From Nemertoderma westbladi (lineage: Eukaryota > Animalia > Xenacoelomorpha), in contig JAUCBJ010008877.1 in assembly GCA_032718475.1 (NCBI GenBank), forward strand, positions 1-64,000: a stretch of DNA of 64,000 nt. Reading direction: 5' to 3'. Every line of letters starts with the position of its first letter. Position 1 is the first letter of the stretch. Below are positions 1-64,000 of the stretch, piece by piece. The notes beneath the pieces are model-generated. The model worked only from the letters and a program-made list of their open reading frames with translations, was not told the DNA's origin and searched no databases. The position numbers were made by a program, and so were the translations under genes.

Positions 1-674
1 CCCATACTGTATATCGGTCAGTCGGTATTTAAATCAAAACGGCATCCCGTATCAGTACATATATATTACATAATTACAATGCAACATTATTTTAATGATC
101 AAATTAATTATTATATGTATTATACTGTTATAAACAGGGATCGCACACGTACAGTCAGACAGTCAGACATCAGTAGTTACTTTTTGCGGTAGTGGTATAG
201 CTTTGCACTTTGCGGTAGCCTTACTGCCTTAGCGGTGTATACCAGTATACCGCGGTAGCGTAGTTGAGTTATAGCTGTATAGTTCATTCATACCCACAGA
301 CAGACAGACCCATACTGCCATACCTGTGGTATTTTCGTATGGCAAAAATAAGACTACTGTAAACTGTAACCTATTGTGTTATTGAGTTAATGTTTATTGA
401 CTAATTGTTTTGATTAGGTTCACTGTGTCAAGTACAATGCACACATCTCTGCATCTCCAACCACTCAACCAGACACTATATAACATTGGAGTTGGAGGTG
501 TCTCATTCAGTCATTGGTTCCCCCAAGCTTGACACTAGAACAAAGCCGCCTCCGCTTTGCAGGACATCGCTTTAAGCCGTGAGGACCAGCCAGTGCATCT
601 CATGCAGTCATGGAGTGAATAAGCATGGTGGACAGCCCATGACTTTCTTGAGACGCATCTTTCTTACTGTCTTA

Positions 675-840
675 AAAATATCGCAAGTAAAATATCGCGA
701 GTGAAAATATCGCGAGTAAATATTTTTACTCCTGATAATTTTTGAACTCGCGATATTATTCAACACGCGATATTATTCAGTTATTCAACACGCGATATTT
801 TTACTCGCGATATTTTTCAAGTCTCGATATTTTTCAATAT
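675..840. repeat. Small inverted array of AAATATCGCGAGT units (MITE-like remnant)
   Basis: Three aaatatcgc(g/a)agt units followed by their reverse complement (actcgcgatatt) several times; no clear TSD. Confidence 0.35.
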
Positions 841-1931
841 AACCGCCCCATCCTGCCATCAACAAATACCCCCCAACCTCCATTGCATTCGGGATTGCAT
901 TCGGGTAGACCTATACAGCTATAAGAACTGCCTAAAAAATTAATATACTGTCTGACTGTAGAAAGTACCCCCTTACTGCCTTACGAAAACAATGTGTACA
1001 ATGGCCAAAAAACTAAATAATAACACATCAAAAAAACGCCATCAAAATGACCGAAAACTCTGAAAACAAATAAAAAAAACAATAGAAAATAATGCTAAAT
1101 AATGGCTGAAACCAATAATAAAAAGGCCTAACAAATATGAACGAATATGTACTCTGAGTCTGCTCTGCAGTACGGTACCGCAACAGCAGTGCTGTATGCA
1201 TATGCAGTATGTTACCAGAACCAGAACCACAGTACATAGTAGGCCTACATCTGTACATCTGTACATGTACTGCAGTACCCGGTACGGTACTGCAAAATAT
1301 TTACTTAAGAACAGTCTTACTAGAACCTGTCTGCCTGTATATTATATCACTGCTGCACTGTACAGCTGTAGGATACCGTAGTTGTGCCGAATATTCGGCA
1401 ACTGGCCAACTGCTGAACTGAAATTTTAAAATTCGGCCGGAACCGAATATGCTATATTCGGCAAAATTCGGTACCGGAACGAATAATTCGGTCGATCCCT
1501 ACTGGTACTGATGACCTACCTACCCCGTGACCGCTGACCGGTTCACAAACACAACACAGGCCTAACAAGCACATACCTTTGTACGTGTACCGGTACCTGC
1601 CCACAGAGTGCTGGTCTGCTGGAGTGTTCTCAGTAATCACGCAATGCATGATGGGATATTTCCCATGATGCATTGTGTTGCTGTGTTGTGTGTAATAAGT
1701 GCGGATATGACAGTGGGCAAATGTGTAGGCCTACAACACGCACATTTCACTCAATGAGTATAAATAGTTACTGTGTTTTTAGTGTGGAAATTGTGCGGTA
1801 TTTTCGCCTGATGATGCCCTTCAAAATAAATGCGTCAATCCCACATTAATTACACACTTATCCACATAATTTACGCATTCCGCGTGCGATCCGCATGCGT
1901 TCCGCACTTTCTTGACACACTGGGATGTATG

Positions 1932-2175
1932 CGAACGTAGATCCTATCTGGGTGAACTTAGATCCTACCTAGGTGAACTTAGATCCCACCTAGGTGAACT
2001 TAGATCCCTGACTAGATGAACTTAGATCCCAGTTTATGCTATTAAAAGCTTTTGGTAATCATCAAGCTAATCGCGAAGCGAAATTAGATCCCACGTTAAA
2101 GCAAAGCGAACTTAGATCTTAGGTGAACTTAGATCCCAATTTAAACAAATAGAGGAGAAGCGAACTTAGATCCCA
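1932..2175 (+). repeat. Interspersed GAACTTAGATCC motif array
   Basis: About 9 copies of gaacttagatcc(c/t) at roughly 21-nt to irregular spacing. Confidence 0.8.
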
Positions 2176-2364
2176 TGTGTACTGTACGCTTAAAGTACAG
2201 TAGTTGCGATCCCGAGTGACTCACCAACCAACTACAATTTGCCAATTTATAGCTAAATTCGTTGCAATGTATTATTGTGGCTAAGTTCGCTTCCCTTGAA
2301 GCGCGTGATAATATTTACAGTAAGGTCTGCGGCTAGCCTATGGGAATGATATTTCACTTCTAAG

Positions 2365-3010
2365 CTGATTTGTTAACTAGTCTGGGACTTCGAGTAGCAC
2401 GTGAACAACTAAACTGACTGGTTAACTAGTATGGTACTTCAAGCAACACTTGAACAACTATGCTGACTGGTTAACTGGTCTAGGACTTCGAGCAGCACGT
2501 GAACAAATAAACTGGCTGGTTACATAGTCTGGGACTTCGAGCAGCACGTGAACAACTAAACCAGCACGTTAACTAGTCTGGAGCTTCGAGCAGCACGTAA
2601 ACAACTAAACTGACTGGTTAACTAGTCTGGGACTTCCAGTAGCACGTGATCAACTAAGCTGACTGGTTAACAAGTCTGGGACTTCGAGCAGCACTTGAAC
2701 AACTAAGCTGACTGGTTAACAAGTCTGGGACTTCGAGAAAAATTGCAAATTGAGGAGGGGGGGGGGGGGCGATGTACCAGACTAGTTAACCAGACATGTA
2801 CACTAGTTAACCAGTCAGCTTAGTTGTTCACGTGCTGTTCGAATTCCCAGACTTGTGAACCAGTCAGCTTTAATTGTTCACGTGCTACTCCAAGTCCCAG
2901 ACTAGTTAACCAGTCAGCTTAGTTGTTCACGTGCTGCTCGAAGCCCCAGACTTGTTAACCACTCAGCTTAGTTTTTCACGTGCCGCTCGAAGCCCCAGAC
3001 TAATTAACCT
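2365..3010. repeat. 49-bp tandem array followed by an inverted array of the same unit (foldback-like)
   Basis: Unit aactagtctgggacttcgagcagcacgtgaacaactaagctgactggtt, about 7.5 copies forward (2365-2737), a poly-G spacer, then about 5 reverse-complement copies (2777-3010). Confidence 0.85.
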
Positions 3011-4124
3011 TCTATCTCCCAGTGTTCCCAATTGAGAGCATTTTTTTAAATTCAAGTGGAGGAAATTTAATTGGCTTATACTGTATTACTTTTTTTAATG
3101 TTAATATGTTTAGGAAGAGTGGAATATTGTTTTTTATTTTCAACTTCAAGTGTTTTCAAACTTCAAGTTGTTCTTTTGGCATGCCAATTTTGCCAATTCT
3201 CATTTTTTTCGATTTTTGGGACATGCAAACAATAGTGGTCAAAAACGTTACAAATTTGATATTCCAAACCTGTGGCGACAATAAAATTAGACTTTTAAAT
3301 AATACAGTCCCAAACCCAATAAGCATTAACTTGGTCATTTTGGCGGCCAAAATGACCGAAATGGCCAAATATAAATTGCGGCATTCATGATAGGAACTTC
3401 TGAGGCAAGTTGGCTTGTCAATCACAGCCAGTGAATAGAGGCAGAGTGTAAGTAAAGCCCAGGAAGTTGGCAGATAGAAAAAGGCTTCACCGGACATTCC
3501 CCCCCCCAACCCCCCACCCGGACAGTTCCGTTCTGTTCGAGTAGGTCGATTACACTGTATTGTTTGCTAATCTTTAAACTATTAATTAGATGACCTATAT
3601 ATTCCATCCCCCGAATGATATATTGTTTTGTTTACTAGAGTTATAATAATTAATAGTTTTAATTATGAGCATTATTATCTAATTGTTTTCTTCAAATTGA
3701 TGCAGATGGGGTTGACTATTATTGATGCAATCAAAATTTATACCTCTCCAGGGGAAAATCGACATGCGTCGACCTGTATTCTGTGTTCAGCATTAATGCA
3801 TGTTAAATCGCTTCGCCAAAACGACCAAGTAGCCCATAGGAATACACTACATTTTTTTTGGCGATTTTGGTCATTTTGGCCGCCAAAACGACCAAGTTAA
3901 TGCTTATTGGGATTGGGAATGTATGACATTATTATTTGAAAAAAAAAAATCAGAAAAACGACCATCTTGTGCCAAATTACTCCCTTTAAGGGGGGGGGGG
4001 GGGGGGGGGGTACACCAATTTCGAACAACTCTTCGATTTATCACTCTCAGCGTTTCAAAATTGTTTGGTTTCGGCTAAAATTTTGAATATACAGTACAGT
4101 AGGTGCCTAAGATGCTATTCTACA

Positions 4125-5332
4125 GGATAGTACTCTACACGAATCTGGACCGAACTGGACCGAACTGAACCGAACTGGATCGAAAGAGAGGCGAACTGGA
4201 CCGAACTGGACCGCCAAATGAAAGATAATGCAAAAACAACCACCCATGCAGACAAGTGAAAATAAATATTGAAATAAATATTGTTATTTCATCCATTGTA
4301 AATAAAATAGCGTATAAGATGCCGCTAAATTAAGATTACTTCTTCTAACATTGATGTTGCACTGCTTTCACCAGTACCGGTACCAGTCCCACATCTGCAT
4401 GTCTGTAGATTGCAGTATTTTGTGCACCGGCTGACCGGTAGTTCAAAAGTTGTGTTCAATGACATGTAGAGAGACCTACCACATAATACTGCAATATACT
4501 GATATACATACGTAACATTATTATCTTTACCATCTTTATTTTTTAAAATTAATCTCACTTAGCAGCTTAGTACTGTAGTACAGTAGTATCTCTGCACCTA
4601 GCAGCCTAGACGTATATACTGGTTGGAGTAATTCAGTACCGGTTGCCGGTAGGCCTACTTATTTGAATTTCTGCTTGTTTGGTTAAGGGCCAAATTATGT
4701 TTAATGCAATGTAACGGATATTGAACAATGCAGCAATGACAGACGGTACCGGTAGCCGAAGTACCAAGGAATTAATAAACTTTATTTTGCAACTCAAGTC
4801 CAAGTAGTGGCGGTAGTCCGGAGCAACTAGGCCTATCGGGAAATACGGTTGGCGAATATGGTGGGCGGTCGCCCAGACTACAAAACATGAATTATAATAA
4901 AAAGTTTAATTTTAAAAAATAAAGATGGTAAAGATAATAATGTTACGTATGTATATCAGTATATTGCAGTATTATGTGGTAGGTCTCTCTACATGTCATT
5001 AACACAACTTTTGAACTACCGGTCAGCCGGTGCACAAAATACTGCAATCTACAGACATGCAGATGTGGGACTGGTACCGGTACTGGTGAAAGCAGTGCAA
5101 CATCAATGTTAGAAGAAGTAATCTTAATTTAGCGGCATCTTATACGCTATTTTATTTACAATGGATGAAATAACAATATTTATTTCAATATTTATTTTCA
5201 CTTGTCTGCATGGGTGGTTGTTTTTGCATTATCTTTCATTTGGCGGTCCAGTTCGGTCCAGTTCGCCTCTCTTTCGATCCAGTTCGGTTCAGTTCGGTCC
5301 AGTTCGGTCCAGATTCGTGTAGAGTACTATCC
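4125..5332. mobile_element. Non-autonomous Mutator-like (MULE) DNA transposon with ~428-bp TIRs
   Basis: GGATAGTACT...AGTACTATCC termini; TIRs 4125-4552 and 4906-5332 near-identical; perfect 9-bp TSD TATTCTACA at 4116-4124 and 5333-5341. Confidence 0.9.
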
Positions 5333-5719
5333 TATTCTACATGCCAGGTCAGTACCATTTAATATTAGTTAATACTAGTTATCAATAAAAAAAACTTGGT
5401 TGCGCTTAAAACCCTAAGGCTTTTACAGTTTTGAATCTAATCACATGAAAGTTTTTTTTATATGATATATCAAAGATGGGGCAACATAACTATCAGGCGA
5501 AATTTTGTGAAAATAATTCTGCACCGCAGAATTATTTACGTTACGGTAATACGCAAATTATTTTTTTCGGAATTCAGAAACGTAACGTAATTTCGAATTT
5601 ATTCCGAAATGTAATAGCGTAACGTAAAAAGTTCAGTTTTTCAAACGTAACGTAACGTAACGTACAGTATAACATCCTTGATCAGTTGTTTAAAACAAGT
5701 GTGACGGTACTGTATGAAG

Positions 5720-6085
5720 GTTAAAAGAACAGGTTTCAGAGGCATGCTTTTCTAACCACAACAATAAAAGATCACTTTACCAATTGAGGGAAAGGAGCAG
5801 GTTACATAGACGGCAATTTCTAACCAAAACAATAAATGATAACATTACCAAGTGAGTGAAAGGAACAGATTACAGAGGCAGGCTTTACAAACCAAAACAA
5901 TTAACAGAAGCAGGCTTTTCTAAAACAATAAACGGTCACTTTATCAAAAGAGGGAAAGGAACAGGTTGCAGAGGCGGGATTTTCTAACCCATCCAAAACA
6001 ATATACGATCACTTAATTAATTAAAAGAAAAGATAAGGTTACAGGCGGGCTTTTCTAACCAAAACAATAAACGATTATTTAACAA
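5720..6085 (+). repeat. Degenerate ~60-bp tandem repeat
   Basis: About 6 units of aggaacaggttacagaggc..ttttctaaccaaaacaataaa; a related inverted copy lies near 20725-20775. Confidence 0.7.
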
Positions 6086-7050
6086 TTTAGGAAATGGATT
6101 ATTTTACGGCGGCATGATTTTATGTATATTTGTAAATATCCTTTATTGGGACAACCTCTTTCATCCGGTCTTTTTAGCTAAATACGGCCCGATGGGACTA
6201 TCCAAGTTGGAACGAGTAGTTTTTTCTACCACATACTGTCGGAGTTTGTGGACTGATCTGTTCTGTTGGAACTGGTGGTGCGGCTATCCGTAATACTGTA
6301 GTACACAGACAGTAGATACATTATAAACTGATAAATGTGAAAGGTACAGTAAAGCCTGTTTGGCCTATTAATTATTTGAAATATATTTCGATAACTATTT
6401 AAAAGGTAGGCTACAGTATCGGTACTGAAGTTAGTTAATTAATTACCATCATTCTGTCATCACAAGATCAGTACCTAATGTACAGTAGTATAATACAGTA
6501 TTATTCTTTTTAAGGGGGGACTCCCCCACCCCCCCCCCCCCCCCCCCATGAACACTTTTTTAAAATGTTTACAATTTCTACTGAAATTAAAATATTTTGA
6601 TTTTATACAGTATGGGATGTTAAAATATGGCTAAACATTTGTTTTTTCGAAAAATTTTCAAATTTCAAGTCGCCTTCTAGCGGCCATTGAATGAAACAAT
6701 ATTTGCGGTTAAGATGCTACTAGTCATTCAATTTTAGGTGAAATTAAAACTTTGATTTAGCCATTTCTTAAAATTAATTAATATTTGGCAAAATTTAAAC
6801 AAATTTTTGGCTTTAATCTGAAAAATTGGCTGTAAAAACAGAAATATGAACTAATAACTTTTAAAGAACACCCGAATCCCTTTCGAATGAGCCAATAATA
6901 AAAAAATTGGTTAAAAAATGGCGGAGGGGTAGTAATTTTAAAAATGAAAAATGTCATTCCAAGATAATTGTTAAGACGAACGGCCTCCCAAAGTAGACTC
7001 CACGGGGAAATTAGTTTTTTAGCCTGATATTTATACTATTTATTTAATGC

Positions 7051-7301
7051 ATTATTTTTAACGTGATTTGCTTTGTGTCCTATCTATTTGGTGTACTATT
7101 TTTTAGCTTGCAATTTATCCTATGAAATCTATGCGGTGTATTATTTCGGCTTATAATTTATTTATGTCTTTAATTATTATTTTTAACGTGATTTGCTTTG
7201 TGTCCTATCTATTTGGTGTACTATTTTTTAGCTTGCAATTTATCCTATGAAATCTATGCGGTGTATTATTTCGGCTTATAATCTATTTATGTCTTTAATT
7301 A
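7051..7301 (+). repeat. 125-bp tandem duplication
   Basis: attatttttaacgtgatttgc... starts at 7051 and again at 7176, nearly identical. Confidence 0.85.
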
Positions 7302-7887
7302 TTTATTTAGTGTATTATTTTTGGCGTACAATCTATAATGTTGATCTATTTGCTGGGTGATTATTTTCGGCTTAGGGCTTGTTCTGTATTGATTTTGTTG
7401 GTGTGCGTACTTGTATATTGGCTGTGACGACATCTATTGGGTTATGATTTTCATTGGTGGGCCGCGAGTTGATCATTGGGTTTATTTTTAGCTCGGTTAT
7501 TATTGGTATGTACCTTTATACCTCGCCTGGGGCGGGCTCGGGTATTGCGTGGGGTGGGCGTACTTAGCTGCTATACCGGTATTGGATATGTAAACACGAT
7601 TGGCTTCTGTAAAGTTGTAGGATAATATGTGGCCATTATTGCTTTTGTAAGTTTTGATTGGAGGATTCCTTTCGGGAGAGGGGGGGTGTATTCAAGGCTT
7701 GGCTTTGTGACATTATTGCTTTGAATGTTGTAGCTAATAATAGCCTAGATTAGGATGGTTGAAGTTTGTGTTACTCTATTGTTGCAAGGGTCAAACTGAT
7801 TACAGCTCGTTTGCTTGTCTGCCCGTTGAGGTAATGTGCAGTTTGTTCGGTAATCTGTTAACACCTTTTATATTGGTTGAGTTTTGG

Positions 7888-8341
7888 TATATAAACTATA
7901 GTTATGGGATTCATTAGTCAGTAGCCTACGAACCCCAGCCAACTGTCACGCCATTTAATTAATGTTTTTTTTCTTTTGGTCCTGGCCTGGTAATTTTATT
8001 ATTATTATTAATGCAATTTTGCTAAATTTTACTGTCTGATTGAAATTAAATAAAAATTAAACCTACACTGAACGTATTTAACTATTTTTCTTTATGTTTT
8101 CGTCATGGTGAAAACGAATCACGGGCTCGCCGATCTCTAGATCAAGGAAGGAAACCATCCGGATAACCCCCCCCCCCCCCCCTACCCCTCTCGTATAGGC
8201 ATACTCTTTAAAAAAGGGCAAGCACATACCAGGCTACCGCACTCCCCACACACTCCATGAACCTTATAGGGAATCGAAGGCAACCACACGCTGGCCTGGT
8301 AGATAGTCTGCACACACCCCCTTTTTACATTCGAACCGGAT
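7888..8341 (+). promoter_or_regulatory. Probable 3' part of the 5' LTR of BEL/Pao element 1 (TATA, Inr, polyA signal) plus tRNA-Tyr-type PBS remnant
   Basis: TATATAAA 7888-7895, TCAGT 7918-7922, AATAAA 8049-8054, then ...TTTACA (8329) followed by TTCGAACCGGAT, the distal part of a TGGTCCTTCGA(A/G)CCGGAT PBS. No second LTR is available to confirm the boundaries. Confidence 0.5.
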
Positions 8342-11300
8342 ACTACCGAACTATGGATGACACCATCCGTGGGGATTCTGGCAATACGGAACCGGCGATC
8401 AACGATACCCGAGACGGGCGCAGTCGAGCATCCTCCCACACCGGTAGCGCTAAAACCACGGCGAGTTCGGCGGCACGACTTGCCAAACATGGAGCTCGGA
8501 TGATCGGCTTCCGAGTTCAAGCCGAACGGGAATGGATCCGTAAGGAACAGTTGAGGGCAATAAAGGAACGAGGATGGATACATCAGGAACAGGAACGTAA
8601 ACTGGAAGAATTGAGGATCTCCGAAGAACGTAAACTGGAAGAATTGAGGATCTCCGAGGAACGTAAACTGGAAGAATTGAGGATCTCCGATGAACGCGGG
8701 CTGGAAAAACTGATACGAGAGGCTGCTGAGGTGGAATTCGAAGCGCGACTCTGGGAGGAAGAAGCTAAGGAGGACTGCGAGGAAGGACTCTCGGGCAGGC
8801 TTCGGGAGTTCGACGGTGAGTTGGATCCAGGAACTGAGGATGCCAGACCGTGTCACGGTGGCGCGGTCAGGGGTGAAGGGACGGACGGACCTGAATCATT
8901 CGGGTTCACCGTCTCGCCTCAGGGAAACACGGAACGGTGGGCGACAACAGATAACTCGGGTGTCACACAGGTACGGGCGGTCATGGGGTCGGAGAGTGTA
9001 CCGGTACGTACACAACGCGGCTCCCAGCCAATGGCTTCATCCTCCCCAAGGCCGGAACCGAAATCGGAGGAAGAAGGACGCGAGATTCGGGGTGCGGCAC
9101 AACGTCAGGGTGGTGTTGTGGCAACCCCGGTCGTAACGGACTATGGTCGGGATGCGGTGCAATGTCAGGGTGGCATTGCACAAGTCCCGGTCGTAACGGG
9201 CCATGGCTGGGATGCGGCACGGCGCCACGGTGGTGTTGTGGAAATCCCGGCTGTGTCGGACGACAACAACCTTCGGGCGGATCGGAAACCCTTGGGTTTA
9301 TTCGGGAACTCTCGGACTGTGACAGAGGTTAAGCCGAGGGATGTGGGGGCCGCCTACAACCTTCCGCCTATAAAACCTTCGGCTCGATCAATGGACGACG
9401 GGGCGCCAGAGGATTACAGGCGACTAGACGCCCACGCACAACCCTTTATCCCCAGGGATCGGACTCCCCATTCTTCCGCGGATCCCTGGGTAGGGTCGGT
9501 CGATTCGTGGATTGACGAACTCATCCCCGGAATGGAAACTGTAGTTCGGGGTGGCGAAGGAGCACAGAGTCTGGAGGTGGCGCTAATGCGACTCAGGGAC
9601 GAACGGGGCGCGCCGGAGGTGCGGCTGCTGCGGTTCGACGGGAACCCGATTCAGTGGCCGCAGTTCATCGAGCGGTTTTACGAGCTCGTACACCGTCGTG
9701 TACATTATACGGATGCTCGTCGCCTCGCGCTGCTTCAAGGGCAACTCGATGGGACGGCCAAGGATACCGTTGCGGGGTACGGTTGCAGCGGTGGAGCTTA
9801 CGCCCAGGTGCTCCAGACTCTTAAATGGCAGTTCGCGCACCCGTCACTCGTCTCCCGGGTCTTTATAAACTCTATCGCGGAGGGGAAACAGATCCCCGCG
9901 CGGGACAAGGTGGCATTGAGACAGTTCCATACGAATATAACTCTGTGTATTTATACACTACGGGCCATGGGTAATCTCGCGGACATATACTCTGTGGAAA
10001 CGCTGCGGCGGGTCTATATGCGGCTGCCCGATCACCTGCAATGGAAGTGGCAGCAGCATTGCGTAAATATCAGAGAGGGTTCCGGTCGCGGAACACCGGA
10101 AGACCCATCGCTGATACACCTGGAGGCATGGTTGGGTCGCTGTGTGCGAGCGCTGTTCGAGCCAACCACGACAGACTTAAGCGAGTTTACCAACTACAGC
10201 TCCGGGATCGGGAAGCCACGGTTCGTAAAGCCGAGAGAAGAAACCTTGGCTAAACGCGCGGTAGCGCTTGTCTCTGGGGACGTGAGGAAGGGGACGAGAT
10301 CGGAGAACCTGAACTCGGTTAGCCATTCGGTATCCTGCCGCTCTACGGACTGTTGCGTCCTCTGTCAGGGGGATCACACAACGAGAAACTGTGAGAACTT
10401 TAAGGGTCTAACGACGAAGCAACAAATGGATAAAGTCCACGTACTCGAACTCTGTTTTAAGTGTTTGGAAGCGGGCCATCGGGGCGGCGACTGCCCGAAG
10501 CCGGTACCGTGCGACGCAGGGGGTTGCGAACGGCGGCATCATCCCCTCTTACACACGGCCTTCAACGAACTAAACTCGAGGATCGGCGGTGGGATAACGG
10601 GAATCGGGAAAGAGAGATCCGGTTACTCGGCGGCTACGGCGGATTGCGACGTGGTATCGGACGACCACGCGACGGGGTGGGAGGAGGACGGCGGCATTCT
10701 CCTCCCTATTGTACCGTGCCGGCTTTATGGGAAAGGAGGGGCGATGGTAGAGGGCGTCGTCATGCTGGATCCGTGTAGCGAACTGACTTTGATTGTCGAC
10801 GAGGTCGCGAATAAACTCAGGTTGGGGGGTGAACGGCGCACATTAACGATAGGGAATGTCGAACGGGATGGGCCGCAATGGGAGGCGCGGAGGGTGGCTT
10901 TCGGTATTGGGCCGCGGGATGGGAGCCACAAGGCTGTGGAAGTGGGCGAGGCGTGGACTATCTCCGTTATAAATGTACCGAGGCGCCGTATGTCATGCGA
11001 TAACCTCACAACATCGTATCCTCATCTCGTCGGTATACCAATACCGACAGATGTGGATTACTCGCGGGTTATAGCACTCATTGGCGCCAACGTACCTGAG
11101 ATAGTCTGCCCCTTAGAGGTAAAACGGGGGGACCCGGGACAGCCTTATGCACTACGGACTCTGTGCGGCTGGACGGTATGGGGGCCGGTGGGCGCTGGTA
11201 GAGGGTCGAGGGTTACACGGAAACATTGCGGGGTGACGGGGAAGGCGGGCGATGGGGAATTGGATAAACAGCTCGAGGAGTTTTGGACCACGGAGGGCTT

Positions 11301-13385
11301 TGGGACGAAGTTTAATGAGGATCGGCCGACTTCGCACGACGACCGTACGGCGATGAAAATGATGGAAGCCTCCAAGAAAAGGTTACCTAGCGGTCGCTTT
11401 ATGGTCGGGATGCCGTGGAAGGAATCGAGACTGAAACTCCCCGACAATCGAGCCACAGCGCGTTCGCAACTCTTGTCGTTGGAAAGGAAATTCTCTAAAA
11501 ACTCTCTGTTCGAAAAACTCTATCGGGAAATGTTGGGCTCGTATATTACGGACGGATATGCGCGCCGCACCACGAAGGAAGAGTTAGAGAAGAAGGACGA
11601 CCGAGTCTGGTATCTTCCCCATCACGGCGTAGTCTCGGCTAAGAAACCGGGAAAGGTGCGCGTCGTATTTAACGCTGCCAACCGCCACCGGGGGGTAGCG
11701 CTTAACGATAAGCTTTACTCGGGACCGGACTTGTTAAACACCTTGGCGGGAGTTCTCATGCGATTCCGGCAAAACAAAATCGCATTCGCCGCCGATATTA
11801 AAGCGATGTACCACCAAATTCGTGTACCGGAACGGGATCAACGCTCACTGCGGTTTCTCTGGCGCCATAGCGTTACCGAACCGATACTCACTTATCAGAT
11901 GACGGTTCAGGTATTCGGCGTTATCTGCTCCCAGGCGTGCGCGTGTTACGCGTTGAGGTCTGCCGTCCTGGATGACCCGTGCCCCCCGGACATACGGCGC
12001 GCGGTCCTGGAATCCTTTTATTCGGACGACCTATTGGGATCGACAGCCGAGACCGCACAGGCCATTGCGTTAGTGAGCGGGCTACGGGAACGACTCAAGG
12101 ATTACGGGATGCACCTCGTAAAGTGGGCCAGTAGTTCGCGGGAACTACTCGGGACCATACCGTCGGAGGAGCGGGCAACGCCAACCATCGACTTGGCCGG
12201 GGACGACTTACCAACGGATCGAGCGCTTGGGATTAGCTGGGAAATGGAAGCGGATGTGATTAGATTCGACTTCGCGGGAGTCAGCGAGGAGGGTTCGAAA
12301 CGGGAAATTCTGTCCACAATAAGTTCTATTTTCGATCCACTAGGATTCCTCGTTCCCGTAATATTCATTGCTAAATGTATCATGCAGAAACTCTGGGCGT
12401 TAAAGGTTCTCGAGATATGGCTGGGATGGAAAGACGATGCGAAAAATCTGTCGGGCCTGCGAATTCCCCGATGGTACGAAACGGGACTCTCAGGGTTAGT
12501 GGTGGGCCGGGAGATCCACGTTTTCTGCGACGCATCCGAAGAAGGCTTCGCGTGTGTGGCGTATGTTCGTTCGGAACTCAGCGACAAGTCGGCGCGATGC
12601 TCCTTCATTGCGGGGAAGAGCAGATTGGCGCCAATGAAACGACTGTCCATACCTCGACTGTAACTCCAGGCGGCGGTGCTGGGGATCCGCTTAGCTGAGA
12701 CTTTAAGGGGAGAGCTAAGGATGGTAATTTCCCGAACTGTCTATTGGTCTGATTCCACAACGGTGCTGCGGTGGATAGGAAATCCTTCTAGGCGTTTCCA
12801 CACCTTCGTCGGGAATCGGGTTGCCGAAATCATGGATTCGTCGGAACGAACGGATTGGCGGCATGTACCGGGGGATCTTAATCCGGCGGATGACGGGACG
12901 AGGGGACTCGCAGCTGCGGAGCTAGTTGAGTCGAGCCGATGGTTCCAAGGACCGCCATTCTTACGAACCGAACCACGGAATTGGCCCGCGTCGCCAATTA
13001 TTAAGGAGGACGATACAGATCCCGAGATCAAACTTTGTGGGGCCTCGTTTCGCTCCTCCGGTCGGGCAGGGGCGGTTATTGACTTACGGCGGTATTCTCG
13101 CTATCGCCAGGCGCTGAGGAGGGTTGCGTGGGTGATGCGGTTCATCCACAACATCAAACGGGGGGACCGATCGACTCGACATTCCGGACCCCTCTCGGTC
13201 GACGAACTAGAGGACGCGAAGATCGGAATGATAAAGGGTGATCAATCCGAATTCTTCGCAGGAGAGGTTGAGCGAATCCATGCGGGGAAGGAGATTCATC
13301 GAAACAGTCCCCTAAGTAAACTCCAACCGTGGTTATCGGGGAACGGGCTTCTGCGAGTCGGAGGTCGACTACATAACGTTCGTTC
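8257..13385 (+). pseudogene. BEL/Pao element 1 gag-pol, nonsense-interrupted and 3' truncated (integrase lost)
   Basis: Gag FDGNPIQWPQF (DUF1759-like); three Cys/His knuckles (CVLC..H..C, CFKC..GH..C, C..GC..HHPLLH); protease LDPCS; RT WYLPHH/ADIKAMY/FYSDD; RNase H FCDAS. TAA at 12661 replaces the E of IPRLE and the frame continues (12676 ORF). Homology ends after LLRVGGRL. Confidence 0.93.
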
Positions 13386-13603
13386 AAAAATGCAGAGGAA
13401 ATGTAATAATTACATGTTCAACATGTCTATTTTCTAGTAGAGCAAAAAAAAATTCAAAAAATGCGATTGTTAAATTGTTAAAATATTAATCCAAAATTTT
13501 ATACAAATTGTCTATTTTCTAGTAGAGCAAAAAAAAATTCAAAAAATGCTATTGTTAAAATATTAATCCAAAATTTTATACAAATTTAGGTGGTCGTTCA
13601 CAT

Positions 13604-14694
13604 GGAAGCAGGACAATTCGGTCCCGGACAATTCGGTCCGGACAATTCGGTCCCGGACAATTCGGTCCCGGACAATTCGGTCCCATTAATTTTGTGTTTC
13701 AATTCGGTCCCAAAACATGCATATTAATGGGACCGAATTGTCCGGGACCGAATTGTCCGGGACCGAATTGTCCGGGACCGAATTGTCCAGGACCGAATTG
13801 TCCGGGACCAAATTTAATTGGTACTATATAATGGTAAATGTTCTAGAACCTTAATATATATTATTATATGGTAGCTAGTGTTTTTTTTATTAGCTAGTAT
13901 TCTTTTAAAAATAAAAAAAAATTACTTTTTTTTATAACATTATTAGTTATGGTAGGCCTAGCTATTATGGTGTTTTTATGGAGCTTGTTAATTATTTACT
14001 AGCTAGTAATAGTACCGGTATATATGTATTTAAAATGTTTAAAACAGATTTTTTTTATATATTGCGTAAGTATACTGTATGTGTTGTTGGTTGGTTAACA
14101 AACCTAAATTATTATCCTAGATAATAGCTGGATCTCATTCAGGGACTGTTATAATATCATCAATATTGTTGGTAATTAATATAATCAGCAACAGTTTAGG
14201 CCTAATTCTGAAATATCAATGTTTACACAAGTGTTTTAATAATTTCAAGGAAATGCTAGCTAGTAGCAAAAAACACTAGCTACACCTTAATAAATAATAT
14301 ATAACAATGTTCTCGAACACTACCAATAACGAAAATAAAAAAAATACAGTATTTTTAAAATTTCAAAAAATTCTAGCAAGTAAATAACACTAGCTACCAT
14401 AACAAATATCTCTACTAATGTTCTAGAACATTCACCAATATCAAAAAAGCACTAAAAAGTTGCTATCAGGAACCGGACAATTCGGTCCCGGACAATTCGG
14501 TCCCGGACAATTCGGTCCCGGACAATTCGGTCCTAGGACAATTCGGTCCTAGGACAATTCGGTCCCGGACAATTCGGTCCCGGACAATTCGGTCCCATTT
14601 ATTTAGTGTTTTGGGACCGAATTGTCCGGGACCGAATTGTCCGGGACCGAATTGTCCGGGACCGAATTGTCCGGGACCGAATTGTCCTACATCC
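13604..14694. mobile_element. Non-autonomous TIR transposon (Mutator- or Merlin-like) with GGACAATTCGGTCCC arrays
   Basis: Termini GGAAGCAGGAC...GTCCTACATCC; 8-bp TSD GTTCACAT (13596-13603, 14695-14702); 15-bp unit in forward plus inverted arrays at each end. Confidence 0.8.
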
Positions 14695-16893
14695 GTTCAC
14701 ATGGTTCTCCCAACTACTACTACTAGGTCGAGCGAACTCGGACAGTGGAAATGAGATCCTTCCAGGCTTCCCGATTCTCCATAGTTGTCGCAATTTCGTT
14801 TCTCCCAAGTTCAGTATCCCTTTCAAGTTGATCTACAGTCCCGCTCTCAAAAAGCATTCCTTTGATCAAACATTGATCAAACTTTGATCAAACATTGATC
14901 AAAGTTTGATCAAATATTGAAATGAACCAGGCTTATAAATCCTGCCATTGAGTTCTACCAAAGGCGCTGCACTTCAAAGTCTAGATTCCCACTGAGCCGT
15001 GTGTCAATCAAGCAGCCCTCTCTCTCTCTCTCTCGCTCTCCCTGTGTGTGTAATGCTCCATGTGCTCTGTAGGATGTCTGCAGAGCACACAGGACACCAC
15101 GTCCATATCATACCATAGGTTTGTACGCTATAGCCGTTATTTAATCCGCACCGCCTAGGTTATAATAATTTACAGCGATTATCAGAAAATAACAGCCCCA
15201 ATTGAATCTCCACTTGGCGGTGTGGTGGTAATGAAAGCAAGGGCGGGTAGGGGCTGTGTGGAGTTTAATTCTGAGTTACGCAATGTGTTGGTTGGGTGGA
15301 TGGCTACAATACATTATAATGGGGGGGGGGGGGATACATGGGAGGATACAATAATTGTATCCTGGCTGGCCAATGGCTAGATCCTGGGGGGGGGGGGGGG
15401 GGTAATATGAGAATATCCCTTGGTATTATTATATCAGTTGACATTGTGGCCTTCTGGCTGGCCACAAGTGGGAAATACGTTGCTTTCTTGTAAGGAGAAA
15501 TAATTGATTCGACAACAAATTATGTCATAGGGAGTACAGGAGTCAGCGGTCTCAGTGCTATTTGCTGTATATTATTAGCTTGGGGTGCCGACAGCGACAG
15601 ACCACTAACAAAGTAAAGGCATAGCATATGTAATATGGCTCTTAGCTTATGCAGCCCCAGCATGTAAAACCAATTATCTGCTGTGAAATGGAATTCCCCG
15701 AAATTTCGAAATTTACTAAAGGCTTCCCAAGAAATTAGACAGCCAACTATCCCATACACACACAGGAGGCCGCGAACCAACGAGATTGGCCCCCTTGCAC
15801 TGAGCTGGCCTGGTCACAAAAGAAAGTAATGTGTACTAAACAAATTTATTACACTGAACTTTCTTACTAAAATTTCAACATGGATGACTTTTCTGTTTGC
15901 CCAAAAACAATTAAACAGACGTTGTTCATGCACCACATAAGTCTGTAAGTGCTAACGCGGGATTTCCTTGGTAAAGTGACACCATACCAGTGATTTCTGA
16001 AAGTACCAATGTGCTAACTCAGTAACAGACTTTAGCAACATTTAGCAACACCAATTCTGCACCACCCGCAAGAGGGCTCAAGTGTTCTAAAGTGCTAACT
16101 TACTAAAAACACCAATAACAATAGTAATATTAGCAAAGTTAGGAGTTTGAAGTGATGGTATCTGTAAATCTTGGAAGATAATGATTAGGTGTTTTTGTGT
16201 TGAATATTTCAAGACACCACACATCATAAAATGCTAACTCATTATTCGTTCTTTGGGATGTGAAAGGATATTGAATATATTATAATATTAAATATGTAAT
16301 CATTTGTTTCAAAAATATCAATATTTATTTAGTTTCAACAACGTCAATAGAATCAAAATATTTATATTAAAATTTATGTAACATTACAGAACATAGTTTT
16401 TCTAATGTTTCTTATAGTGTTATTGATTGTTTGAAAATCAAGATGTTCAGAATAAATTTAAATTACATTATTTGAACGTTACAAATTGGTTGGTAACATT
16501 ATTTCAACGTTTCAAAATAATTATAAACTGAATTGGGGGGTGGGGGGGGGGGGGGGGGGGGGTGTACACACCAAATTTTATACTACCAAGTTTTTGCTAA
16601 TTTCATTTGTGAAAATGTTCTCAAACATATAAAATATGTTCAATTAAAATATTTTATAACGTTCTATATTTTTCATTTTCAAAATAAAATAGAGAATCCT
16701 AAAAAAATGTTCTCCTTTTTAAACAATAGAACATACATTTCTGCATTTCCAATCGCTGATTTCTCAGGCTACCAAAGGGGGTCAGAACCTTAATGCGCAT
16801 ATAAGACAATGAATGCTTGTATTTATGGATGTACAGTATGTTACCACTATATGATTTCTGCTGACTGGAATTATTTATTTCTGAAACACATTG

Positions 16894-18385
16894 TCATCTA
16901 TATTGTGATCTATGGTTGATTAAAAAGCAATAAACACAATAAACGCAATAAATAGAATGCTGTGCCGGCTTGACGACAAAATTGAGCCACCACAACTCCC
17001 TATCACCCATGACATTTGCTAGATCATCCGAATCTTCAAGGCCAGTGTCCTTTAAGATGCGTCTCAAGAAAGTCATGGGCTGTCCACCATGCTTATTCAC
17101 TCCATGAGGCTGCCAAAGTACAAGATTATGCACTGGCTGGTCCTCACGGCGAAAGCAATGTCCTGCAAAGCGGAGGCGATTTTGTTCTAGTGTCAAGCTT
17201 GGGGGAACCAATGAGACACCTCCAATGTTATATAGTGTCTGGTTGGAGATGTGTGCATTGTACTTGACACAATGAACCCGGCGTAGCATTCTTGTGAATG
17301 TGCCATCCAGAGATTTGGTATCCTCTGCAGTTAGAGCCCAGCATGGACTCCCATAGAGGAGTACTGGAACTACTGCTGCTCTAAATAATCGTACCTTAAG
17401 ATTCCGATTAATTCTATGTGACTTCCAAATCCTGGAAAGCCTATTCAAGGCTGCCCATGCCTTTCCCTTGCGTATTCGAAGGTCTCGCCTGACCTCCGGA
17501 TCCATGAACCCTGGTGACAGAAGTCGTCCACATGCTCAAGCATACCATCCTTTGAGCTTATGCTCATCCGGTCAGAGACTTGCTGATGACTTTCATAGTT
17601 AACTGTCAAAATTTTGGTCATTTTTGGAGTTAATAAAAAGACCAACACTAGAAGCAGCATGTTCTAATGAGCTGAGGAGCCGTTGGGCTCCCTCTAGTGA
17701 TTCTGAGAGTACTCCTAAGTCATCAGCAAAGTCTAGATCAGTTAGGTACTTGGCAGGTTTTCCTCGACTTCTGGAGCCAGTAGGTGGAGTTATCATCACC
17801 CCATCATCATTATGATGATCTAGTGACATGCTTATAGTCAACCATAATTATGAACAAGAATGGCGCAAGTGTGTCTCCCTGGAGGACGCCCCATAACACC
17901 TAAAGTGGTTCTGTGTCACCGTCAGCAGTAGACACAAATGTTGTCGAACCATCGTATACTGATCTGATTGCTGCAATGATTTCATCAGGAATCCCATATA
18001 ATGAAAGTATGCTGAACATACGTGAGCGAGAGACTGAATCAAAGGCCTTGAAGAAGTCAACAAAGATAACAGCCAGATGCCTGTCTTTCTTTTTTGATCA
18101 ATCTCTTCAATTATCCTTCTAAGTACCAAAATGGGCTCCATGGTCTCACGACCTTTAAGGAACCCATTCTGATTTCCAAGGAGCAGTCTCTAAATTTGAT
18201 CCAGAGGGATCAATGGGATCTAGATAAGCTTTAAACACTCAGGTATTTTAAAGACCTCAGGGGGACACCATCTACTCCACTACTGGCACGATTGGTCTTA
18301 ATGCCCTTTGCAGCAGCCTTCACTTCTGCAAAGGAGATATCGCCAATGGGAATATCTGGGAGTACAGACTCAGAACACTTTTACT
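16894..18385 (-). mobile_element. Second RTE-like LINE fragment (RT and C-terminal region), frameshifted
   Basis: QNGFLKGR, ILVLRRIIEE, DLDFADD, KAWAALNRLSRIWKS, VLLYGS, RLRFAGHC motifs across several frames. Confidence 0.85.
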
Positions 18386-20346
18386 TCTTTAAAGGTATCA
18401 GGCGATACCCTGTCATTGAATTAAATACACTGCATTCAGGGACATGGCTTATTGGTTTTATGTATGTATTTAGAGAGGTTTAAAGTTTTGACCTCGAAAA
18501 GACCGAGAATAGCAGCAGTGTGCAATAATGGGTAAGAGATTGGTGCCACATTTTCAAAATACTTGTAGCAATTCACGTTATACAGTAGCAGTATATGTAA
18601 AAAATAAAATTTGAGATTGCACGAAATTTGACATACAGAATGACCTCTCTATTTTCTGGAAAAGGAAACTTATTGCAAGGATTAAGGATTTAGAATAATA
18701 TATAATTATGAGAATAAATTAATTAATGGTTGTGATTATGTGCCATATTATTGAATGCTTTTATTAAGAAATCCATGAACTAGTTGCAAAGACATAGACG
18801 TTTAATATATGAATTGAATAGGCCTAATGTTAGCACTTTATGCTTTCTGTTGGCCGGTATTATTCATTTCAGAAACTCATAATCACCTCTTGTGATCTCG
18901 GCTTGATTAATAATCAATTTATTTCAATTTTAGTTATAAAACGCTAACATCTGGTCTGGCTTGCTATGCAATAATTATACAACAAAATTAGCCTTAAAGA
19001 GCTAACATTTAGAATATGTCTTATGGAGAAACTCTATAGTGCTAACAGTTATCACAGTTAGCACAGTTAACAGCTAACAGTAGGTGGAGTTATCATCACC
19101 CCATCATCATTATGATGATCTAGTTACATGCTTATAGTCAACCATAATTATGAACAAGAATGGCGCAAGTGTGTCTCCCTGGAGGACGCCCAATAACACC
19201 TAAAGTGGTTCTGTGTCACCGTCAGCAGTAGACATAAATGTTGTCGAACCATCGTATACTGATCTGATTGCTGCAATAATTTCATCAGGAATCCCATATA
19301 ATGAAAGTATGCTGAACATACGTGAGCGAGAGACTGAATCAAAGGCCTTGAAGAAGTCAACAAAGATAACAGCCAGATGCCTGTCTTTCTTTTTTGATCA
19401 ATCTCTTCAATTATCCTTCTAAGTACCAAAATGGGCTCCATGGTCTCACGACCTTTAAGGAACCCATTCTGATTTCCAAGGAGCAGTCTCTAAATGGGAT
19501 CCAGAGGGATCAATGGGATCTAGATAAGCTTTAAACACTCAGGTATTTTAAAGACCTCAGGGGGAACACCATCTACTCCACTGGCACGATTGGTCTTAAT
19601 GCTCTTTGCAGCAGCCTTCACTTCTGCAAAGGAGATATCGCCAATGGGAATATCTGGGAGTACAGACTCAGAACACTTTTACTTATTTAAAGGTATCAGG
19701 CGATACCCTGTCATTGAATTAAATACACTGCATTCAGGGACATGGCTTATTGGTTTTATGTATGTATTTAGAGAGGTTTAAAGTTTTGACCTCGAAAAGA
19801 CCAAGAATAGCAGCAGTGTGCAATAATGGGTAAGAGATTGGTGCCACATTTTCAAAATACTTGTAGCAATTCACGTTATACAGTAGCAGTATATGTAAAA
19901 AATAAAATTTGAGATTGCACGAAATTTGACATACAGAATGACCTCTATTTTCTGGAAAAGGAAACTTATTGCAAGGATTAAGGATTTAGAATAATATATA
20001 ATTATGAGAATAAATTAATTAATGGTTGTGTTATGTGCCATATTATTGAATGCTTTTATTAAGAAATCCATGAACTAGTTGCAAAGACATAGACGTTTAA
20101 TATATAAATTGAATAGGCCTAATGTTAGCACTTTATGCTTTCTGTTGGCCGGTATTATTCATTTCAGAAACTCATAATCACCTCTTGTGATCTCGGCTTG
20201 ATTAATAATCAATTTATTTCAATTTTAGTTATAAAACGCTAACATCTGGTCTGGCTTGCTATGCAATAATTATACAACAAAATTAGCCTTAAAGAGCTAA
20301 CATTTAGAATATGTCTTATGGAGAAACTCTATAGTGCTAACAGTTA
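17778..20346. repeat. 1.3-kb tandem duplication (LINE fragment plus flank)
   Basis: cagtaggtggagttatcatcacc starts at 17778 and 19078; the copies are near-identical and explain the duplicated ORFs 17848/19148 and 18292/19590. Confidence 0.92.
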
Positions 20347-23026
20347 GCACTTTACCTTTTTCAACAATTCTGAATCTGGTCGCTAGGGGGCAGTTGTTAA
20401 AATTTGTTGCTATTTGACGTTTTTAATTTGTGCTTGCAAAGGGGTCAAACTGCTAACACTTCGAAATGAGCCAATCGGAACCTGGAATTGTAGTCAACTT
20501 GTCTTAACAAATTTTTTTCAGGGAGTGTTAGCACTTTAGGTTAGCACTTTAAAACAGTTAGCACTTTACCATTGCAGGACTGCTGTTTGTTAGCACTTTA
20601 GTACTTCTAAAAACAGTATTTGTCTCGATATTAATTAAAATTTCTACCTTATCTCGCAAATAGTGGCGCAAGCTGGTCGCAAATAAAAAAGTTCTCCAGC
20701 GCAAATCGATCCCATATGAAATCTACTTTGGTTTATTGTTTTGGTTAGAAAACACCACCCCTTTAACCTGCTCCTTTCGATGTTTTACATTAATTTTTTG
20801 AAACTAATTGTAGCTGTACCAGTAACGGGCCTGTTCTCAGATACACTTGCGGTGACAGCACGGTGAAATCGCATACTGTCGCAGAAGAGCGATGTAAACT
20901 GTTACCTTGAAATCATTTCAATGTCATTTCAATATGAGACAGAAAGTCTGGAATTTCGGTCCATCGATTTCAAGGTCATTTCAATATGCCATCAATGTCA
21001 TTTCAATGTCAATGCTACTTTCAATGATATTCTATGGACACATTTTGATCAAACTTTGATCAATGTTTGATCAAAGTTTGATCAATGTTTGATCAAAGGC
21101 ATGCTTTTTGAGAGCGGGACTGTATATATGTTATGGCAGGTCGTCCACGACTACGCTTTCCATGAGTTGGTTGCCAGAGAAGTAGATCTGGTATGACCTC
21201 GTCTTTACTTCGCCAGCAGTGCCCACTGAATCTTAATCTGCGTTCACGAAGGGTGGTTGATACAGGTGGTATTGTACCATAAAGCTCGGCGTTTGTCATG
21301 TGTTGTCTCCAGTTGATGTTTAGGGCTGCCCTTAGTAGTCTTGTCCGTATAAAAATACACTTTCCACTGTGGCTCGAAAGAACTTAGTCTTCAGGTGCCT
21401 GGAGAGATCTGATTTCCAGATGGTATCCATTTTTGATAGAGCTACCCATACCCAAGCCTTTGCTTTCCTAACTTCTATGTCCTTTTTGCTACTCTCTATC
21501 CATGATCCAAGGTACTGGAAGTCATCGACCTTCCTTAGTTGATTATTATCAATGGTTGTCAAGTTTCCATCAACATTAAAGGTCATGAATTCGGTCTTGG
21601 TAGCATTTATATGCAATCCAACCTCCTTAGCAGCCCTCTCCACTTTATTTAGTAGAAGCTGTGCATCTGCTAGCGTATTAGAGAGCAGGGCGATGTCATC
21701 CGCAAAGTCGGTGTCTGTGACTGTAGTTGCCGGATATCTACTACTTCTGCGTTCTTGAAGTGTGAATCCCAGATCTTCACCCTTTGTGGCTGTCCTCATT
21801 GCGTAATCTAGCACAATTACAAATTAGTAATGGTAATAATGTGTCACCTTGCAGTACGCCAGCCAGGATTGAGAAAAACTCAGTTTCATCATCTGGTGAG
21901 AGTACCTGCGCTTCTGTGTCACAATATAACAATCCAATGCCAACAACAATTACTTCTGGTATTCCATAAGCTCTTAGGATTTCAAGCATTTTACCTCTAT
22001 GGATGGAGTCGAATGCCTTCTTGAAGTCCACAAAAGTCATGACTGCGGGGAGATTCTTTGACTTAATTCCTTCAATCAGTCTCCGTAGTGCAAGAATCTG
22101 AGCTATTGTTGATCTACTTATTCGAAATCCGTTTTGGCTCTTACGCAGTAGTTTCTCTATGTGTGGCCTAATCCTATATAGAATCATTTTATTCTATATT
22201 TTGGCAGCTACCACAAGCAGACAGATCCTACGATAGTTTGTTGGTATGCCGAGGTCTCCTTTCTTGGGGAGACCTCGGGGAGGCCAATTTAAGATCGTCC
22301 TTAGCTTTCTCAACCTTGTTAATGTTTTCGGTTGTTGGTTGTTCGGTTTTAACTTTGTAGGCTATCTTAAGATCTTCTCTCTTACAAGTAACCTCAGAGT
22401 TTTGCCATGGCACATACTGTTTTCGTTTAGGTTTCTGGGGGATATGCCTCTTAGCTGATTCCTTGTGGGCTGTTATTATATTCTGGTATATTGAATCGGT
22501 GGATTGGTCTTCATCCATTGACTGAAGTGCTTCAAAGCGGTTTTGAACTTCTACTGTATAAGCATCCTTTACAGCATTGTCAGTTCTGAGTTTCTCCCAG
22601 TCATAGTTGATTTGCTTGCTTGTCCTGGGTTTGCTGGCTCTCAAGCTGAGTCTGATCTCTGCAGTCACAATTCTGTGGTCCGAACCAATTAGGTTGAACG
22701 AGCTGTATGCCTCGCAGTTGATCATGCTATTTCTCCACTTTTTGTTTATAAGGATGTAATCCAGTTGTGCTTTTGGTTCCATTAGGGTATTGAAAGGTCC
22801 ATAGCTTCCCCTTACTCTTTTCGAATGTGTTGTTTGTTGGTATCAATTCACATTCTTCCATTAGGTTTAAAAGTAAGTGCCCATTTCTGTTAGAACTGGT
22901 GTTATAGGTGTAACCCTTGATGTCTTCTGGGCCAATTTGCGCATTCAGGTCACCAGCAATGACTTTAACATTGTGTTTCGGGATGTCCTTAATAAGTCCA
23001 GTCAGTTCTTCATAAAACTTGACTGC

Positions 23027-25735
23027 TTGTGGGGCGAGCCACGAAGTGAGTGAGCCTTAGCGTAGTGGTACCATTAATCAACCTGTCGTTCTGTCGTTCT
23101 GTCGTTCTGTCGTTCTGTCGTGTTCAATTTTAAACGTTAATAACTCGGCCAATCTTTGATGAAATCTATCCAAACTTGGTACACATGTTGTATGGCAAAA
23201 GTTTAGAAATTTTCCAAGTAGAATTTCCGTGTGGCCTTCGAGAAGCTAAGATAATAGCAGTTAATTAGTTAATTAAGTTGATTACGGTAAAAACACCATT
23301 TTCAACCTGCCTTTTAAAGGAAATTAATTGTTTTACAGTATAAGACTTCAATAATTATACTTAAAAAATATACAGATGTAATCCGCATACTCCATTCTAT
23401 TATAGTTTTTAATTAGTTCAAGTGATTTGCTTTAATAATCGTGTCTTTAATTGATCTAAAGTAATTAAACCGGCATAAAAAATGTATTCTCATTAAATAC
23501 TGCTCATTTATTGGTTAACATCCAAGTTGGCTTGATTCCCAGCAACACTTGAGGTATTCAGTCAGCCTTGCTTGTAAGAGGCAGACTGCTGCTGCTGCTA
23601 GTAGCCATCCATTCACTCACTCTCCATTGAACTGGCTGATTGGAGGTGTGTGTGTATCGGGTTCAATGACATTAATATTATTACTAAAGTAACGTCGGGA
23701 TGTTAATATTCACTGGAGCTATGAGTCTCTCTGGTTAGTTGAATGAATGAAATAAATAATTGTTTTACTGTTCCGAATATCAATGTTTATTTCTGTAGGC
23801 CAACTTACTGTATTATTATTTAATCTAAATGTACATAATAGTTTAAATAAATTATTTCACAATTTCATTCCAATTCATACTGCTTACGCAACCATGCTAA
23901 TTAGGTATATTAAATGGCAGGATTGTTTTTAATTAAAATTTTTACAGAGCAAACAAGTATATTGTATTTAACTGAAAGTTAATTTATTTCGGTAAGTAGG
24001 CCTTGCGGTTTGTTAGTTTAGTCAGTATAATAAGTATCAAATATATTACGTGCTGCTGTACAGTAAACGCGGCTTTGCGTTATTGAATTACAGAATTGGC
24101 GGTACAAAGTACATTAATAGGGATCAGGCATATTGCATTTATATAATTGTTGTTGTAAATGTACAATAATATGCGCCACTTTTATTTTAGTAACTGCAAT
24201 GTGTATTTCATTTGTACCTGCAACCCATTAAAAAGGGCAGCTGAACATATCGCGGACAGGCTGACTATTCACCATAACAAAAAAACCCAAATCGCCGCAG
24301 TTCCACTTACAGTTCCATATTATTCTGTTTTGCAATTCAACCCAATTTATCTGCTCTCTGCTACACGCGGTTTTATCCACGAGTTTTGTAAAGTCCCGAC
24401 TTATCGGGAATGACATGAACTTAGCGTCCGGAATATTCTGATCAGATTAAATCTACTTGGCGCTGTAATACTGCATCCCGTTGTACCAGAAGTTATTAAA
24501 ACATACCGGCCCCTCAAATGCGCTTGCAGTGGGTTAGAGAACAACATATACCGCCCCAGTACAACCGCTATTTTGATAAGGTCCAATATATAATATATAT
24601 ATATGGTCTAACATATGATAGTTCACTAATCAGCTAATAGGCCTATTAATTCGTGAGATTTCAATTTATAAATAAAACTAATATACGAGCTCATATGAGC
24701 TCAATTGATTGATTGATTGAAGGTATGACCGTTGTTGTGGGGGACTAGGTCTACCTGTCTAGCAGCTAATAACTCGTCCGTGGAGAGAATAATATAAGTC
24801 GAGGAACATAACGAAACGCGTTTAATTTATTTATTTATTCCAATTGGGGATGCTTTCTAACGCGGGAATGCGGTGCTATTAAACATCAACACATTCCTGC
24901 GCGTGCGTCGATATTGTGCACCCTAATACTAACAACCCACCCAGACACCCCCTACCCCTCACCCCCCCCCCCCCCCCATCACCCAACATTACTATGTATA
25001 GATCAATGCAGCTCAATATATTAGTAAAGGTATCGTCTGATTAGCTTTCCTACACATGACCTCTTATCCTTGTAGTTGTTTATTTATTTACACTATTTTT
25101 TGTTGAGTAAATCTTTCTGATAGGGGGGGGGGACTTACTCTGGACGAGCGCAACGATTGAACGACGCTTATAATAATTAAGACGAGTACGGCGTTGATTA
25201 TATTCATATACACCACCTGGCTTTGCATATTTAACGTGCGATTGGAAATAAGTTCGTTCTACCCTTCCGTGGGTGGTAGATGTCACGGTTATGTATTGGT
25301 GGTTGAGAAGGGTGGGGGGGGGGGGGGGGATTAAAAGGGGTGAACACGTACTGTCCCCCTTTCTTTGATTGATTGGTGGTGTGGGTAAATTTCTCAAAAC
25401 CTGATTTTGTGATACAGTCGCTTAATTTTAATTTGTATCTCATAACTGGACCTCGTGCTGCGCGAAGGCCCCACGAACGTGTTGTTATGTCTTGGACCGC
25501 GGGTAGATGAACTAGGCGGTCAGATATAATATAAAACATAATATCATAATAATAATATGTAATATGTCCGTATTATTAGTATCGTAATAATATACCAGTA
25601 TATCACAGTATCATGATGTCAGACACCGCGCTGTCTATAGCGCTAATAGGCCTAATTAATACCGTACTCCATCACCAGGTATAGGTCTATATATATATAT
25701 ATATATATGGGGCGAGCCATGTTATAGCTCTAGTG
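23027..25735 (+). mobile_element. Probable non-autonomous Helentron/DINE-1-like (HINE) element
   Basis: GGGGCGAGCCA near both ends (23031, 25709); (CTGTCGTT)n microsatellite near the 5' end; ataactcggcc..ccaaacttggtacaca core. It truncates the LINE on one side and a Gypsy LTR on the other. Confidence 0.5.
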
Positions 25736-26400
25736 TTTCTAGGGTTATGACATTGGGATATAACATCCCCCTTTCCTTCACGATCTTAAGAGTTTGGACT
25801 ATGTTAAGATCGAGTTTAGATAGGTATAGTAGTTGTATGTCCGAAACGAATAACTGGTGTCCGTGTTCGAGGGCTTCGTCGCAGAGATTCTGCTGCGGGA
25901 GAAATAGTTTCAGTTTGTGAATGTTTGGGGATATCGTTTGAAAGGTTGGAAGTTTCAGTGTCATCCGGTGATACGTAAGGACGGAGAAAACGGCGGTTGC
26001 GCCACCATACACGACCTGATGCCAGTTTAACCCGGTAATCTCGTCGAGTACCAACGCCCACAATTATTCCAACATTGGACCAGCGCCTGGTCCGTGGATC
26101 CTGAATCCATACACGAGTACCAACTTTAATTGGTCGGAGATCGCGAGCAGAATGGTTGTAGATATCCTTATTGTAGTCACGAAGATCAGCGGCACGTTTA
26201 TCAGCAATATCAGCTTGATCCAGCCAACATTGATTGTATCGGTTGTGGTGTGCCGGGATGCGAGATCGTAATAGGCGACCGAAAACGATCTCGTTGGGTG
26301 ATCGTCCATCAGCTTTCGGGGTATTGCGGAGTTCCAGTAGTCCATCCTGGAACTCTTCAGAATTGGTATCGTGGCGGGGAACCTTTGATGCAAGGTGTTT
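25735..26400 (-). mobile_element. Ty3/Gypsy fragment: integrase C-terminus, PPT and start of 3' LTR
   Basis: Minus-strand peptides LLELRNTP..GRSPNEIVFGRLLRSRIP and VGTRVWIQDP..RDYRVKLASGRVWWRNRRFLRP; PPT GAAGGAAAGGGGGA followed by TGTTA at 25765. Confidence 0.8.
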
Positions 26401-29400
26401 AAGGGATTTAACTGCAGCGGGGGTAAGACCACATCATGGAGCGGACAGGGGAAAAATAACAACACAAATAAACATAACCCCAGTACGCCCAGTAGGCCGA
26501 ACCCAAACAATAAAAATAGTAGGGACTTTAGTACAAATGCAACTGCGATACGCAATGCACTGTATAAGGATGGCTACGACCCAAAGAGCAAATACCAGCT
26601 ACATACAAATGCGCTTCATCAGACCATGAACTGCAGGTACTGGCAAGCATTACCCAGGGAAGATCAGGTAGAATACGCGGCGAGAAATGAGATCTGCTCG
26701 CGATGTGTGATGAGTGGACATAGAGCTAGATAATGCGAGGAAACGCCGATTAAGTTTGGTCAAAGTAAAGGCCAAGCAATGGCAACGAGCACAGTAGGGG
26801 CGAAGAAGAGATGAACGGTGCTACTTGGGGTAGTGCCAGTGCGAGTGATCGGAGAAGGCAATCGATCAGTGACCACACTGATGCTGGTTGAAAGCGGAGC
26901 TGCCTTCACACTAATAGAGGATTGGGTAGCCGAAGAGATAGGATTGAGAACGAGGCCAAGTAGAATGGCGGTAACAACCATCTCCAGCAAAGATGAAGTC
27001 CTGGAGATGAGAACCGGACGATGCGCGATTGCAGCAATAGCACCGGGATGCGACTATGGGGTGAGCATCGACCCCATCCAAGTGATAGAGTCAATAAATA
27101 TCAATGCCAGACGGCCAACTAAAATCGAGGTCAAACAATATAAATTCCTGGACGATATTGACTTCTCAATCCCAGAGGTGGACGTTAGGAAAGTATCCAT
27201 CATAGTTGGAATGGACTGCCCGACGGCCTACGAGAGAATGCAAACGGTCTTCGGCGAAGACAGGCAGTGCGACCCGGTGGCGATCTTAACACCATTCGGG
27301 TGGACACTGAGCGGCCCAATCAAGAGTAAGATACCATTTAGGATGTCGGAGACATCAGGATGCATGTTCACGGGAACTATGCAGGAAATGGGTGATGAGA
27401 GAGCGGAGGAGCAGCTTAAGAGACTGCTCAGGCAAGATTTTGAAGGATTAAAGGAGACCGGAGTCGGACCCTCGGTAGAAGACAAGCAGGCTCTACAGAG
27501 CGTAGAGAAGTCTATGAGGTGTGATGAGGGGCGGTATACCATAGGGATGGTATGGAAGCTACCGAAGCTACCGCTACCCGATAATAGAGGGATGGTACTC
27601 ACGAGGCTTCGTAAGTTGAAGCAGACACTAAAACGGAGCCCCGAGAAGAATGAGTACATCCACAGAACAATTAAGAAGTACGTCGAGAAAGGATGGGGCG
27701 TGGAGTTACTGGTCGACGAGCCAAACACAGACAGGACCTATTACCTGCCACTCCACGTGGCTATAGACCCGAAGAAAGGTAAACTGCGGATGGTAGTTGA
27801 CGCATCAGCCAAGACCAACGGGAAATGCCTAAACGATTATCTGCTGGAGGGTCCCAACATCTACAACTCAGGGATCGAGGTCCTACTCAGATTCAGGAAT
27901 GGCAAACACGCTTTCACCTGCGACATCGAAGGCATGTTCAACCAAGTCCGTGTAACGGGAGAGGATAGCGACAGCCAACGCTTCCTATGGTACGACGGCG
28001 ATGAGGAACCATCGACCATACCAATGTATAAGATGGTAGTACAGAATATGGGAGCCAAGTCGTCTTCGTTTACAACGACTATGGCCGTAAGAGATACGGT
28101 AGCAGGGAAGGAAGATAAGTTCAGCGCCAAAGCCGTCGATATGATTCGACGCGGTTTCTACGTAGACGACGGGATGGAGTCTGGAAATATGGTTGAGGAG
28201 CTACTGGACACAGGGCGCGAGGTTCGCGACATCCTTAAAGGATCCGGCTTCAACCTAACCAAATTCCAATCCAGTTCGAAGGAATTTATTGAGGCAATAA
28301 AAGACGAGAGACCAGGATCGACCATGGATAATCCCACAACAGCCAAGGGGCAGGACATGGCGAACAAGAGGATAGAGTCTCAACAGAAGGCTCTGGGAAT
28401 CGTGTGGAACAGAGAGACAGACGAGTTAAAATACCAACTGAGTCAGGAGGGAGCAGGTATCCACACAAAGAGGGGCTATGTATCATATATAGCGAGGATA
28501 TACGATCCCCTAGGCCTAGCATCCCCACTATTAGTCACGGGGAAACAGATACTCAAGAGAGTATACAAACTGAAGGATGAGTGGGACGTAGAGGTACCAG
28601 AAGAGATCAAGAAACAGTGGTGTAAGTGGACAGAAGGTTTGGAGAAGATGGGAACATACAGCAAGCCACGAGTGTATTTCCCGGATGGGGACATGACGAA
28701 CCTGGATCTGCACATGTTCTCCGAAGCGTCACTAGAGGCATACGGAGCGGCACTCTATTTAGTACAATGAGAGGGGCCTCATAAGCCCAGACTTGCCTTC
28801 AGCAAGGCGAAGTCAACGCCACCAGATTCGGCATCGGTTCCCAAACTAGAGTTGACAGCGGCGAGGCTAGGAGTTAGGGCCACAGCCTACTTAATGGAGG
28901 CTATTCCCAACATAGTGGAGACACACTACTGGACGGATTCCATGGTAGTGCTTGGCTGGCTACATAACGAGAAAACGCGATACCCTATATTCGTCGCAAA
29001 TAGAGTGGACGAAATAAGGGCAGAATTAGAAAGGTGGCACTACTGCCCTACGGACGAGAACCCAGCGGACTTGTTATCGAGGGGCGTGGCACGCCACACT
29101 TTCTTAAAAAAGGAGGTATTGTGGCAACACGGGCCACAGTTTCTGAGCGACAAGGAGGCCTGGCCGCCGATGAGAAAGGTGGACCCGGGCTCAGGAGAAG
29201 CAGTATCAGAGGGAGAAGAGGGAGATTCAGAGGGAGAAGAGATATACTCCCAGATGGTGAGGGAGATAAGGGACGTGCAACCTAAACCAGAAGAACTGTG
29301 CGATAACCCGACGGATAAACTCCTCAGCTACAGCTCTAGTTGGTATAAGACCAAGAAATTAGTGGCGTACTGGAGAGCCTTCGGGAATTTCCTCGCGGGA

Positions 29401-30745
29401 GTTGGCAAAGGCAAGAAGATCAGGACAACAATAGATCTGGAAGGAGCGGCCAAAGCAGTCATCCGCTATGAACAACGGAAGAACTATGGCAAAGAGGTGA
29501 AACGCGTCGGTAAACAACAGCATCTTCAACAAGACAGCGAGCTGATCACGCTGTCACCACAACTTAATGATGACGGGATTCTAGTAATGAACTCTAGGGT
29601 GGGATACAACAACAGCATAGTCGTACCACCGAAACCCATCATCATCCCCACAGGATCGCCAATAGTCCACCAGATTATCTGGGACTCCCACAAGTCGATA
29701 TTGCACGGGGGCACCAACCGAACCCTCACGGAGATAAGGAGGACCTTTTGGGTCAAACAGTTGAGGAAGAAGGTAAAGGCGGTAGTGGGGCAGTGCCAGA
29801 CCTGCCAACGAGCGAAGAAGGAGCGAGCCATACAGGAGATGGCACCACAACCGGCGAGTAGGGTAAGACAGCACGACCCGCCATTTATGCATTGCGGCGT
29901 GGATATGTTCGGGCTGATAAAGATTAAGGTGATGCGGCACACGGAGAAACGCTACGGTATCATCTTCGTATGCAACAACATGCGGGCGGTAGGAATAAAA
30001 CTCGCCCAAGATGCAACCGCATCAGCATTTATTAATGCTTTAGAAAGATTTAGAGACCGCAAAGGTGGGACAATCGCAGTGCTCTATTCTGACAGCGGGA
30101 CCAACTTTGTGGGGGCGGAGAACGAGATGGCAGAGGCCTTGGATATCCTGGAAGGGGAGAAAGTCAGGGCGGCCATGAGAAGGCGACAAGTAAAGTGGGA
30201 GAGGAGGACGCCGTATGCTCCGCATACGTTAGGATGCGTCGAGAGATTAGTGGGTAGTTTGAAACGTCTGATGACGAAGCTGATGAACACCCACATGGTT
30301 ACAGAGGACGTACTAAGGACAGTACTGGCAAAGTGTGAGGGTGTCATTAATAGCAGACCGCTATATCCAGAGAATGATGACCCTAAGTCATTAGACGTGC
30401 TGACGCCCAGTCACTTTCTAATGGAGAGGCCAGCGACCATCGATATGCGGGCTGTAGACCCAGTTGACATACTCTCCCGCCAGAGTTGGAAAGTCGCTAA
30501 GGCGATAAGCGCAGAGTATTGGAGGAGTTAACAGGGAGTTAAGAAAGGGAGATCTCGTGATCGTTACGGATGATACAATCATCAACAACCAGTGGCAGTT
30601 GGCGAGAGTTGTAGGCACTTACTCCGATGAGGACGGAAGAGTCCGATCGGTAGAAGTGCGGATAGGTGGCAAGATAGGTGCGAAAGACAGGAAGACCTAC
30701 AGAAGGGCAGTAGGGAAGTGCTGTCTACTAGAGGGAGCACCTTAG
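26400..30745 (+). pseudogene. BEL/Pao element 2 gag-pol, 5' truncated, with multiple stops and a frameshift
   Basis: Knuckle CSRCVMSGH; protease LVESGA (D>E); RT YYLPLH/CDIEGMF/FYVDD; RNase H FSEAS (D>E); integrase HGGT..CQTC, GVDMFG, YSDSG, CVERL; C-terminal WQLARV..DGRVRSVEV; PPT-like GAGGGGGGTGGGA near 30787-30799. Confidence 0.92.
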
Positions 30746-30859
30746 AGCAGAGTCAGAGAGGAGTTTAATCGTCCAAGTTTTGGACTGAGGGGGGTGGGAT
30801 TGAGGGCGAGACGCCCTTCCCACACATAAAATAAAAATAAAATAAATAAAAATTAGAGT

Positions 30860-31410
30860 CAGAGTTAGTTAGTTAGTTAGGAGGTACGTAGTACCTAGAA
30901 TTAGAGTTAGTTAGTTAGTTAGTTAGAAGTAGTAAGAGGGTACGTAGTACCGATAGTTAGTGGAGTTAGAAGTTAGAAGTAGTAAGAGGGTACGTAGTAC
31001 CGATAGTTAGTGGAGTTAGAAGTAGAAGTAGTAAGAGGGTACGTAGTACCGGTTAGTAAGAGTAGAGTTAGAGGAGTTAGTAAGAGGGTACGTAGTACCG
31101 GTTAGTAAGAGTAGAGTTAGAGGAGTTAGTAAGAGGGTACGTAGTACCGGTTAGTAAGAGTAGAGTTGGAAGTTAGTAAGAGGGTACGTAGTACCGGTTA
31201 GTAAGAGTAGAGTTGGAAGTTAGTAAGAGGGTACATAGTACCGGTTAGTAAGAGTAGAGTTAGAGGAGTTAGTAAGAGGGTACGTAGTACCGGTTAGTAA
31301 GAGTAGAGTTGGAAGTTAGTAAGAGGGTACGTAGTGCCGGCTAGTATGAGTAGTAGTTAGTTGTAGAACTAGTTAGTAAGAGGGTGCGTAGAGTAGTGTT
31401 AGTAGTAAGA
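30860..31410 (+). repeat. 47-50-bp purine-rich tandem repeat
   Basis: About 10 units of agttagtaagagggtacgtagtaccggttagtaagagtagagttagagg, directly after BEL-2 pol. Confidence 0.9.
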
Positions 31411-32859
31411 ATTAGTGGCAGGGGGATATAAAATATAGTATATAGTAAGAGATAAGAGAGCACAATATATCATAAAAATAGTAACCAGGAAGGTTGGTAG
31501 GGTTAATAGCACAAATTTAAAATATTAGAAACACCTCCGAGCTACAGAAGAGCCTTCAAGATAGCCTTTGAAGGTCTGATAGACCACCTGGGGCTGAAGG
31601 GCGAGTCGGTGTAATACAACAGCCGGCATCTAGTTGACAGGGAGGTGGATACACATATCACATGGGAGAAGTTGGAAGTGGATAGATCTGGGGAGAAGCG
31701 ACTGGAAGAAGTCGCCAGGGGAGAAAGGCCGAGAGAGAACGAGGCGCGTTATGTAGACGAGCATATAATATAACATATGATAATAATAACCTTATAATAA
31801 CTATATAAGTAAATCACGTATGTATATTATAAAGTACGTACCATAGTCAAGCACAACCTTTTCCAATTAGCTACTGGGACTGGGAACTAATCGACCATGG
31901 TACTGTAGGGCGAGACGCTGACGACATCATACTTCTTGAGTGCGACGGCACAAAAAGGGGGGTGAGGCTCGTCAGAAAAGAGAGGATGAGATAGGGCGAG
32001 ATATGAGTAACAGAGTGTGAAGTGCGGAGTGTGGAGAGAGTGTGGGCGCAATTCAAGTGTGGGGGGGGGGGGGGGAGGAACAAGAGGGCAAGTGAGGGAC
32101 AGGGAAGTCCGGAAGTTAGAGCGGAGGTGAGGAGAAGTAGCGAGAGTCAGGGTGAGAATAGAGTGGAGTTAGCGCGGCGAAAATGTTGGGGAAACAAAGG
32201 TCGTGTGAGAGGAGCGCATGATCGGCCCAACACGGGATGCCAGGTAGACATGGTAGCGATATCATACCCATAGGGGGCGGTCTGGAAAACCGGCTCTGAA
32301 AAAATAGTTCCACCCCACACTCGATACTAGGTCGAGATCCAGCGGAATTGTAGCGCACTTGATGTCGATGCTATCTTCTTACCGGGAAGATAGCATGGGG
32401 GGGAGTGTTAGCATATTCAATTCCGCTAACCAGACCCATAAAGTGAGCTTTAATCAATATTGGGAACACGAGGTTGATACCCAATATCAACCTCGTACCA
32501 CCCCAATAAAGTGGGGACAAGGAGACCCCAGAGGACATACGCACAAAGGGGCCAAGGGTTATTGTTCGCGGTATTTCAACTTTCCATAACGCGAGTTGAA
32601 TATTTTTTGTATTAATTTAAAATGATTATTCCGATATTACTACTGGGTACGGGACCATGGGTTTTGGGCACATTCTATAAACTGGGGGCGATTTATGGGC
32701 GAACTTTGGGGCGACTTACAGGGTACGGGAATAATTTCATAGTTATAAGGGCCAGGGGGGGATGGAAAATTCAAGCAGTATTCAGGTTAGCCTGAGTACT
32801 ATTAGGCCCTGGCCAACTTCCTGCTGCCTGTAGGGGTTGATTTGGTAATGCGCCAGGCC

Positions 32860-33375
32860 TAAAGGACAAGGACTGCCCTTAGCGGTCCCTGGCCAACAGC
32901 AGTTATTACGAGACTGAAAAGAACTCGGAACACTGACTGCTTGTGTCCTGGATTTGCGACGGGAAACGACAGCCCCCTTAGTAGCTAAGCCGTACTGGTT
33001 CTCGATGACCGATCCCTTCGGGGTTCGCGAGGGGTGGGACGGACATGCGAAAGGGTGGCCGACTAACGACTGCCCCCTGAGCTAAGCCGTACTGGTTCTC
33101 GATGACCGAGCCCTTCGGGGTTCGCGAGGGGTGGGACGGACATGCGAAAGGGCTGGCCACAGGACGGGTTTGACGAGGACTGCCCTTAGCGGTCTCTGGT
33201 CAACAGCAGTTATTACGAGCCTGAAAAGGACATCGGAACGCCGGCTGCTTGTACCAGGGATTTGCGACGGGAACCGATGACAGACCTCTGAGCTAAGCGT
33301 ACTGGTTCTCGATGATCGATCCCTTCGGGGTTCGGGAGGGGTGGAACGGACACGCGACAGGGTCGGCCGACACCG
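32860..33375 (+). repeat. GC-rich A-B-B-A-B repeat block with predicted hairpins
   Basis: Unit A (aggactgcccttagcggtc...gatttgcgacggga) x2 and unit B (agctaagccgtactggttctcgatgac...cccttcgggg...) x3. Confidence 0.8.
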
Positions 33376-34060
33376 ACACTACGGCACTAAGACCAGGACT
33401 GGGGAACATTAGGTAGGCTAAAATCTGAGCGAACAGTGGGTAATTAAATAATATACTGTAGGGATTTATATTGTCGTGTATAATTATTGTGAATATTTGG
33501 TGTATATTGATTTGGGGAAGCCCAAAATTATTCTCAATCAGGTTCAACAGAGTTCAGTTACATTAAAGAGTATATCCAACTAATGCAGCTTTTTCTCAAC
33601 CGCAACCTGCATCTCAGAAATCATTCCTTCTCCACAATCAATATCCGGTGACTGGCCGGGGCTCGGTGGTCTGTAAAGTCACGTCTCCAGCATCGGCGTT
33701 TTTCCCCCCTGGTGTTGGGATAACGGCAACAAAATTGAGAATAATTCATGTGGTCAATTTTGACAGAGTGTCAAAATTGAGAATAATTACGGTCAATTTT
33801 GACGGGGTGTCAAAATTGAGAGTAAAACGCAGCCAACTTCAACTGGTGGAAGTTGAGAATCCTTCAATACTCTTCAAAACTCTCTACGTGCTTGCCAGCA
33901 CCCACTACGAGGAAACTCTGGTATTTGAGTTAAGACGAAGTCGTGGTTTTATTAATCAACAAACTCGATCTAACCAACTCGTAGTCGGCAGATCACATAT
34001 TTGGAGAGTTGTTAACAGGGAATGGAAGTATCGATCACACCCATTGATATAATCCAAGTT

Positions 34061-37000
34061 TGTTAGACTAATACAAATACTAATATCAACCGCAGGATGG
34101 CGCATGTAAATATATCTACTAATCTCACTTACAGTTTCATTTATATACCACTAGAGAGAAGATAATAAAACAGTTTGTCAGAACCTTTACACCTTTCCCT
34201 CCAACATTGGCGCTGCGAGTACAGATTCACATTCACATTTTACATATATTAATTACATAATTTAATTTCAAATTACAATTTGAAATCTTACAAATCAAAT
34301 TAACTTTGATAATTAATTGTGATTGTGTAACTCAAACTCAAATTACGGTACAAACTTACGAGAATGGCAAACGCACCTGCAATGGGAACTAAATTTACAA
34401 ACATTTGCAAGGCATTTAATCCAGATTCAGATAGATGGGACACTTATCTATTAATGTTCAATACAATTCTACGTACAACTACATGGAGAAGAGCCGATGG
34501 AAATTTAATGGAACCGAACGAAATATTACAAGCTGAAACAAACATGTTCATCGCTAATTGTGGTTTACAAACTTTAGATTTACTATCTGATTTGATGTTT
34601 CCAGCAGACATTTCTAAAGAACCATTCGAAAATTTAGAAAAATCACTTACAAAATATTTCAGAAAAGGTAAATCAAAAGAAGTCGAAAGAAAACGATTCA
34701 TACAAGCGACTCAGACATCGGGAGAAAACATCACGGATTTCGCCAAACGTCTAAGAAATATTTCAAGAAATTGCGAATTTCAAGAAGCATTAGATGACCG
34801 TTTACGAGAACAACTAATTGCTGGGGTACGAGACGAACATGTTGCAGCAGAACTAATACACGCGAAAGACATTTCATTTTCAGAAGCTTTGATTACAGCA
34901 AAAAATTATGAAGAGGCATATAAAGTGGCACAATCAGGTAGGAAACCAGAATTTGACACGTTTCGCGTCACTACACAAAGTTCAGGATTTCCGAAAGATA
35001 AATATCGCCATACAAAGGTAAGATCTCCTTCATATAAACCTTACAAATCTACAGAAAATTACAATCAATATTCTATAACATGTTATCGGTGTGGGAAACA
35101 AGGACACAAATCAAACCATTGTCGACTAAATCCTAACATTGTTTGCTCATTTTGAAAAATAAAAGGTCATGTAGAAAAAGCGTGCATTAAAAAACAAAAG
35201 ACTAAAAGTGTTCGCTTTCAGGACAAAAAACCTACATCCCATGCTGTAGACATTGAGAATGTTATGGGAGATAACAATGAAGGAAACAACGATAACATAT
35301 ATTTGCAAAGTACGGAAATAAGCGATCCACATACCATAGATAAAGTACAGCTTCCAAAAGTGGATTCGATCGTGTTACAAACACGAATTAATGAAATATC
35401 TCTTACAATGGAATTTGATCCAGGGGCAAAACACAGTGTCATATCATACGAAATATACAAAAACAAATTCAGCAATGAACAATTACATGAATGTACATCA
35501 AAATTACGAGGATTTTGCAAAGGGATTGCGGAAATACGAGGCGTAATTTATGTTACAGTGAAAATAGAGAATGCGCCAGAATTGATCGCAATGCCACTTA
35601 TTGTTGCTGAAAATTGTGAACACATACCACTATTCGGTTTGTATTGGATCAAACGAATGATATTAATGGGTTGCAGCATAGATGACATGATAGAACAGGA
35701 TATTACTAAGGTACACCAAGTGATAAATTCTGAGGGTTACGACAAACGACTACAAAGTTTACTGGAAGAATATCGGGACGTTCTTACAGGCATTGGCTGT
35801 TACAAAGGGCAAGAAACCTGCATTCGTTTAAAAGATGAGAATACGAAACCAAAATTTTTACAGGCCAGAACGGTACCGCAGGCATTCAAGGAAAAGGTCA
35901 TTGCTCAGTTAAAGCACGACATAGCAGAGCATAGATTAGTTCCACCTGAGTTAAACGAAAATATAGAATGGGCAACACCCTTGGTGGTAACTCCAAAGCC
36001 AGACGGTTCAGTGAGAATATGTGGGGATTACAAGAGTACAGTTAATCCTTACCTCATAGAAGACCAATTTCCACTCATAACCACTGAAGAGTTATCTATG
36101 AAATTCCAAGGCAGCAAAATATTTTCAAAATTGGATATGGCAGCCGCATATAATCAGCTTCCCATAGATAAAAACAGTCAAACGTTATTAACATTAGCTA
36201 CACCATTGGGTTTATTGAAACCAACCAGACTACCCTTTGGGATCACCCCTGCTGCTTCGAAATGTTTAAAGGTTGTTAACCGGGTATTACATGAAACTAA
36301 ATCAGTAACATATGTTGATGAAATTCTGATAGGATCACCGAATATACAGGAACATTTCGAGACATTACAGTCTGTTTTTGAGGCATGCAAACAAGCAGGG
36401 ATAACCTTAGGCCTCAAGAAATGTCAATTCCTGCAAACAGAAATAGAATTCTGTGGCCACATAATAAATGACAAGGGATTTACGGCTGATCCAAGAAAAG
36501 TGACAGCAATACAAGAGTTACAAATACCTTCCACGAAAAAGGAATTACAAAGTGTGATGGGTACAATGAATTATTTACGAAAATACATCCCCAAATATGC
36601 TGAATTATCCCATCCATTGTATAAATTACTACAAGGCAATACATTTACATGGAATGAGAAAGCTACAAAAAGTTACAACTTACTTAAAACAGCTATTGCG
36701 CAAGCAACACTTTTACACCATTACAATCCAGATAGGATACCATTAATTATAACAGATGCTTCGGAATATACAGTATCAGCAATACTTGGACAAAAAGACG
36801 AGGAGGGTGAATTTAAACCGATTGCATTCGCATCTGAGAACTTAGATAAAAGACAACAAGCTTATTCTCAGTTAGATAGAGAAGGATTAGCAATAATATT
36901 TGGTGTACGAAAATTCAAACACTATCTGCTCGGAAGAAAATTCAAATTAATTACAGATAATGCTCCTTTGAAACGGATATTATCACCTTCGAAATCATTA

Positions 37001-38754
37001 CCAGTTACAACGATATCACGATTACAACATTGGGCAGTTGAGTTAGCCGCTTACGATTACACAGTTGAGACAGTAAGATCAAACGAGAACATCACAGATT
37101 CGTTATCACGTCTTACACCACCATCAGTTTCAACATATTACGACGACGATATTGATTTGCAGAGTATAGATTTACAACGTAAACAACTTATTGACGACTT
37201 TCCTATAAGTAAACAAAATATCAGAGAAGCTACACACACTGATAGTACTTTAGGACATCTAAAGAATGCTATTGAATGTGGAGAAAGTATTCATGGAATC
37301 AAAGGAACACCTCAATTACGATTTTACAAATCGATTGAAAATGAATTAGCAGTTAATGAAGGTATAATAACACATGGAACGCGTATTATTATTCCGGAAA
37401 TACTACGTACGAAGATTCTAAATGAACTTCATTCAGCTCATATTGGTGAAAAACGCATGATACATCAAGCATCAGAAGTTTGTTGGTGGCCAGGGATGGC
37501 AGAAGATATCAAACTTTACATACAGTCATGCATTGCTTGTCAGCAATTTGCCAATTCGCCATCAAAGACGTACACGCCATTACAAAAGTCAACTGAACCT
37601 TTCCAAAGAGTCCACATAGACTTAGCAGAATTGGAAGGATGTCAGCTATTAGGATTAGTTGATGTTTATTCAGGTTGGAAAGACATACGATTAATTAAAA
37701 CTACAACATCCACTGCAGTAATTTCCCAATTGAAGAATATTCTATCTTTCATTGGAGTACCGGAAATTATATTTACGGATAATGGACCTCAATTCGTTTC
37801 AAATGAGATTGAAACATTCTTTACCAACAATGGAATTACACATTGGACGTCAGCACCATATTCACCATCATCAAATGGAGCAGCTGAACGAATGGTACAA
37901 ACGATGAAACAATCGCTCAAGAAACAAGGAAATGATAAACCAATGTACGATCGCATAAGTGACTTTCTATTACAAGATAGAAATTCCATTTACTCACCTA
38001 CAGGTTTTACACCAAATGCGACAATATTTAAAGCGCAGATTAAAAACCGATTACAACGATTAATCAACTATCCGGTCAATCCTCACACAGAAACAAAAGG
38101 AAAATTCGACACGGGCGAAGCTGTGTGGGTAAAGAATTACGCAAAGCAAGGAAGAGGTCAGGTTGTAGAACATTGGTTACCGGGGAAAATTATAGCTCAC
38201 CAAGGATCACGAGTGTACAAAGTTCGCATTGGAGATATCGAGTTAAAAAGGAACGTAAATCAGCTACGAAGAAGAAACACCCCGTGGATACATCAAGAAG
38301 AAAGAAGAACACGTCTACAACTTCCTCCATCTACAAATAGACAACCAAGATTAAGTCGATTACAAGAAGGAATGACACATCAACGTCGAGAACGAGAAAG
38401 GGAAGAAATAATACAACCCGTATCGCAGAACACAGATCCTCCACCACGAACTAATACGGTTACAAAAACTTTAAGAAGTGGAAAACAATACACTATACAT
38501 ATTTAGATATATATATTATTAAATAATTACGCGAGATATATTTGCATGAGTGTGTTATACAAACTTAGCGTTACGTTAGTGCAAGTATCATTCATTGCGA
38601 GGGGGTATTGTTAGACTAATACAAATACTAATATCAACCGCAGGATGGCGCATGTAAATATATCTACTAATCTCACTTACAGTTTCATTTATATACCAAT
38701 GGAGAGAAGATAATAAAACAGTTTGTCAGAACCTTTACACCTTTCCATCCAACA
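34061..38754 (+). mobile_element. Full-length Ty3/Gypsy LTR retrotransposon with 146-bp LTRs
   Basis: LTRs 34061-34206 and 38609-38754 (TG...CA, 3 mismatches); 5-bp TSD AAGTT; PBS TGGCGCTGCGAG at 34208 (tRNA-Ser-like); PPT GAGGGGG at 38599-38605. Confidence 0.97.
34364..38506 (+). pseudogene. Gypsy gag-pol single frame with one internal TGA (35153-35155)
   Basis: ORFs 34364 and 35264 share a frame. Knuckles CYRCGKQGHKSNHC and CSF*KIKGHVEKAC; protease FDPGA; RT VRICGDYK, LPFGI, YVDE; RNase H TDAS; integrase HSAH..CIAC, HIDL, TDNG, AERMV. Confidence 0.93.
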
Positions 38755-38904
38755 AAGTTTTTAAGGCAAGTTCTCGAGGGTGGGAACACAGTAGGAATAC
38801 CATAGTTGGGGTATCCCAGTAACGTGGTTACCGGGATATTCAGCCATGACCGGGATAATTTTGATAAAATGGTAAGACAGTTTAAGGGATTGCAAATAAC
38901 TACA

Positions 38905-41550
38905 CACAATACCAAACAGGATAATTTAAAATCGAAGATTTATTGTAAAATAAATCCCCATCCTATTGTAAAATTGTTTTATACTATAGAACATTTATTA
39001 GTGAAACTTATTTATCCTATTGTAAAATTTTGGGGTTTTCTCTTTCATCTGATACAGAATTTAATGGATATTTCAAATACTGTAATACAGTAAAACGGCT
39101 TGGCGAGATCTTTTTTAAATCTTGAGTTATCGCTGTCTTTCCGTTTACCAGTTTGTCCGTCAAAATTTAGAAAACAGGCAGACAAACCGTCACACAGACA
39201 TACTGTATTGGATACCACTAAGCACTAAACATTAAAGCCTCCGGAAATGAAATCACCGACCCCAAAAATCCACATATTGATAATTTTAATGAGTTGGTAT
39301 GATGCCATAGTGTCAAACATTACTGACCGATTAACAGACTACAGACTGTCAGGTTTGAGCGCGAAGGTTCAAACTTTAAAACAAATTAGAAAAAAAATCT
39401 CAGAATTACATTTTGCGTTTTTAATTTTTTGAAGATCTTGAAAGATTTTCCAGCACATTTTTGAAAAAATATTTTGCTCAAATATTTTTTACAACATAGA
39501 TATTGACCTACAATGCGAAGTTAGAGCTGTTTAAAAAAAAATCTCATTAGGAGAACCCCCCCCCACCCCACCCCCCCCTCCCCCCACCTAAAATCAGCAT
39601 CCCTGAAAACGTTAATAACCTGAAAATCAATGTATTTATTTGATCAGTTACAAATATATTTCAGTACAAATACAACAATTTTGTTACCGGTAACTTTACG
39701 ATTTATGAACAGAATTGTAATGGTTGTTAAGGGAGTCTTGCCGGCTGAATTATGTATGACAGTAACCGCACTTATTTGATATCCTTATGTATAGAGTCGA
39801 CATGTTGATTTAGTACGTGTTTGTAACGGAATTCTTTGACAATAAACGCACTTATGTTTGATATCTTTATGTATAGAGTCGACATGTCGGTTTAGTACGT
39901 CTTTTCTAGCAAATGATTTTCCACAATCAAAACAGTTGTACTTGATATCTTTATGAAAGCAGTTCACATGGGTGTTTAGACTTCTTTGCTGACTGAATTC
40001 TTTATTACAATAACCGCACTTATGTTTGATATCTTTATGTATAGAGTCGATATGTAGATTTAGGTAGTGTTTGTAACTGAATTCTTTATTACAATAACCG
40101 CACTTATATTTGATATCTTTATGTATAGATTCGACATGTCGGTTTAGTACGTCTTTTCTAGCAAATGATTTTCCACAATGAAAACAGTTGTACTTGATAT
40201 CTTTATGAAAGTAGTTTACATGGGTGTTTAGACCCACAATACCAAACAGGATAATTTAAAATCGAAGATTTATTGTAAAATAAATCCCCATCCTATTGTA
40301 AAATTGTTTTATACTATAGAACATTTATTAGTGAAACTTATTTATCCTATTGTAAAATTTTCATATTTTGGGGTTTTCTCTTTCATCTGATACAGAATTT
40401 AATGGATATTTCAAATACTGTAATACAGTAAAACGGCTTGGCGAGATCTTTTTTAAATCTTGAGTTATCGCTGTCTTTCCGTTTACCAGTTTGTCCGTCA
40501 AAATTTAGAAAACAGGCAGACAAACCGTCACACAGACATACTGTATTGGATACCACTAAGCACTAAACATTAAAGCCTCCGGAAATGAAATCACCGACCC
40601 CAAAAATCAACATATTGATAATTTTAATGAGTTGGTATGATGCCATAGTGTCAAACATTACTAACCGATTAACAGACTACAGACTGTCAGGTTTGAGCGC
40701 GAAGGTTCAAACTTTAAAACAAATTAGAAAAAAATCTCAGAATTAAATTTTGCGTTTTTAATTTTTTGAAGATCTTGAAAGATTTTCCAGCACATTTTTG
40801 AAAAAATATTTTGCTCAAATATTTTTTACAACATAGATATTGACCTACAAAGCGAAGTTTAAAAAAAAATATCATTAGGAGAACCCACCCCACCCCCCCC
40901 CCCCCCCCCAAAATCAGCATCCCTGAAAACGTTAATAACCTGAAAATCAATGTATTTATTTGATCAGTTACAAATATATTTCAGTACAAATACAACAATT
41001 TTGTTACCGGTAACTTTACGATTTATGAACATAATTGTAATGGTTGTTTAGGCAGTCTTGCCGGCTGAATTATGTATGACAGTAACCGCACTTATTTGAT
41101 ATCCTTATGTATAGAGTCGACATGTTGATTTAGTACGTGTTTGTAACGGAATTCTTTATTACAATAACCGCACTTATGTTTGATATCTTTATGTATAGAG
41201 TCGACATGTCGGTTTAGTACGTGTTTGTAACTGAATTCTTTATTACAATAACCGCACTTATATTTAATATCTTGATGTATAGAGTCGACATGTTGTTTTA
41301 GTTCGGCTTTTGTAGCAAATGATTTTCCACAATCAGAACAGTTGTACTTGATATCTTTATGAAAGTAGTTGACATGGGTGTTTAGATTCCCTTGCTGACT
41401 GAATTCTTTATTACAATAACCGCACTTATGTTTGATATTTTTATGTATAGAGTCGACATGTAGTTTTAGTCCGGCTTTTGAAACAAATGATTTTCCACAA
41501 TCGGAGCAGCTATACTTGATGATACCTTTGTGGGCAAAGATAATGTGGGT
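38905..41550. repeat. ~1.33-kb tandem duplication of the 3' end and downstream flank of the zinc-finger gene
   Basis: cacaataccaaacaggataatttaaaatcg starts at 38905 and 40235; the flanks are near-identical up to the ZF array. Confidence 0.88.
39785..40234 (-). pseudogene. 5'-truncated paralog of the C2H2 zinc-finger gene (4 intact fingers plus a frameshifted one)
   Basis: CFHC/CGYC/CGYC/CFDC fingers with HxxxxH and KDIK linkers; no N-terminus; last finger frameshifted. Confidence 0.85.
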
Positions 41551-42348
41551 GTTTAGATCTTCTAGGGGGTTTAATTCTTTATTACAATAATCGCATTTAT
41601 GTTTTATGTCTTTGTGAACGGATTCGATATGTTGATTTAGTTCGGCTGTTCTAGCAAATGATTTTCCACAATGAAAACAGTTGTACTTGATATCTTTATG
41701 TATAGAGTCGACATGTCGTTTTAGTTCGAGATTGTAACTGAATTCTTTATGACAGTAACCGCACTTATGTTTGATATCTTTATGGGTAGCGTCAACATGC
41801 TTCTTTACATAATTTTTGCGTTTAAACAGTTTCTCACAATAATCGCATTTATACTTATTCTCTACGTCTTTATGAACGGATTCTATATGTCTCTCTAAAA
41901 TTCCTTTGTTATTAAATAATTCATTGCAATGCAAACAGGAACTGGTGTCTGAAGAAGATACCAACTTCCCAACAGTTTCATTAGAACTACCGGGCTCTGT
42001 TGTTGCACAACTGATTGTCGCTTCTGTACCTTCAGTTTCAATAGGCCTACCATAAGAACACTCCGCGCTGTCGTTTTCCCGTTTTTCAACAATAAAAGAA
42101 TCTTCAGATGGTTCATAAGAAATATCTTCGTCATCTAGTACAGGGACAACATCTACTCTACCGAACAAATTGTTGTGATCTTCGATGGTAGATGATCCAT
42201 ATACGCAGTTCTCTTCTTTAACATCAAGAGAATAGGTGATACAGTCTGTTGGTTCTCTCTTTATGATTATAAAGTCTGTTTGTTCTTTCTTTATAACTAT
42301 ACCGGCACCAGATAATTTCTCTTTCAATAAATTAGTATGTTTATCCAT
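41092..42348 (-). CDS. Intronless C2H2 zinc-finger protein (~418 aa, 10 fingers)
   Basis: ATG at 42348 (MDKH). Acidic N-terminus with IKKE/IKRE/VKEE motifs; 10 C-X2-C-X12-H-X4-H fingers, mostly at a 29-aa period with KDIK(H/Y)K linkers. Confidence 0.85.
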   Translation of the reverse strand: MDKHTNLLKEKLSGAGIVIKKEQTDFIIIKREPTDCITYSLDVKEENCVYGSSTIEDHNNLFGRVDVVPVLDDEDISYEPSEDSFIVEKRENDSAECSYGRPIETEGTEATISCATTEPGSSNETVGKLVSSSDTSSCLHCNELFNNKGILERHIESVHKDVENKYKCDYCEKLFKRKNYVKKHVDATHKDIKHKCGYCHKEFSYNLELKRHVDSIHKDIKYNCFHCGKSFARTAELNQHIESVHKDIKHKCDYCNKELNPLEDLNTHIIFAHKGIIKYSCSDCGKSFVSKAGLKLHVDSIHKNIKHKCGYCNKEFSQQGNLNTHVNYFHKDIKYNCSDCGKSFATKAELKQHVDSIHQDIKYKCGYCNKEFSYKHVLNRHVDSIHKDIKHKCGYCNKEFRYKHVLNQHVDSIHKDIK

Positions 42349-44811
42349 TATCAAATCTTCAATAAATATTATTCAATAAATTAAATACAGGTGGCAGTAG
42401 TTTTAGGTATGTCAAGCTCTTCACTAATATAAATTTCATGCGATGTAAATATAATAAATAGATGATATAAGGGCGTTCAAAAGTTGCATGTCGTGTAACG
42501 GAAAAGAGCAGGTTATACAGTACCGCTTTCAAACAACGTCGCATTGGATCCTAGTACAGGATCCAAGTCACTGATTCACTACTGTAGGAAAACTTTCAAT
42601 ACGTCAATATGCACTATCCGCCTAGAGTAGTAGTTTAAATTAGGGTTGAAACTGACAACCAAACGTAGTATTTGGGAAATTCGCAGGACCGAGCGATGAT
42701 GCAAAAACATACAACTTTAGAATGCCAACATCTCGGCAATTTCTTGATAGCATTCAAATGTTTTCACAGAGTTTAGAAATATTACTCACCCACATTAAAA
42801 TAGAAGCAACACCCGGTTTCATTTTTATAAGAATTTTTTTCTACCAGCATGTGACAGGGAAGAGGATACATTGAAACAGAGTCTGGGCTCCAGGGCCAAA
42901 TTAGCTAAAGGTAATTAAAAGAGAAACATTATAATTATAAATATGTACCTATCTTAACATTTTTACATCATCCAGCCGATCTCCTTACTCCAGGTATTGC
43001 TTGGTATATTTGCATTTTTCTATACGACAGTTCCTATGTAGCAAACTTCGCCTGCGTTTGAACTTAAGTAATTAACAGTAATTAATTACCGGTACCTAAT
43101 ATTTAAACAAAAACTCAAGTTCGCGTAGCTAATTATAAAACTGTAACCTGTAAAGCCCGTCGCTACAGACATTGTCAATACTGCTAACTTTGAAGGTCGT
43201 TTTCACTTGGTTGCTATGGTATTTTCAAAAAACTAAATATGCCATTAAATTCTTCAAATCAAAAATAGTAATCTTCCATAAATTTTAACTCATCATATCT
43301 ACAGATAATCTATAGGAGCTGTTGCTATGGCAGTTTCCCCTGTTGCTATGTTTAAGACTCTCTAAAAAACCAGTTCATCCATTTGGTGAAGTCAACCCGA
43401 TTTGTATATAATGTCCCATATCAGTATTAAACATCAATATGGGCTAGCTGAGTCGTATAAAAACACTTACGGGCCATAGGCTGGAGCCTGTATTACATAT
43501 AGAAACACCTAGATTTATAAACATTGAGGCAGAAAACAATAGTTCGACATATTTTTTCCGACGAAAATACGAAATTAAACATTGTAATATTTCCGTTGCT
43601 ATGTTAACCCAAGCGTGATGTTTAAATTTCAAAATAGATAACAATTCAACCAGTGAGTGTGTAGGAGTGTGGAATAATCCAACCGGTGTGGTATCGTTAG
43701 ACCGGAGCCAGATTTTTGCCGGAGCCGGAACCGGACCGGGTAAATTCCAAAAGTACCGGAGCCGGAACCGGATTCGGGTAAGTAATATTAAAGAAATATA
43801 TATTGAGGCCTGGTATGACTGTATGACCTACAGGCAGACAGGTACCAGTACCACTGTCATAATAGACTAACATACTAGTTATAATACTGTAATAGGACCT
43901 GGCATGTTGCAGTTAGTCCACTACACAGCTACATTTATTTAGCTTATTTAGTGAGCCAACTTCTGCACTTTCCTGCTTTCTGACTTTGTTTTTACTCATA
44001 AACCAGTACATTAGTCTGGTAGTTTTATTAGATATTAAACCTAACTGCCTAACAACAGAACAACGATGCAATAGACTGATAGAAGAATGGTTGATAGCAT
44101 CAGCCCAGTCTGCCAGTACTGCAGTAGATCTGTAGATGTAGAGGTATACTAATACCATGAATACTACTGTACTAGGCTAGTGACAGGCAGACAGGCTACA
44201 GGGCTAGACAGAGTTAGTAGGTAGTACAGTATGCAGTACTGTAGGTACTAGTGCAGTAGTGTACTGACTGCCTGTCTTTCAGTCTTTGTACTGTCTGACT
44301 GTTGTAGCCTCAGCCTGGCACCTGGCACCTGGTAGGCCAGTCAGCCAGTACTGAGTACAGCAGTAGGCAGTGTAACTGTACTATGCTGCCCCGGCCGACC
44401 AAATTATTAAGCGCGCCGCAGATTGAAATAATTAAATTTTGAAGAGCGCTGCTCAGCCACGCCAATTGCCAATGCAATTTCAACTTTGAAGGAGTGTAAC
44501 CAACCAGTCTGCAAATTTCAGTCAGTCAGTAGTACTGCTGTAGCTGCAGAACTGTCAGACTGTACAGCAGTACTGCAGTAACCATAACCATGCAACAGAA
44601 AAAAAGAAAGGCGAACGACTGAGCGAAGTGAGCCGAAATTTATAATCAGCTAATACTGTAATAATAATGTAATGTAATTTTTAAGGCAATTCCGTAATTG
44701 TTAAACCACTAAATCGGCGCCGGTTTTATTTTTGGGAGCGCCATGCGCCAAAACCGGCGCGCTTTACGATTTACTGGTATTGGACTGCTACTGCGGTAGG
44801 CTGGCAGGCAT

Positions 44812-46016
44812 TGTAAAAGCTTTTACTGAATTGTCCGGTTATTTTTCCGTATTTTTCCCGTAAAGTACTCTGTAGTTGATTTACCAGGCATAAAAAGGCC
44901 GTGTCCTTGCTGTACTGGTGTTTTAGCGGACATAAGAGCTATTTCTTCTGTATTTGTACTTTAGAGGACATAATCCGTAATTCCGTGACGTAAAAGCTCT
45001 ATACTCTTGAAAACAGTGTCGCTACCATGACGACAGCTAGCAGCTGATATTGCCACGTCGACGTTTCTTTGTTTCTCTGTTCTCTCGTTGTTCAGGTTGA
45101 CCAATCAGAGCGTTTGTTGTCTTTGTGTTGGAGGTATATACAGAAACTCAGTAGTTCGCAGTGTTATGTTTTTGCCCAGAGCCTAAGAACCGGCTTTGGC
45201 ACCTCCGTTTTTCAGTTTTTAGTCTTACACTAGTAGGTTTAATTATAAAGGGCATATATCCTTTAACTCATGGAATCACTGCTAACTGATCATACATACT
45301 GACTGCTGAAACATTGCAAACTCATAACAATCAGTGTTCAGTTGTTGTTTTATACTGCTATTTACTGTCAGTTCTTCATAATATGGTTGATGAATTATTA
45401 TATTTGGAATAACGATAAATAACCCCGAAACCCAATATTCTTGATATACTGAAGGTAAGAGAGAAAGGTTACCAGTAACGATTGTGACTTATGTTAAAGT
45501 GGTTTGAATTGAATCTAATGTTATTTGATAGACCCTACATGAGTCAGTCTGTGTTCCTTTTATATGTGACTAAAATCAGTGAAGATCGGCAGATTAGTGT
45601 GCAGTATTGTGCAGCATTGTGTATGAGTGAGTCTGTTAAAGAAGCATTCCTAAAGAATGCGCCATATATGTGAATTATAATTAAGCCATATCGTTGTGAG
45701 TAGTTTAAGCCATAACTCTGTTTATATAGATAAAGCGCCACGTCCTAAAGGAACTGTTAATATTCCCGAAGATAAATAATATTGTCAGAGATTATATAAT
45801 ACTGTCAGTCGAATAATACATTAGGCTTACATAGCAACAAAATTAAACCGTCGAACCCAATCTCCCGGGAATATCCAGCGGGTGAATGGTCGCGCACGGA
45901 TTGGTTTCGACTAGTGTAGTGAATCAAATACTTGTCATAGGCTAAAAAGCGATTTAATATTTAGAAGACATCTTAATTTGGCGGGTTAAACTGCCAAAGG
46001 TCTAAAAGCGCGAACA
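44812..46016 (+). repeat. 5' LTR (1205 bp)
   Basis: TGTAAAAGC...GCGAACA; CCAAT at 45101, TATATA near 45135, splice-donor-like AAG|GTAAGA at 45455. By eye it differs from the 3' LTR only by a 2-bp and a 1-bp indel. Confidence 0.97.
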
Positions 46017-46315
46017 TTAAAGGATATAGCTTCTTTGTTGCAGTAAGCAATAAAGTTGAAAGTACCGGTCAACCGGTAAACCTGAACCGGTACATTCTGT
46101 AGGTCAGTAGGCCTAACTGTTCTAACCGGTACTTCCGTATAAGTACACTAGTATTATTCGATTTGATTGTTGTATACCGGTAGGCTGTTTAGGGGATTAG
46201 GGATTGATCACCCCTTATTCCTTTATATGGTTTACTTATTTCTGTCAAGTTTTATTTATTTGTAGGCCAGTATTGAACAGAAGGCGTGTAAGCCTGATCA
46301 GATTGTACAGACGAT

Positions 46316-46880
46316 TTGTAGGCTGAGCTGTTGTCTGATTGCTGTTAAGTCCGAACGGATTGCAGTGTGTGTGTAGATCACCTGTCCGATTAAGTACGAT
46401 TAGGCAGTAGGGGCAGTGAACACTGTAAGGTAAACCCCCAACTAAAGAATAAGTCGCACTACTGGGTTAGAGCGCATACTCCCTAATCATTTCGGAGTCT
46501 GTATGTCCTGTAGTTTATTTAGGCTTGAGAGTAGTCTGCCATCGTTTAGTCTGTACTTTGTTTGTGTAAGTCTGTACGGGTAGCGTATAATTTTATTTAG
46601 ATAATTTGTAGGCTGGATAGTTGTCTGGCTGTTATTAGGTCTGAACGGATTGCCGCGTGTGTAGATCATCTGTCCGATTAAGTACGGTTAGGCAGTAGGG
46701 GCAGCGAACGCTGTAAGGTAAACCCCCAACTAAAGAATAAGTCGCACTACTGGGTTAGAGCGCATACTCCCTAATCATTTCGGAGTCTGCATATACCGTA
46801 GTTTGTTTAGGCTTGATAGTAGTCTGTCAGTGTTCGGTCTGTATTTTGTTTGAGTAGTTTGTACGCGTAGCGTAATATTT
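46316..46880 (+). repeat. ~288-bp tandem duplication in the 5' leader
   Basis: tttgtaggctg... at 46316 and 46606; core ggcagtagggg...cggagtctg near-identical in both copies. Confidence 0.85.
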
Positions 46881-48210
46881 ATTATTCAGAGTTTATGCGA
46901 TTATTCGCAACATTCATTCCCCAAGTTTGTTCCTACAGTAATTGTGTTTGTTATACATACCGCTATAGTTAAATTAACCCCGGTACTACACGGGCTGCTC
47001 GGCGTAGGTAAAGACTGGTGATTTTGTGCATCGGTCACTCCAGCAGATGCCGTGGTTCTTTTAGCTGTTCAAGTATATTTAACTACTGATTATCTGTTGT
47101 ACAAGTACTTGTACCTAATTTAGGGTTTAGTGTACAGTGCTTTCCGAAGTAATTATTGTAGACATTATATTTGTGTTGTAAAGTGGTTGATAGGCACATT
47201 CGATTAGCTCTATTAACTTCTAGGTAGGAACACTCCGTGATACATAACGTAGAACCTATAGCGATACGGCTATAGGTCGTCAGGCGGTGGTATTTTCCTA
47301 TCTAGACAACGCAGTGTATTTACTACTACTTATTATTTCAAATACCGTAGTACCCTGTCCGTTGTAATAACCGGTTATCTAACCCTTTGTTAGGCTGGTT
47401 TGTAAACTTCTTGTAAAATTACCCTAAAAATTCGTATTTTGTGTTTTTTTTTTTGTAAATTTTTGTGTTTATTTAGAGATTGTAATCTCAACCCGAATTG
47501 TACGTAATTTGTAGTATTAAGTAACTTAGGTAAATTAGTATTATTTGTTTTAGTGTCCTGTACGTAACACTTCACTGAAAGCGCACCGCTTTGTGTAGTG
47601 ATTACTCCCCAGAAATAATAACATTTATTTCAAACATAGACAAAACCCATTAAAACGGGTATAAATACATTATAAATTAAATCTAACGATTTATAAATAG
47701 TAGGCCTACCATATAACAATTAGGTCTCCATATCAGTTGGACTACTGCTCAAATAACGGTAATAAAGTAAGTAAAGTAACAAAGTAACCCTAAAGTAACA
47801 GAAATTCAATTATTTGAAATAATTGATATACCGGTATTTACGACAGGCCTATTATCTTTATTTCTATAAATCTAGGCTGAAATTATACCGGTACTTGTAA
47901 TTAATTCTATTTCAGAATTATATATCCTACAAACTGTAAGCTGTATACCGGTATTCCAGATAGGCCTATTATATATTTATATATATTTGTGCTAAAATTA
48001 TACCGGTATTCTGTGATAAATCTAGTCTGTAATAATACTTATATAGTTATATATACTATAAGTATACCGGTATTCTAATATATTATATATATATCACGCT
48101 ACACTGAGTAGCAGTAACGGTAATTAATTACTAGACTAGCAATTAATACTGAGTTACTAGACTTACTCAGACTGTAATACAGCAGTAGACATTCAACGGT
48201 ATACATAGTC

Positions 48211-48909
48211 ATGTCTGATACTAAGCAGAACCTGTCAGACAGTTTATTAGATGTAACCATCTGCGACTCAGATAGAGACGTACAACCATCTGGTCGTAAA
48301 TCCAGTTCACCTCCCACTGTGAGGAAGGTCATCCCTCCAGTAGTAATAACAGAACCTAGGCTGGTCCAACATCGTAGGTCTATCATAGGCACTCGAGCTC
48401 AGGTCAAGCGGGACCAAAAGGCAGCGGAACAGCAACAACCCGCTAGTCAAGAATTTATTCCTCAGCGGCCCAGCAGCTCCAGTAGTGAGGATACTGTAGA
48501 GCTGACACCCGAGAGCGGAGCAGAGAGGACGGATGCGGTTTATACGGATCCCCTTCTCATCCTTCCTGCAGCCGTGCTCGCTGGGTTATTGATCGCGGTG
48601 GAAGACAGTCAACGGTCAACTAGAGATAGCTACGCGGGATACACGAGTGAAGAACTGAAGTCTATTGTCGAGTCGCAATGGAACTTCCCCGGACCCGGAC
48701 TCCCGTTTGATTTATCGGAAGCTGCCTGGGAAGACATACACCGGATGGGAGTAGCCAAGGAAACCATCGATCCAGCTGTGTGGAAGAGGTCCGCAGCGGG
48801 ATACGCACAGGGATTCTTCAGCTCTATGGAGCGAATAGAAAAGCAACTTTTTCAACAACCTCAAGGACCTCAAGAGCAGGGATCGCTGCTTTATCAAGTA
48901 AGAGAATGA
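48211..48909 (+). CDS. 232-aa ORF, in frame with gag-pol and separated from it by a single TGA
   Basis: Same frame as the 48976 ORF; no other stop between 48909 and 48976; S/P/Q-rich with no recognised domain. Confidence 0.7.
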   Translation: MSDTKQNLSDSLLDVTICDSDRDVQPSGRKSSSPPTVRKVIPPVVITEPRLVQHRRSIIGTRAQVKRDQKAAEQQQPASQEFIPQRPSSSSSEDTVELTPESGAERTDAVYTDPLLILPAAVLAGLLIAVEDSQRSTRDSYAGYTSEELKSIVESQWNFPGPGLPFDLSEAAWEDIHRMGVAKETIDPAVWKRSAAGYAQGFFSSMERIEKQLFQQPQGPQEQGSLLYQVRE

Positions 48910-48975
48910 GTTCTGCGGATTAGGCTAATCTTATCCGCCTTTGAGGAGGCTTCTAAAAGAAAACAAGACACGTCG

Positions 48976-51900
48976 TTGCAAGTTGCCGTAAAGACTTGGT
49001 TTCAACGGGTGAGTCGCCAGGTTCAAGGAGCAGCTCAGTGGAAAGCTCAGTTGGAGGAGCGCTCAACCCATGGAGAATCGACGGAAGCTACTTTTTCCCA
49101 AGTGGAAAGTGAAGCGACGGCAGATAAACCGCATAAGAAGGATGCCATTGATATCTATCTGTCAGACTATCAGCGTTTTTTGGGAGATGAAGAGTTGAGG
49201 AGAAGGTTAGAGGGACTTAGCCCTAATAGCGAAGGAGCCAAACTAGTGTTAGATGCGATTGATGTGGATAGGTTAGCGGCGAACCAAGCTAAATTCGATG
49301 AACAACTCCGCATCGCTAGAGAACAAGAAGAACAAGTAAAGAAAAAACGTATAGAAGATAGAAAGACAACGGCAGTGGCAGCAGCAGTGGCAGCGGCAGA
49401 AGCCGAAAGAAAAGCGGCACTGGCAATGGCAGAGGCAGCGGCAGAAACCGAAAGAAAAGCGGCACTGGCAATGGCAGAGGCAGCGGCAGAAACCGAAAGA
49501 AAAGCGGCAGAAACCGAAAGAAAAGCGGCACTGGCAATAGCAGAGGCAGCGGCAGAAACCGAAAGAAAAGCGGCACTGGCAATAGCAGAGGCAGTGGTAG
49601 AAGCCGAACGGAGAGCATCTGAAGAGACAACCCAACTAGAGTTGGAAATTCTTCAAGAGAAGCAAGACAACTTCAATAAACAGTTAACAGCGAGCAATAT
49701 GCAAATGATGAGTCGATCTACTCCCAAGAGACAGGGGTATACATCATCTGAGGAAGGCGATACCACCGACACTGAAGGCGGAAGAAATCGATCTCGCCTA
49801 AGTAGACGTAAAAGAACATTCCACCGGCAGAAATTGCCTGATTTGCCTCCAGCTGTTAGAAGGCAACTAAATAACACCAAAGTAGGTAGTACAGAACCCA
49901 CAGACCAAATAATTACAATAGAGAGACTCCCTACTATAGTAGATGAGCCTGAAATAATTAGGCCTGTTCTTGAAATCACCCCTTCGGTGATAGACATACC
50001 TGTGCTCCCTGAGACTACCTCTAAATTCCCTTTGCATAGCACTAAGCTACCTGTGCCCCGTAGAACTGCCCCGGATACAGTTCAGGTCCTGGACCCCGAG
50101 CGAATTATTCATAATTTGTCGCCCGTTGTCCCTCGTCCGCCCGCTACGACGTTGGCGGATCCTGTTTCGGCGGTTGATTGGGTAGACGAGAGACGGCGGG
50201 GGATGGATATTCTCCTCGGAGAGATGAAGGAGAACCGGAGACTCTCCTCCCAACAGGTCCGAGAGTTGGAAGGGACTGTCCAACATTTAAAGGGAACAGT
50301 GAGGGAAAGCAAGTTAGAGTTGCAAGAAGTGCAGCAAAATATCGCGCTAGAGCGCGATAAATTAGTAAATTTACAAAAGGGTATACCACCACCCCCTGTA
50401 ACAATGTGTCAACCCGTTAGGTCTGAAGTATCTCATGCGCAAGGTGTGGAGCCTATACGCATTTATACTGCTAGCGAAGTAGAAACTCCTATAGTGAACC
50501 CTATTAAGGGTAATTATAGACCTGTTTGTAATGATATTCCCTATGGAACTGATCATAATCCGAGGAATTTATATACCGATACCTCGATATTAAATAGCAC
50601 GATGGCCCAAGAAAGTTTTACGCGTCAAATGGCTAGAACCGAAGCCCGGCAAGCGGTAAAGGTTGGAGAGATCGTCAAGTTCAATGGAGATGAGATGAAG
50701 TGGTTACCTTTTAATGAATATTACAAAGATAACATACAGAACTCTGTACTATCTAATGGAGAAAAACTTAGATACCTCATCGAGTGCTTGGAAGGATCTC
50801 CCAAGTTAATGGCGTTAAAGTTTATTGGACATCCAGACGGATTAAGACAAGTTTGGGATACACTAAACATCAGGTATGGTAATAGGAATAATATCGCTGG
50901 GTACTTGTATGCCAAGTTAGTAGCGCCCCGAAAGTTTATTAGTAGCGGAATTATCGAGTTTTCCGATGAGATCCAGGAGATCTGCAGACAATTAGATTGG
51001 CTAGGTAAGTCTCATGAGTATCAGAACACTATGGTTATTAGAGCAGTGGCTTCTACTTTACCTAAAGGTGGAGTAGGTACACGCTGGGATAAGAAAGTGT
51101 TATATATGATGGAACAACAACGGCGAGACCCTACCATGGCTGATCTCATGTCATTCCTGGATGGAGAAGTGAAATTACAGCTCCTGAAACTGTCTAGGGA
51201 GAAAACACCGGAAAACAAGGTAAGTGAAAAACCCGTCTCTAGAAGAAAAATAACCCCAGTATGTTATACCGATGACGGCGAAAGCCAGACTTCACAAGGA
51301 GAAGATAGCGGGAAGGACACGGATAGATCTTATTACGTGAATAAAATGCCTAAAGATCAGGTAAGTAAATTCAAGTCTCGAACAAATGACAGGAGAGAAC
51401 AAGTAAGAAAAACTCCTCCCACGTCTCCCAAGAGAATTCAGGTGAGAAAGCCCGAAGAAAAGGCAAGTGTACACAATGTGACTCAGAATAAGGTAAGTAA
51501 CATCAAACCAAAATGTGCGCTGTGTGACGGGACCCACTATTTGAATAGGTGTGATGAATTTCTAAAGAAATCATTAACGGAGAGACGCGAAGTCATGTGG
51601 GATAAGCGGTTATGTTATAATTGCCTCAGACAAGGACACCAACGGCGAACCTGTTTCTCTGACATAAGGTGTGCTAAGTGTGGTGCGAAACATCATATCT
51701 TGTTGCACGCTGAATTCGATCGAAATAGTCCGAATCAGGTAAGTGATTCCGAGCTACATGTCCAATTCAGTGATGTGAACGACACTGATCAATCTGAGAT
51801 GGAAGGATTCTATACAGACGAGTTCTCTGACGAAAACGAATCCTGTTACATGATAAATACCGTAGTGTATCGAGCACTCACATATGAGAAAGATACAGAG

Positions 51901-54900
51901 AACGACTTTACTCTAACTACTTCTGAACGACAACCACCTTGGAAAGAGACATCCTCCAATGTAGGGATCCGAGAGTTTCCTGTGGTGCAGGTAAGGGTTC
52001 ACGGACCTAAGAGGAGTTATGTAGTGAACGCCCTCCTGGACTCCGGCAGCACAGGAACATTCATCGATAAAGAGTTAGCCGAAGATATATTTGCTGGACA
52101 ACCCAAGTTCCAAACTAAGCTCAACATGTCAGGCATTATGCAAGTTTGGAAATCCACAATAACAGCTGATTATTATGTCGGAGCGTTGTCCACCCCCCAG
52201 GACGAACTAGGAGAACACAGCATAAGGTCAGTGAAAATGGTGGCTATAAAGAACTTCGCTACTACTCAAGCAGACCTTTATAATTGGGACGAGGATGAGA
52301 GCATCCAACATCTTAACATACCTCGATTTCAGACTGATTATCCTGGAGTGCAAATACTCATCGGCCAAAACGCGCATGAGGCGCTGGAGACGTTAGAGAA
52401 ACGGCCTGCTCAACCGCAGCCCCTGCAGACCTATGCGGTAAGAACTAGAGTAGGTTGGTACTTTACTGGCCCTTCCCGTAGAACACTCAGAGAAAGACTA
52501 CCGCCAGAGAGAGTCTACAAGGTGAGTGAATGGGAAGATGATGCTAGTGAGGGAGACGATTCAACTGAGGGAATTCCATACTCCTCAGATAACGACGATG
52601 TTCACCAGCTTTTTGATGAGGAGAATACCATCGATCTCCTTAAGGAAAACGAGGCTTGGCAAAATCAAGTTAACTTATGTCAACTTCTCTATCCATCTGA
52701 ACGAGAAGCTTATAACGACGAGTTAAATGACGTCATTGAGCGTCATAATGCCAAGATTAGGGATGAACATGCTGTACGATTCTTTACGCAAGAGGCGGTA
52801 GAGCCCAATTCCTACGATAAAGCCTTGTCGGTGGAAGAGGAAAGGGCCAAGCAGATCCAAGAGACAACTACATGTTTCCTCAAAGATCAAGGTAGGTATG
52901 AAGTCGGTTTACCTTTCCGCAAGAAAGAACCGAAGTTCATCAATAACAGACCTTTGGCGGAAAAAAGAATCGCGCAACTCCATCGACGCCTTACGGCTAA
53001 TTCTTCAGCGAAAGCCATGTATCAAACACAGCTAGAAAAATTTATTAATAAGGGATACGCGGAGAGAGTACCGGAAGAAACACCTGTGACTGAAAGAACG
53101 TATTATTTAACTCACCATTACGTTCCTAAACCCGGTAAACCCAATGAAGTGAGAGTAGTGTTTGATGGCTCCGCTCTTTACATGGGTCAATCCCTTAACT
53201 CTGAATTGTTACCCGGACCCAACTTACTTCAATCTTTGTTGGGAATTCTTTTAAGATTGAGACAATATTCGATTGCTTTCGCCTCCGATATAGAAGGTAT
53301 GTTCTTGCAAGTCAAAGTGTTGGATAGGGATCGAGATAGCTTACGATTTCTATGGTGGCCCGAAGGAGACCTCAACCAGAAACCGGTGGAGTACTGGATG
53401 ACCATCCAGGCCTTTGGGATAATCTCAAGCCCTTCCAACGCCTGTTCGGTAGTGCGTACTACTGCAGAGGACAACCGAGAGGCATTCTCTAAGGAAGTGA
53501 TCGACAACATCAAGAAAGATATATACATGGACGACAATCTGAAGTCCCTCCCATCAGTTGAGGAAGCCATTGAGGTCGCTAAGGGAACGGTAGAGTGCTT
53601 AAAAAGAGGTGGATTTCGATTAACCAAATTCACCAGCAACTCCCGTGAGTTTCTGGAGTCGATCCCTGCGGAAGATCGCGGAGCGAAAGATCTTGATTTG
53701 ATCAAAGATGATCTGCCAGAAACCAAGACACTCGGCTTGAAATGGGACACAGAGAGAGATATCCTGTTTTTCCAACTAAAACAGCGAGATAATCCTGTTC
53801 GAACCAAACGGATTTGCTTAAGTATACTGAGCACTTATTTCGATCCATTGGGATTTATTAGCCCAGTTATATTGATTGCTCGAAGTTTGGTACAACAAAT
53901 GTGGCTTGAAAACCACTCATGGGACGATCCACTTAAGGGGGAATTACTGAAGCAGTGGATGAAATGGGAAGATTCTCTACCGGCTATCGAGGAGTTTATA
54001 ATTTCCCGTTCATATTTTGGTCATGTTCTCCCTACGTATTCCTATCAACTCCATGTGTTTGGAGACGCCAGCGATATGGGAATCGGTATAGTAGCCTACC
54101 TAAGAGTGGAAACTCCGGATGGAATCAAAGTCGCCTTGGTTACTTCTAAGGCATTAATCAACAACAAGTTGAAAGTTCCTCGAGCGGAGTTAAAGGCGGC
54201 TCTATACGCTACAGGCATCGGCTGGAATGTAACCGAACAGATTGACTATCCATTAGAGAAAACTGTCTATTGGACCGACGCTTTACTCGTGTTAGAGTAT
54301 ATAACCAATGAAGTCTGTCAGTTCAGCGTCTTCGTTACCAACAGAGTAGCCATCATACTTAGTCGCACGACGATGGACCAATGGAGACATTGCCCCGGAA
54401 CGATTAATCCAGCAGACATCGCGTCCCGAGGAGCGACTCCAAAGGAATTGGTAAATACTCCTGAATGGTTAGGTGGACCCGACTTTCTCTACCGAGAAGA
54501 AGAAGAATGGCCACCCCATCTCACAACAGCAGAGATCAGACAAGCCAAGGGAGCGGAGAAAGTTAAACCCAAAACTCGAGCGAGTAAATCGAAGTTGTTT
54601 AAACCTGCGGTTGATCTATCTGTATTATTTACTTCCGGAGATGATGCTTTGGATCAGAAACCCACCGCCACGACCCCAGAAGTCTTGGAAATCCGTGACA
54701 AGGATTGGAAATCTGGAATACCAGATATCTCGCAAGGACTCTCACCTCTCTTGCAGAGAGCGATACGTCACTACAGTTCCTGGAATCGGCTCTGTAAAGC
54801 TGTTACCTATTTGAAACGATGTTTTCATCATCGTTACTCCGGAACAAAGACCAATAGTGATGATGCTCCATCAACATCTGCACGAGTCCATGTTATTAAA

Positions 54901-56409
54901 GATCTTCCTCAATACAAGATACCCGACAGGTTTCTAAAAGAAAAGATCAGTTACCAGGAGCATGATGAAACCAACAAACAAATGCTGAGACTCCTACAAT
55001 GCTATGAGGATTCCGATAAGTATTTCCTGTTGTTAAGAAATCCGCAGATGCGCTTAAGGGATCGCTTCTCTAGTACCATGATAGATGGGTTAATACGTGT
55101 TGGAGGTAGATTAACAAACGCCCCATTATCCTTTGACACTAAGTTTCCCATACTTATTAGAAATCTTGACATACAAATCAAGATAATTGTAGATGTTCAT
55201 AGCAAACTGTACCATGCGGGTAGAGAACGAGTTCTGAGCGAAATTCGAACTCGCTACTATTTTTATAAACCCCGTAGGGCTCTGAACCAAGTTCTTAGGA
55301 ACTGCATACCCTGTAGGAAAGCATTCAGTAGGCCTTTGACACAGCGAGAGGCAGAATTACCTAGGGAAAGAGTAAGCTTCTATGAACCACCCTTTACTAA
55401 TACCGGTGTGGATTTATTTGGCCCTATTGAAGTATATCGTGCCCGGACTATAGTCAAGAGATGGTGTGTCATCTTCATTTGTATGACTTGTAGAGCTATC
55501 CATCTCGATATGGTAAACGATCTATCCACCAACAGCTTCGTGTTGAGTTTACGACGACAGATCGCTCGCTTCGGAACCAGTAACACGATGAGATCGGATA
55601 AGGGAACGAACTTCATTGGCGCCAACAACGAAATTCAAGCTTACGTAAAGGACTGGAATAAAAGACAGGTGGACGATCAGCTAAGGATAACAGCGTCTAG
55701 CTGGACCTTCAACGCCGCCGACGCCCCTTGGTGGGGAGGAAGTTGGGAGAGATTGATTAGGAGCGTGAAGACTGCGTTCCACTTTATTGTGCCTTGTCGC
55801 GCTTATCTCACCGACGAACTATTGCGGACGTTAATGGAGGAAATCGCCGCCTATCTCAACGAAAGACCGCTTATGCCAGTCTCTTCAAATCCTGATTCCC
55901 TGGAAGCGCTAACACCCGCGCACTTTCTACTGAAGAAACCCGTAGCCATGCTCCCGCAATCGGAGATCACAGACGGAGACGAGTACTGCCGTCGAACCTG
56001 GCAACTTATGCAGTTGCTATCCCGTCGTTTCGCTGACCATTTTGAGAAACATTACCTGCCCACTCTACAACTTCGAACTAAGTGGTTTGCGCAGCAAGAA
56101 AACGTCAGCGCTGGAGACATGGTGCTTATTGTGGACCCCGATCTCCCACGTAAGCGATGGCAAACAGGACGTATCATCGAGACTTATATCTCGAGCGATG
56201 GTTTGGTGCGATCAGTAGAGCTCGTCGTCATGCGGCGGAACTTTAAGAAACCAGGGATAGTCTTTGAGACTCAACAGCTCAATCGCCCAGTGGGTCGTTT
56301 ATGTTTACTGGAAAGAGACAGAGAGCTCTCCGGAAACTATGGAAGGCAAGAAACTCTTCCCACGACCACTTCCCTAATACAACCGACATCTAGGGACTCC
56401 CCAACTTAA
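48976..56409 (+). CDS. BEL/Pao Gag-Pol polyprotein (2477 aa; ~2732 codons if joined to the upstream ORF)
   Basis: Coiled-coil AEAAAETERKAALA repeats; KFNGDEMKWLPF gag; three knuckles (CALC, CYNC, CAKC..HHILLH); LLDSGS; YYLTHH; SDIEGMF; IYMDD; FGDAS/PRAEL/WTDA; H..H..CIPC; GVDLFG/RSDKG/SWERL. All catalytic residues appear intact. Confidence 0.97.
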   Translation: MQVAVKTWFQRVSRQVQGAAQWKAQLEERSTHGESTEATFSQVESEATADKPHKKDAIDIYLSDYQRFLGDEELRRRLEGLSPNSEGAKLVLDAIDVDRLAANQAKFDEQLRIAREQEEQVKKKRIEDRKTTAVAAAVAAAEAERKAALAMAEAAAETERKAALAMAEAAAETERKAAETERKAALAIAEAAAETERKAALAIAEAVVEAERRASEETTQLELEILQEKQDNFNKQLTASNMQMMSRSTPKRQGYTSSEEGDTTDTEGGRNRSRLSRRKRTFHRQKLPDLPPAVRRQLNNTKVGSTEPTDQIITIERLPTIVDEPEIIRPVLEITPSVIDIPVLPETTSKFPLHSTKLPVPRRTAPDTVQVLDPERIIHNLSPVVPRPPATTLADPVSAVDWVDERRRGMDILLGEMKENRRLSSQQVRELEGTVQHLKGTVRESKLELQEVQQNIALERDKLVNLQKGIPPPPVTMCQPVRSEVSHAQGVEPIRIYTASEVETPIVNPIKGNYRPVCNDIPYGTDHNPRNLYTDTSILNSTMAQESFTRQMARTEARQAVKVGEIVKFNGDEMKWLPFNEYYKDNIQNSVLSNGEKLRYLIECLEGSPKLMALKFIGHPDGLRQVWDTLNIRYGNRNNIAGYLYAKLVAPRKFISSGIIEFSDEIQEICRQLDWLGKSHEYQNTMVIRAVASTLPKGGVGTRWDKKVLYMMEQQRRDPTMADLMSFLDGEVKLQLLKLSREKTPENKVSEKPVSRRKITPVCYTDDGESQTSQGEDSGKDTDRSYYVNKMPKDQVSKFKSRTNDRREQVRKTPPTSPKRIQVRKPEEKASVHNVTQNKVSNIKPKCALCDGTHYLNRCDEFLKKSLTERREVMWDKRLCYNCLRQGHQRRTCFSDIRCAKCGAKHHILLHAEFDRNSPNQVSDSELHVQFSDVNDTDQSEMEGFYTDEFSDENESCYMINTVVYRALTYEKDTENDFTLTTSERQPPWKETSSNVGIREFPVVQVRVHGPKRSYVVNALLDSGSTGTFIDKELAEDIFAGQPKFQTKLNMSGIMQVWKSTITADYYVGALSTPQDELGEHSIRSVKMVAIKNFATTQADLYNWDEDESIQHLNIPRFQTDYPGVQILIGQNAHEALETLEKRPAQPQPLQTYAVRTRVGWYFTGPSRRTLRERLPPERVYKVSEWEDDASEGDDSTEGIPYSSDNDDVHQLFDEENTIDLLKENEAWQNQVNLCQLLYPSEREAYNDELNDVIERHNAKIRDEHAVRFFTQEAVEPNSYDKALSVEEERAKQIQETTTCFLKDQGRYEVGLPFRKKEPKFINNRPLAEKRIAQLHRRLTANSSAKAMYQTQLEKFINKGYAERVPEETPVTERTYYLTHHYVPKPGKPNEVRVVFDGSALYMGQSLNSELLPGPNLLQSLLGILLRLRQYSIAFASDIEGMFLQVKVLDRDRDSLRFLWWPEGDLNQKPVEYWMTIQAFGIISSPSNACSVVRTTAEDNREAFSKEVIDNIKKDIYMDDNLKSLPSVEEAIEVAKGTVECLKRGGFRLTKFTSNSREFLESIPAEDRGAKDLDLIKDDLPETKTLGLKWDTERDILFFQLKQRDNPVRTKRICLSILSTYFDPLGFISPVILIARSLVQQMWLENHSWDDPLKGELLKQWMKWEDSLPAIEEFIISRSYFGHVLPTYSYQLHVFGDASDMGIGIVAYLRVETPDGIKVALVTSKALINNKLKVPRAELKAALYATGIGWNVTEQIDYPLEKTVYWTDALLVLEYITNEVCQFSVFVTNRVAIILSRTTMDQWRHCPGTINPADIASRGATPKELVNTPEWLGGPDFLYREEEEWPPHLTTAEIRQAKGAEKVKPKTRASKSKLFKPAVDLSVLFTSGDDALDQKPTATTPEVLEIRDKDWKSGIPDISQGLSPLLQRAIRHYSSWNRLCKAVTYLKRCFHHRYSGTKTNSDDAPSTSARVHVIKDLPQYKIPDRFLKEKISYQEHDETNKQMLRLLQCYEDSDKYFLLLRNPQMRLRDRFSSTMIDGLIRVGGRLTNAPLSFDTKFPILIRNLDIQIKIIVDVHSKLYHAGRERVLSEIRTRYYFYKPRRALNQVLRNCIPCRKAFSRPLTQREAELPRERVSFYEPPFTNTGVDLFGPIEVYRARTIVKRWCVIFICMTCRAIHLDMVNDLSTNSFVLSLRRQIARFGTSNTMRSDKGTNFIGANNEIQAYVKDWNKRQVDDQLRITASSWTFNAADAPWWGGSWERLIRSVKTAFHFIVPCRAYLTDELLRTLMEEIAAYLNERPLMPVSSNPDSLEALTPAHFLLKKPVAMLPQSEITDGDEYCRRTWQLMQLLSRRFADHFEKHYLPTLQLRTKWFAQQENVSAGDMVLIVDPDLPRKRWQTGRIIETYISSDGLVRSVELVVMRRNFKKPGIVFETQQLNRPVGRLCLLERDRELSGNYGRQETLPTTTSLIQPTSRDSPT

Positions 56410-57900
56410 TATCGTTCGGAGTGGGCGTGTGACTCTATTATTTTATATTATTTTATTATTTTTACATTTATGTATGTATTACTATGTAATTTTATTATAA
56501 TCGTTTTATTTAATTTAGTAGAATATTATTTAGCGATTATTTTGTAGAATAGTGCAATATATTCGTGTTTATTACGTACGTAATTACTTATATTATATTT
56601 AATGAGACGGCGAAGAAATAATTATTTTCTCTTTCCTTACTGTCCGTGTTATATTATAAATACGTAACTACAGTAAGATGAAATGTCCGTACTTATTAAA
56701 GTACAATAAAGCCACTACTATATTTTAGTATTATTGGTAGGCAGAGTATTAGGAATGCAAAGTTCAGATCCTCGTGTCTCGGCTAAACCAAGCTCTGGGT
56801 AGACCTTGGAAACGACTTGCCTCTTCACACTGACATTGCTTCGTGCGATATTGCTCTCATACCGTTAACGTCCCCAGACAAGTTCTGGAATAAATCGGTG
56901 CCCATCTCAAATATTAATTAGTTAATATTTACAAATCAAATAAGTCAAAATCTGTAAAATTCAGATCCTTCAACAATTCTAGTCAATTAAGATATCGTAG
57001 CATTTACCGATATTCTTAAAGAGACAATTTTCTTAGAATTAAGGATCTTGTGTCCCTAGACATGTTCTAGAATCCAAATATGCCCATTTAATTATCAAAT
57101 AATAAAATTTCAGGGAATAAATTTAAATTCATGTCTTTTAATGAATTTAATAAATTGCTATTTTACGCGATTTATAACATTCCCAAAAATTCCATTAATT
57201 AATAGATCAAGGGAGTGGAGATTTATATTATTATGCGTATGCGTGTACGAAAGTCTCCCAAATATAGTTAATAGCCGATAAAATTCGTAAAGTCATGTAT
57301 AAACAGGACATTGACTATTAAAGAATCCCTATTAAATAACATCCCAGATCTGTATGCATTGGAATTACTCTAATTCTACCGCTAGCTTTGCATAATGTCA
57401 CCATAGCAACAACCACGCTAGAATTAGAATTGAGTTAAACAAACAATAGAAAGCTTGTCCCATTGAATAACATAGGGAATAAATAGCGCACTACTAGTAT
57501 CCAAGGATACATAATAATACAGTGACATTCTGGAAAGCATTGACTAACGGACAAATGGCCCGAATGTGTGTAGTTGTGACCAGTTGTGTGGTATTTGTGA
57601 GTTTATAGGTGAATGTTACTGCTAAAGTGTGTTTACAGTAGCTAGTCGCAATCGTAAAATAACCTAACTCTCCAAGGAATACCTGAAGTACATCTAAGCC
57701 TTTGGGACGGACAGTGGAGTGACTTGTGTCGGTTATCGTTGTAGTTGTACGGCTACGTCGTTGGCGAAAGTACAGCTACAGCGGTACATTGGCGCTGAGA
57801 ATCTCTTACTGTCCGGGGGCAAGGGAGAAATAGGCAGCGACGCCCGCTCGCCTAACGATATATAAACTCATTATAATATTGGTGAACTTGTATAGCAGAT

Positions 57901-58299
57901 ATGACTGAATTAATAGAAGATGATCTTGGTATCAGGGAGAGATATACTCTACCTTTACAAGCGTTTGTCGATAGCTTGATACGCGGCGACGCTGATCCAA
58001 CTATTACGGAGGACGATGGTCGTTATATCGAACCGCCAATGTCCCAGGAGCAACTTACGCGTGAATTGGATTATAGGAAGTTCACTGCTCGCTACACGCA
58101 TCGTAATGGTACGTATATGGACTTCTTGACCACTGGTCATCCTATTGATTTACACGACACCGACGACGTAGACACCGAAAGGGAAATGGTTTTGTTTAAA
58201 TATCATGCCCAGCGGAGTCGAAACGATAAATCGAGAATGGAACACGAGAACTCTATTCGAAATCAGCTCGAAAGAAAGAACGTGGAAGAAGGCTTGTAA
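57901..58299 (+). CDS. 132-aa acidic accessory ORF of unknown function inside the BEL/Pao element
   Basis: ATG-initiated, protein-like composition in an otherwise AT-rich region; TATATAAA at ~57859 and a TAGCAG acceptor-like site just upstream. Confidence 0.55.
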   Translation: MTELIEDDLGIRERYTLPLQAFVDSLIRGDADPTITEDDGRYIEPPMSQEQLTRELDYRKFTARYTHRNGTYMDFLTTGHPIDLHDTDDVDTEREMVLFKYHAQRSRNDKSRMEHENSIRNQLERKNVEEGL

Positions 58300-59131
58300 A
58301 AACAAATATAGGCGAACCACTGGAGAAGAGACATATGTTAATGTCCAGGGTCCATAATGTGAATAGTTTTCCCCGGGGCACGGGTGCTCGCGGGCGGTCT
58401 CCTTCGGGAGGCTGTAAATTTCTCTTCCTTCATCGTTTTCCTGTAATTGTTGTGATCAGTGTCACAATTAAAAGACAAGAATGAATGATGACGTGATGGA
58501 AAACTTGTCCATTGTGGTGTCTTATGGATACTACCCTATATCTTCCTCCTCTTTACTCCCTTCATCGATCGACCAATCATAGTGGTATCGTGGTATGGAT
58601 CATACCTCATCCTAATAAATCTCCTCACCTTCTCTTCCCAACGCGCTCGGAGCTTCGGGAAACGAATACTAAACCTCCCAGCCCTTACTGTTCATCTGGA
58701 TGCTAATATTGGTGTCCGCACCTCCTGTCCATGTCATATTCTGTTGATATTTATGATATCAACTTCCACCCTCTCGTTCTTGATTAGGTAATCAAACACT
58801 TCCTAATTTCCTCAAGTCCACAACCGTGAAACAAGGACTGAAAGGACAAGCGGATAGTTTGTGAACAACTGGTACCATTATGTGTCATAAATCTGGTTGT
58901 TCACCTCCCTTAATGATTGGGGATATAAATCTTATGTAGAACAACTGAGGCAAACATATCTTTGAGCTGATGTTTACCTCATCACACTGGGGATAAATTC
59001 GGTTGGGGATAGTACTCGAATGTTACAATCCTCCTACTGAGATCTTATTTCTGAATATTTCAGAATGCGAAATAGTTTTTCCTCTGCTCTACCATCGCTG
59101 TCGGAGAACATATTAGGCATACAATGGGAAC

Positions 59132-60907
59132 ATGGAGAACATTCCATACCCTTTCGTTGATACTCAGCTGATTGCTCCTTGGGCCGAAGGCCGAGGTTTC
59201 TTTCGCACTATGTATGCCAATACACCCAGCGGTATTACTAAAGTACAACGGACATCCATCGGACATCTTGCTTTTCAAGAATATGGTTGTAATTTCAAAG
59301 TTGGAAATCCTATAAATTACCAGCAAGTATATGGAGATCATTACTCTCGTTTATATTTTGATGGACCATTAACTGCGCCTGGTGCCGTATATAGCTTTAT
59401 GAGTGTTCCCCTTCGCCCTTCCTTAGCTATATACACGATCTTTGAAAACGCAGCACTTGCCGGTTGGCTAGCCGATGTGTGCAGTCGTACCATACGCGCT
59501 CACCCGTTAATACTTGGAACTAAACTCGCCAAGTTAGACGAACACAATAAGTTCATACGTTTCGAATGTTTCCGGCGCTTTCTGACTCCGTTCCGTAACG
59601 TCGATAGTCAGTTCAAAGATCGCGCGCTGACCAAGCTCAGTCTTAGAGACTCAGCTGCGGAGAAACTGAGTAGCGCTGGATTTGCCGTGTTTCAAGACGT
59701 TTGTATACAGAACTCACATTCATCTGTTATACAAAGACCCCGAATACCTACAGGTTATTCTGTCGTGGAAATACAGACAGTGGGTCCACTTACGGAAACC
59801 GACGCACCCACTTCGTCTATGCAGCTGGAGGATGAACCAGTATGCTTGGAATCTGAAGCGATTCAACCTACGGCTTCTCGGAGCAGTGACAATGATTATG
59901 TCATAGAGTGGTATCAAGGTCCACAGCGTCTCACAGCGTACGATTATCGACACGCCAACTACGTTTCCCGAAAACGTTGTCGATTATGCGCATCGAGAGA
60001 CCACTTCACTCCTCTCGACTCGAGCGTACCTTGTTCCTATTTCCTCGAACAACCGATGATGGAAATATATTGTGCTTATTGCCGGCTTAATAACTCTCAT
60101 ATATTTGCCGTCTGCCCACAATTTATGACTCAATGTCACTACTGCCAACTTAAAGGACACGAAAGTTACAACTGTCCCTTTAATCGCGATTTAGAGAGCG
60201 TAGACGAGATGATCACCCTGCGATACATCCGAGCTTGGGAAGCGAACGCCGATTTACATTGCGAATCCCGACATCGCTATTACCCTGGACGAGCTTACGA
60301 GGGAGTTTACGCGTTCCATCCTTATCTATTCGCGTCGATTGAACAGAAAACACGCGTACCAAGTTATGAGTTAATGAAGCGTGTTGGTGAGTGTATTTCC
60401 ACCAAGTTTGTCAGGAAATACATGAGAAACGTTAATCCTAATGATATCACCACATATCATCTGATCAATTATATCCGTCAGGACCCTGAGTATGGCGACA
60501 TTTTCGTGAACTCGCATCCTGAACTCCAGGAAGTATCTCGACGCCCATATGAATATCGAACCAGAGAACGCGAGCTGGAGAGAACCATTAAACCGAGAAA
60601 GTTCCTCACCACTCACGGCCCACCCACCGCTAGTGTCCAGACGACCCGTCAAGGACCCGTAGGAGCTGCTGTCCTGAGACGCGCTCTAAAGGCCGTTAGA
60701 CCTCACTCCACTGAGGTTGATATTAATCAACCAGGTACCTCGACCGGCGGGTATACCGATCGTAACCCTGCACCTTCTGATGCAATTATATTGCACCCTT
60801 CGCCTAGGAGCTACAGCCCACCTCGTAAAGTGGCTCGCCCCAAAGAGAAAAGGACTCTTGCTAGCCTCAAGAAACTGCGTAAACGCCGTCCGCGCAAGAA
60901 AGACTAA
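59132..60907 (+). CDS. 591-aa accessory protein with three CCHC zinc motifs and a C-terminal NLS-like tail (env position, not Env)
   Basis: CX2CX4HX9C, CX2CX5HX4C, CX2CX4HX4C at aa 283-348; ends KKLRKRRPRKKD; no signal peptide or TM segment visible; stops 70 bp before the PPT. Confidence 0.85.
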   Translation: MENIPYPFVDTQLIAPWAEGRGFFRTMYANTPSGITKVQRTSIGHLAFQEYGCNFKVGNPINYQQVYGDHYSRLYFDGPLTAPGAVYSFMSVPLRPSLAIYTIFENAALAGWLADVCSRTIRAHPLILGTKLAKLDEHNKFIRFECFRRFLTPFRNVDSQFKDRALTKLSLRDSAAEKLSSAGFAVFQDVCIQNSHSSVIQRPRIPTGYSVVEIQTVGPLTETDAPTSSMQLEDEPVCLESEAIQPTASRSSDNDYVIEWYQGPQRLTAYDYRHANYVSRKRCRLCASRDHFTPLDSSVPCSYFLEQPMMEIYCAYCRLNNSHIFAVCPQFMTQCHYCQLKGHESYNCPFNRDLESVDEMITLRYIRAWEANADLHCESRHRYYPGRAYEGVYAFHPYLFASIEQKTRVPSYELMKRVGECISTKFVRKYMRNVNPNDITTYHLINYIRQDPEYGDIFVNSHPELQEVSRRPYEYRTRERELERTIKPRKFLTTHGPPTASVQTTRQGPVGAAVLRRALKAVRPHSTEVDINQPGTSTGGYTDRNPAPSDAIILHPSPRSYSPPRKVARPKEKRTLASLKKLRKRRPRKKD

Positions 60908-60985
60908 CTGTTTAGAGTATCTTTATGTTTTAGAAACTGTGATTTTTATATTTTATAGACTGAAAATCCCATTTTCTGGGAGCGG

Positions 60986-62187
60986 TGTAAAAGCTTTTAC
61001 TGAATTGTCCGGTTATTTTTCCGTATTTTTCCCGTAAAGTACTCTGTAGTTGATTTACCAGGCATAAAAAGGCCGTGTCCTTGCTGTACTGGTGTTTTAG
61101 CGGACATAAGAGCTATTTCTTCTGTATTTGTACTTTAGAGGACATAATCCGTAATTCCGTGACGTAAAAGCTCTATACTCTTGAAAACAGTGTCGCTACC
61201 ATGACGACAGCTAGCAGCTGATATTGCCACGTCGACGTTTCTTTGTTTCTCTGTTCTCTCGTTGTTCAGGTTGACCAATCAGAGCGTTTGTTGTCTTTGT
61301 GTTGGAGGTATATACAGAAACTCAGTAGTTCAGTGTTATGTTTTTGCCCAGAGCCTAAGAACCGGCTTTGCACCTCCGTTTTTCAGTTTTTAGTCTTACA
61401 CTAGTAGGTTTAATTATAAAGGGCATATATCCTTTAACTCATGGAATCACTGCTAACTGATCATACATACTGACTGCTGAAACATTGCAAACTCATAACA
61501 ATCAGTGTTCAGTTGTTGTTTTATACTGCTATTTACTGTCAGTTCTTCATAATATGGTTGATGAATTATTATATTTGGAATAACGATAAATAACCCCGAA
61601 ACCCAATATTCTTGATATACTGAAGGTAAGAGAGAAAGGTTACCAGTAACGATTGTGACTTATGTTAAAGTGGTTTGAATTGAATCTAATGTTATTTGAT
61701 AGACCCTACATGAGTCAGTCTGTGTTCCTTTTATATGTGACTAAAATCAGTGAAGATCGGCAGATTAGTGTGCAGTATTGTGCAGCATTGTGTATGAGTG
61801 AGTCTGTTAAAGAAGCATTCCTAAAGAATGCGCCATATATGTGAATTATAATTAAGCCATATCGTTGTGAGTAGTTTAAGCCATAACTCTGTTTATATAG
61901 ATAAAGCGCCACGTCCTAAAGGAACTGTTAATATTCCCGAAGATAAATAATATTGTCAGAGATTATATAATACTGTCAGTCGAATAATACATTAGGCTTA
62001 CATAGCAACAAAATTAAACCGTCGAACCCAATCTCCCGGGAATATCCAGCGGGTGAATGGTCGCGCACGGATTGGTTTCGACTAGTGTAGTGAATCAAAT
62101 ACTTGTCATAGGCTAAAAAGCGATTTAATATTTAGAAGACATCTTAATTTGGCGGGTTAAACTGCCAAAGGTCTAAAAGCGCGAACA
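60986..62187 (+). repeat. 3' LTR (1202 bp)
   Basis: Near-identical to 44812-46016; followed by TSD GGCAT. Confidence 0.97.
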
Positions 62188-62265
62188 GGCATACCGCGGT
62201 AAAACGAACTTAGATCCTGCAAGGCCTGACTTTGATGAACTTAGATCTTTCCGAACTTAGGTCCT

Positions 62266-64000
62266 ATGTATGCGAACGTAGATCCTATCTGGGTGAACTT
62301 AGATCCTACCTAGGTGAACTTAGATCCCACCTAGGTGAACTTAGATCCTAACTAGATGAACTTAGATCCCAGTTTATGCTATTAAAAGCTTTTGGTAATC
62401 ATCAAGCTAATCGCGAAGCGAAATTAGATCCCACGTTAAAGCAAAGCGAACTTAGTTAGATCTTAGGTGAACTTAGATCCCAATTTATACAAATAGAGAA
62501 GAAGCGAACTTAGATCCCATGTGTACTGTACGCTTAAAGTACAGTAGTTGCGTTCCCGACTGACTCACCAACCAACTACAATTTGCCAATTTAAAGCTAA
62601 ATTCGTTGCAATGTATTATTGTGGCTAAGTTCGCTTCCCTTGAAGCGCGTGATAATATTTACAGTAAGGTCTGCGGCTAGCCTATGGGAATGACATTTCA
62701 CTTCTAAGCTGATTTGTTAACTAGTCTGGGACTTCAAGTAGCACGTGAACAACTATGCTGACTGGTTAACTGGTCTAGGTCTTCAAGCAGCACGTGAACA
62801 AATAAACTGGCTGGTTACCTAGTCTGGGACTTCGAGCAGCAGGTGAACAACTAAACCAGCACTTTAACTAGTCTGGGGCTTCGAGCAGCACGTGAACAAC
62901 TAAACTGACTGGTTAACTAGTCTGGGACTTCCAGTAGCACGTGAACAACTAAGCTGACTGGTTAACAAGTCTGGGACTTCGAGCAGCACTTGAACAACTA
63001 AGCTGACTGGTTAACAAGTCTGGGACTTCGAGAAAAATTGCAAATTGAGGAGGGGGGCGATGTACCAGACTAGTTAACCAGACATGTACACTAGTTAACC
63101 AGTCAGCTTAGTTGTTCACGTGCTACTCGAAGTCCCAGACTAGTTGACCACTCAGCTTAGTTGTTCACGTGCTGTTCGAATTCCCAGACTTGTTAACCAG
63201 TCAGCTTAATTGTTCACGTGCTACTCGAAGTCCCAGACTAGTTGACCACTCCGCTTAGTTTTTTACGTGCCGCTCGAAGCCCCAGACTAGTTAACCTTCT
63301 ATCTCCCAGTGTTCCCAATTGGGAGCATTTTTATAAATTCAAGTGGAGGAAATTTAATATAGGCTTATATTACTTTTTTTAATGTTAATATGTTTAGGAA
63401 AAGTGGAATATTGTTTTTTATTTTCAACTTGAAGTGTTTTCAAACTTCAAGTTGGTCTTTTGGCAGGTCAATTTTGCCATTCTCATTTTTTTCGATTTTT
63501 GGGACATGCAAACAATAGTGGTCAAAAACGTTACAAATTTGATATTCCAAACCAGTGGCGACATTAAAATTAGACTTTTAAATAATACAGTCCCAATCCC
63601 AATAAGCATTAACTTGGTCATTTTGGCGGCCAAAATGACCGAAATGGCCAAATATAAATTGCGGCATTCATGAAAGGAACTTCTGAGGCAAGTTGGCTTG
63701 TCAATCACAGCCAGTGAATAGAGGCTGAGTGTAAGTAAAGCCCAGTATGTTGGCAGATAGAAAAAGGCTTCACCGGACATTCCCTCTCCAACCCCCCACC
63801 CGGACAGTTCCGTTCCGTTCGAGTAGGACACGTTTATTTTTCATCTTGTAAGGTAAACGGACCGCTTGTATCCAGACAAGTTTTACAGTATCCAATATCC
63901 CTTTATATTTTGCATCCCGATTTTACATTTTGTATCCAATTTTTATTTATGAATTTCATCAATTCAATTACACTGTATTGTTCGTTAATCTTTAAACAAT
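62266..64000 (+). repeat. Copy B of the repeat at 1925-3590
   Basis: Same GAACTTAGATCC array, 49-bp foldback arrays and flank; has a ~140-bp extra segment at ~63827-63966, after which similarity resumes to the window end. Confidence 0.9.

What the first reader, a model, noticed from the sequence alone, without database searches (positions are those of the whole stretch)
45255..46030. No tRNA PBS, but perfect LTR-internal complementarity: candidate self-priming in a BEL/Pao element
Seen: the 5' LTR ends at CA 46016 and is followed by TTAAAGGATATA (46017-46028), with no TGG. Its exact reverse complement TATATCCTTTAA lies in the LTR at 45255-45266 (14 bp with one bulge, including GC). A primer 3' end would sit exactly at the LTR edge. 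My rough estimate of a chance match in 1.2 kb is about 1e-3 or less. The LTR 12-mer can alternatively fold locally (TAAAGG..CCTTTA, 45246-45265), suggesting a structural switch. Known: Tf1/sushi-type Gypsy elements self-prime with the first ~11 nt of their own RNA; I know of no demonstration in BEL/Pao, and the other LTR elements here carry tRNA-type PBS sequence. Inference: tRNA-independent priming. Caveat: the best TATA (45135) would put the start site ~90 nt upstream of the 12-mer, so cleavage would differ from Tf1.
Basis: partly seen in the sequence, partly recalled or inferred. Interest (0 to 1): 0.8.

Follow-up and report, generated by a model that had tools for sequence, protein, structure and literature searches.

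The report
Self-primer signature in BEL/Pao retrotransposons
A young jumping gene of the BEL/Pao group has no tRNA landing site; the 12 bases in that place match a stretch of its own end repeat exactly, as they do in most distant relatives checked, so it likely starts copying itself with a piece of its own RNA and not with a host tRNA, as the family's textbook description assumes.

Summary
This is a young 17.4-kb BEL/Pao element (LTRs 44812-46016 and 60986-62187). The 12 bases after the 5' LTR lack TGG and are the exact complement of LTR 45255-45266; 2 of 20,000 shuffles reach 12. Distant relatives show the same trait. Of 12 with LTR ends fixed by repeat edges, 9 have a perfect 10-15-nt complement, 7 of them only across a splice junction inside the LTR; 1 has 11 nt with a G-U pair; 2 tRNA-type elements have none. 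0 of 154 swapped pairs reach 10, and sister families change both sides together. Self-priming is therefore the likely mechanism. It is untested at RNA level. For this copy three points weigh against the simple 5'-primer model: a TATA-like motif just upstream could put the 12-mer outside the RNA 5' end, the 12-mer lies 750 nt from the LTR end (44-252 in relatives), and unspliced RNA is not predicted to form the helix. Its place in the tree is unresolved. The scan noted BEL/Pao self-priming before on other genomes; my ten literature searches found no report.

The parts
44807..44811 (+). Target-site duplication, left copy (5 bp)
   Evidence: identical to 62188-62192
44812..46016 (+). 5' LTR, 1205 nt, TG...CA
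   Evidence: 99.75% match to the 3' LTR; edges also seen as loose ends in run X4
45101..45141 (+). Upstream promoter candidate: CCAAT at 45101, TATA-like at 45134; predicted start near 45160
   Evidence: motif scan; start site inferred from spacing, untested
45237..45253 (+). Predicted bulged extension of the primer helix (pairs with 46029-46048)
   Evidence: duplex -23.6 kcal/mol, but an unrelated LTR window at 44875 scores -23.9
45244..45251 (+). TATAAAGG: second TATA candidate, variant poly(A) signal, or simply the 5' arm of the local hairpin
   Evidence: motif scan and fold; role untested
45246..45265 (+). Local 7-bp hairpin that would occlude part of the 12-mer
   Evidence: -5.0 kcal/mol
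45255..45266 (+). Candidate self-primer 3' segment, exact complement of 46017-46028
45455..45460 (+). Consensus splice donor inside the LTR (exon would end at 45454)
   Evidence: sequence; use untested
45635..45683 (+). LTR segment predicted to compete for the 12-mer region in unspliced RNA
45842..45847 (+). ATTAAA, best poly(A) signal candidate; the LTR has no AATAAA
46017..46028 (+). Primer-binding-site position, no TGG
46030..46043 (+). Pyrimidine tract and AG: candidate splice acceptor just after the PBS; splicing from 45455 would remove the PBS
   Evidence: sequence; inferred
46314..46890 (+). Two ~290-nt repeats in the 2.2-kb leader
   Evidence: 87% alike
48178..48909 (+). ORF1 (ATG at 48211), ends in one in-frame TGA; readthrough signal or lesion, not resolved
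   Evidence: no Pfam hit
48910..56409 (+). Gag-Pol frame of 2499 aa in BEL/Pao order
   Evidence: DUF1759, Peptidase_A17, Integrase_H2C2, DUF5641; protease, YMDD and integrase motifs located
59117..60907 (+). Extra 3' ORF, 596 aa, with Cys/His knuckle-like motifs
   Evidence: no Pfam, no homolog, no usable Atlas hit
60978..60985 (+). Short polypurine tract
60986..62187 (+). 3' LTR, 1202 nt; holds the second copy of the 12-mer at 61426-61437
62188..62192 (+). Target-site duplication, right copy

Best explanation
This young BEL/Pao element has, in place of a tRNA site, 12 bases exactly complementary to a stretch of its own LTR, and it likely primes minus-strand DNA synthesis with the 5' part of its own RNA. 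Shown: the complement, its position at the LTR edge, the lack of TGG, and the same arrangement with different, co-changing letters in distant relatives. Inferred: transcription starts upstream of the 12-mer (near 45160, or near 45214); in the particle 45255-45266, perhaps extended by bulged pairs back to 45237, anneals to 46017 onward; the RNA is cut at or within two bases of 45266, by analogy with Tf1 by the element's RNase H; the freed 3' end primes copying of the LTR from 46016 back to the cut; the DNA then jumps to the 3' LTR copy, which restores the part spent as primer. The primer would be about 50-105 nt, not Tf1's 11. The local hairpin and the 45635-45683 competitor would keep the helix shut until Gag chaperones it. 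In many relatives the pairing segment exists only after an intron in the LTR is spliced out; here it is contiguous.
For: Exact 12-nt match at the fixed site, 2 of 20,000 shuffles. It meets the published prediction criterion of at least 10 bp within 0-5 nt of the LTR (PMC6317226 passages). Relatives at about 30-45% protein identity with LTR ends fixed by repeat edges: 9 of 12 perfect 10-15 nt, 1 of 12 11 nt with one G-U, 2 of 12 tRNA-type with 4 nt or less; 0 of 154 PBS swaps reach 10 (0 of 130). Scan of loci with inferred ends: 15 of 20 reach 11 nt or more, 0 of 40 reverse or complement controls do. Six sister pairs differ at 15 primer positions in all, each matched in the PBS. In 17 of the 23 relatives counted as positive the match spans a GT-AG junction, so the partner is the element's own processed RNA. 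A diverged relative in run X5 aligns at 45216-45379 with 20 of its 21 substitutions at 45273-45334, none listed in the 12-mer. No Rfam family matches the LTR or PBS.
Against: No RNA data on start, cut site or primer. TATAAAGG at 45244 could start transcription near 45273, past the 12-mer; in the 7 of 22 relatives with a TATA-like motif upstream it lies 43-251 nt from the primer end, here 23 or 132. The conserved block in the X5 relative ends at about that predicted start, which fits a promoter as well. Primer end to LTR end is 750 nt against 44-252 in 22 relatives. Unspliced RNA from 45160 is not predicted to form the helix; forcing it costs 5.6 kcal/mol. The 12-bp helix is AU-rich (-11.6) and the extended duplex is matched by an unrelated window. 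In 20 of 22 relatives the paired run ends in AC or AT (ACT in the other two); here the equivalent C is unpaired. The element is a long branch: unplaced, joined to tRNA-type L098 with a long-branch warning, so shared descent with the positive relatives is not shown.
Confidence: 0.6

Rival explanations
1. Self-priming, but from the 3' LTR copy (61426-61437). TATAAAGG at 45244 is the TATA box, or acts as a poly(A) signal, so the 12-mer is present only or mainly near the RNA 3' end; a cut there, in cis or on the second packaged RNA, gives the primer.
For: TATAAAGG fits the TATA consensus better than the 45134 motif and lies 23 nt upstream of the primer end; the block conserved in the X5 relative ends at 45272; the LTR has no AATAAA. 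Lead from earlier finding e1-7468529, not independent evidence.
Against: A cut there separates U3 from R on the template, so a second RNA would be needed (inference). In 12 of 22 relatives a poly(A) hexamer lies downstream of the primer end, so the primer end is not the poly(A) site in those. The motif is also explained as the hairpin arm that mimics the PBS.
Confidence: 0.17
2. A host RNA without a CCA end (tRNA half, trailer, small RNA) is the primer; the LTR match is a regulatory helix that masks the PBS or joins the genome ends.
For: Half-tRNA primers are known in Ty1/copia lineages (PMC6317226 passages). The host's tRNAs could not be examined. The local hairpin and the competitor suggest alternative pairings.
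Against: PBS letters differ freely among relatives and always follow the element's own LTR or splice junction; one conserved host RNA cannot match them all. No Rfam match; no tRNA gene in the window.
Confidence: 0.12
3. The match is chance in an AT-rich 1.2-kb LTR, picked out of many elements by the scan, or this copy has a decayed PBS.
For: AT-rich 12-mer; 11-13-nt complements occur at unfixed positions; the element is not placed among the positive relatives.
Against: About 1e-4 at the fixed site against a high prior from relatives. The LTRs have no substitution, so this copy was made recently with a working primer site.
Confidence: 0.06

Closest known systems
Tf1/Tf2 of Schizosaccharomyces pombe, Tj1 of S. 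japonicus, Tf1/sushi and Tcn1 groups (Ty3/gypsy chromoviruses)
   Same: No tRNA site; the PBS is complementary to the element's own LTR-derived RNA; in Tf1 RNase H cuts between bases 11 and 12 to free the primer (PMC7175516 passages; PMC4600332 passages).
   Different: Different superfamily. The primer here would be an internal segment 50-105 nt from the cap, 750 nt from the PBS, not the first 11 bases. Many relatives need splicing to form it. No experiment here.
TAR lineage (Houba, Osr-1) of plant Ty1/copia
   Same: Self-priming predicted from a complement of 10 bp or more at 0-5 nt from the LTR (PMC6317226 passages); this element meets that criterion.
   Different: Plant copia elements; no splice-built primer in the passages read.
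Belpaoviridae (BEL/Pao, genus Semotivirus)
   Same: Domain order and Pfam families, TG...CA LTRs of 1.2 kb, 5-bp target duplication, polypurine tract (PMC8742986 whole text).
   Different: The ICTV profile gives an 18-nt PBS for tRNA-Arg or tRNA-Gly and genomes of 4.2-10 kb; this element has no tRNA-type PBS, is 17.4 kb and has an extra orphan 3' ORF.
Half-tRNA-primed Ty1/copia lineages (Osser, Bryco, Bianca)
   Same: PBS without TGG (PMC6317226 passages).
   Different: Their PBS follows a fixed host tRNA; in these BEL/Pao elements it follows the element's own LTR.

Membership tests
BEL/Pao (Belpaoviridae) | Gag-PR-RT-RH-IN order with BEL/Pao-type domains | tested here: met
   DUF1759, Peptidase_A17 (3e-35), Integrase_H2C2, DUF5641; motif order; the listed homologs carry Peptidase_A17
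BEL/Pao (Belpaoviridae) | Paired LTRs of 0.2-1.2 kb, polypurine tract, target duplication | tested here: met
BEL/Pao (Belpaoviridae) | 18-nt PBS complementary to a host tRNA 3' end (as described in the ICTV profile) | tested here: not met
   no TGG at 46017-46028. The family is defined by its polyprotein; 10 of 12 relatives depart in the same way, so this is read as a gap in the description
BEL/Pao (Belpaoviridae) | Named clade (BEL, Pao, Tas, Suzu, Sinbad/Sailor, Dan, Flow) | tested here: inconclusive
   long branch, no named references in the trees; best identity 42-44%
Self-primed LTR elements (Tf1-like mechanism) | Complement of 10 bp or more in the LTR, starting 0-5 nt after the 5' LTR | tested here: met
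   12 bp at offset 0
Self-primed LTR elements (Tf1-like mechanism) | Compensatory change of PBS and LTR partner | tested here: inconclusive
   met in distant relatives; no close sister family with both sites was available for this element
Self-primed LTR elements (Tf1-like mechanism) | The complementary segment lies in the 5' part of the RNA (in Tf1 its first 11 bases) | not testable with these tools
   no RNA raw reads; two promoter candidates, one on each side of the question
Self-primed LTR elements (Tf1-like mechanism) | RNase H-dependent cut and RNA primer joined to strong-stop DNA | not testable with these tools
   needs bench work
Tf1/sushi group (Ty3/gypsy chromoviruses) | Ty3/gypsy chromovirus polyprotein | tested here: not met
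   BEL/Pao domains; not a member
Splice-built primer type (relatives; earlier findings e1-7811049, e1-7882409) | Complement formed only across an LTR splice junction | tested here: not met
   the 12-mer is contiguous; no spliced match of 6 nt or more among 26 donor-acceptor pairs

The most novel reading that the evidence does not exclude
Much of the BEL/Pao superfamily outside the insect lineages is self-primed, and in most such families the host spliceosome builds the primer by joining two LTR exons. This element is a far-diverged lineage with an unspliced, long capped primer held shut by a hairpin until packaging, while an LTR donor splices the PBS out of messenger RNAs. That would be a third independent origin of self-priming among LTR elements and the first case where splicing licenses reverse transcription.
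Probability: 0.5. Interest if true: 0.85.

Novelty: new variant of a known kind. Interest (0 to 1): 0.68.

Why it matters
The ICTV description of Belpaoviridae says replication is primed by a host tRNA and is poorly understood (PMC8742986). If this element and its relatives prime themselves, that is wrong for a large part of the family, PBS-based annotation misses or misreads these elements, and they escape control through tRNA fragments at the PBS. The splice-junction form in relatives ties reverse transcription to a host RNA-processing step and poses a testable puzzle: how the intron survives in progeny LTRs. The predicted RNA-DNA junction is exact to within a few bases, so one strong-stop sequencing experiment can settle it.

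Tried and rejected
No whole genome is held, so sister families and host tRNAs could not be searched. Sequencing runs: no RNA holder listed; all runs are contigs, which show no start or end; only 40 of 335 substitution rows and 12 of 104 indel rows were shown, so conservation of the 12-mer within the family was not measured; low summed depth near 45273 was not used. Two joints in X3 that leave the stretch at 46020 could not be interpreted. Viral contigs: no hit with the protein, the alignment or the DNA pattern. No close protein relative: best about 42%; no look-alike among earlier findings by sequence. Extra ORF: no hit, which does not show novelty. Rfam at E up to 5: one chance-level hit outside the LTR, no spliced-leader or tRNA match. 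Idea that an intron from 45455 is spliced out to bring primer and PBS together: folding supports it (mean pair probability 0.78-0.95 for acceptors 45729, 45914, 45964, against 0.0 for short introns or none; one search used a donor three bases off, and two acceptors were one base off), but an intron between primer and PBS would be lost from progeny LTRs and all four runs cover that stretch, so it was set aside. Extended-duplex energy as evidence: rejected, an unrelated window matches it. Other BEL fragments in the window: no LTR pair and no clear signature (its 19-nt rows are edge artefacts). Papers with no PBS content: PMC554778, PMC3118150, PMC6238403 (0 hits for PBS, tRNA, priming), PMC8220671 (general mentions only). 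Supplements were not read and may list PBS data.

Full report
1. The element. The finding lies in a complete BEL/Pao LTR retrotransposon at 44812-62187. The LTRs (1205 and 1202 nt, TG...CA) differ by three indel bases and no substitution and are flanked by a 5-bp target duplication, so the insertion is recent. A 2.2-kb leader precedes ORF1 (48178-48909), one in-frame TGA, and a 2499-aa frame with DUF1759, Peptidase_A17, Integrase_H2C2 and DUF5641. An orphan 596-aa ORF lies before a short polypurine tract. Contigs of four public runs cover both LTR halves and the leader, and loose ends in X4 at 44812 and 46017 confirm the edges. The host is probably an animal; named homologs come from fish, echinoderms, a nemertean, a lancelet, a brachiopod, a cnidarian and an arachnid at about 28-42% identity.

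2. The observation. 46017-46028 has no TGG and is the exact complement of 45255-45266. It is rare by chance at this fixed site: 3.6e-4 by composition, 2 of 20,000 shuffles, and the only 12-nt match among 14,883 mock edges. At free positions 11-13-nt matches do occur. The bulged extension and the local hairpin are as described. The helix itself is modest (-11.6 kcal/mol); the longer duplex (-23.6) is not special, since a window at 44875 gives -23.9.

3. Relatives. The 80 loci of 5 kb or more were screened for repeats. Twelve elements had both LTR ends fixed by repeat edges. Two (L094, L098) have TGG at or near the LTR end and no complement (4 nt or less). Of the other ten, nine have a perfect run of 10-15 nt starting 0-4 bases after the LTR: two contiguous (L012, L080) and seven only across a GT-AG junction in the LTR (L002, L004, L022, L033, L081, L082, L018/L009). 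L028 has 11 nt across a junction with one G-U. With PBS sequences swapped between elements, 0 of 154 pairs reach 10. L081 and L082 are close kin, so the nine are eight lineages. For 21 more loci the LTR end was left free; one had no recognisable LTR start, 15 of 20 reached 11 nt or more, four reached 9 and one none; 0 of 40 control scans reached 11, one reached 10. L084's best hit was at an internal site, so 14 are counted: 10 spliced, 4 contiguous. L034 adds a 15-nt spliced match. This scan was not fully blind: I looked for junctions because of earlier findings e1-7811049 and e1-7882409 and widened the splice patterns after reading the sequences. Left out by eye: same-family duplicates (L006, L013, L030, L035, L100), copies with decayed or unclear LTR ends (L032, L043, L047, L058, L062, L067) and loci lacking the LTR or the PBS. 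Six sister pairs differ at 1-4 primer positions each, 15 in all, always matched in the PBS (ungapped 3'-anchored comparison).

4. What this says about mechanism. The PBS letters vary from family to family and follow the element's own LTR, and in 17 of 23 positives follow a sequence that exists only in spliced RNA. A fixed host RNA cannot account for that; the partner is the element's transcript (inference). In Tf1 such pairing is followed by RNase H cleavage that frees the primer (PMC7175516, passages); Tj1 is proposed to do the same (PMC4600332, passages); plant TAR copia and Tcn1 elements are predicted on a criterion of 10 bp within 0-5 nt, which this element meets (PMC6317226, passages). 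The best model for this element: start upstream, pairing of 45255-45266 with the PBS, a cut at 45264-45266, copying of 750 nt of LTR, and a jump to the 3' copy. All these steps are inferred.

5. Where this copy departs from its relatives (22 relatives). The primer end is 750 nt from the LTR end against 44-252. The offset is 0; only L033 shares that. The paired run ends in AC or AT in 20 and ACT in two; here the next C is unpaired. A TATA-like motif lies 23 nt upstream of the primer end as well as 132 nt; in the seven relatives with such a motif the distance is 43-251. If 45244 is the TATA box the 12-mer is not in the 5' RNA and only the 3' copy could prime. A diverged relative in run X5 keeps 45216-45272 and differs at 20 places in 45273-45334 (one contig, ten gap letters unplaced, and a conserved seed is needed for a contig to be laid at all); this block is both the two predicted hairpins and a TATA-to-start interval, so it cuts both ways. 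Unspliced RNA from 45160-45236 is not predicted to form the helix, because 45635-45683 competes; a start at 45249 or removal of an intron from 45455 restores it. Folding of 900 nt is unreliable, and an intron in that place would be lost from progeny, so I read the donor as serving messenger RNAs, possibly by splicing to 46043, which removes the PBS (inference).

6. Descent. The element is a long branch. It is unplaced at the base in the RT-RNase H tree, nearest L022 by path, and joined to L098 with a long-branch warning in the longer tree. Positives occur in several separate supported groups. Whether this element shares their origin is open, and no named clade can be given.

7. Literature. The ICTV profile (PMC8742986, whole text) gives tRNA-Arg or tRNA-Gly priming. 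Ten full-text searches (search listings) showed no report of self-priming or splice-built primers in BEL/Pao. Term searches in PMC554778, PMC3118150 and PMC6238403 found no mention of PBS or priming; PMC3601003 and PMC8220671 gave only general passages. The library lacks most subscription papers and Repbase reports, and no supplements were read. The scan has noted the trait in BEL/Pao elements of other genomes, and none of the notes listed for this genome concerns it; those notes are leads, not support.

8. Verdict. Real feature; likely self-priming (about 0.77 for either LTR copy, 0.6 for the 5' copy); a BEL/Pao member that works like Tf1 but is not in the Tf1/sushi group; new variant of a known kind; interest 0.68, carried mostly by the family-wide pattern and the splice-built form in relatives, and held down by the lack of RNA evidence and this copy's atypical layout.

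Noticed in passing
window 59117-60907 (+) and 57901-58299 (+): Extra 596-aa ORF with Cys/His knuckle-like motifs and a basic tail just before the polypurine tract, plus a 132-aa ORF upstream; the long one has no Pfam, homolog or Atlas hit.
   Followed up: partly
L009 56-95 with the LTR in L018 ending at 7027: The PBS starts with TGG yet pairs over 14 nt with the element's own splice junction, covering the AATAAA hexamer; TGG alone does not prove tRNA priming.
   Followed up: partly
L068 and L010: Sister families (RT branches about 0.1): L068 forms its 11-nt match across a 266-nt LTR intron, L010 has it contiguous, which looks like intron loss or gain with the pairing kept.
   Followed up: partly
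L037, L038, L065, L071, L045: Only 9-nt matches (four loci) or none of 9 nt (L045) under perfect-match rules; G-U pairs or other splice sites were not explored.
   Followed up: no
L080-L102: 23 loci in records titled as bacterial genomes or MAGs encode BEL/Pao polyproteins, several with LTRs and target duplications: likely animal host DNA in those assemblies.
   Followed up: no
window 34061-38754: Gypsy element with short LTRs (about 146 nt) and a TGG-type PBS; longest LTR complement 5 nt, used as a control.
   Followed up: partly
window 8212-13437 and 26815-30746: Two further BEL/Pao pol fragments, about 25-35% identical to this element, interrupted and without paired LTRs.
   Followed up: partly
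window 38902-41557 and 41092-42372 (-): C2H2 zinc-finger array with a 1.3-kb tandem duplication.
   Followed up: no
window 4124-5333; 1925-3545 and 62266-63827: A 1.2-kb insert with 432-nt inverted ends (99.5%), and two copies (92%) of a 1.6-kb repeat built of 21- and 49-nt units; the BEL/Pao element sits 80 nt before the second copy.
   Followed up: no
window 48907-48909: Single in-frame TGA between ORF1 and the Gag-Pol frame; readthrough signal or lesion not resolved.
   Followed up: no

Follow-up and report, generated by a model that had tools for sequence, protein, structure and literature searches.

Does the long open reading frame near the 3' end of a BEL/Pao retrotransposon of the xenacoelomorph Nemertoderma westbladi represent a genuine gene of this element and, if so, what could its product do there? 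The window analysed is a stretch of 64,000 nucleotides (GenBank assembly GCA_032718475.1, contig JAUCBJ010008877.1, positions 1 to 64,000), to which all coordinates refer, and all the features of the element described below lie on the + strand. The frame, hereafter ORF-B, extends from its ATG at 59132 to its TAA at 60907 (59132..60907) and encodes a protein of 591 aa, P0001. An initial annotation, made from the sequence alone, regarded this protein as a nucleic-acid-binding accessory factor distinct from Env; ORF-A, the cluster of splice donors in gag and the self-priming site reported here go beyond that annotation.

The element and its primer site

The element carrying ORF-B is delimited by a 5' LTR of 1205 nt (44812..46016, TG...CA) and a 3' LTR of 1202 nt (60986..62187), and measures 17,376 nt (17.4 kb). 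Since the two LTRs are 99.75% identical and the 5-bp target-site duplication GGCAT (44807..44811, with its partner at 62188-62192) is present, the insertion is young. The element family, for its part, is multi-copy and young. Between the LTRs, a gag-pol open frame of 2499 codons (48910..56409) is preceded by ORF0 (232 codons, 48211..48909), which is in frame with it and separated from it by a single TGA (48907-48909), and for which zero matches were obtained in Pfam, NCBIfam and PHROG. The gag-pol frame contains a DUF1759 capsid region, a BEL-type triple Cys array, a protease, a reverse transcriptase (RT), an RNase H (Peptidase_A17), an integrase and DUF5641. The assignment to BEL/Pao made in the initial annotation is thereby upheld, Peptidase_A17 (E 3e-35), DUF5641 (E 8e-19) and DUF1759 (E 3e-11) being detected above the Pfam cut-off in addition to Integrase_H2C2, with the BEL/Pao-type order PR-RT-RH-IN. 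The RT region is 33-37% identical to that of two other BEL elements within the 64-kb window. A search for BEL pol in viral contigs gave no match, and the Rfam and tRNA scans were empty. As to the placement of ORF-B, formerly given as between pol and the PPT inside matched LTRs, the LTRs are indeed matched, but the frame does not adjoin pol: it starts 2.7 kb downstream of the pol stop (56409), with a second conserved frame, ORF-A, in between, and the PPT is a weak, short purine-rich stretch (60978..60985; 8 nt, 7 purines).

Belpaoviridae are described as elements of 4.2-10 kb carrying gag, pol and sometimes env, with an 18-nt tRNA-Arg or tRNA-Gly primer site (PMC8742986), env being present in few BEL/Pao elements according to the relevant passages of PMC3118150. 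The present element resembles Belpaoviridae/Semotivirus in its Pol domain order, its single gag-pol frame, its 1.2-kb LTR and its 5-bp duplication (PMC8742986; PMC3118150, for the parts available), and its LTRs have the expected features of the group (0.2-1.2 kb, TG...CA, target duplication). It differs, however, by its length of 17.4 kb, its two non-Env 3' genes and the lack of a tRNA-type primer site (PMC8742986): with 17,376 nt and two extra 3' genes, it lies outside the 4.2-10 kb and the one to three genes of the group, a range that is descriptive (PMC8742986).

The primer-binding position (46017..46028) does not begin with the TGG of tRNA-type sites and, rather than corresponding to an 18-nt tRNA-Arg or tRNA-Gly site, pairs with the LTR of the element itself. 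It is the sole 12-mer, among the 14,958 internal ones, whose reverse complement occurs in the LTR, where a candidate self-primer segment (45255..45266) is the exact complement of the 12 nt following the LTR. Through a bulge and some G-U pairs, the pairing continues upstream as far as about 45245, and a 24-nt duplex is predicted at -19.9 kcal/mol, against -16.3 kcal/mol at the best other LTR site. Folding predicts the pairing when the RNA begins at 45244-45255, whereas seven earlier starts (45140 to 45235) do not give it. A hairpin is also predicted near the 3' end of the LTR in a two-strand fold (45977..45998), directly before the primer site. At the sequence level, a primer site complementary to the own LTR is thus found as in Tf1-like elements: in Tf1/sushi, Tcn1 and TAR, the primer position is likewise complementary to the LTR and not to a tRNA, as set out in the pertinent part of PMC6317226. 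These elements belong, however, to Gypsy and Copia lineages and not to BEL/Pao, and the likeness concerns the element, not ORF-B. No report of self-priming in BEL/Pao was found in the literature searched, some of it accessible as excerpts.

Conservation of ORF-B and ORF-A

The 591 codons of ORF-B are stop-free, while each of the five other frames contains 15-41 stops, so that the uninterrupted sense frame of the initial annotation is confirmed; given the local composition, 591 open codons would arise by chance with a probability of about 2e-16. ORF-A, the second conserved accessory gene, encodes 132 aa (57901..58299) and has no match in Pfam, NCBIfam, PHROGs, PDB sequences, viral contigs or an exact look-up. 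It is preceded by a non-coding stretch (57600..57900) over which many diverged copies align, with indels, and which is a candidate promoter or cis element. A TATA-like motif is found about 40 nt upstream of the ORF-A ATG, and another one upstream of ORF-B.

The 3' region is present, wholly or partly, in 7 of the 10 public runs listed (four studies). Positions 57600-60905 were aligned to the contigs of four runs, which gave thousands of short contigs with 80-100% identity. The differences examined are the best-supported 40 of 616, a small sample selected by the tool, and their counts do not constitute a dN/dS. Eight of these best-supported 40 fall within ORF-B; all eight are at third codon positions and 7/8 are synonymous, compared to 28% expected (p 8e-4). 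In the body of ORF-A, 11/12 of the listed differences from the same best-supported 40 of 616 are synonymous, compared to 27% expected (p 5e-6), and two further listed differences touch the ORF-A stop codon in a few contigs.

The distribution of gaps was also considered. Among the 32 aligned pieces listed (17,442 more exist), 17/18 are gap-free within ORF-B, compared to 2/8 over non-coding DNA, and 5/6 are gap-free inside ORF-A; for the listed pieces that differ by at least 10% in ORF-B, the proportion is 11/12. Besides, a single one of the 12 indels listed (21 more exist) falls within the coding part, which amounts to 66% of the stretch (p 6e-5). This 1-nt insertion occurs in a single deep contig of run X4, just past the third knuckle, and means that some copies are frameshifted. 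The frame of ORF-B is retained in copies diverged up to about 19% and, in run X3, the diverged copies lose their likeness at 59127-59132, right at the ORF-B ATG. Contig depth over ORF-B is 9-, 10- and 114-fold above that of the spacer in three runs, which is only a hint, depth not being equal to copy number. Whereas the initial annotation had named absence from other copies and neutral evolution as facts that would speak against an accessory gene, copies are found in four runs and 7/8 of the ORF-B differences are synonymous (among the best-supported 40 of 616). Judging from these alignments, ORF-B is a real conserved gene of the family, under purifying selection.

The knuckle module and a distant relative

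The most salient feature of the ORF-B protein is a set of three CCHC knuckles (59978..60175, aa 283-348) with the spacings CX2CX4HX9C (aa 283-301), CX2CX5HX4C (aa 314-328) and CX2CX4HX4C (aa 335-348), in agreement with the initial annotation; three such motifs occur in 0/20,000 shuffles of the protein. The knuckles are followed by a segment (60176..60322, aa 349-397) predicted as helical with low confidence. At the other end, the last 32 aa (60809..60904) contain 15 K/R versus 2 D/E, and this basic C-terminal tail, also pointed out earlier, is a candidate NLS or arginine-rich RNA-binding motif. NES-like patterns are not in excess (4, compared to a mean of 7 in shuffles). Two structure predictions are of very low confidence (pLDDT 33 and 38), so that the globular N-terminal part suggested in the initial annotation is not confirmed by them, and a fold search with the second gave no match.

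Env-like features, namely a TM anchor, glycosylation and membership of a fusion-protein family, are absent: hydropathy averaged over 19 residues peaks at 1.19, so that no stretch is TM-like, a single N-glycosylation sequon is present, and zero family matches were obtained. The non-Env character first proposed is thereby retained, as is the lack of TM helix and of signal peptide, the latter being judged from hydropathy only. Triple knuckles occur in Gag and non-LTR ORF1 proteins, and ORF-B could accordingly be regarded as a passenger without a role in the retrotransposon, whether captured from the host or belonging to a nested element as its Gag or ORF1. This view is largely refuted and very improbable: no capsid or ORF1 family matches ORF-B, a tblastn comparison with the Gags of the window was negative, its knuckles are spaced unlike those of the BEL Gag array, neither nested repeats nor another target duplication were detected around it, and selection and frame persist in copies whose divergence reaches about 19%. 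The Gag of a nested element, which the initial annotation had named among the findings that would overturn it, is therefore not what the capsid, ORF1 and window-Gag searches returned.

No homolog of ORF-B was found by a word-indexed protein search, in the ESM Atlas, PDB sequences, NCBIfam or PHROGs, by exact look-up, or in viral, metagenome and prokaryote contigs, but these blanks say nothing about rarity because animal transposons are sparsely represented in the collections searched. When ORF-B was run in full with HMMER against 1.84 billion representatives, one match was obtained, P0002 (633 aa, E 2.4e-4), which is weak by its E-value alone but clear in the alignment. P0002 contains the module twice, and 12/12 Cys/His ligands as well as a downstream E-x2-AD...R...G...F pattern are kept in both repeats, to both of which the post-knuckle segment of ORF-B aligns. 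Taken alone, this segment has a score against repeat 2 that 0/2000 shuffles reach, but its likeness to repeat 1 is not significant (866/2000). ORF-B is a member of an undescribed protein family. Since knuckles 1 and 2 of P0002 are canonical CX2CX4HX4C, the odd spacings of ORF-B are more simply viewed as those of drifted retroviral (nucleocapsid)-type knuckles. The likeness to Nanos-type spacing suggested initially is hence not supported, no zf-nanos match being obtained for ORF-B in Pfam at E<=1 or at E<=10.

P0002 itself, when used as a query, matched only itself, and it has no basic tail. Its N-terminus is 3'-5' exonuclease-like by language-model features (0.86, to be taken as a lead only), with no Pfam support and no obvious DEDD first motif. 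The idea that the N-terminus of ORF-B is a decayed version of such an exonuclease finds no significant support: over six settings, 39-1469 of 2000 shuffles reach the score of the comparison between the two N-termini, which is not significant, and Pfam gives no match. The P0002 gene is intronless and lies on a contig of 3685 nt, L001, where it is followed downstream by a purine tract, TG, TATA, AATAAA, a 16-bp duplex across CA and the start of a next ORF. As this order reads as 3' ORF, LTR, self-priming site and gag, P0002 is probably the 3' gene of a retroelement, with the reservation that L001 contains no pol or second LTR.

Searched against solved structures, the profile of the module has its best match in the tandem knuckles of LIN28A (E 0.0014), then in AIR2 (E 0.08-0.4); both matches are weak and driven by the Cys/His spacing. 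The closely spaced CCHC knuckles of the module are shared with LIN28 and AIR1-AIR2 (ZCCHC), but the match is limited to the knuckles (E 0.001-0.4), ORF-B lacks a cold-shock domain and its helical post-knuckle segment is not common to them. On this profile, the nucleic-acid binding proposed in the initial annotation is likely. Taking together all the readings considered here, the ORF-B protein very probably acts on RNA in some way.

What kind of action this would be can be considered from several sides. CCHC knuckles of such spacing mostly bind single-stranded nucleic acid, with which the LIN28A and AIR2 matches agree, and this makes it improbable that ORF-B activates transcription from the LTR or an internal promoter by binding DNA or nascent RNA in a Tat- or foamy-virus Tas-like manner, the more so as no activation domain was identified. 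The basic tail would suit such an activator, as would the conserved non-coding stretch 57600-57900 and the TATA-like motifs before ORF-A and ORF-B, which permit an internal-promoter design.

Another reading, of rather low probability, takes the LIN28A and AIR2 knuckles as a guide, these being the best solved matches: knuckle proteins of the LIN28 and AIR/ZCCHC kinds associate with RNA and with terminal transferases, and ORF-B could by analogy be an anti-silencing factor whose targets would be small RNAs or the precursors of these, or else factors of nuclear surveillance, and which would thereby shield the transcripts from piRNA or exosome attack. It would fit a family that is young and multi-copy, as well as the pairing, in P0002, of the module with an exonuclease-like domain in which the first DEDD motif is not obvious, given that DEDD derivatives without activity function in piRNA biogenesis as stated in an available passage of PMC5408684. 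The matches it starts from are, however, weak and spacing-driven, and it leaves unexplained the donor cluster in gag described below.

Somewhat less probable still is a role as replication cofactor, in which ORF-B would be an additional nucleocapsid-like RNA chaperone, packaged with Gag and forming or trimming the self-primer duplex. Both the element and the P0002 contig have a duplex between LTR-like sequence and the primer position, the knuckles are of nucleocapsid type and P0002 adds a 3'-5' exonuclease-like domain. Nevertheless, the Gag of the element already has three Cys arrays, the ORF-B N-terminus is not significantly like the exonuclease-like domain, and the basic tail is better suited to a nuclear role.

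Splice donors and the proposed role of ORF-B

When the window was scanned with the 5' splice-site consensus motif, five perfect matches were found clustered in gag (51217..52527, with GT at 51220, 51361, 51493, 51739 and 52522), near the nucleocapsid region and downstream of the protease (51220 to 52522). They are the only perfect donors on either strand of the 64-kb window, none being present in ORF0, ORF-A, ORF-B or four frames belonging to other retroelements of the window, and their number exceeds the mean of codon-order shuffles (0.08) and of synonymous shuffles (0.28), with 0/1000 of either reaching 5. All of them (5/5) are in codon phase 0, which is partly forced because GTAAGT in phase 2 would give a stop codon. 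In addition, a donor-like site of the 5' LTR (45455..45460) fits 8 of 9 consensus positions and is a candidate donor for subgenomic mRNAs, and the acceptor candidates upstream of ORF-A and ORF-B are moderate.

The common phase of the donors, together with an AG at 59115-59116 that opens the ORF-B frame in phase 0 (at 59117), raises the idea of a Gag fusion produced by splicing, with ORF-B as its terminal exon; this product would combine the capsid with alternative knuckles or have a CERV-like shared N-terminus, CERV and Gag having N-terminal exons in common as indicated in the part of PMC10309623 dealing with them. Such a fusion appears improbable, given that the AG has no adjacent pyrimidine tract and is outside the acceptor candidates, that phase 0 is partly forced by the stop codon barring phase 2, and that likeness in run X3 ends at the ATG, as expected of a gene with its own start.

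The reading we favour, to which a probability of about 0.4 is given, is that the ORF-B protein may bind the RNA of the element in the nucleus through its knuckles and thereby save unspliced full-length RNA from being spliced, retained or degraded, in the way of HIV Rev and of CERV from Cer1. In human cells, mRNAs that retain 5' splice-site motifs are hindered in their export, as reported in the available parts of PMC4380460 and PMC9074902, and the clustering of perfect donors in gag is thus an indirect argument for this reading. ORF-B and ORF-A would be expressed from subgenomic mRNAs, arising by splicing from donors of the LTR or of gag or else from internal starts, while unused gag donors would keep the genomic RNA nuclear or push it to default splicing. 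The ORF-B protein, which would enter the nucleus by virtue of its basic tail, would then bind the genomic RNA and shift the balance toward export, the outcome being a switch between spliced and full-length RNA.

This reading has a precedent in CERV, which occupies the env slot of the C. elegans Ty3/Gypsy element Cer1, is nuclear and produced from a spliced mRNA, and is needed for the export of genomic RNA (PMC10309623, in the sections available); a candidate NLS and a Cys-rich loop are mentioned for it in the same sections (PMC10309623). Like Rev and CERV, ORF-B is encoded in the 3' slot, and the unspliced RNA of the element keeps strong splice sites, and it has, as a sequence feature, a basic NLS/RNA-binding motif (15 K/R in the last 32 aa). 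On the other hand, Cer1 is a Gypsy and not a BEL/Pao element, and CERV has a C4-type loop and a G-protein-like domain with exons common to Gag, in contrast to the three CCHC knuckles of ORF-B (PMC10309623, same sections). No sequence kinship of ORF-B to Rev or CERV was found, CERV being compared by description only.

Several considerations run against the Rev-like reading. The gag donors may instead yield a Gag-only mRNA by splicing, which is plausible because a single gag-pol frame needs a way to over-make Gag, or they may provide U1 protection from early polyadenylation. The exonuclease-like N-terminus of P0002 would suit RNA processing better than export, P0002 is without a basic tail, and the link between the donors and ORF-B rests on one element. 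A broader scheme, which we advance tentatively and regard as doubtful, is that of a 'complex' BEL/Pao lineage in which a battery of gag donors would retain the RNA until the triple-knuckle protein releases it, with a second small gene helping and with tRNA-free priming, the module having been doubled and fused to an exonuclease-like domain in a distant lineage.

Accessory genes of this kind have precedents in other LTR groups. Besides Cer1, non-Env 3' ORFs exist in plant LTR elements (PMC7264820, in part). The bdelloid LTR retrotransposons Juno and Vesta carry non-Env ORF3s coding for a DEDDy exonuclease and a GDSL esterase, according to the relevant text of PMC5408684. These ORF3s are comparable to ORF-B as extra sense non-Env ORFs located 3' of pol, and the N-terminus of P0002 is DEDDy-like, which is a lead only (PMC5408684, same text). 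Juno and Vesta are, however, not BEL/Pao elements, and the passages available from PMC5408684 mention no triple-knuckle ORF3 and describe within-genome variation as neutral; moreover, ORF-B has no detectable exonuclease domain, unlike the bdelloid DEDDy ORF3. For BEL/Pao, the open-access full texts searched yielded neither a triple-knuckle ORF3 nor an element with a pair of accessory genes, and the accessible portions of PMC6238403, PMC8556966, PMC8220671, PMC3601003, PMC6431247 and bioRxiv 10.1101/073510, the last of which concerns an orphan 3' ORF in a C. elegans element, contain no relevant statement. The sequence supplement of PMC3118150 may contain such elements unannotated, and a small extra ORF has reportedly been noticed in the nematode element Cer7. 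Non-Env accessory ORFs of LTR elements are already known, and such a gene pair in BEL/Pao appears to be new, while the function of ORF-B is inferred.

The 3' slot of ORF-B is the one where some BEL/Pao relatives carry env. The replication of BEL/Pao elements has been qualified as 'poorly understood' (PMC8742986), and the export of unspliced RNA has been worked out in few invertebrate LTR elements, CERV among them. In this context, the element supplies a defined candidate trans factor together with a candidate cis signal, which are testable in a simple reporter. Two selected non-Env accessory genes, a battery of donors and the absence of a tRNA primer site would mean that a retrovirus-like regulatory complexity exists in BEL/Pao.

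Splice-donor matches and the 5' part of the BEL element

The 64-kb window holds five perfect matches to the 5' splice site, and every one lies within 51217-52527 (plus strand), inside gag of the young BEL/Pao retrotransposon and in phase 0. Across gag-pol, matches at eight or more positions amount to 12, against 1.8-2.8 expected, and no perfect donor match was detected, in the frames tested, in the two other BEL/Pao elements and the Gypsy-type element of the window. These three retroelements (8212-13437, 26815-30531, and 34331-38506) each carry in-frame stops.

Upstream, ORF0 (48211-48909, plus strand, 232 codons) is in frame with gag-pol, from which it is separated by a single TGA that may be a matter of mutation, read-through or splicing. 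Nine bases upstream of this TGA lies a donor-like site matching at 7 of 9 positions. The coding sequence of the Gag N-terminus contains tandem repeats of 21-45 nt (49347-49658, plus strand), which encode an Ala/Glu-rich, coiled-coil-like stretch, and the 2.2-kb leader harbors a 290-nt tandem duplication (46309-46856).

A repeat with 21-nt and 49-nt tandem arrays, the halves of the 49-nt array being in inverted orientation, occurs twice (1925-3545 and 62232-63827), and the BEL insertion lies immediately before the latter copy. Also in the window, a gene or pseudogene for an array of C2H2 zinc fingers shows tandem duplication (41092-42372 and 38902-41799).

Self-priming signature and contig L001

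An LTR segment (45245-45266) can pair with the site following the LTR (46017-46039), a signature of self-priming; this segment is the sole pairing partner of the 12 nt directly after the LTR, and the pairing needs no intron removal. On contig L001, the gene of P0002, the distant ORF-B relative, is followed (2064-3685) by a purine tract, TG (2073), TATA (2872), and AATAAA (2905), then by a 16-bp duplex between 2928-2943 and 3191-3206 that spans a CA at 3199-3200, and finally by an acidic ORF open to the contig edge. This region looks like a 3' ORF, an LTR, a self-priming site, and a gag start, a reading that is unproven because the contig holds a single LTR-like copy and no pol.

ORF-A and the accessory-gene region

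The second accessory gene, ORF-A (57901-58299, plus strand, 132 aa), gave no homolog in searches of Pfam, NCBIfam, PHROGs, PDB sequences and viral contigs. In run X4, one deep contig, placed by its two outer parts, joins the 3' part of ORF-A (58259) to ORF-B just ahead of the knuckles (59877), and would represent either a deleted copy or a differently arranged subfamily. Over the stretch compared (57600-60905), contig coverage peaks at 57600-57900, non-coding and ahead of ORF-A, and at 60708-60905, the basic tail of ORF-B; both are possibly cis elements common to more subfamilies. Judged from the copies in public runs, ORF-A is under strong purifying selection, since 11 of the 12 differences listed are synonymous.
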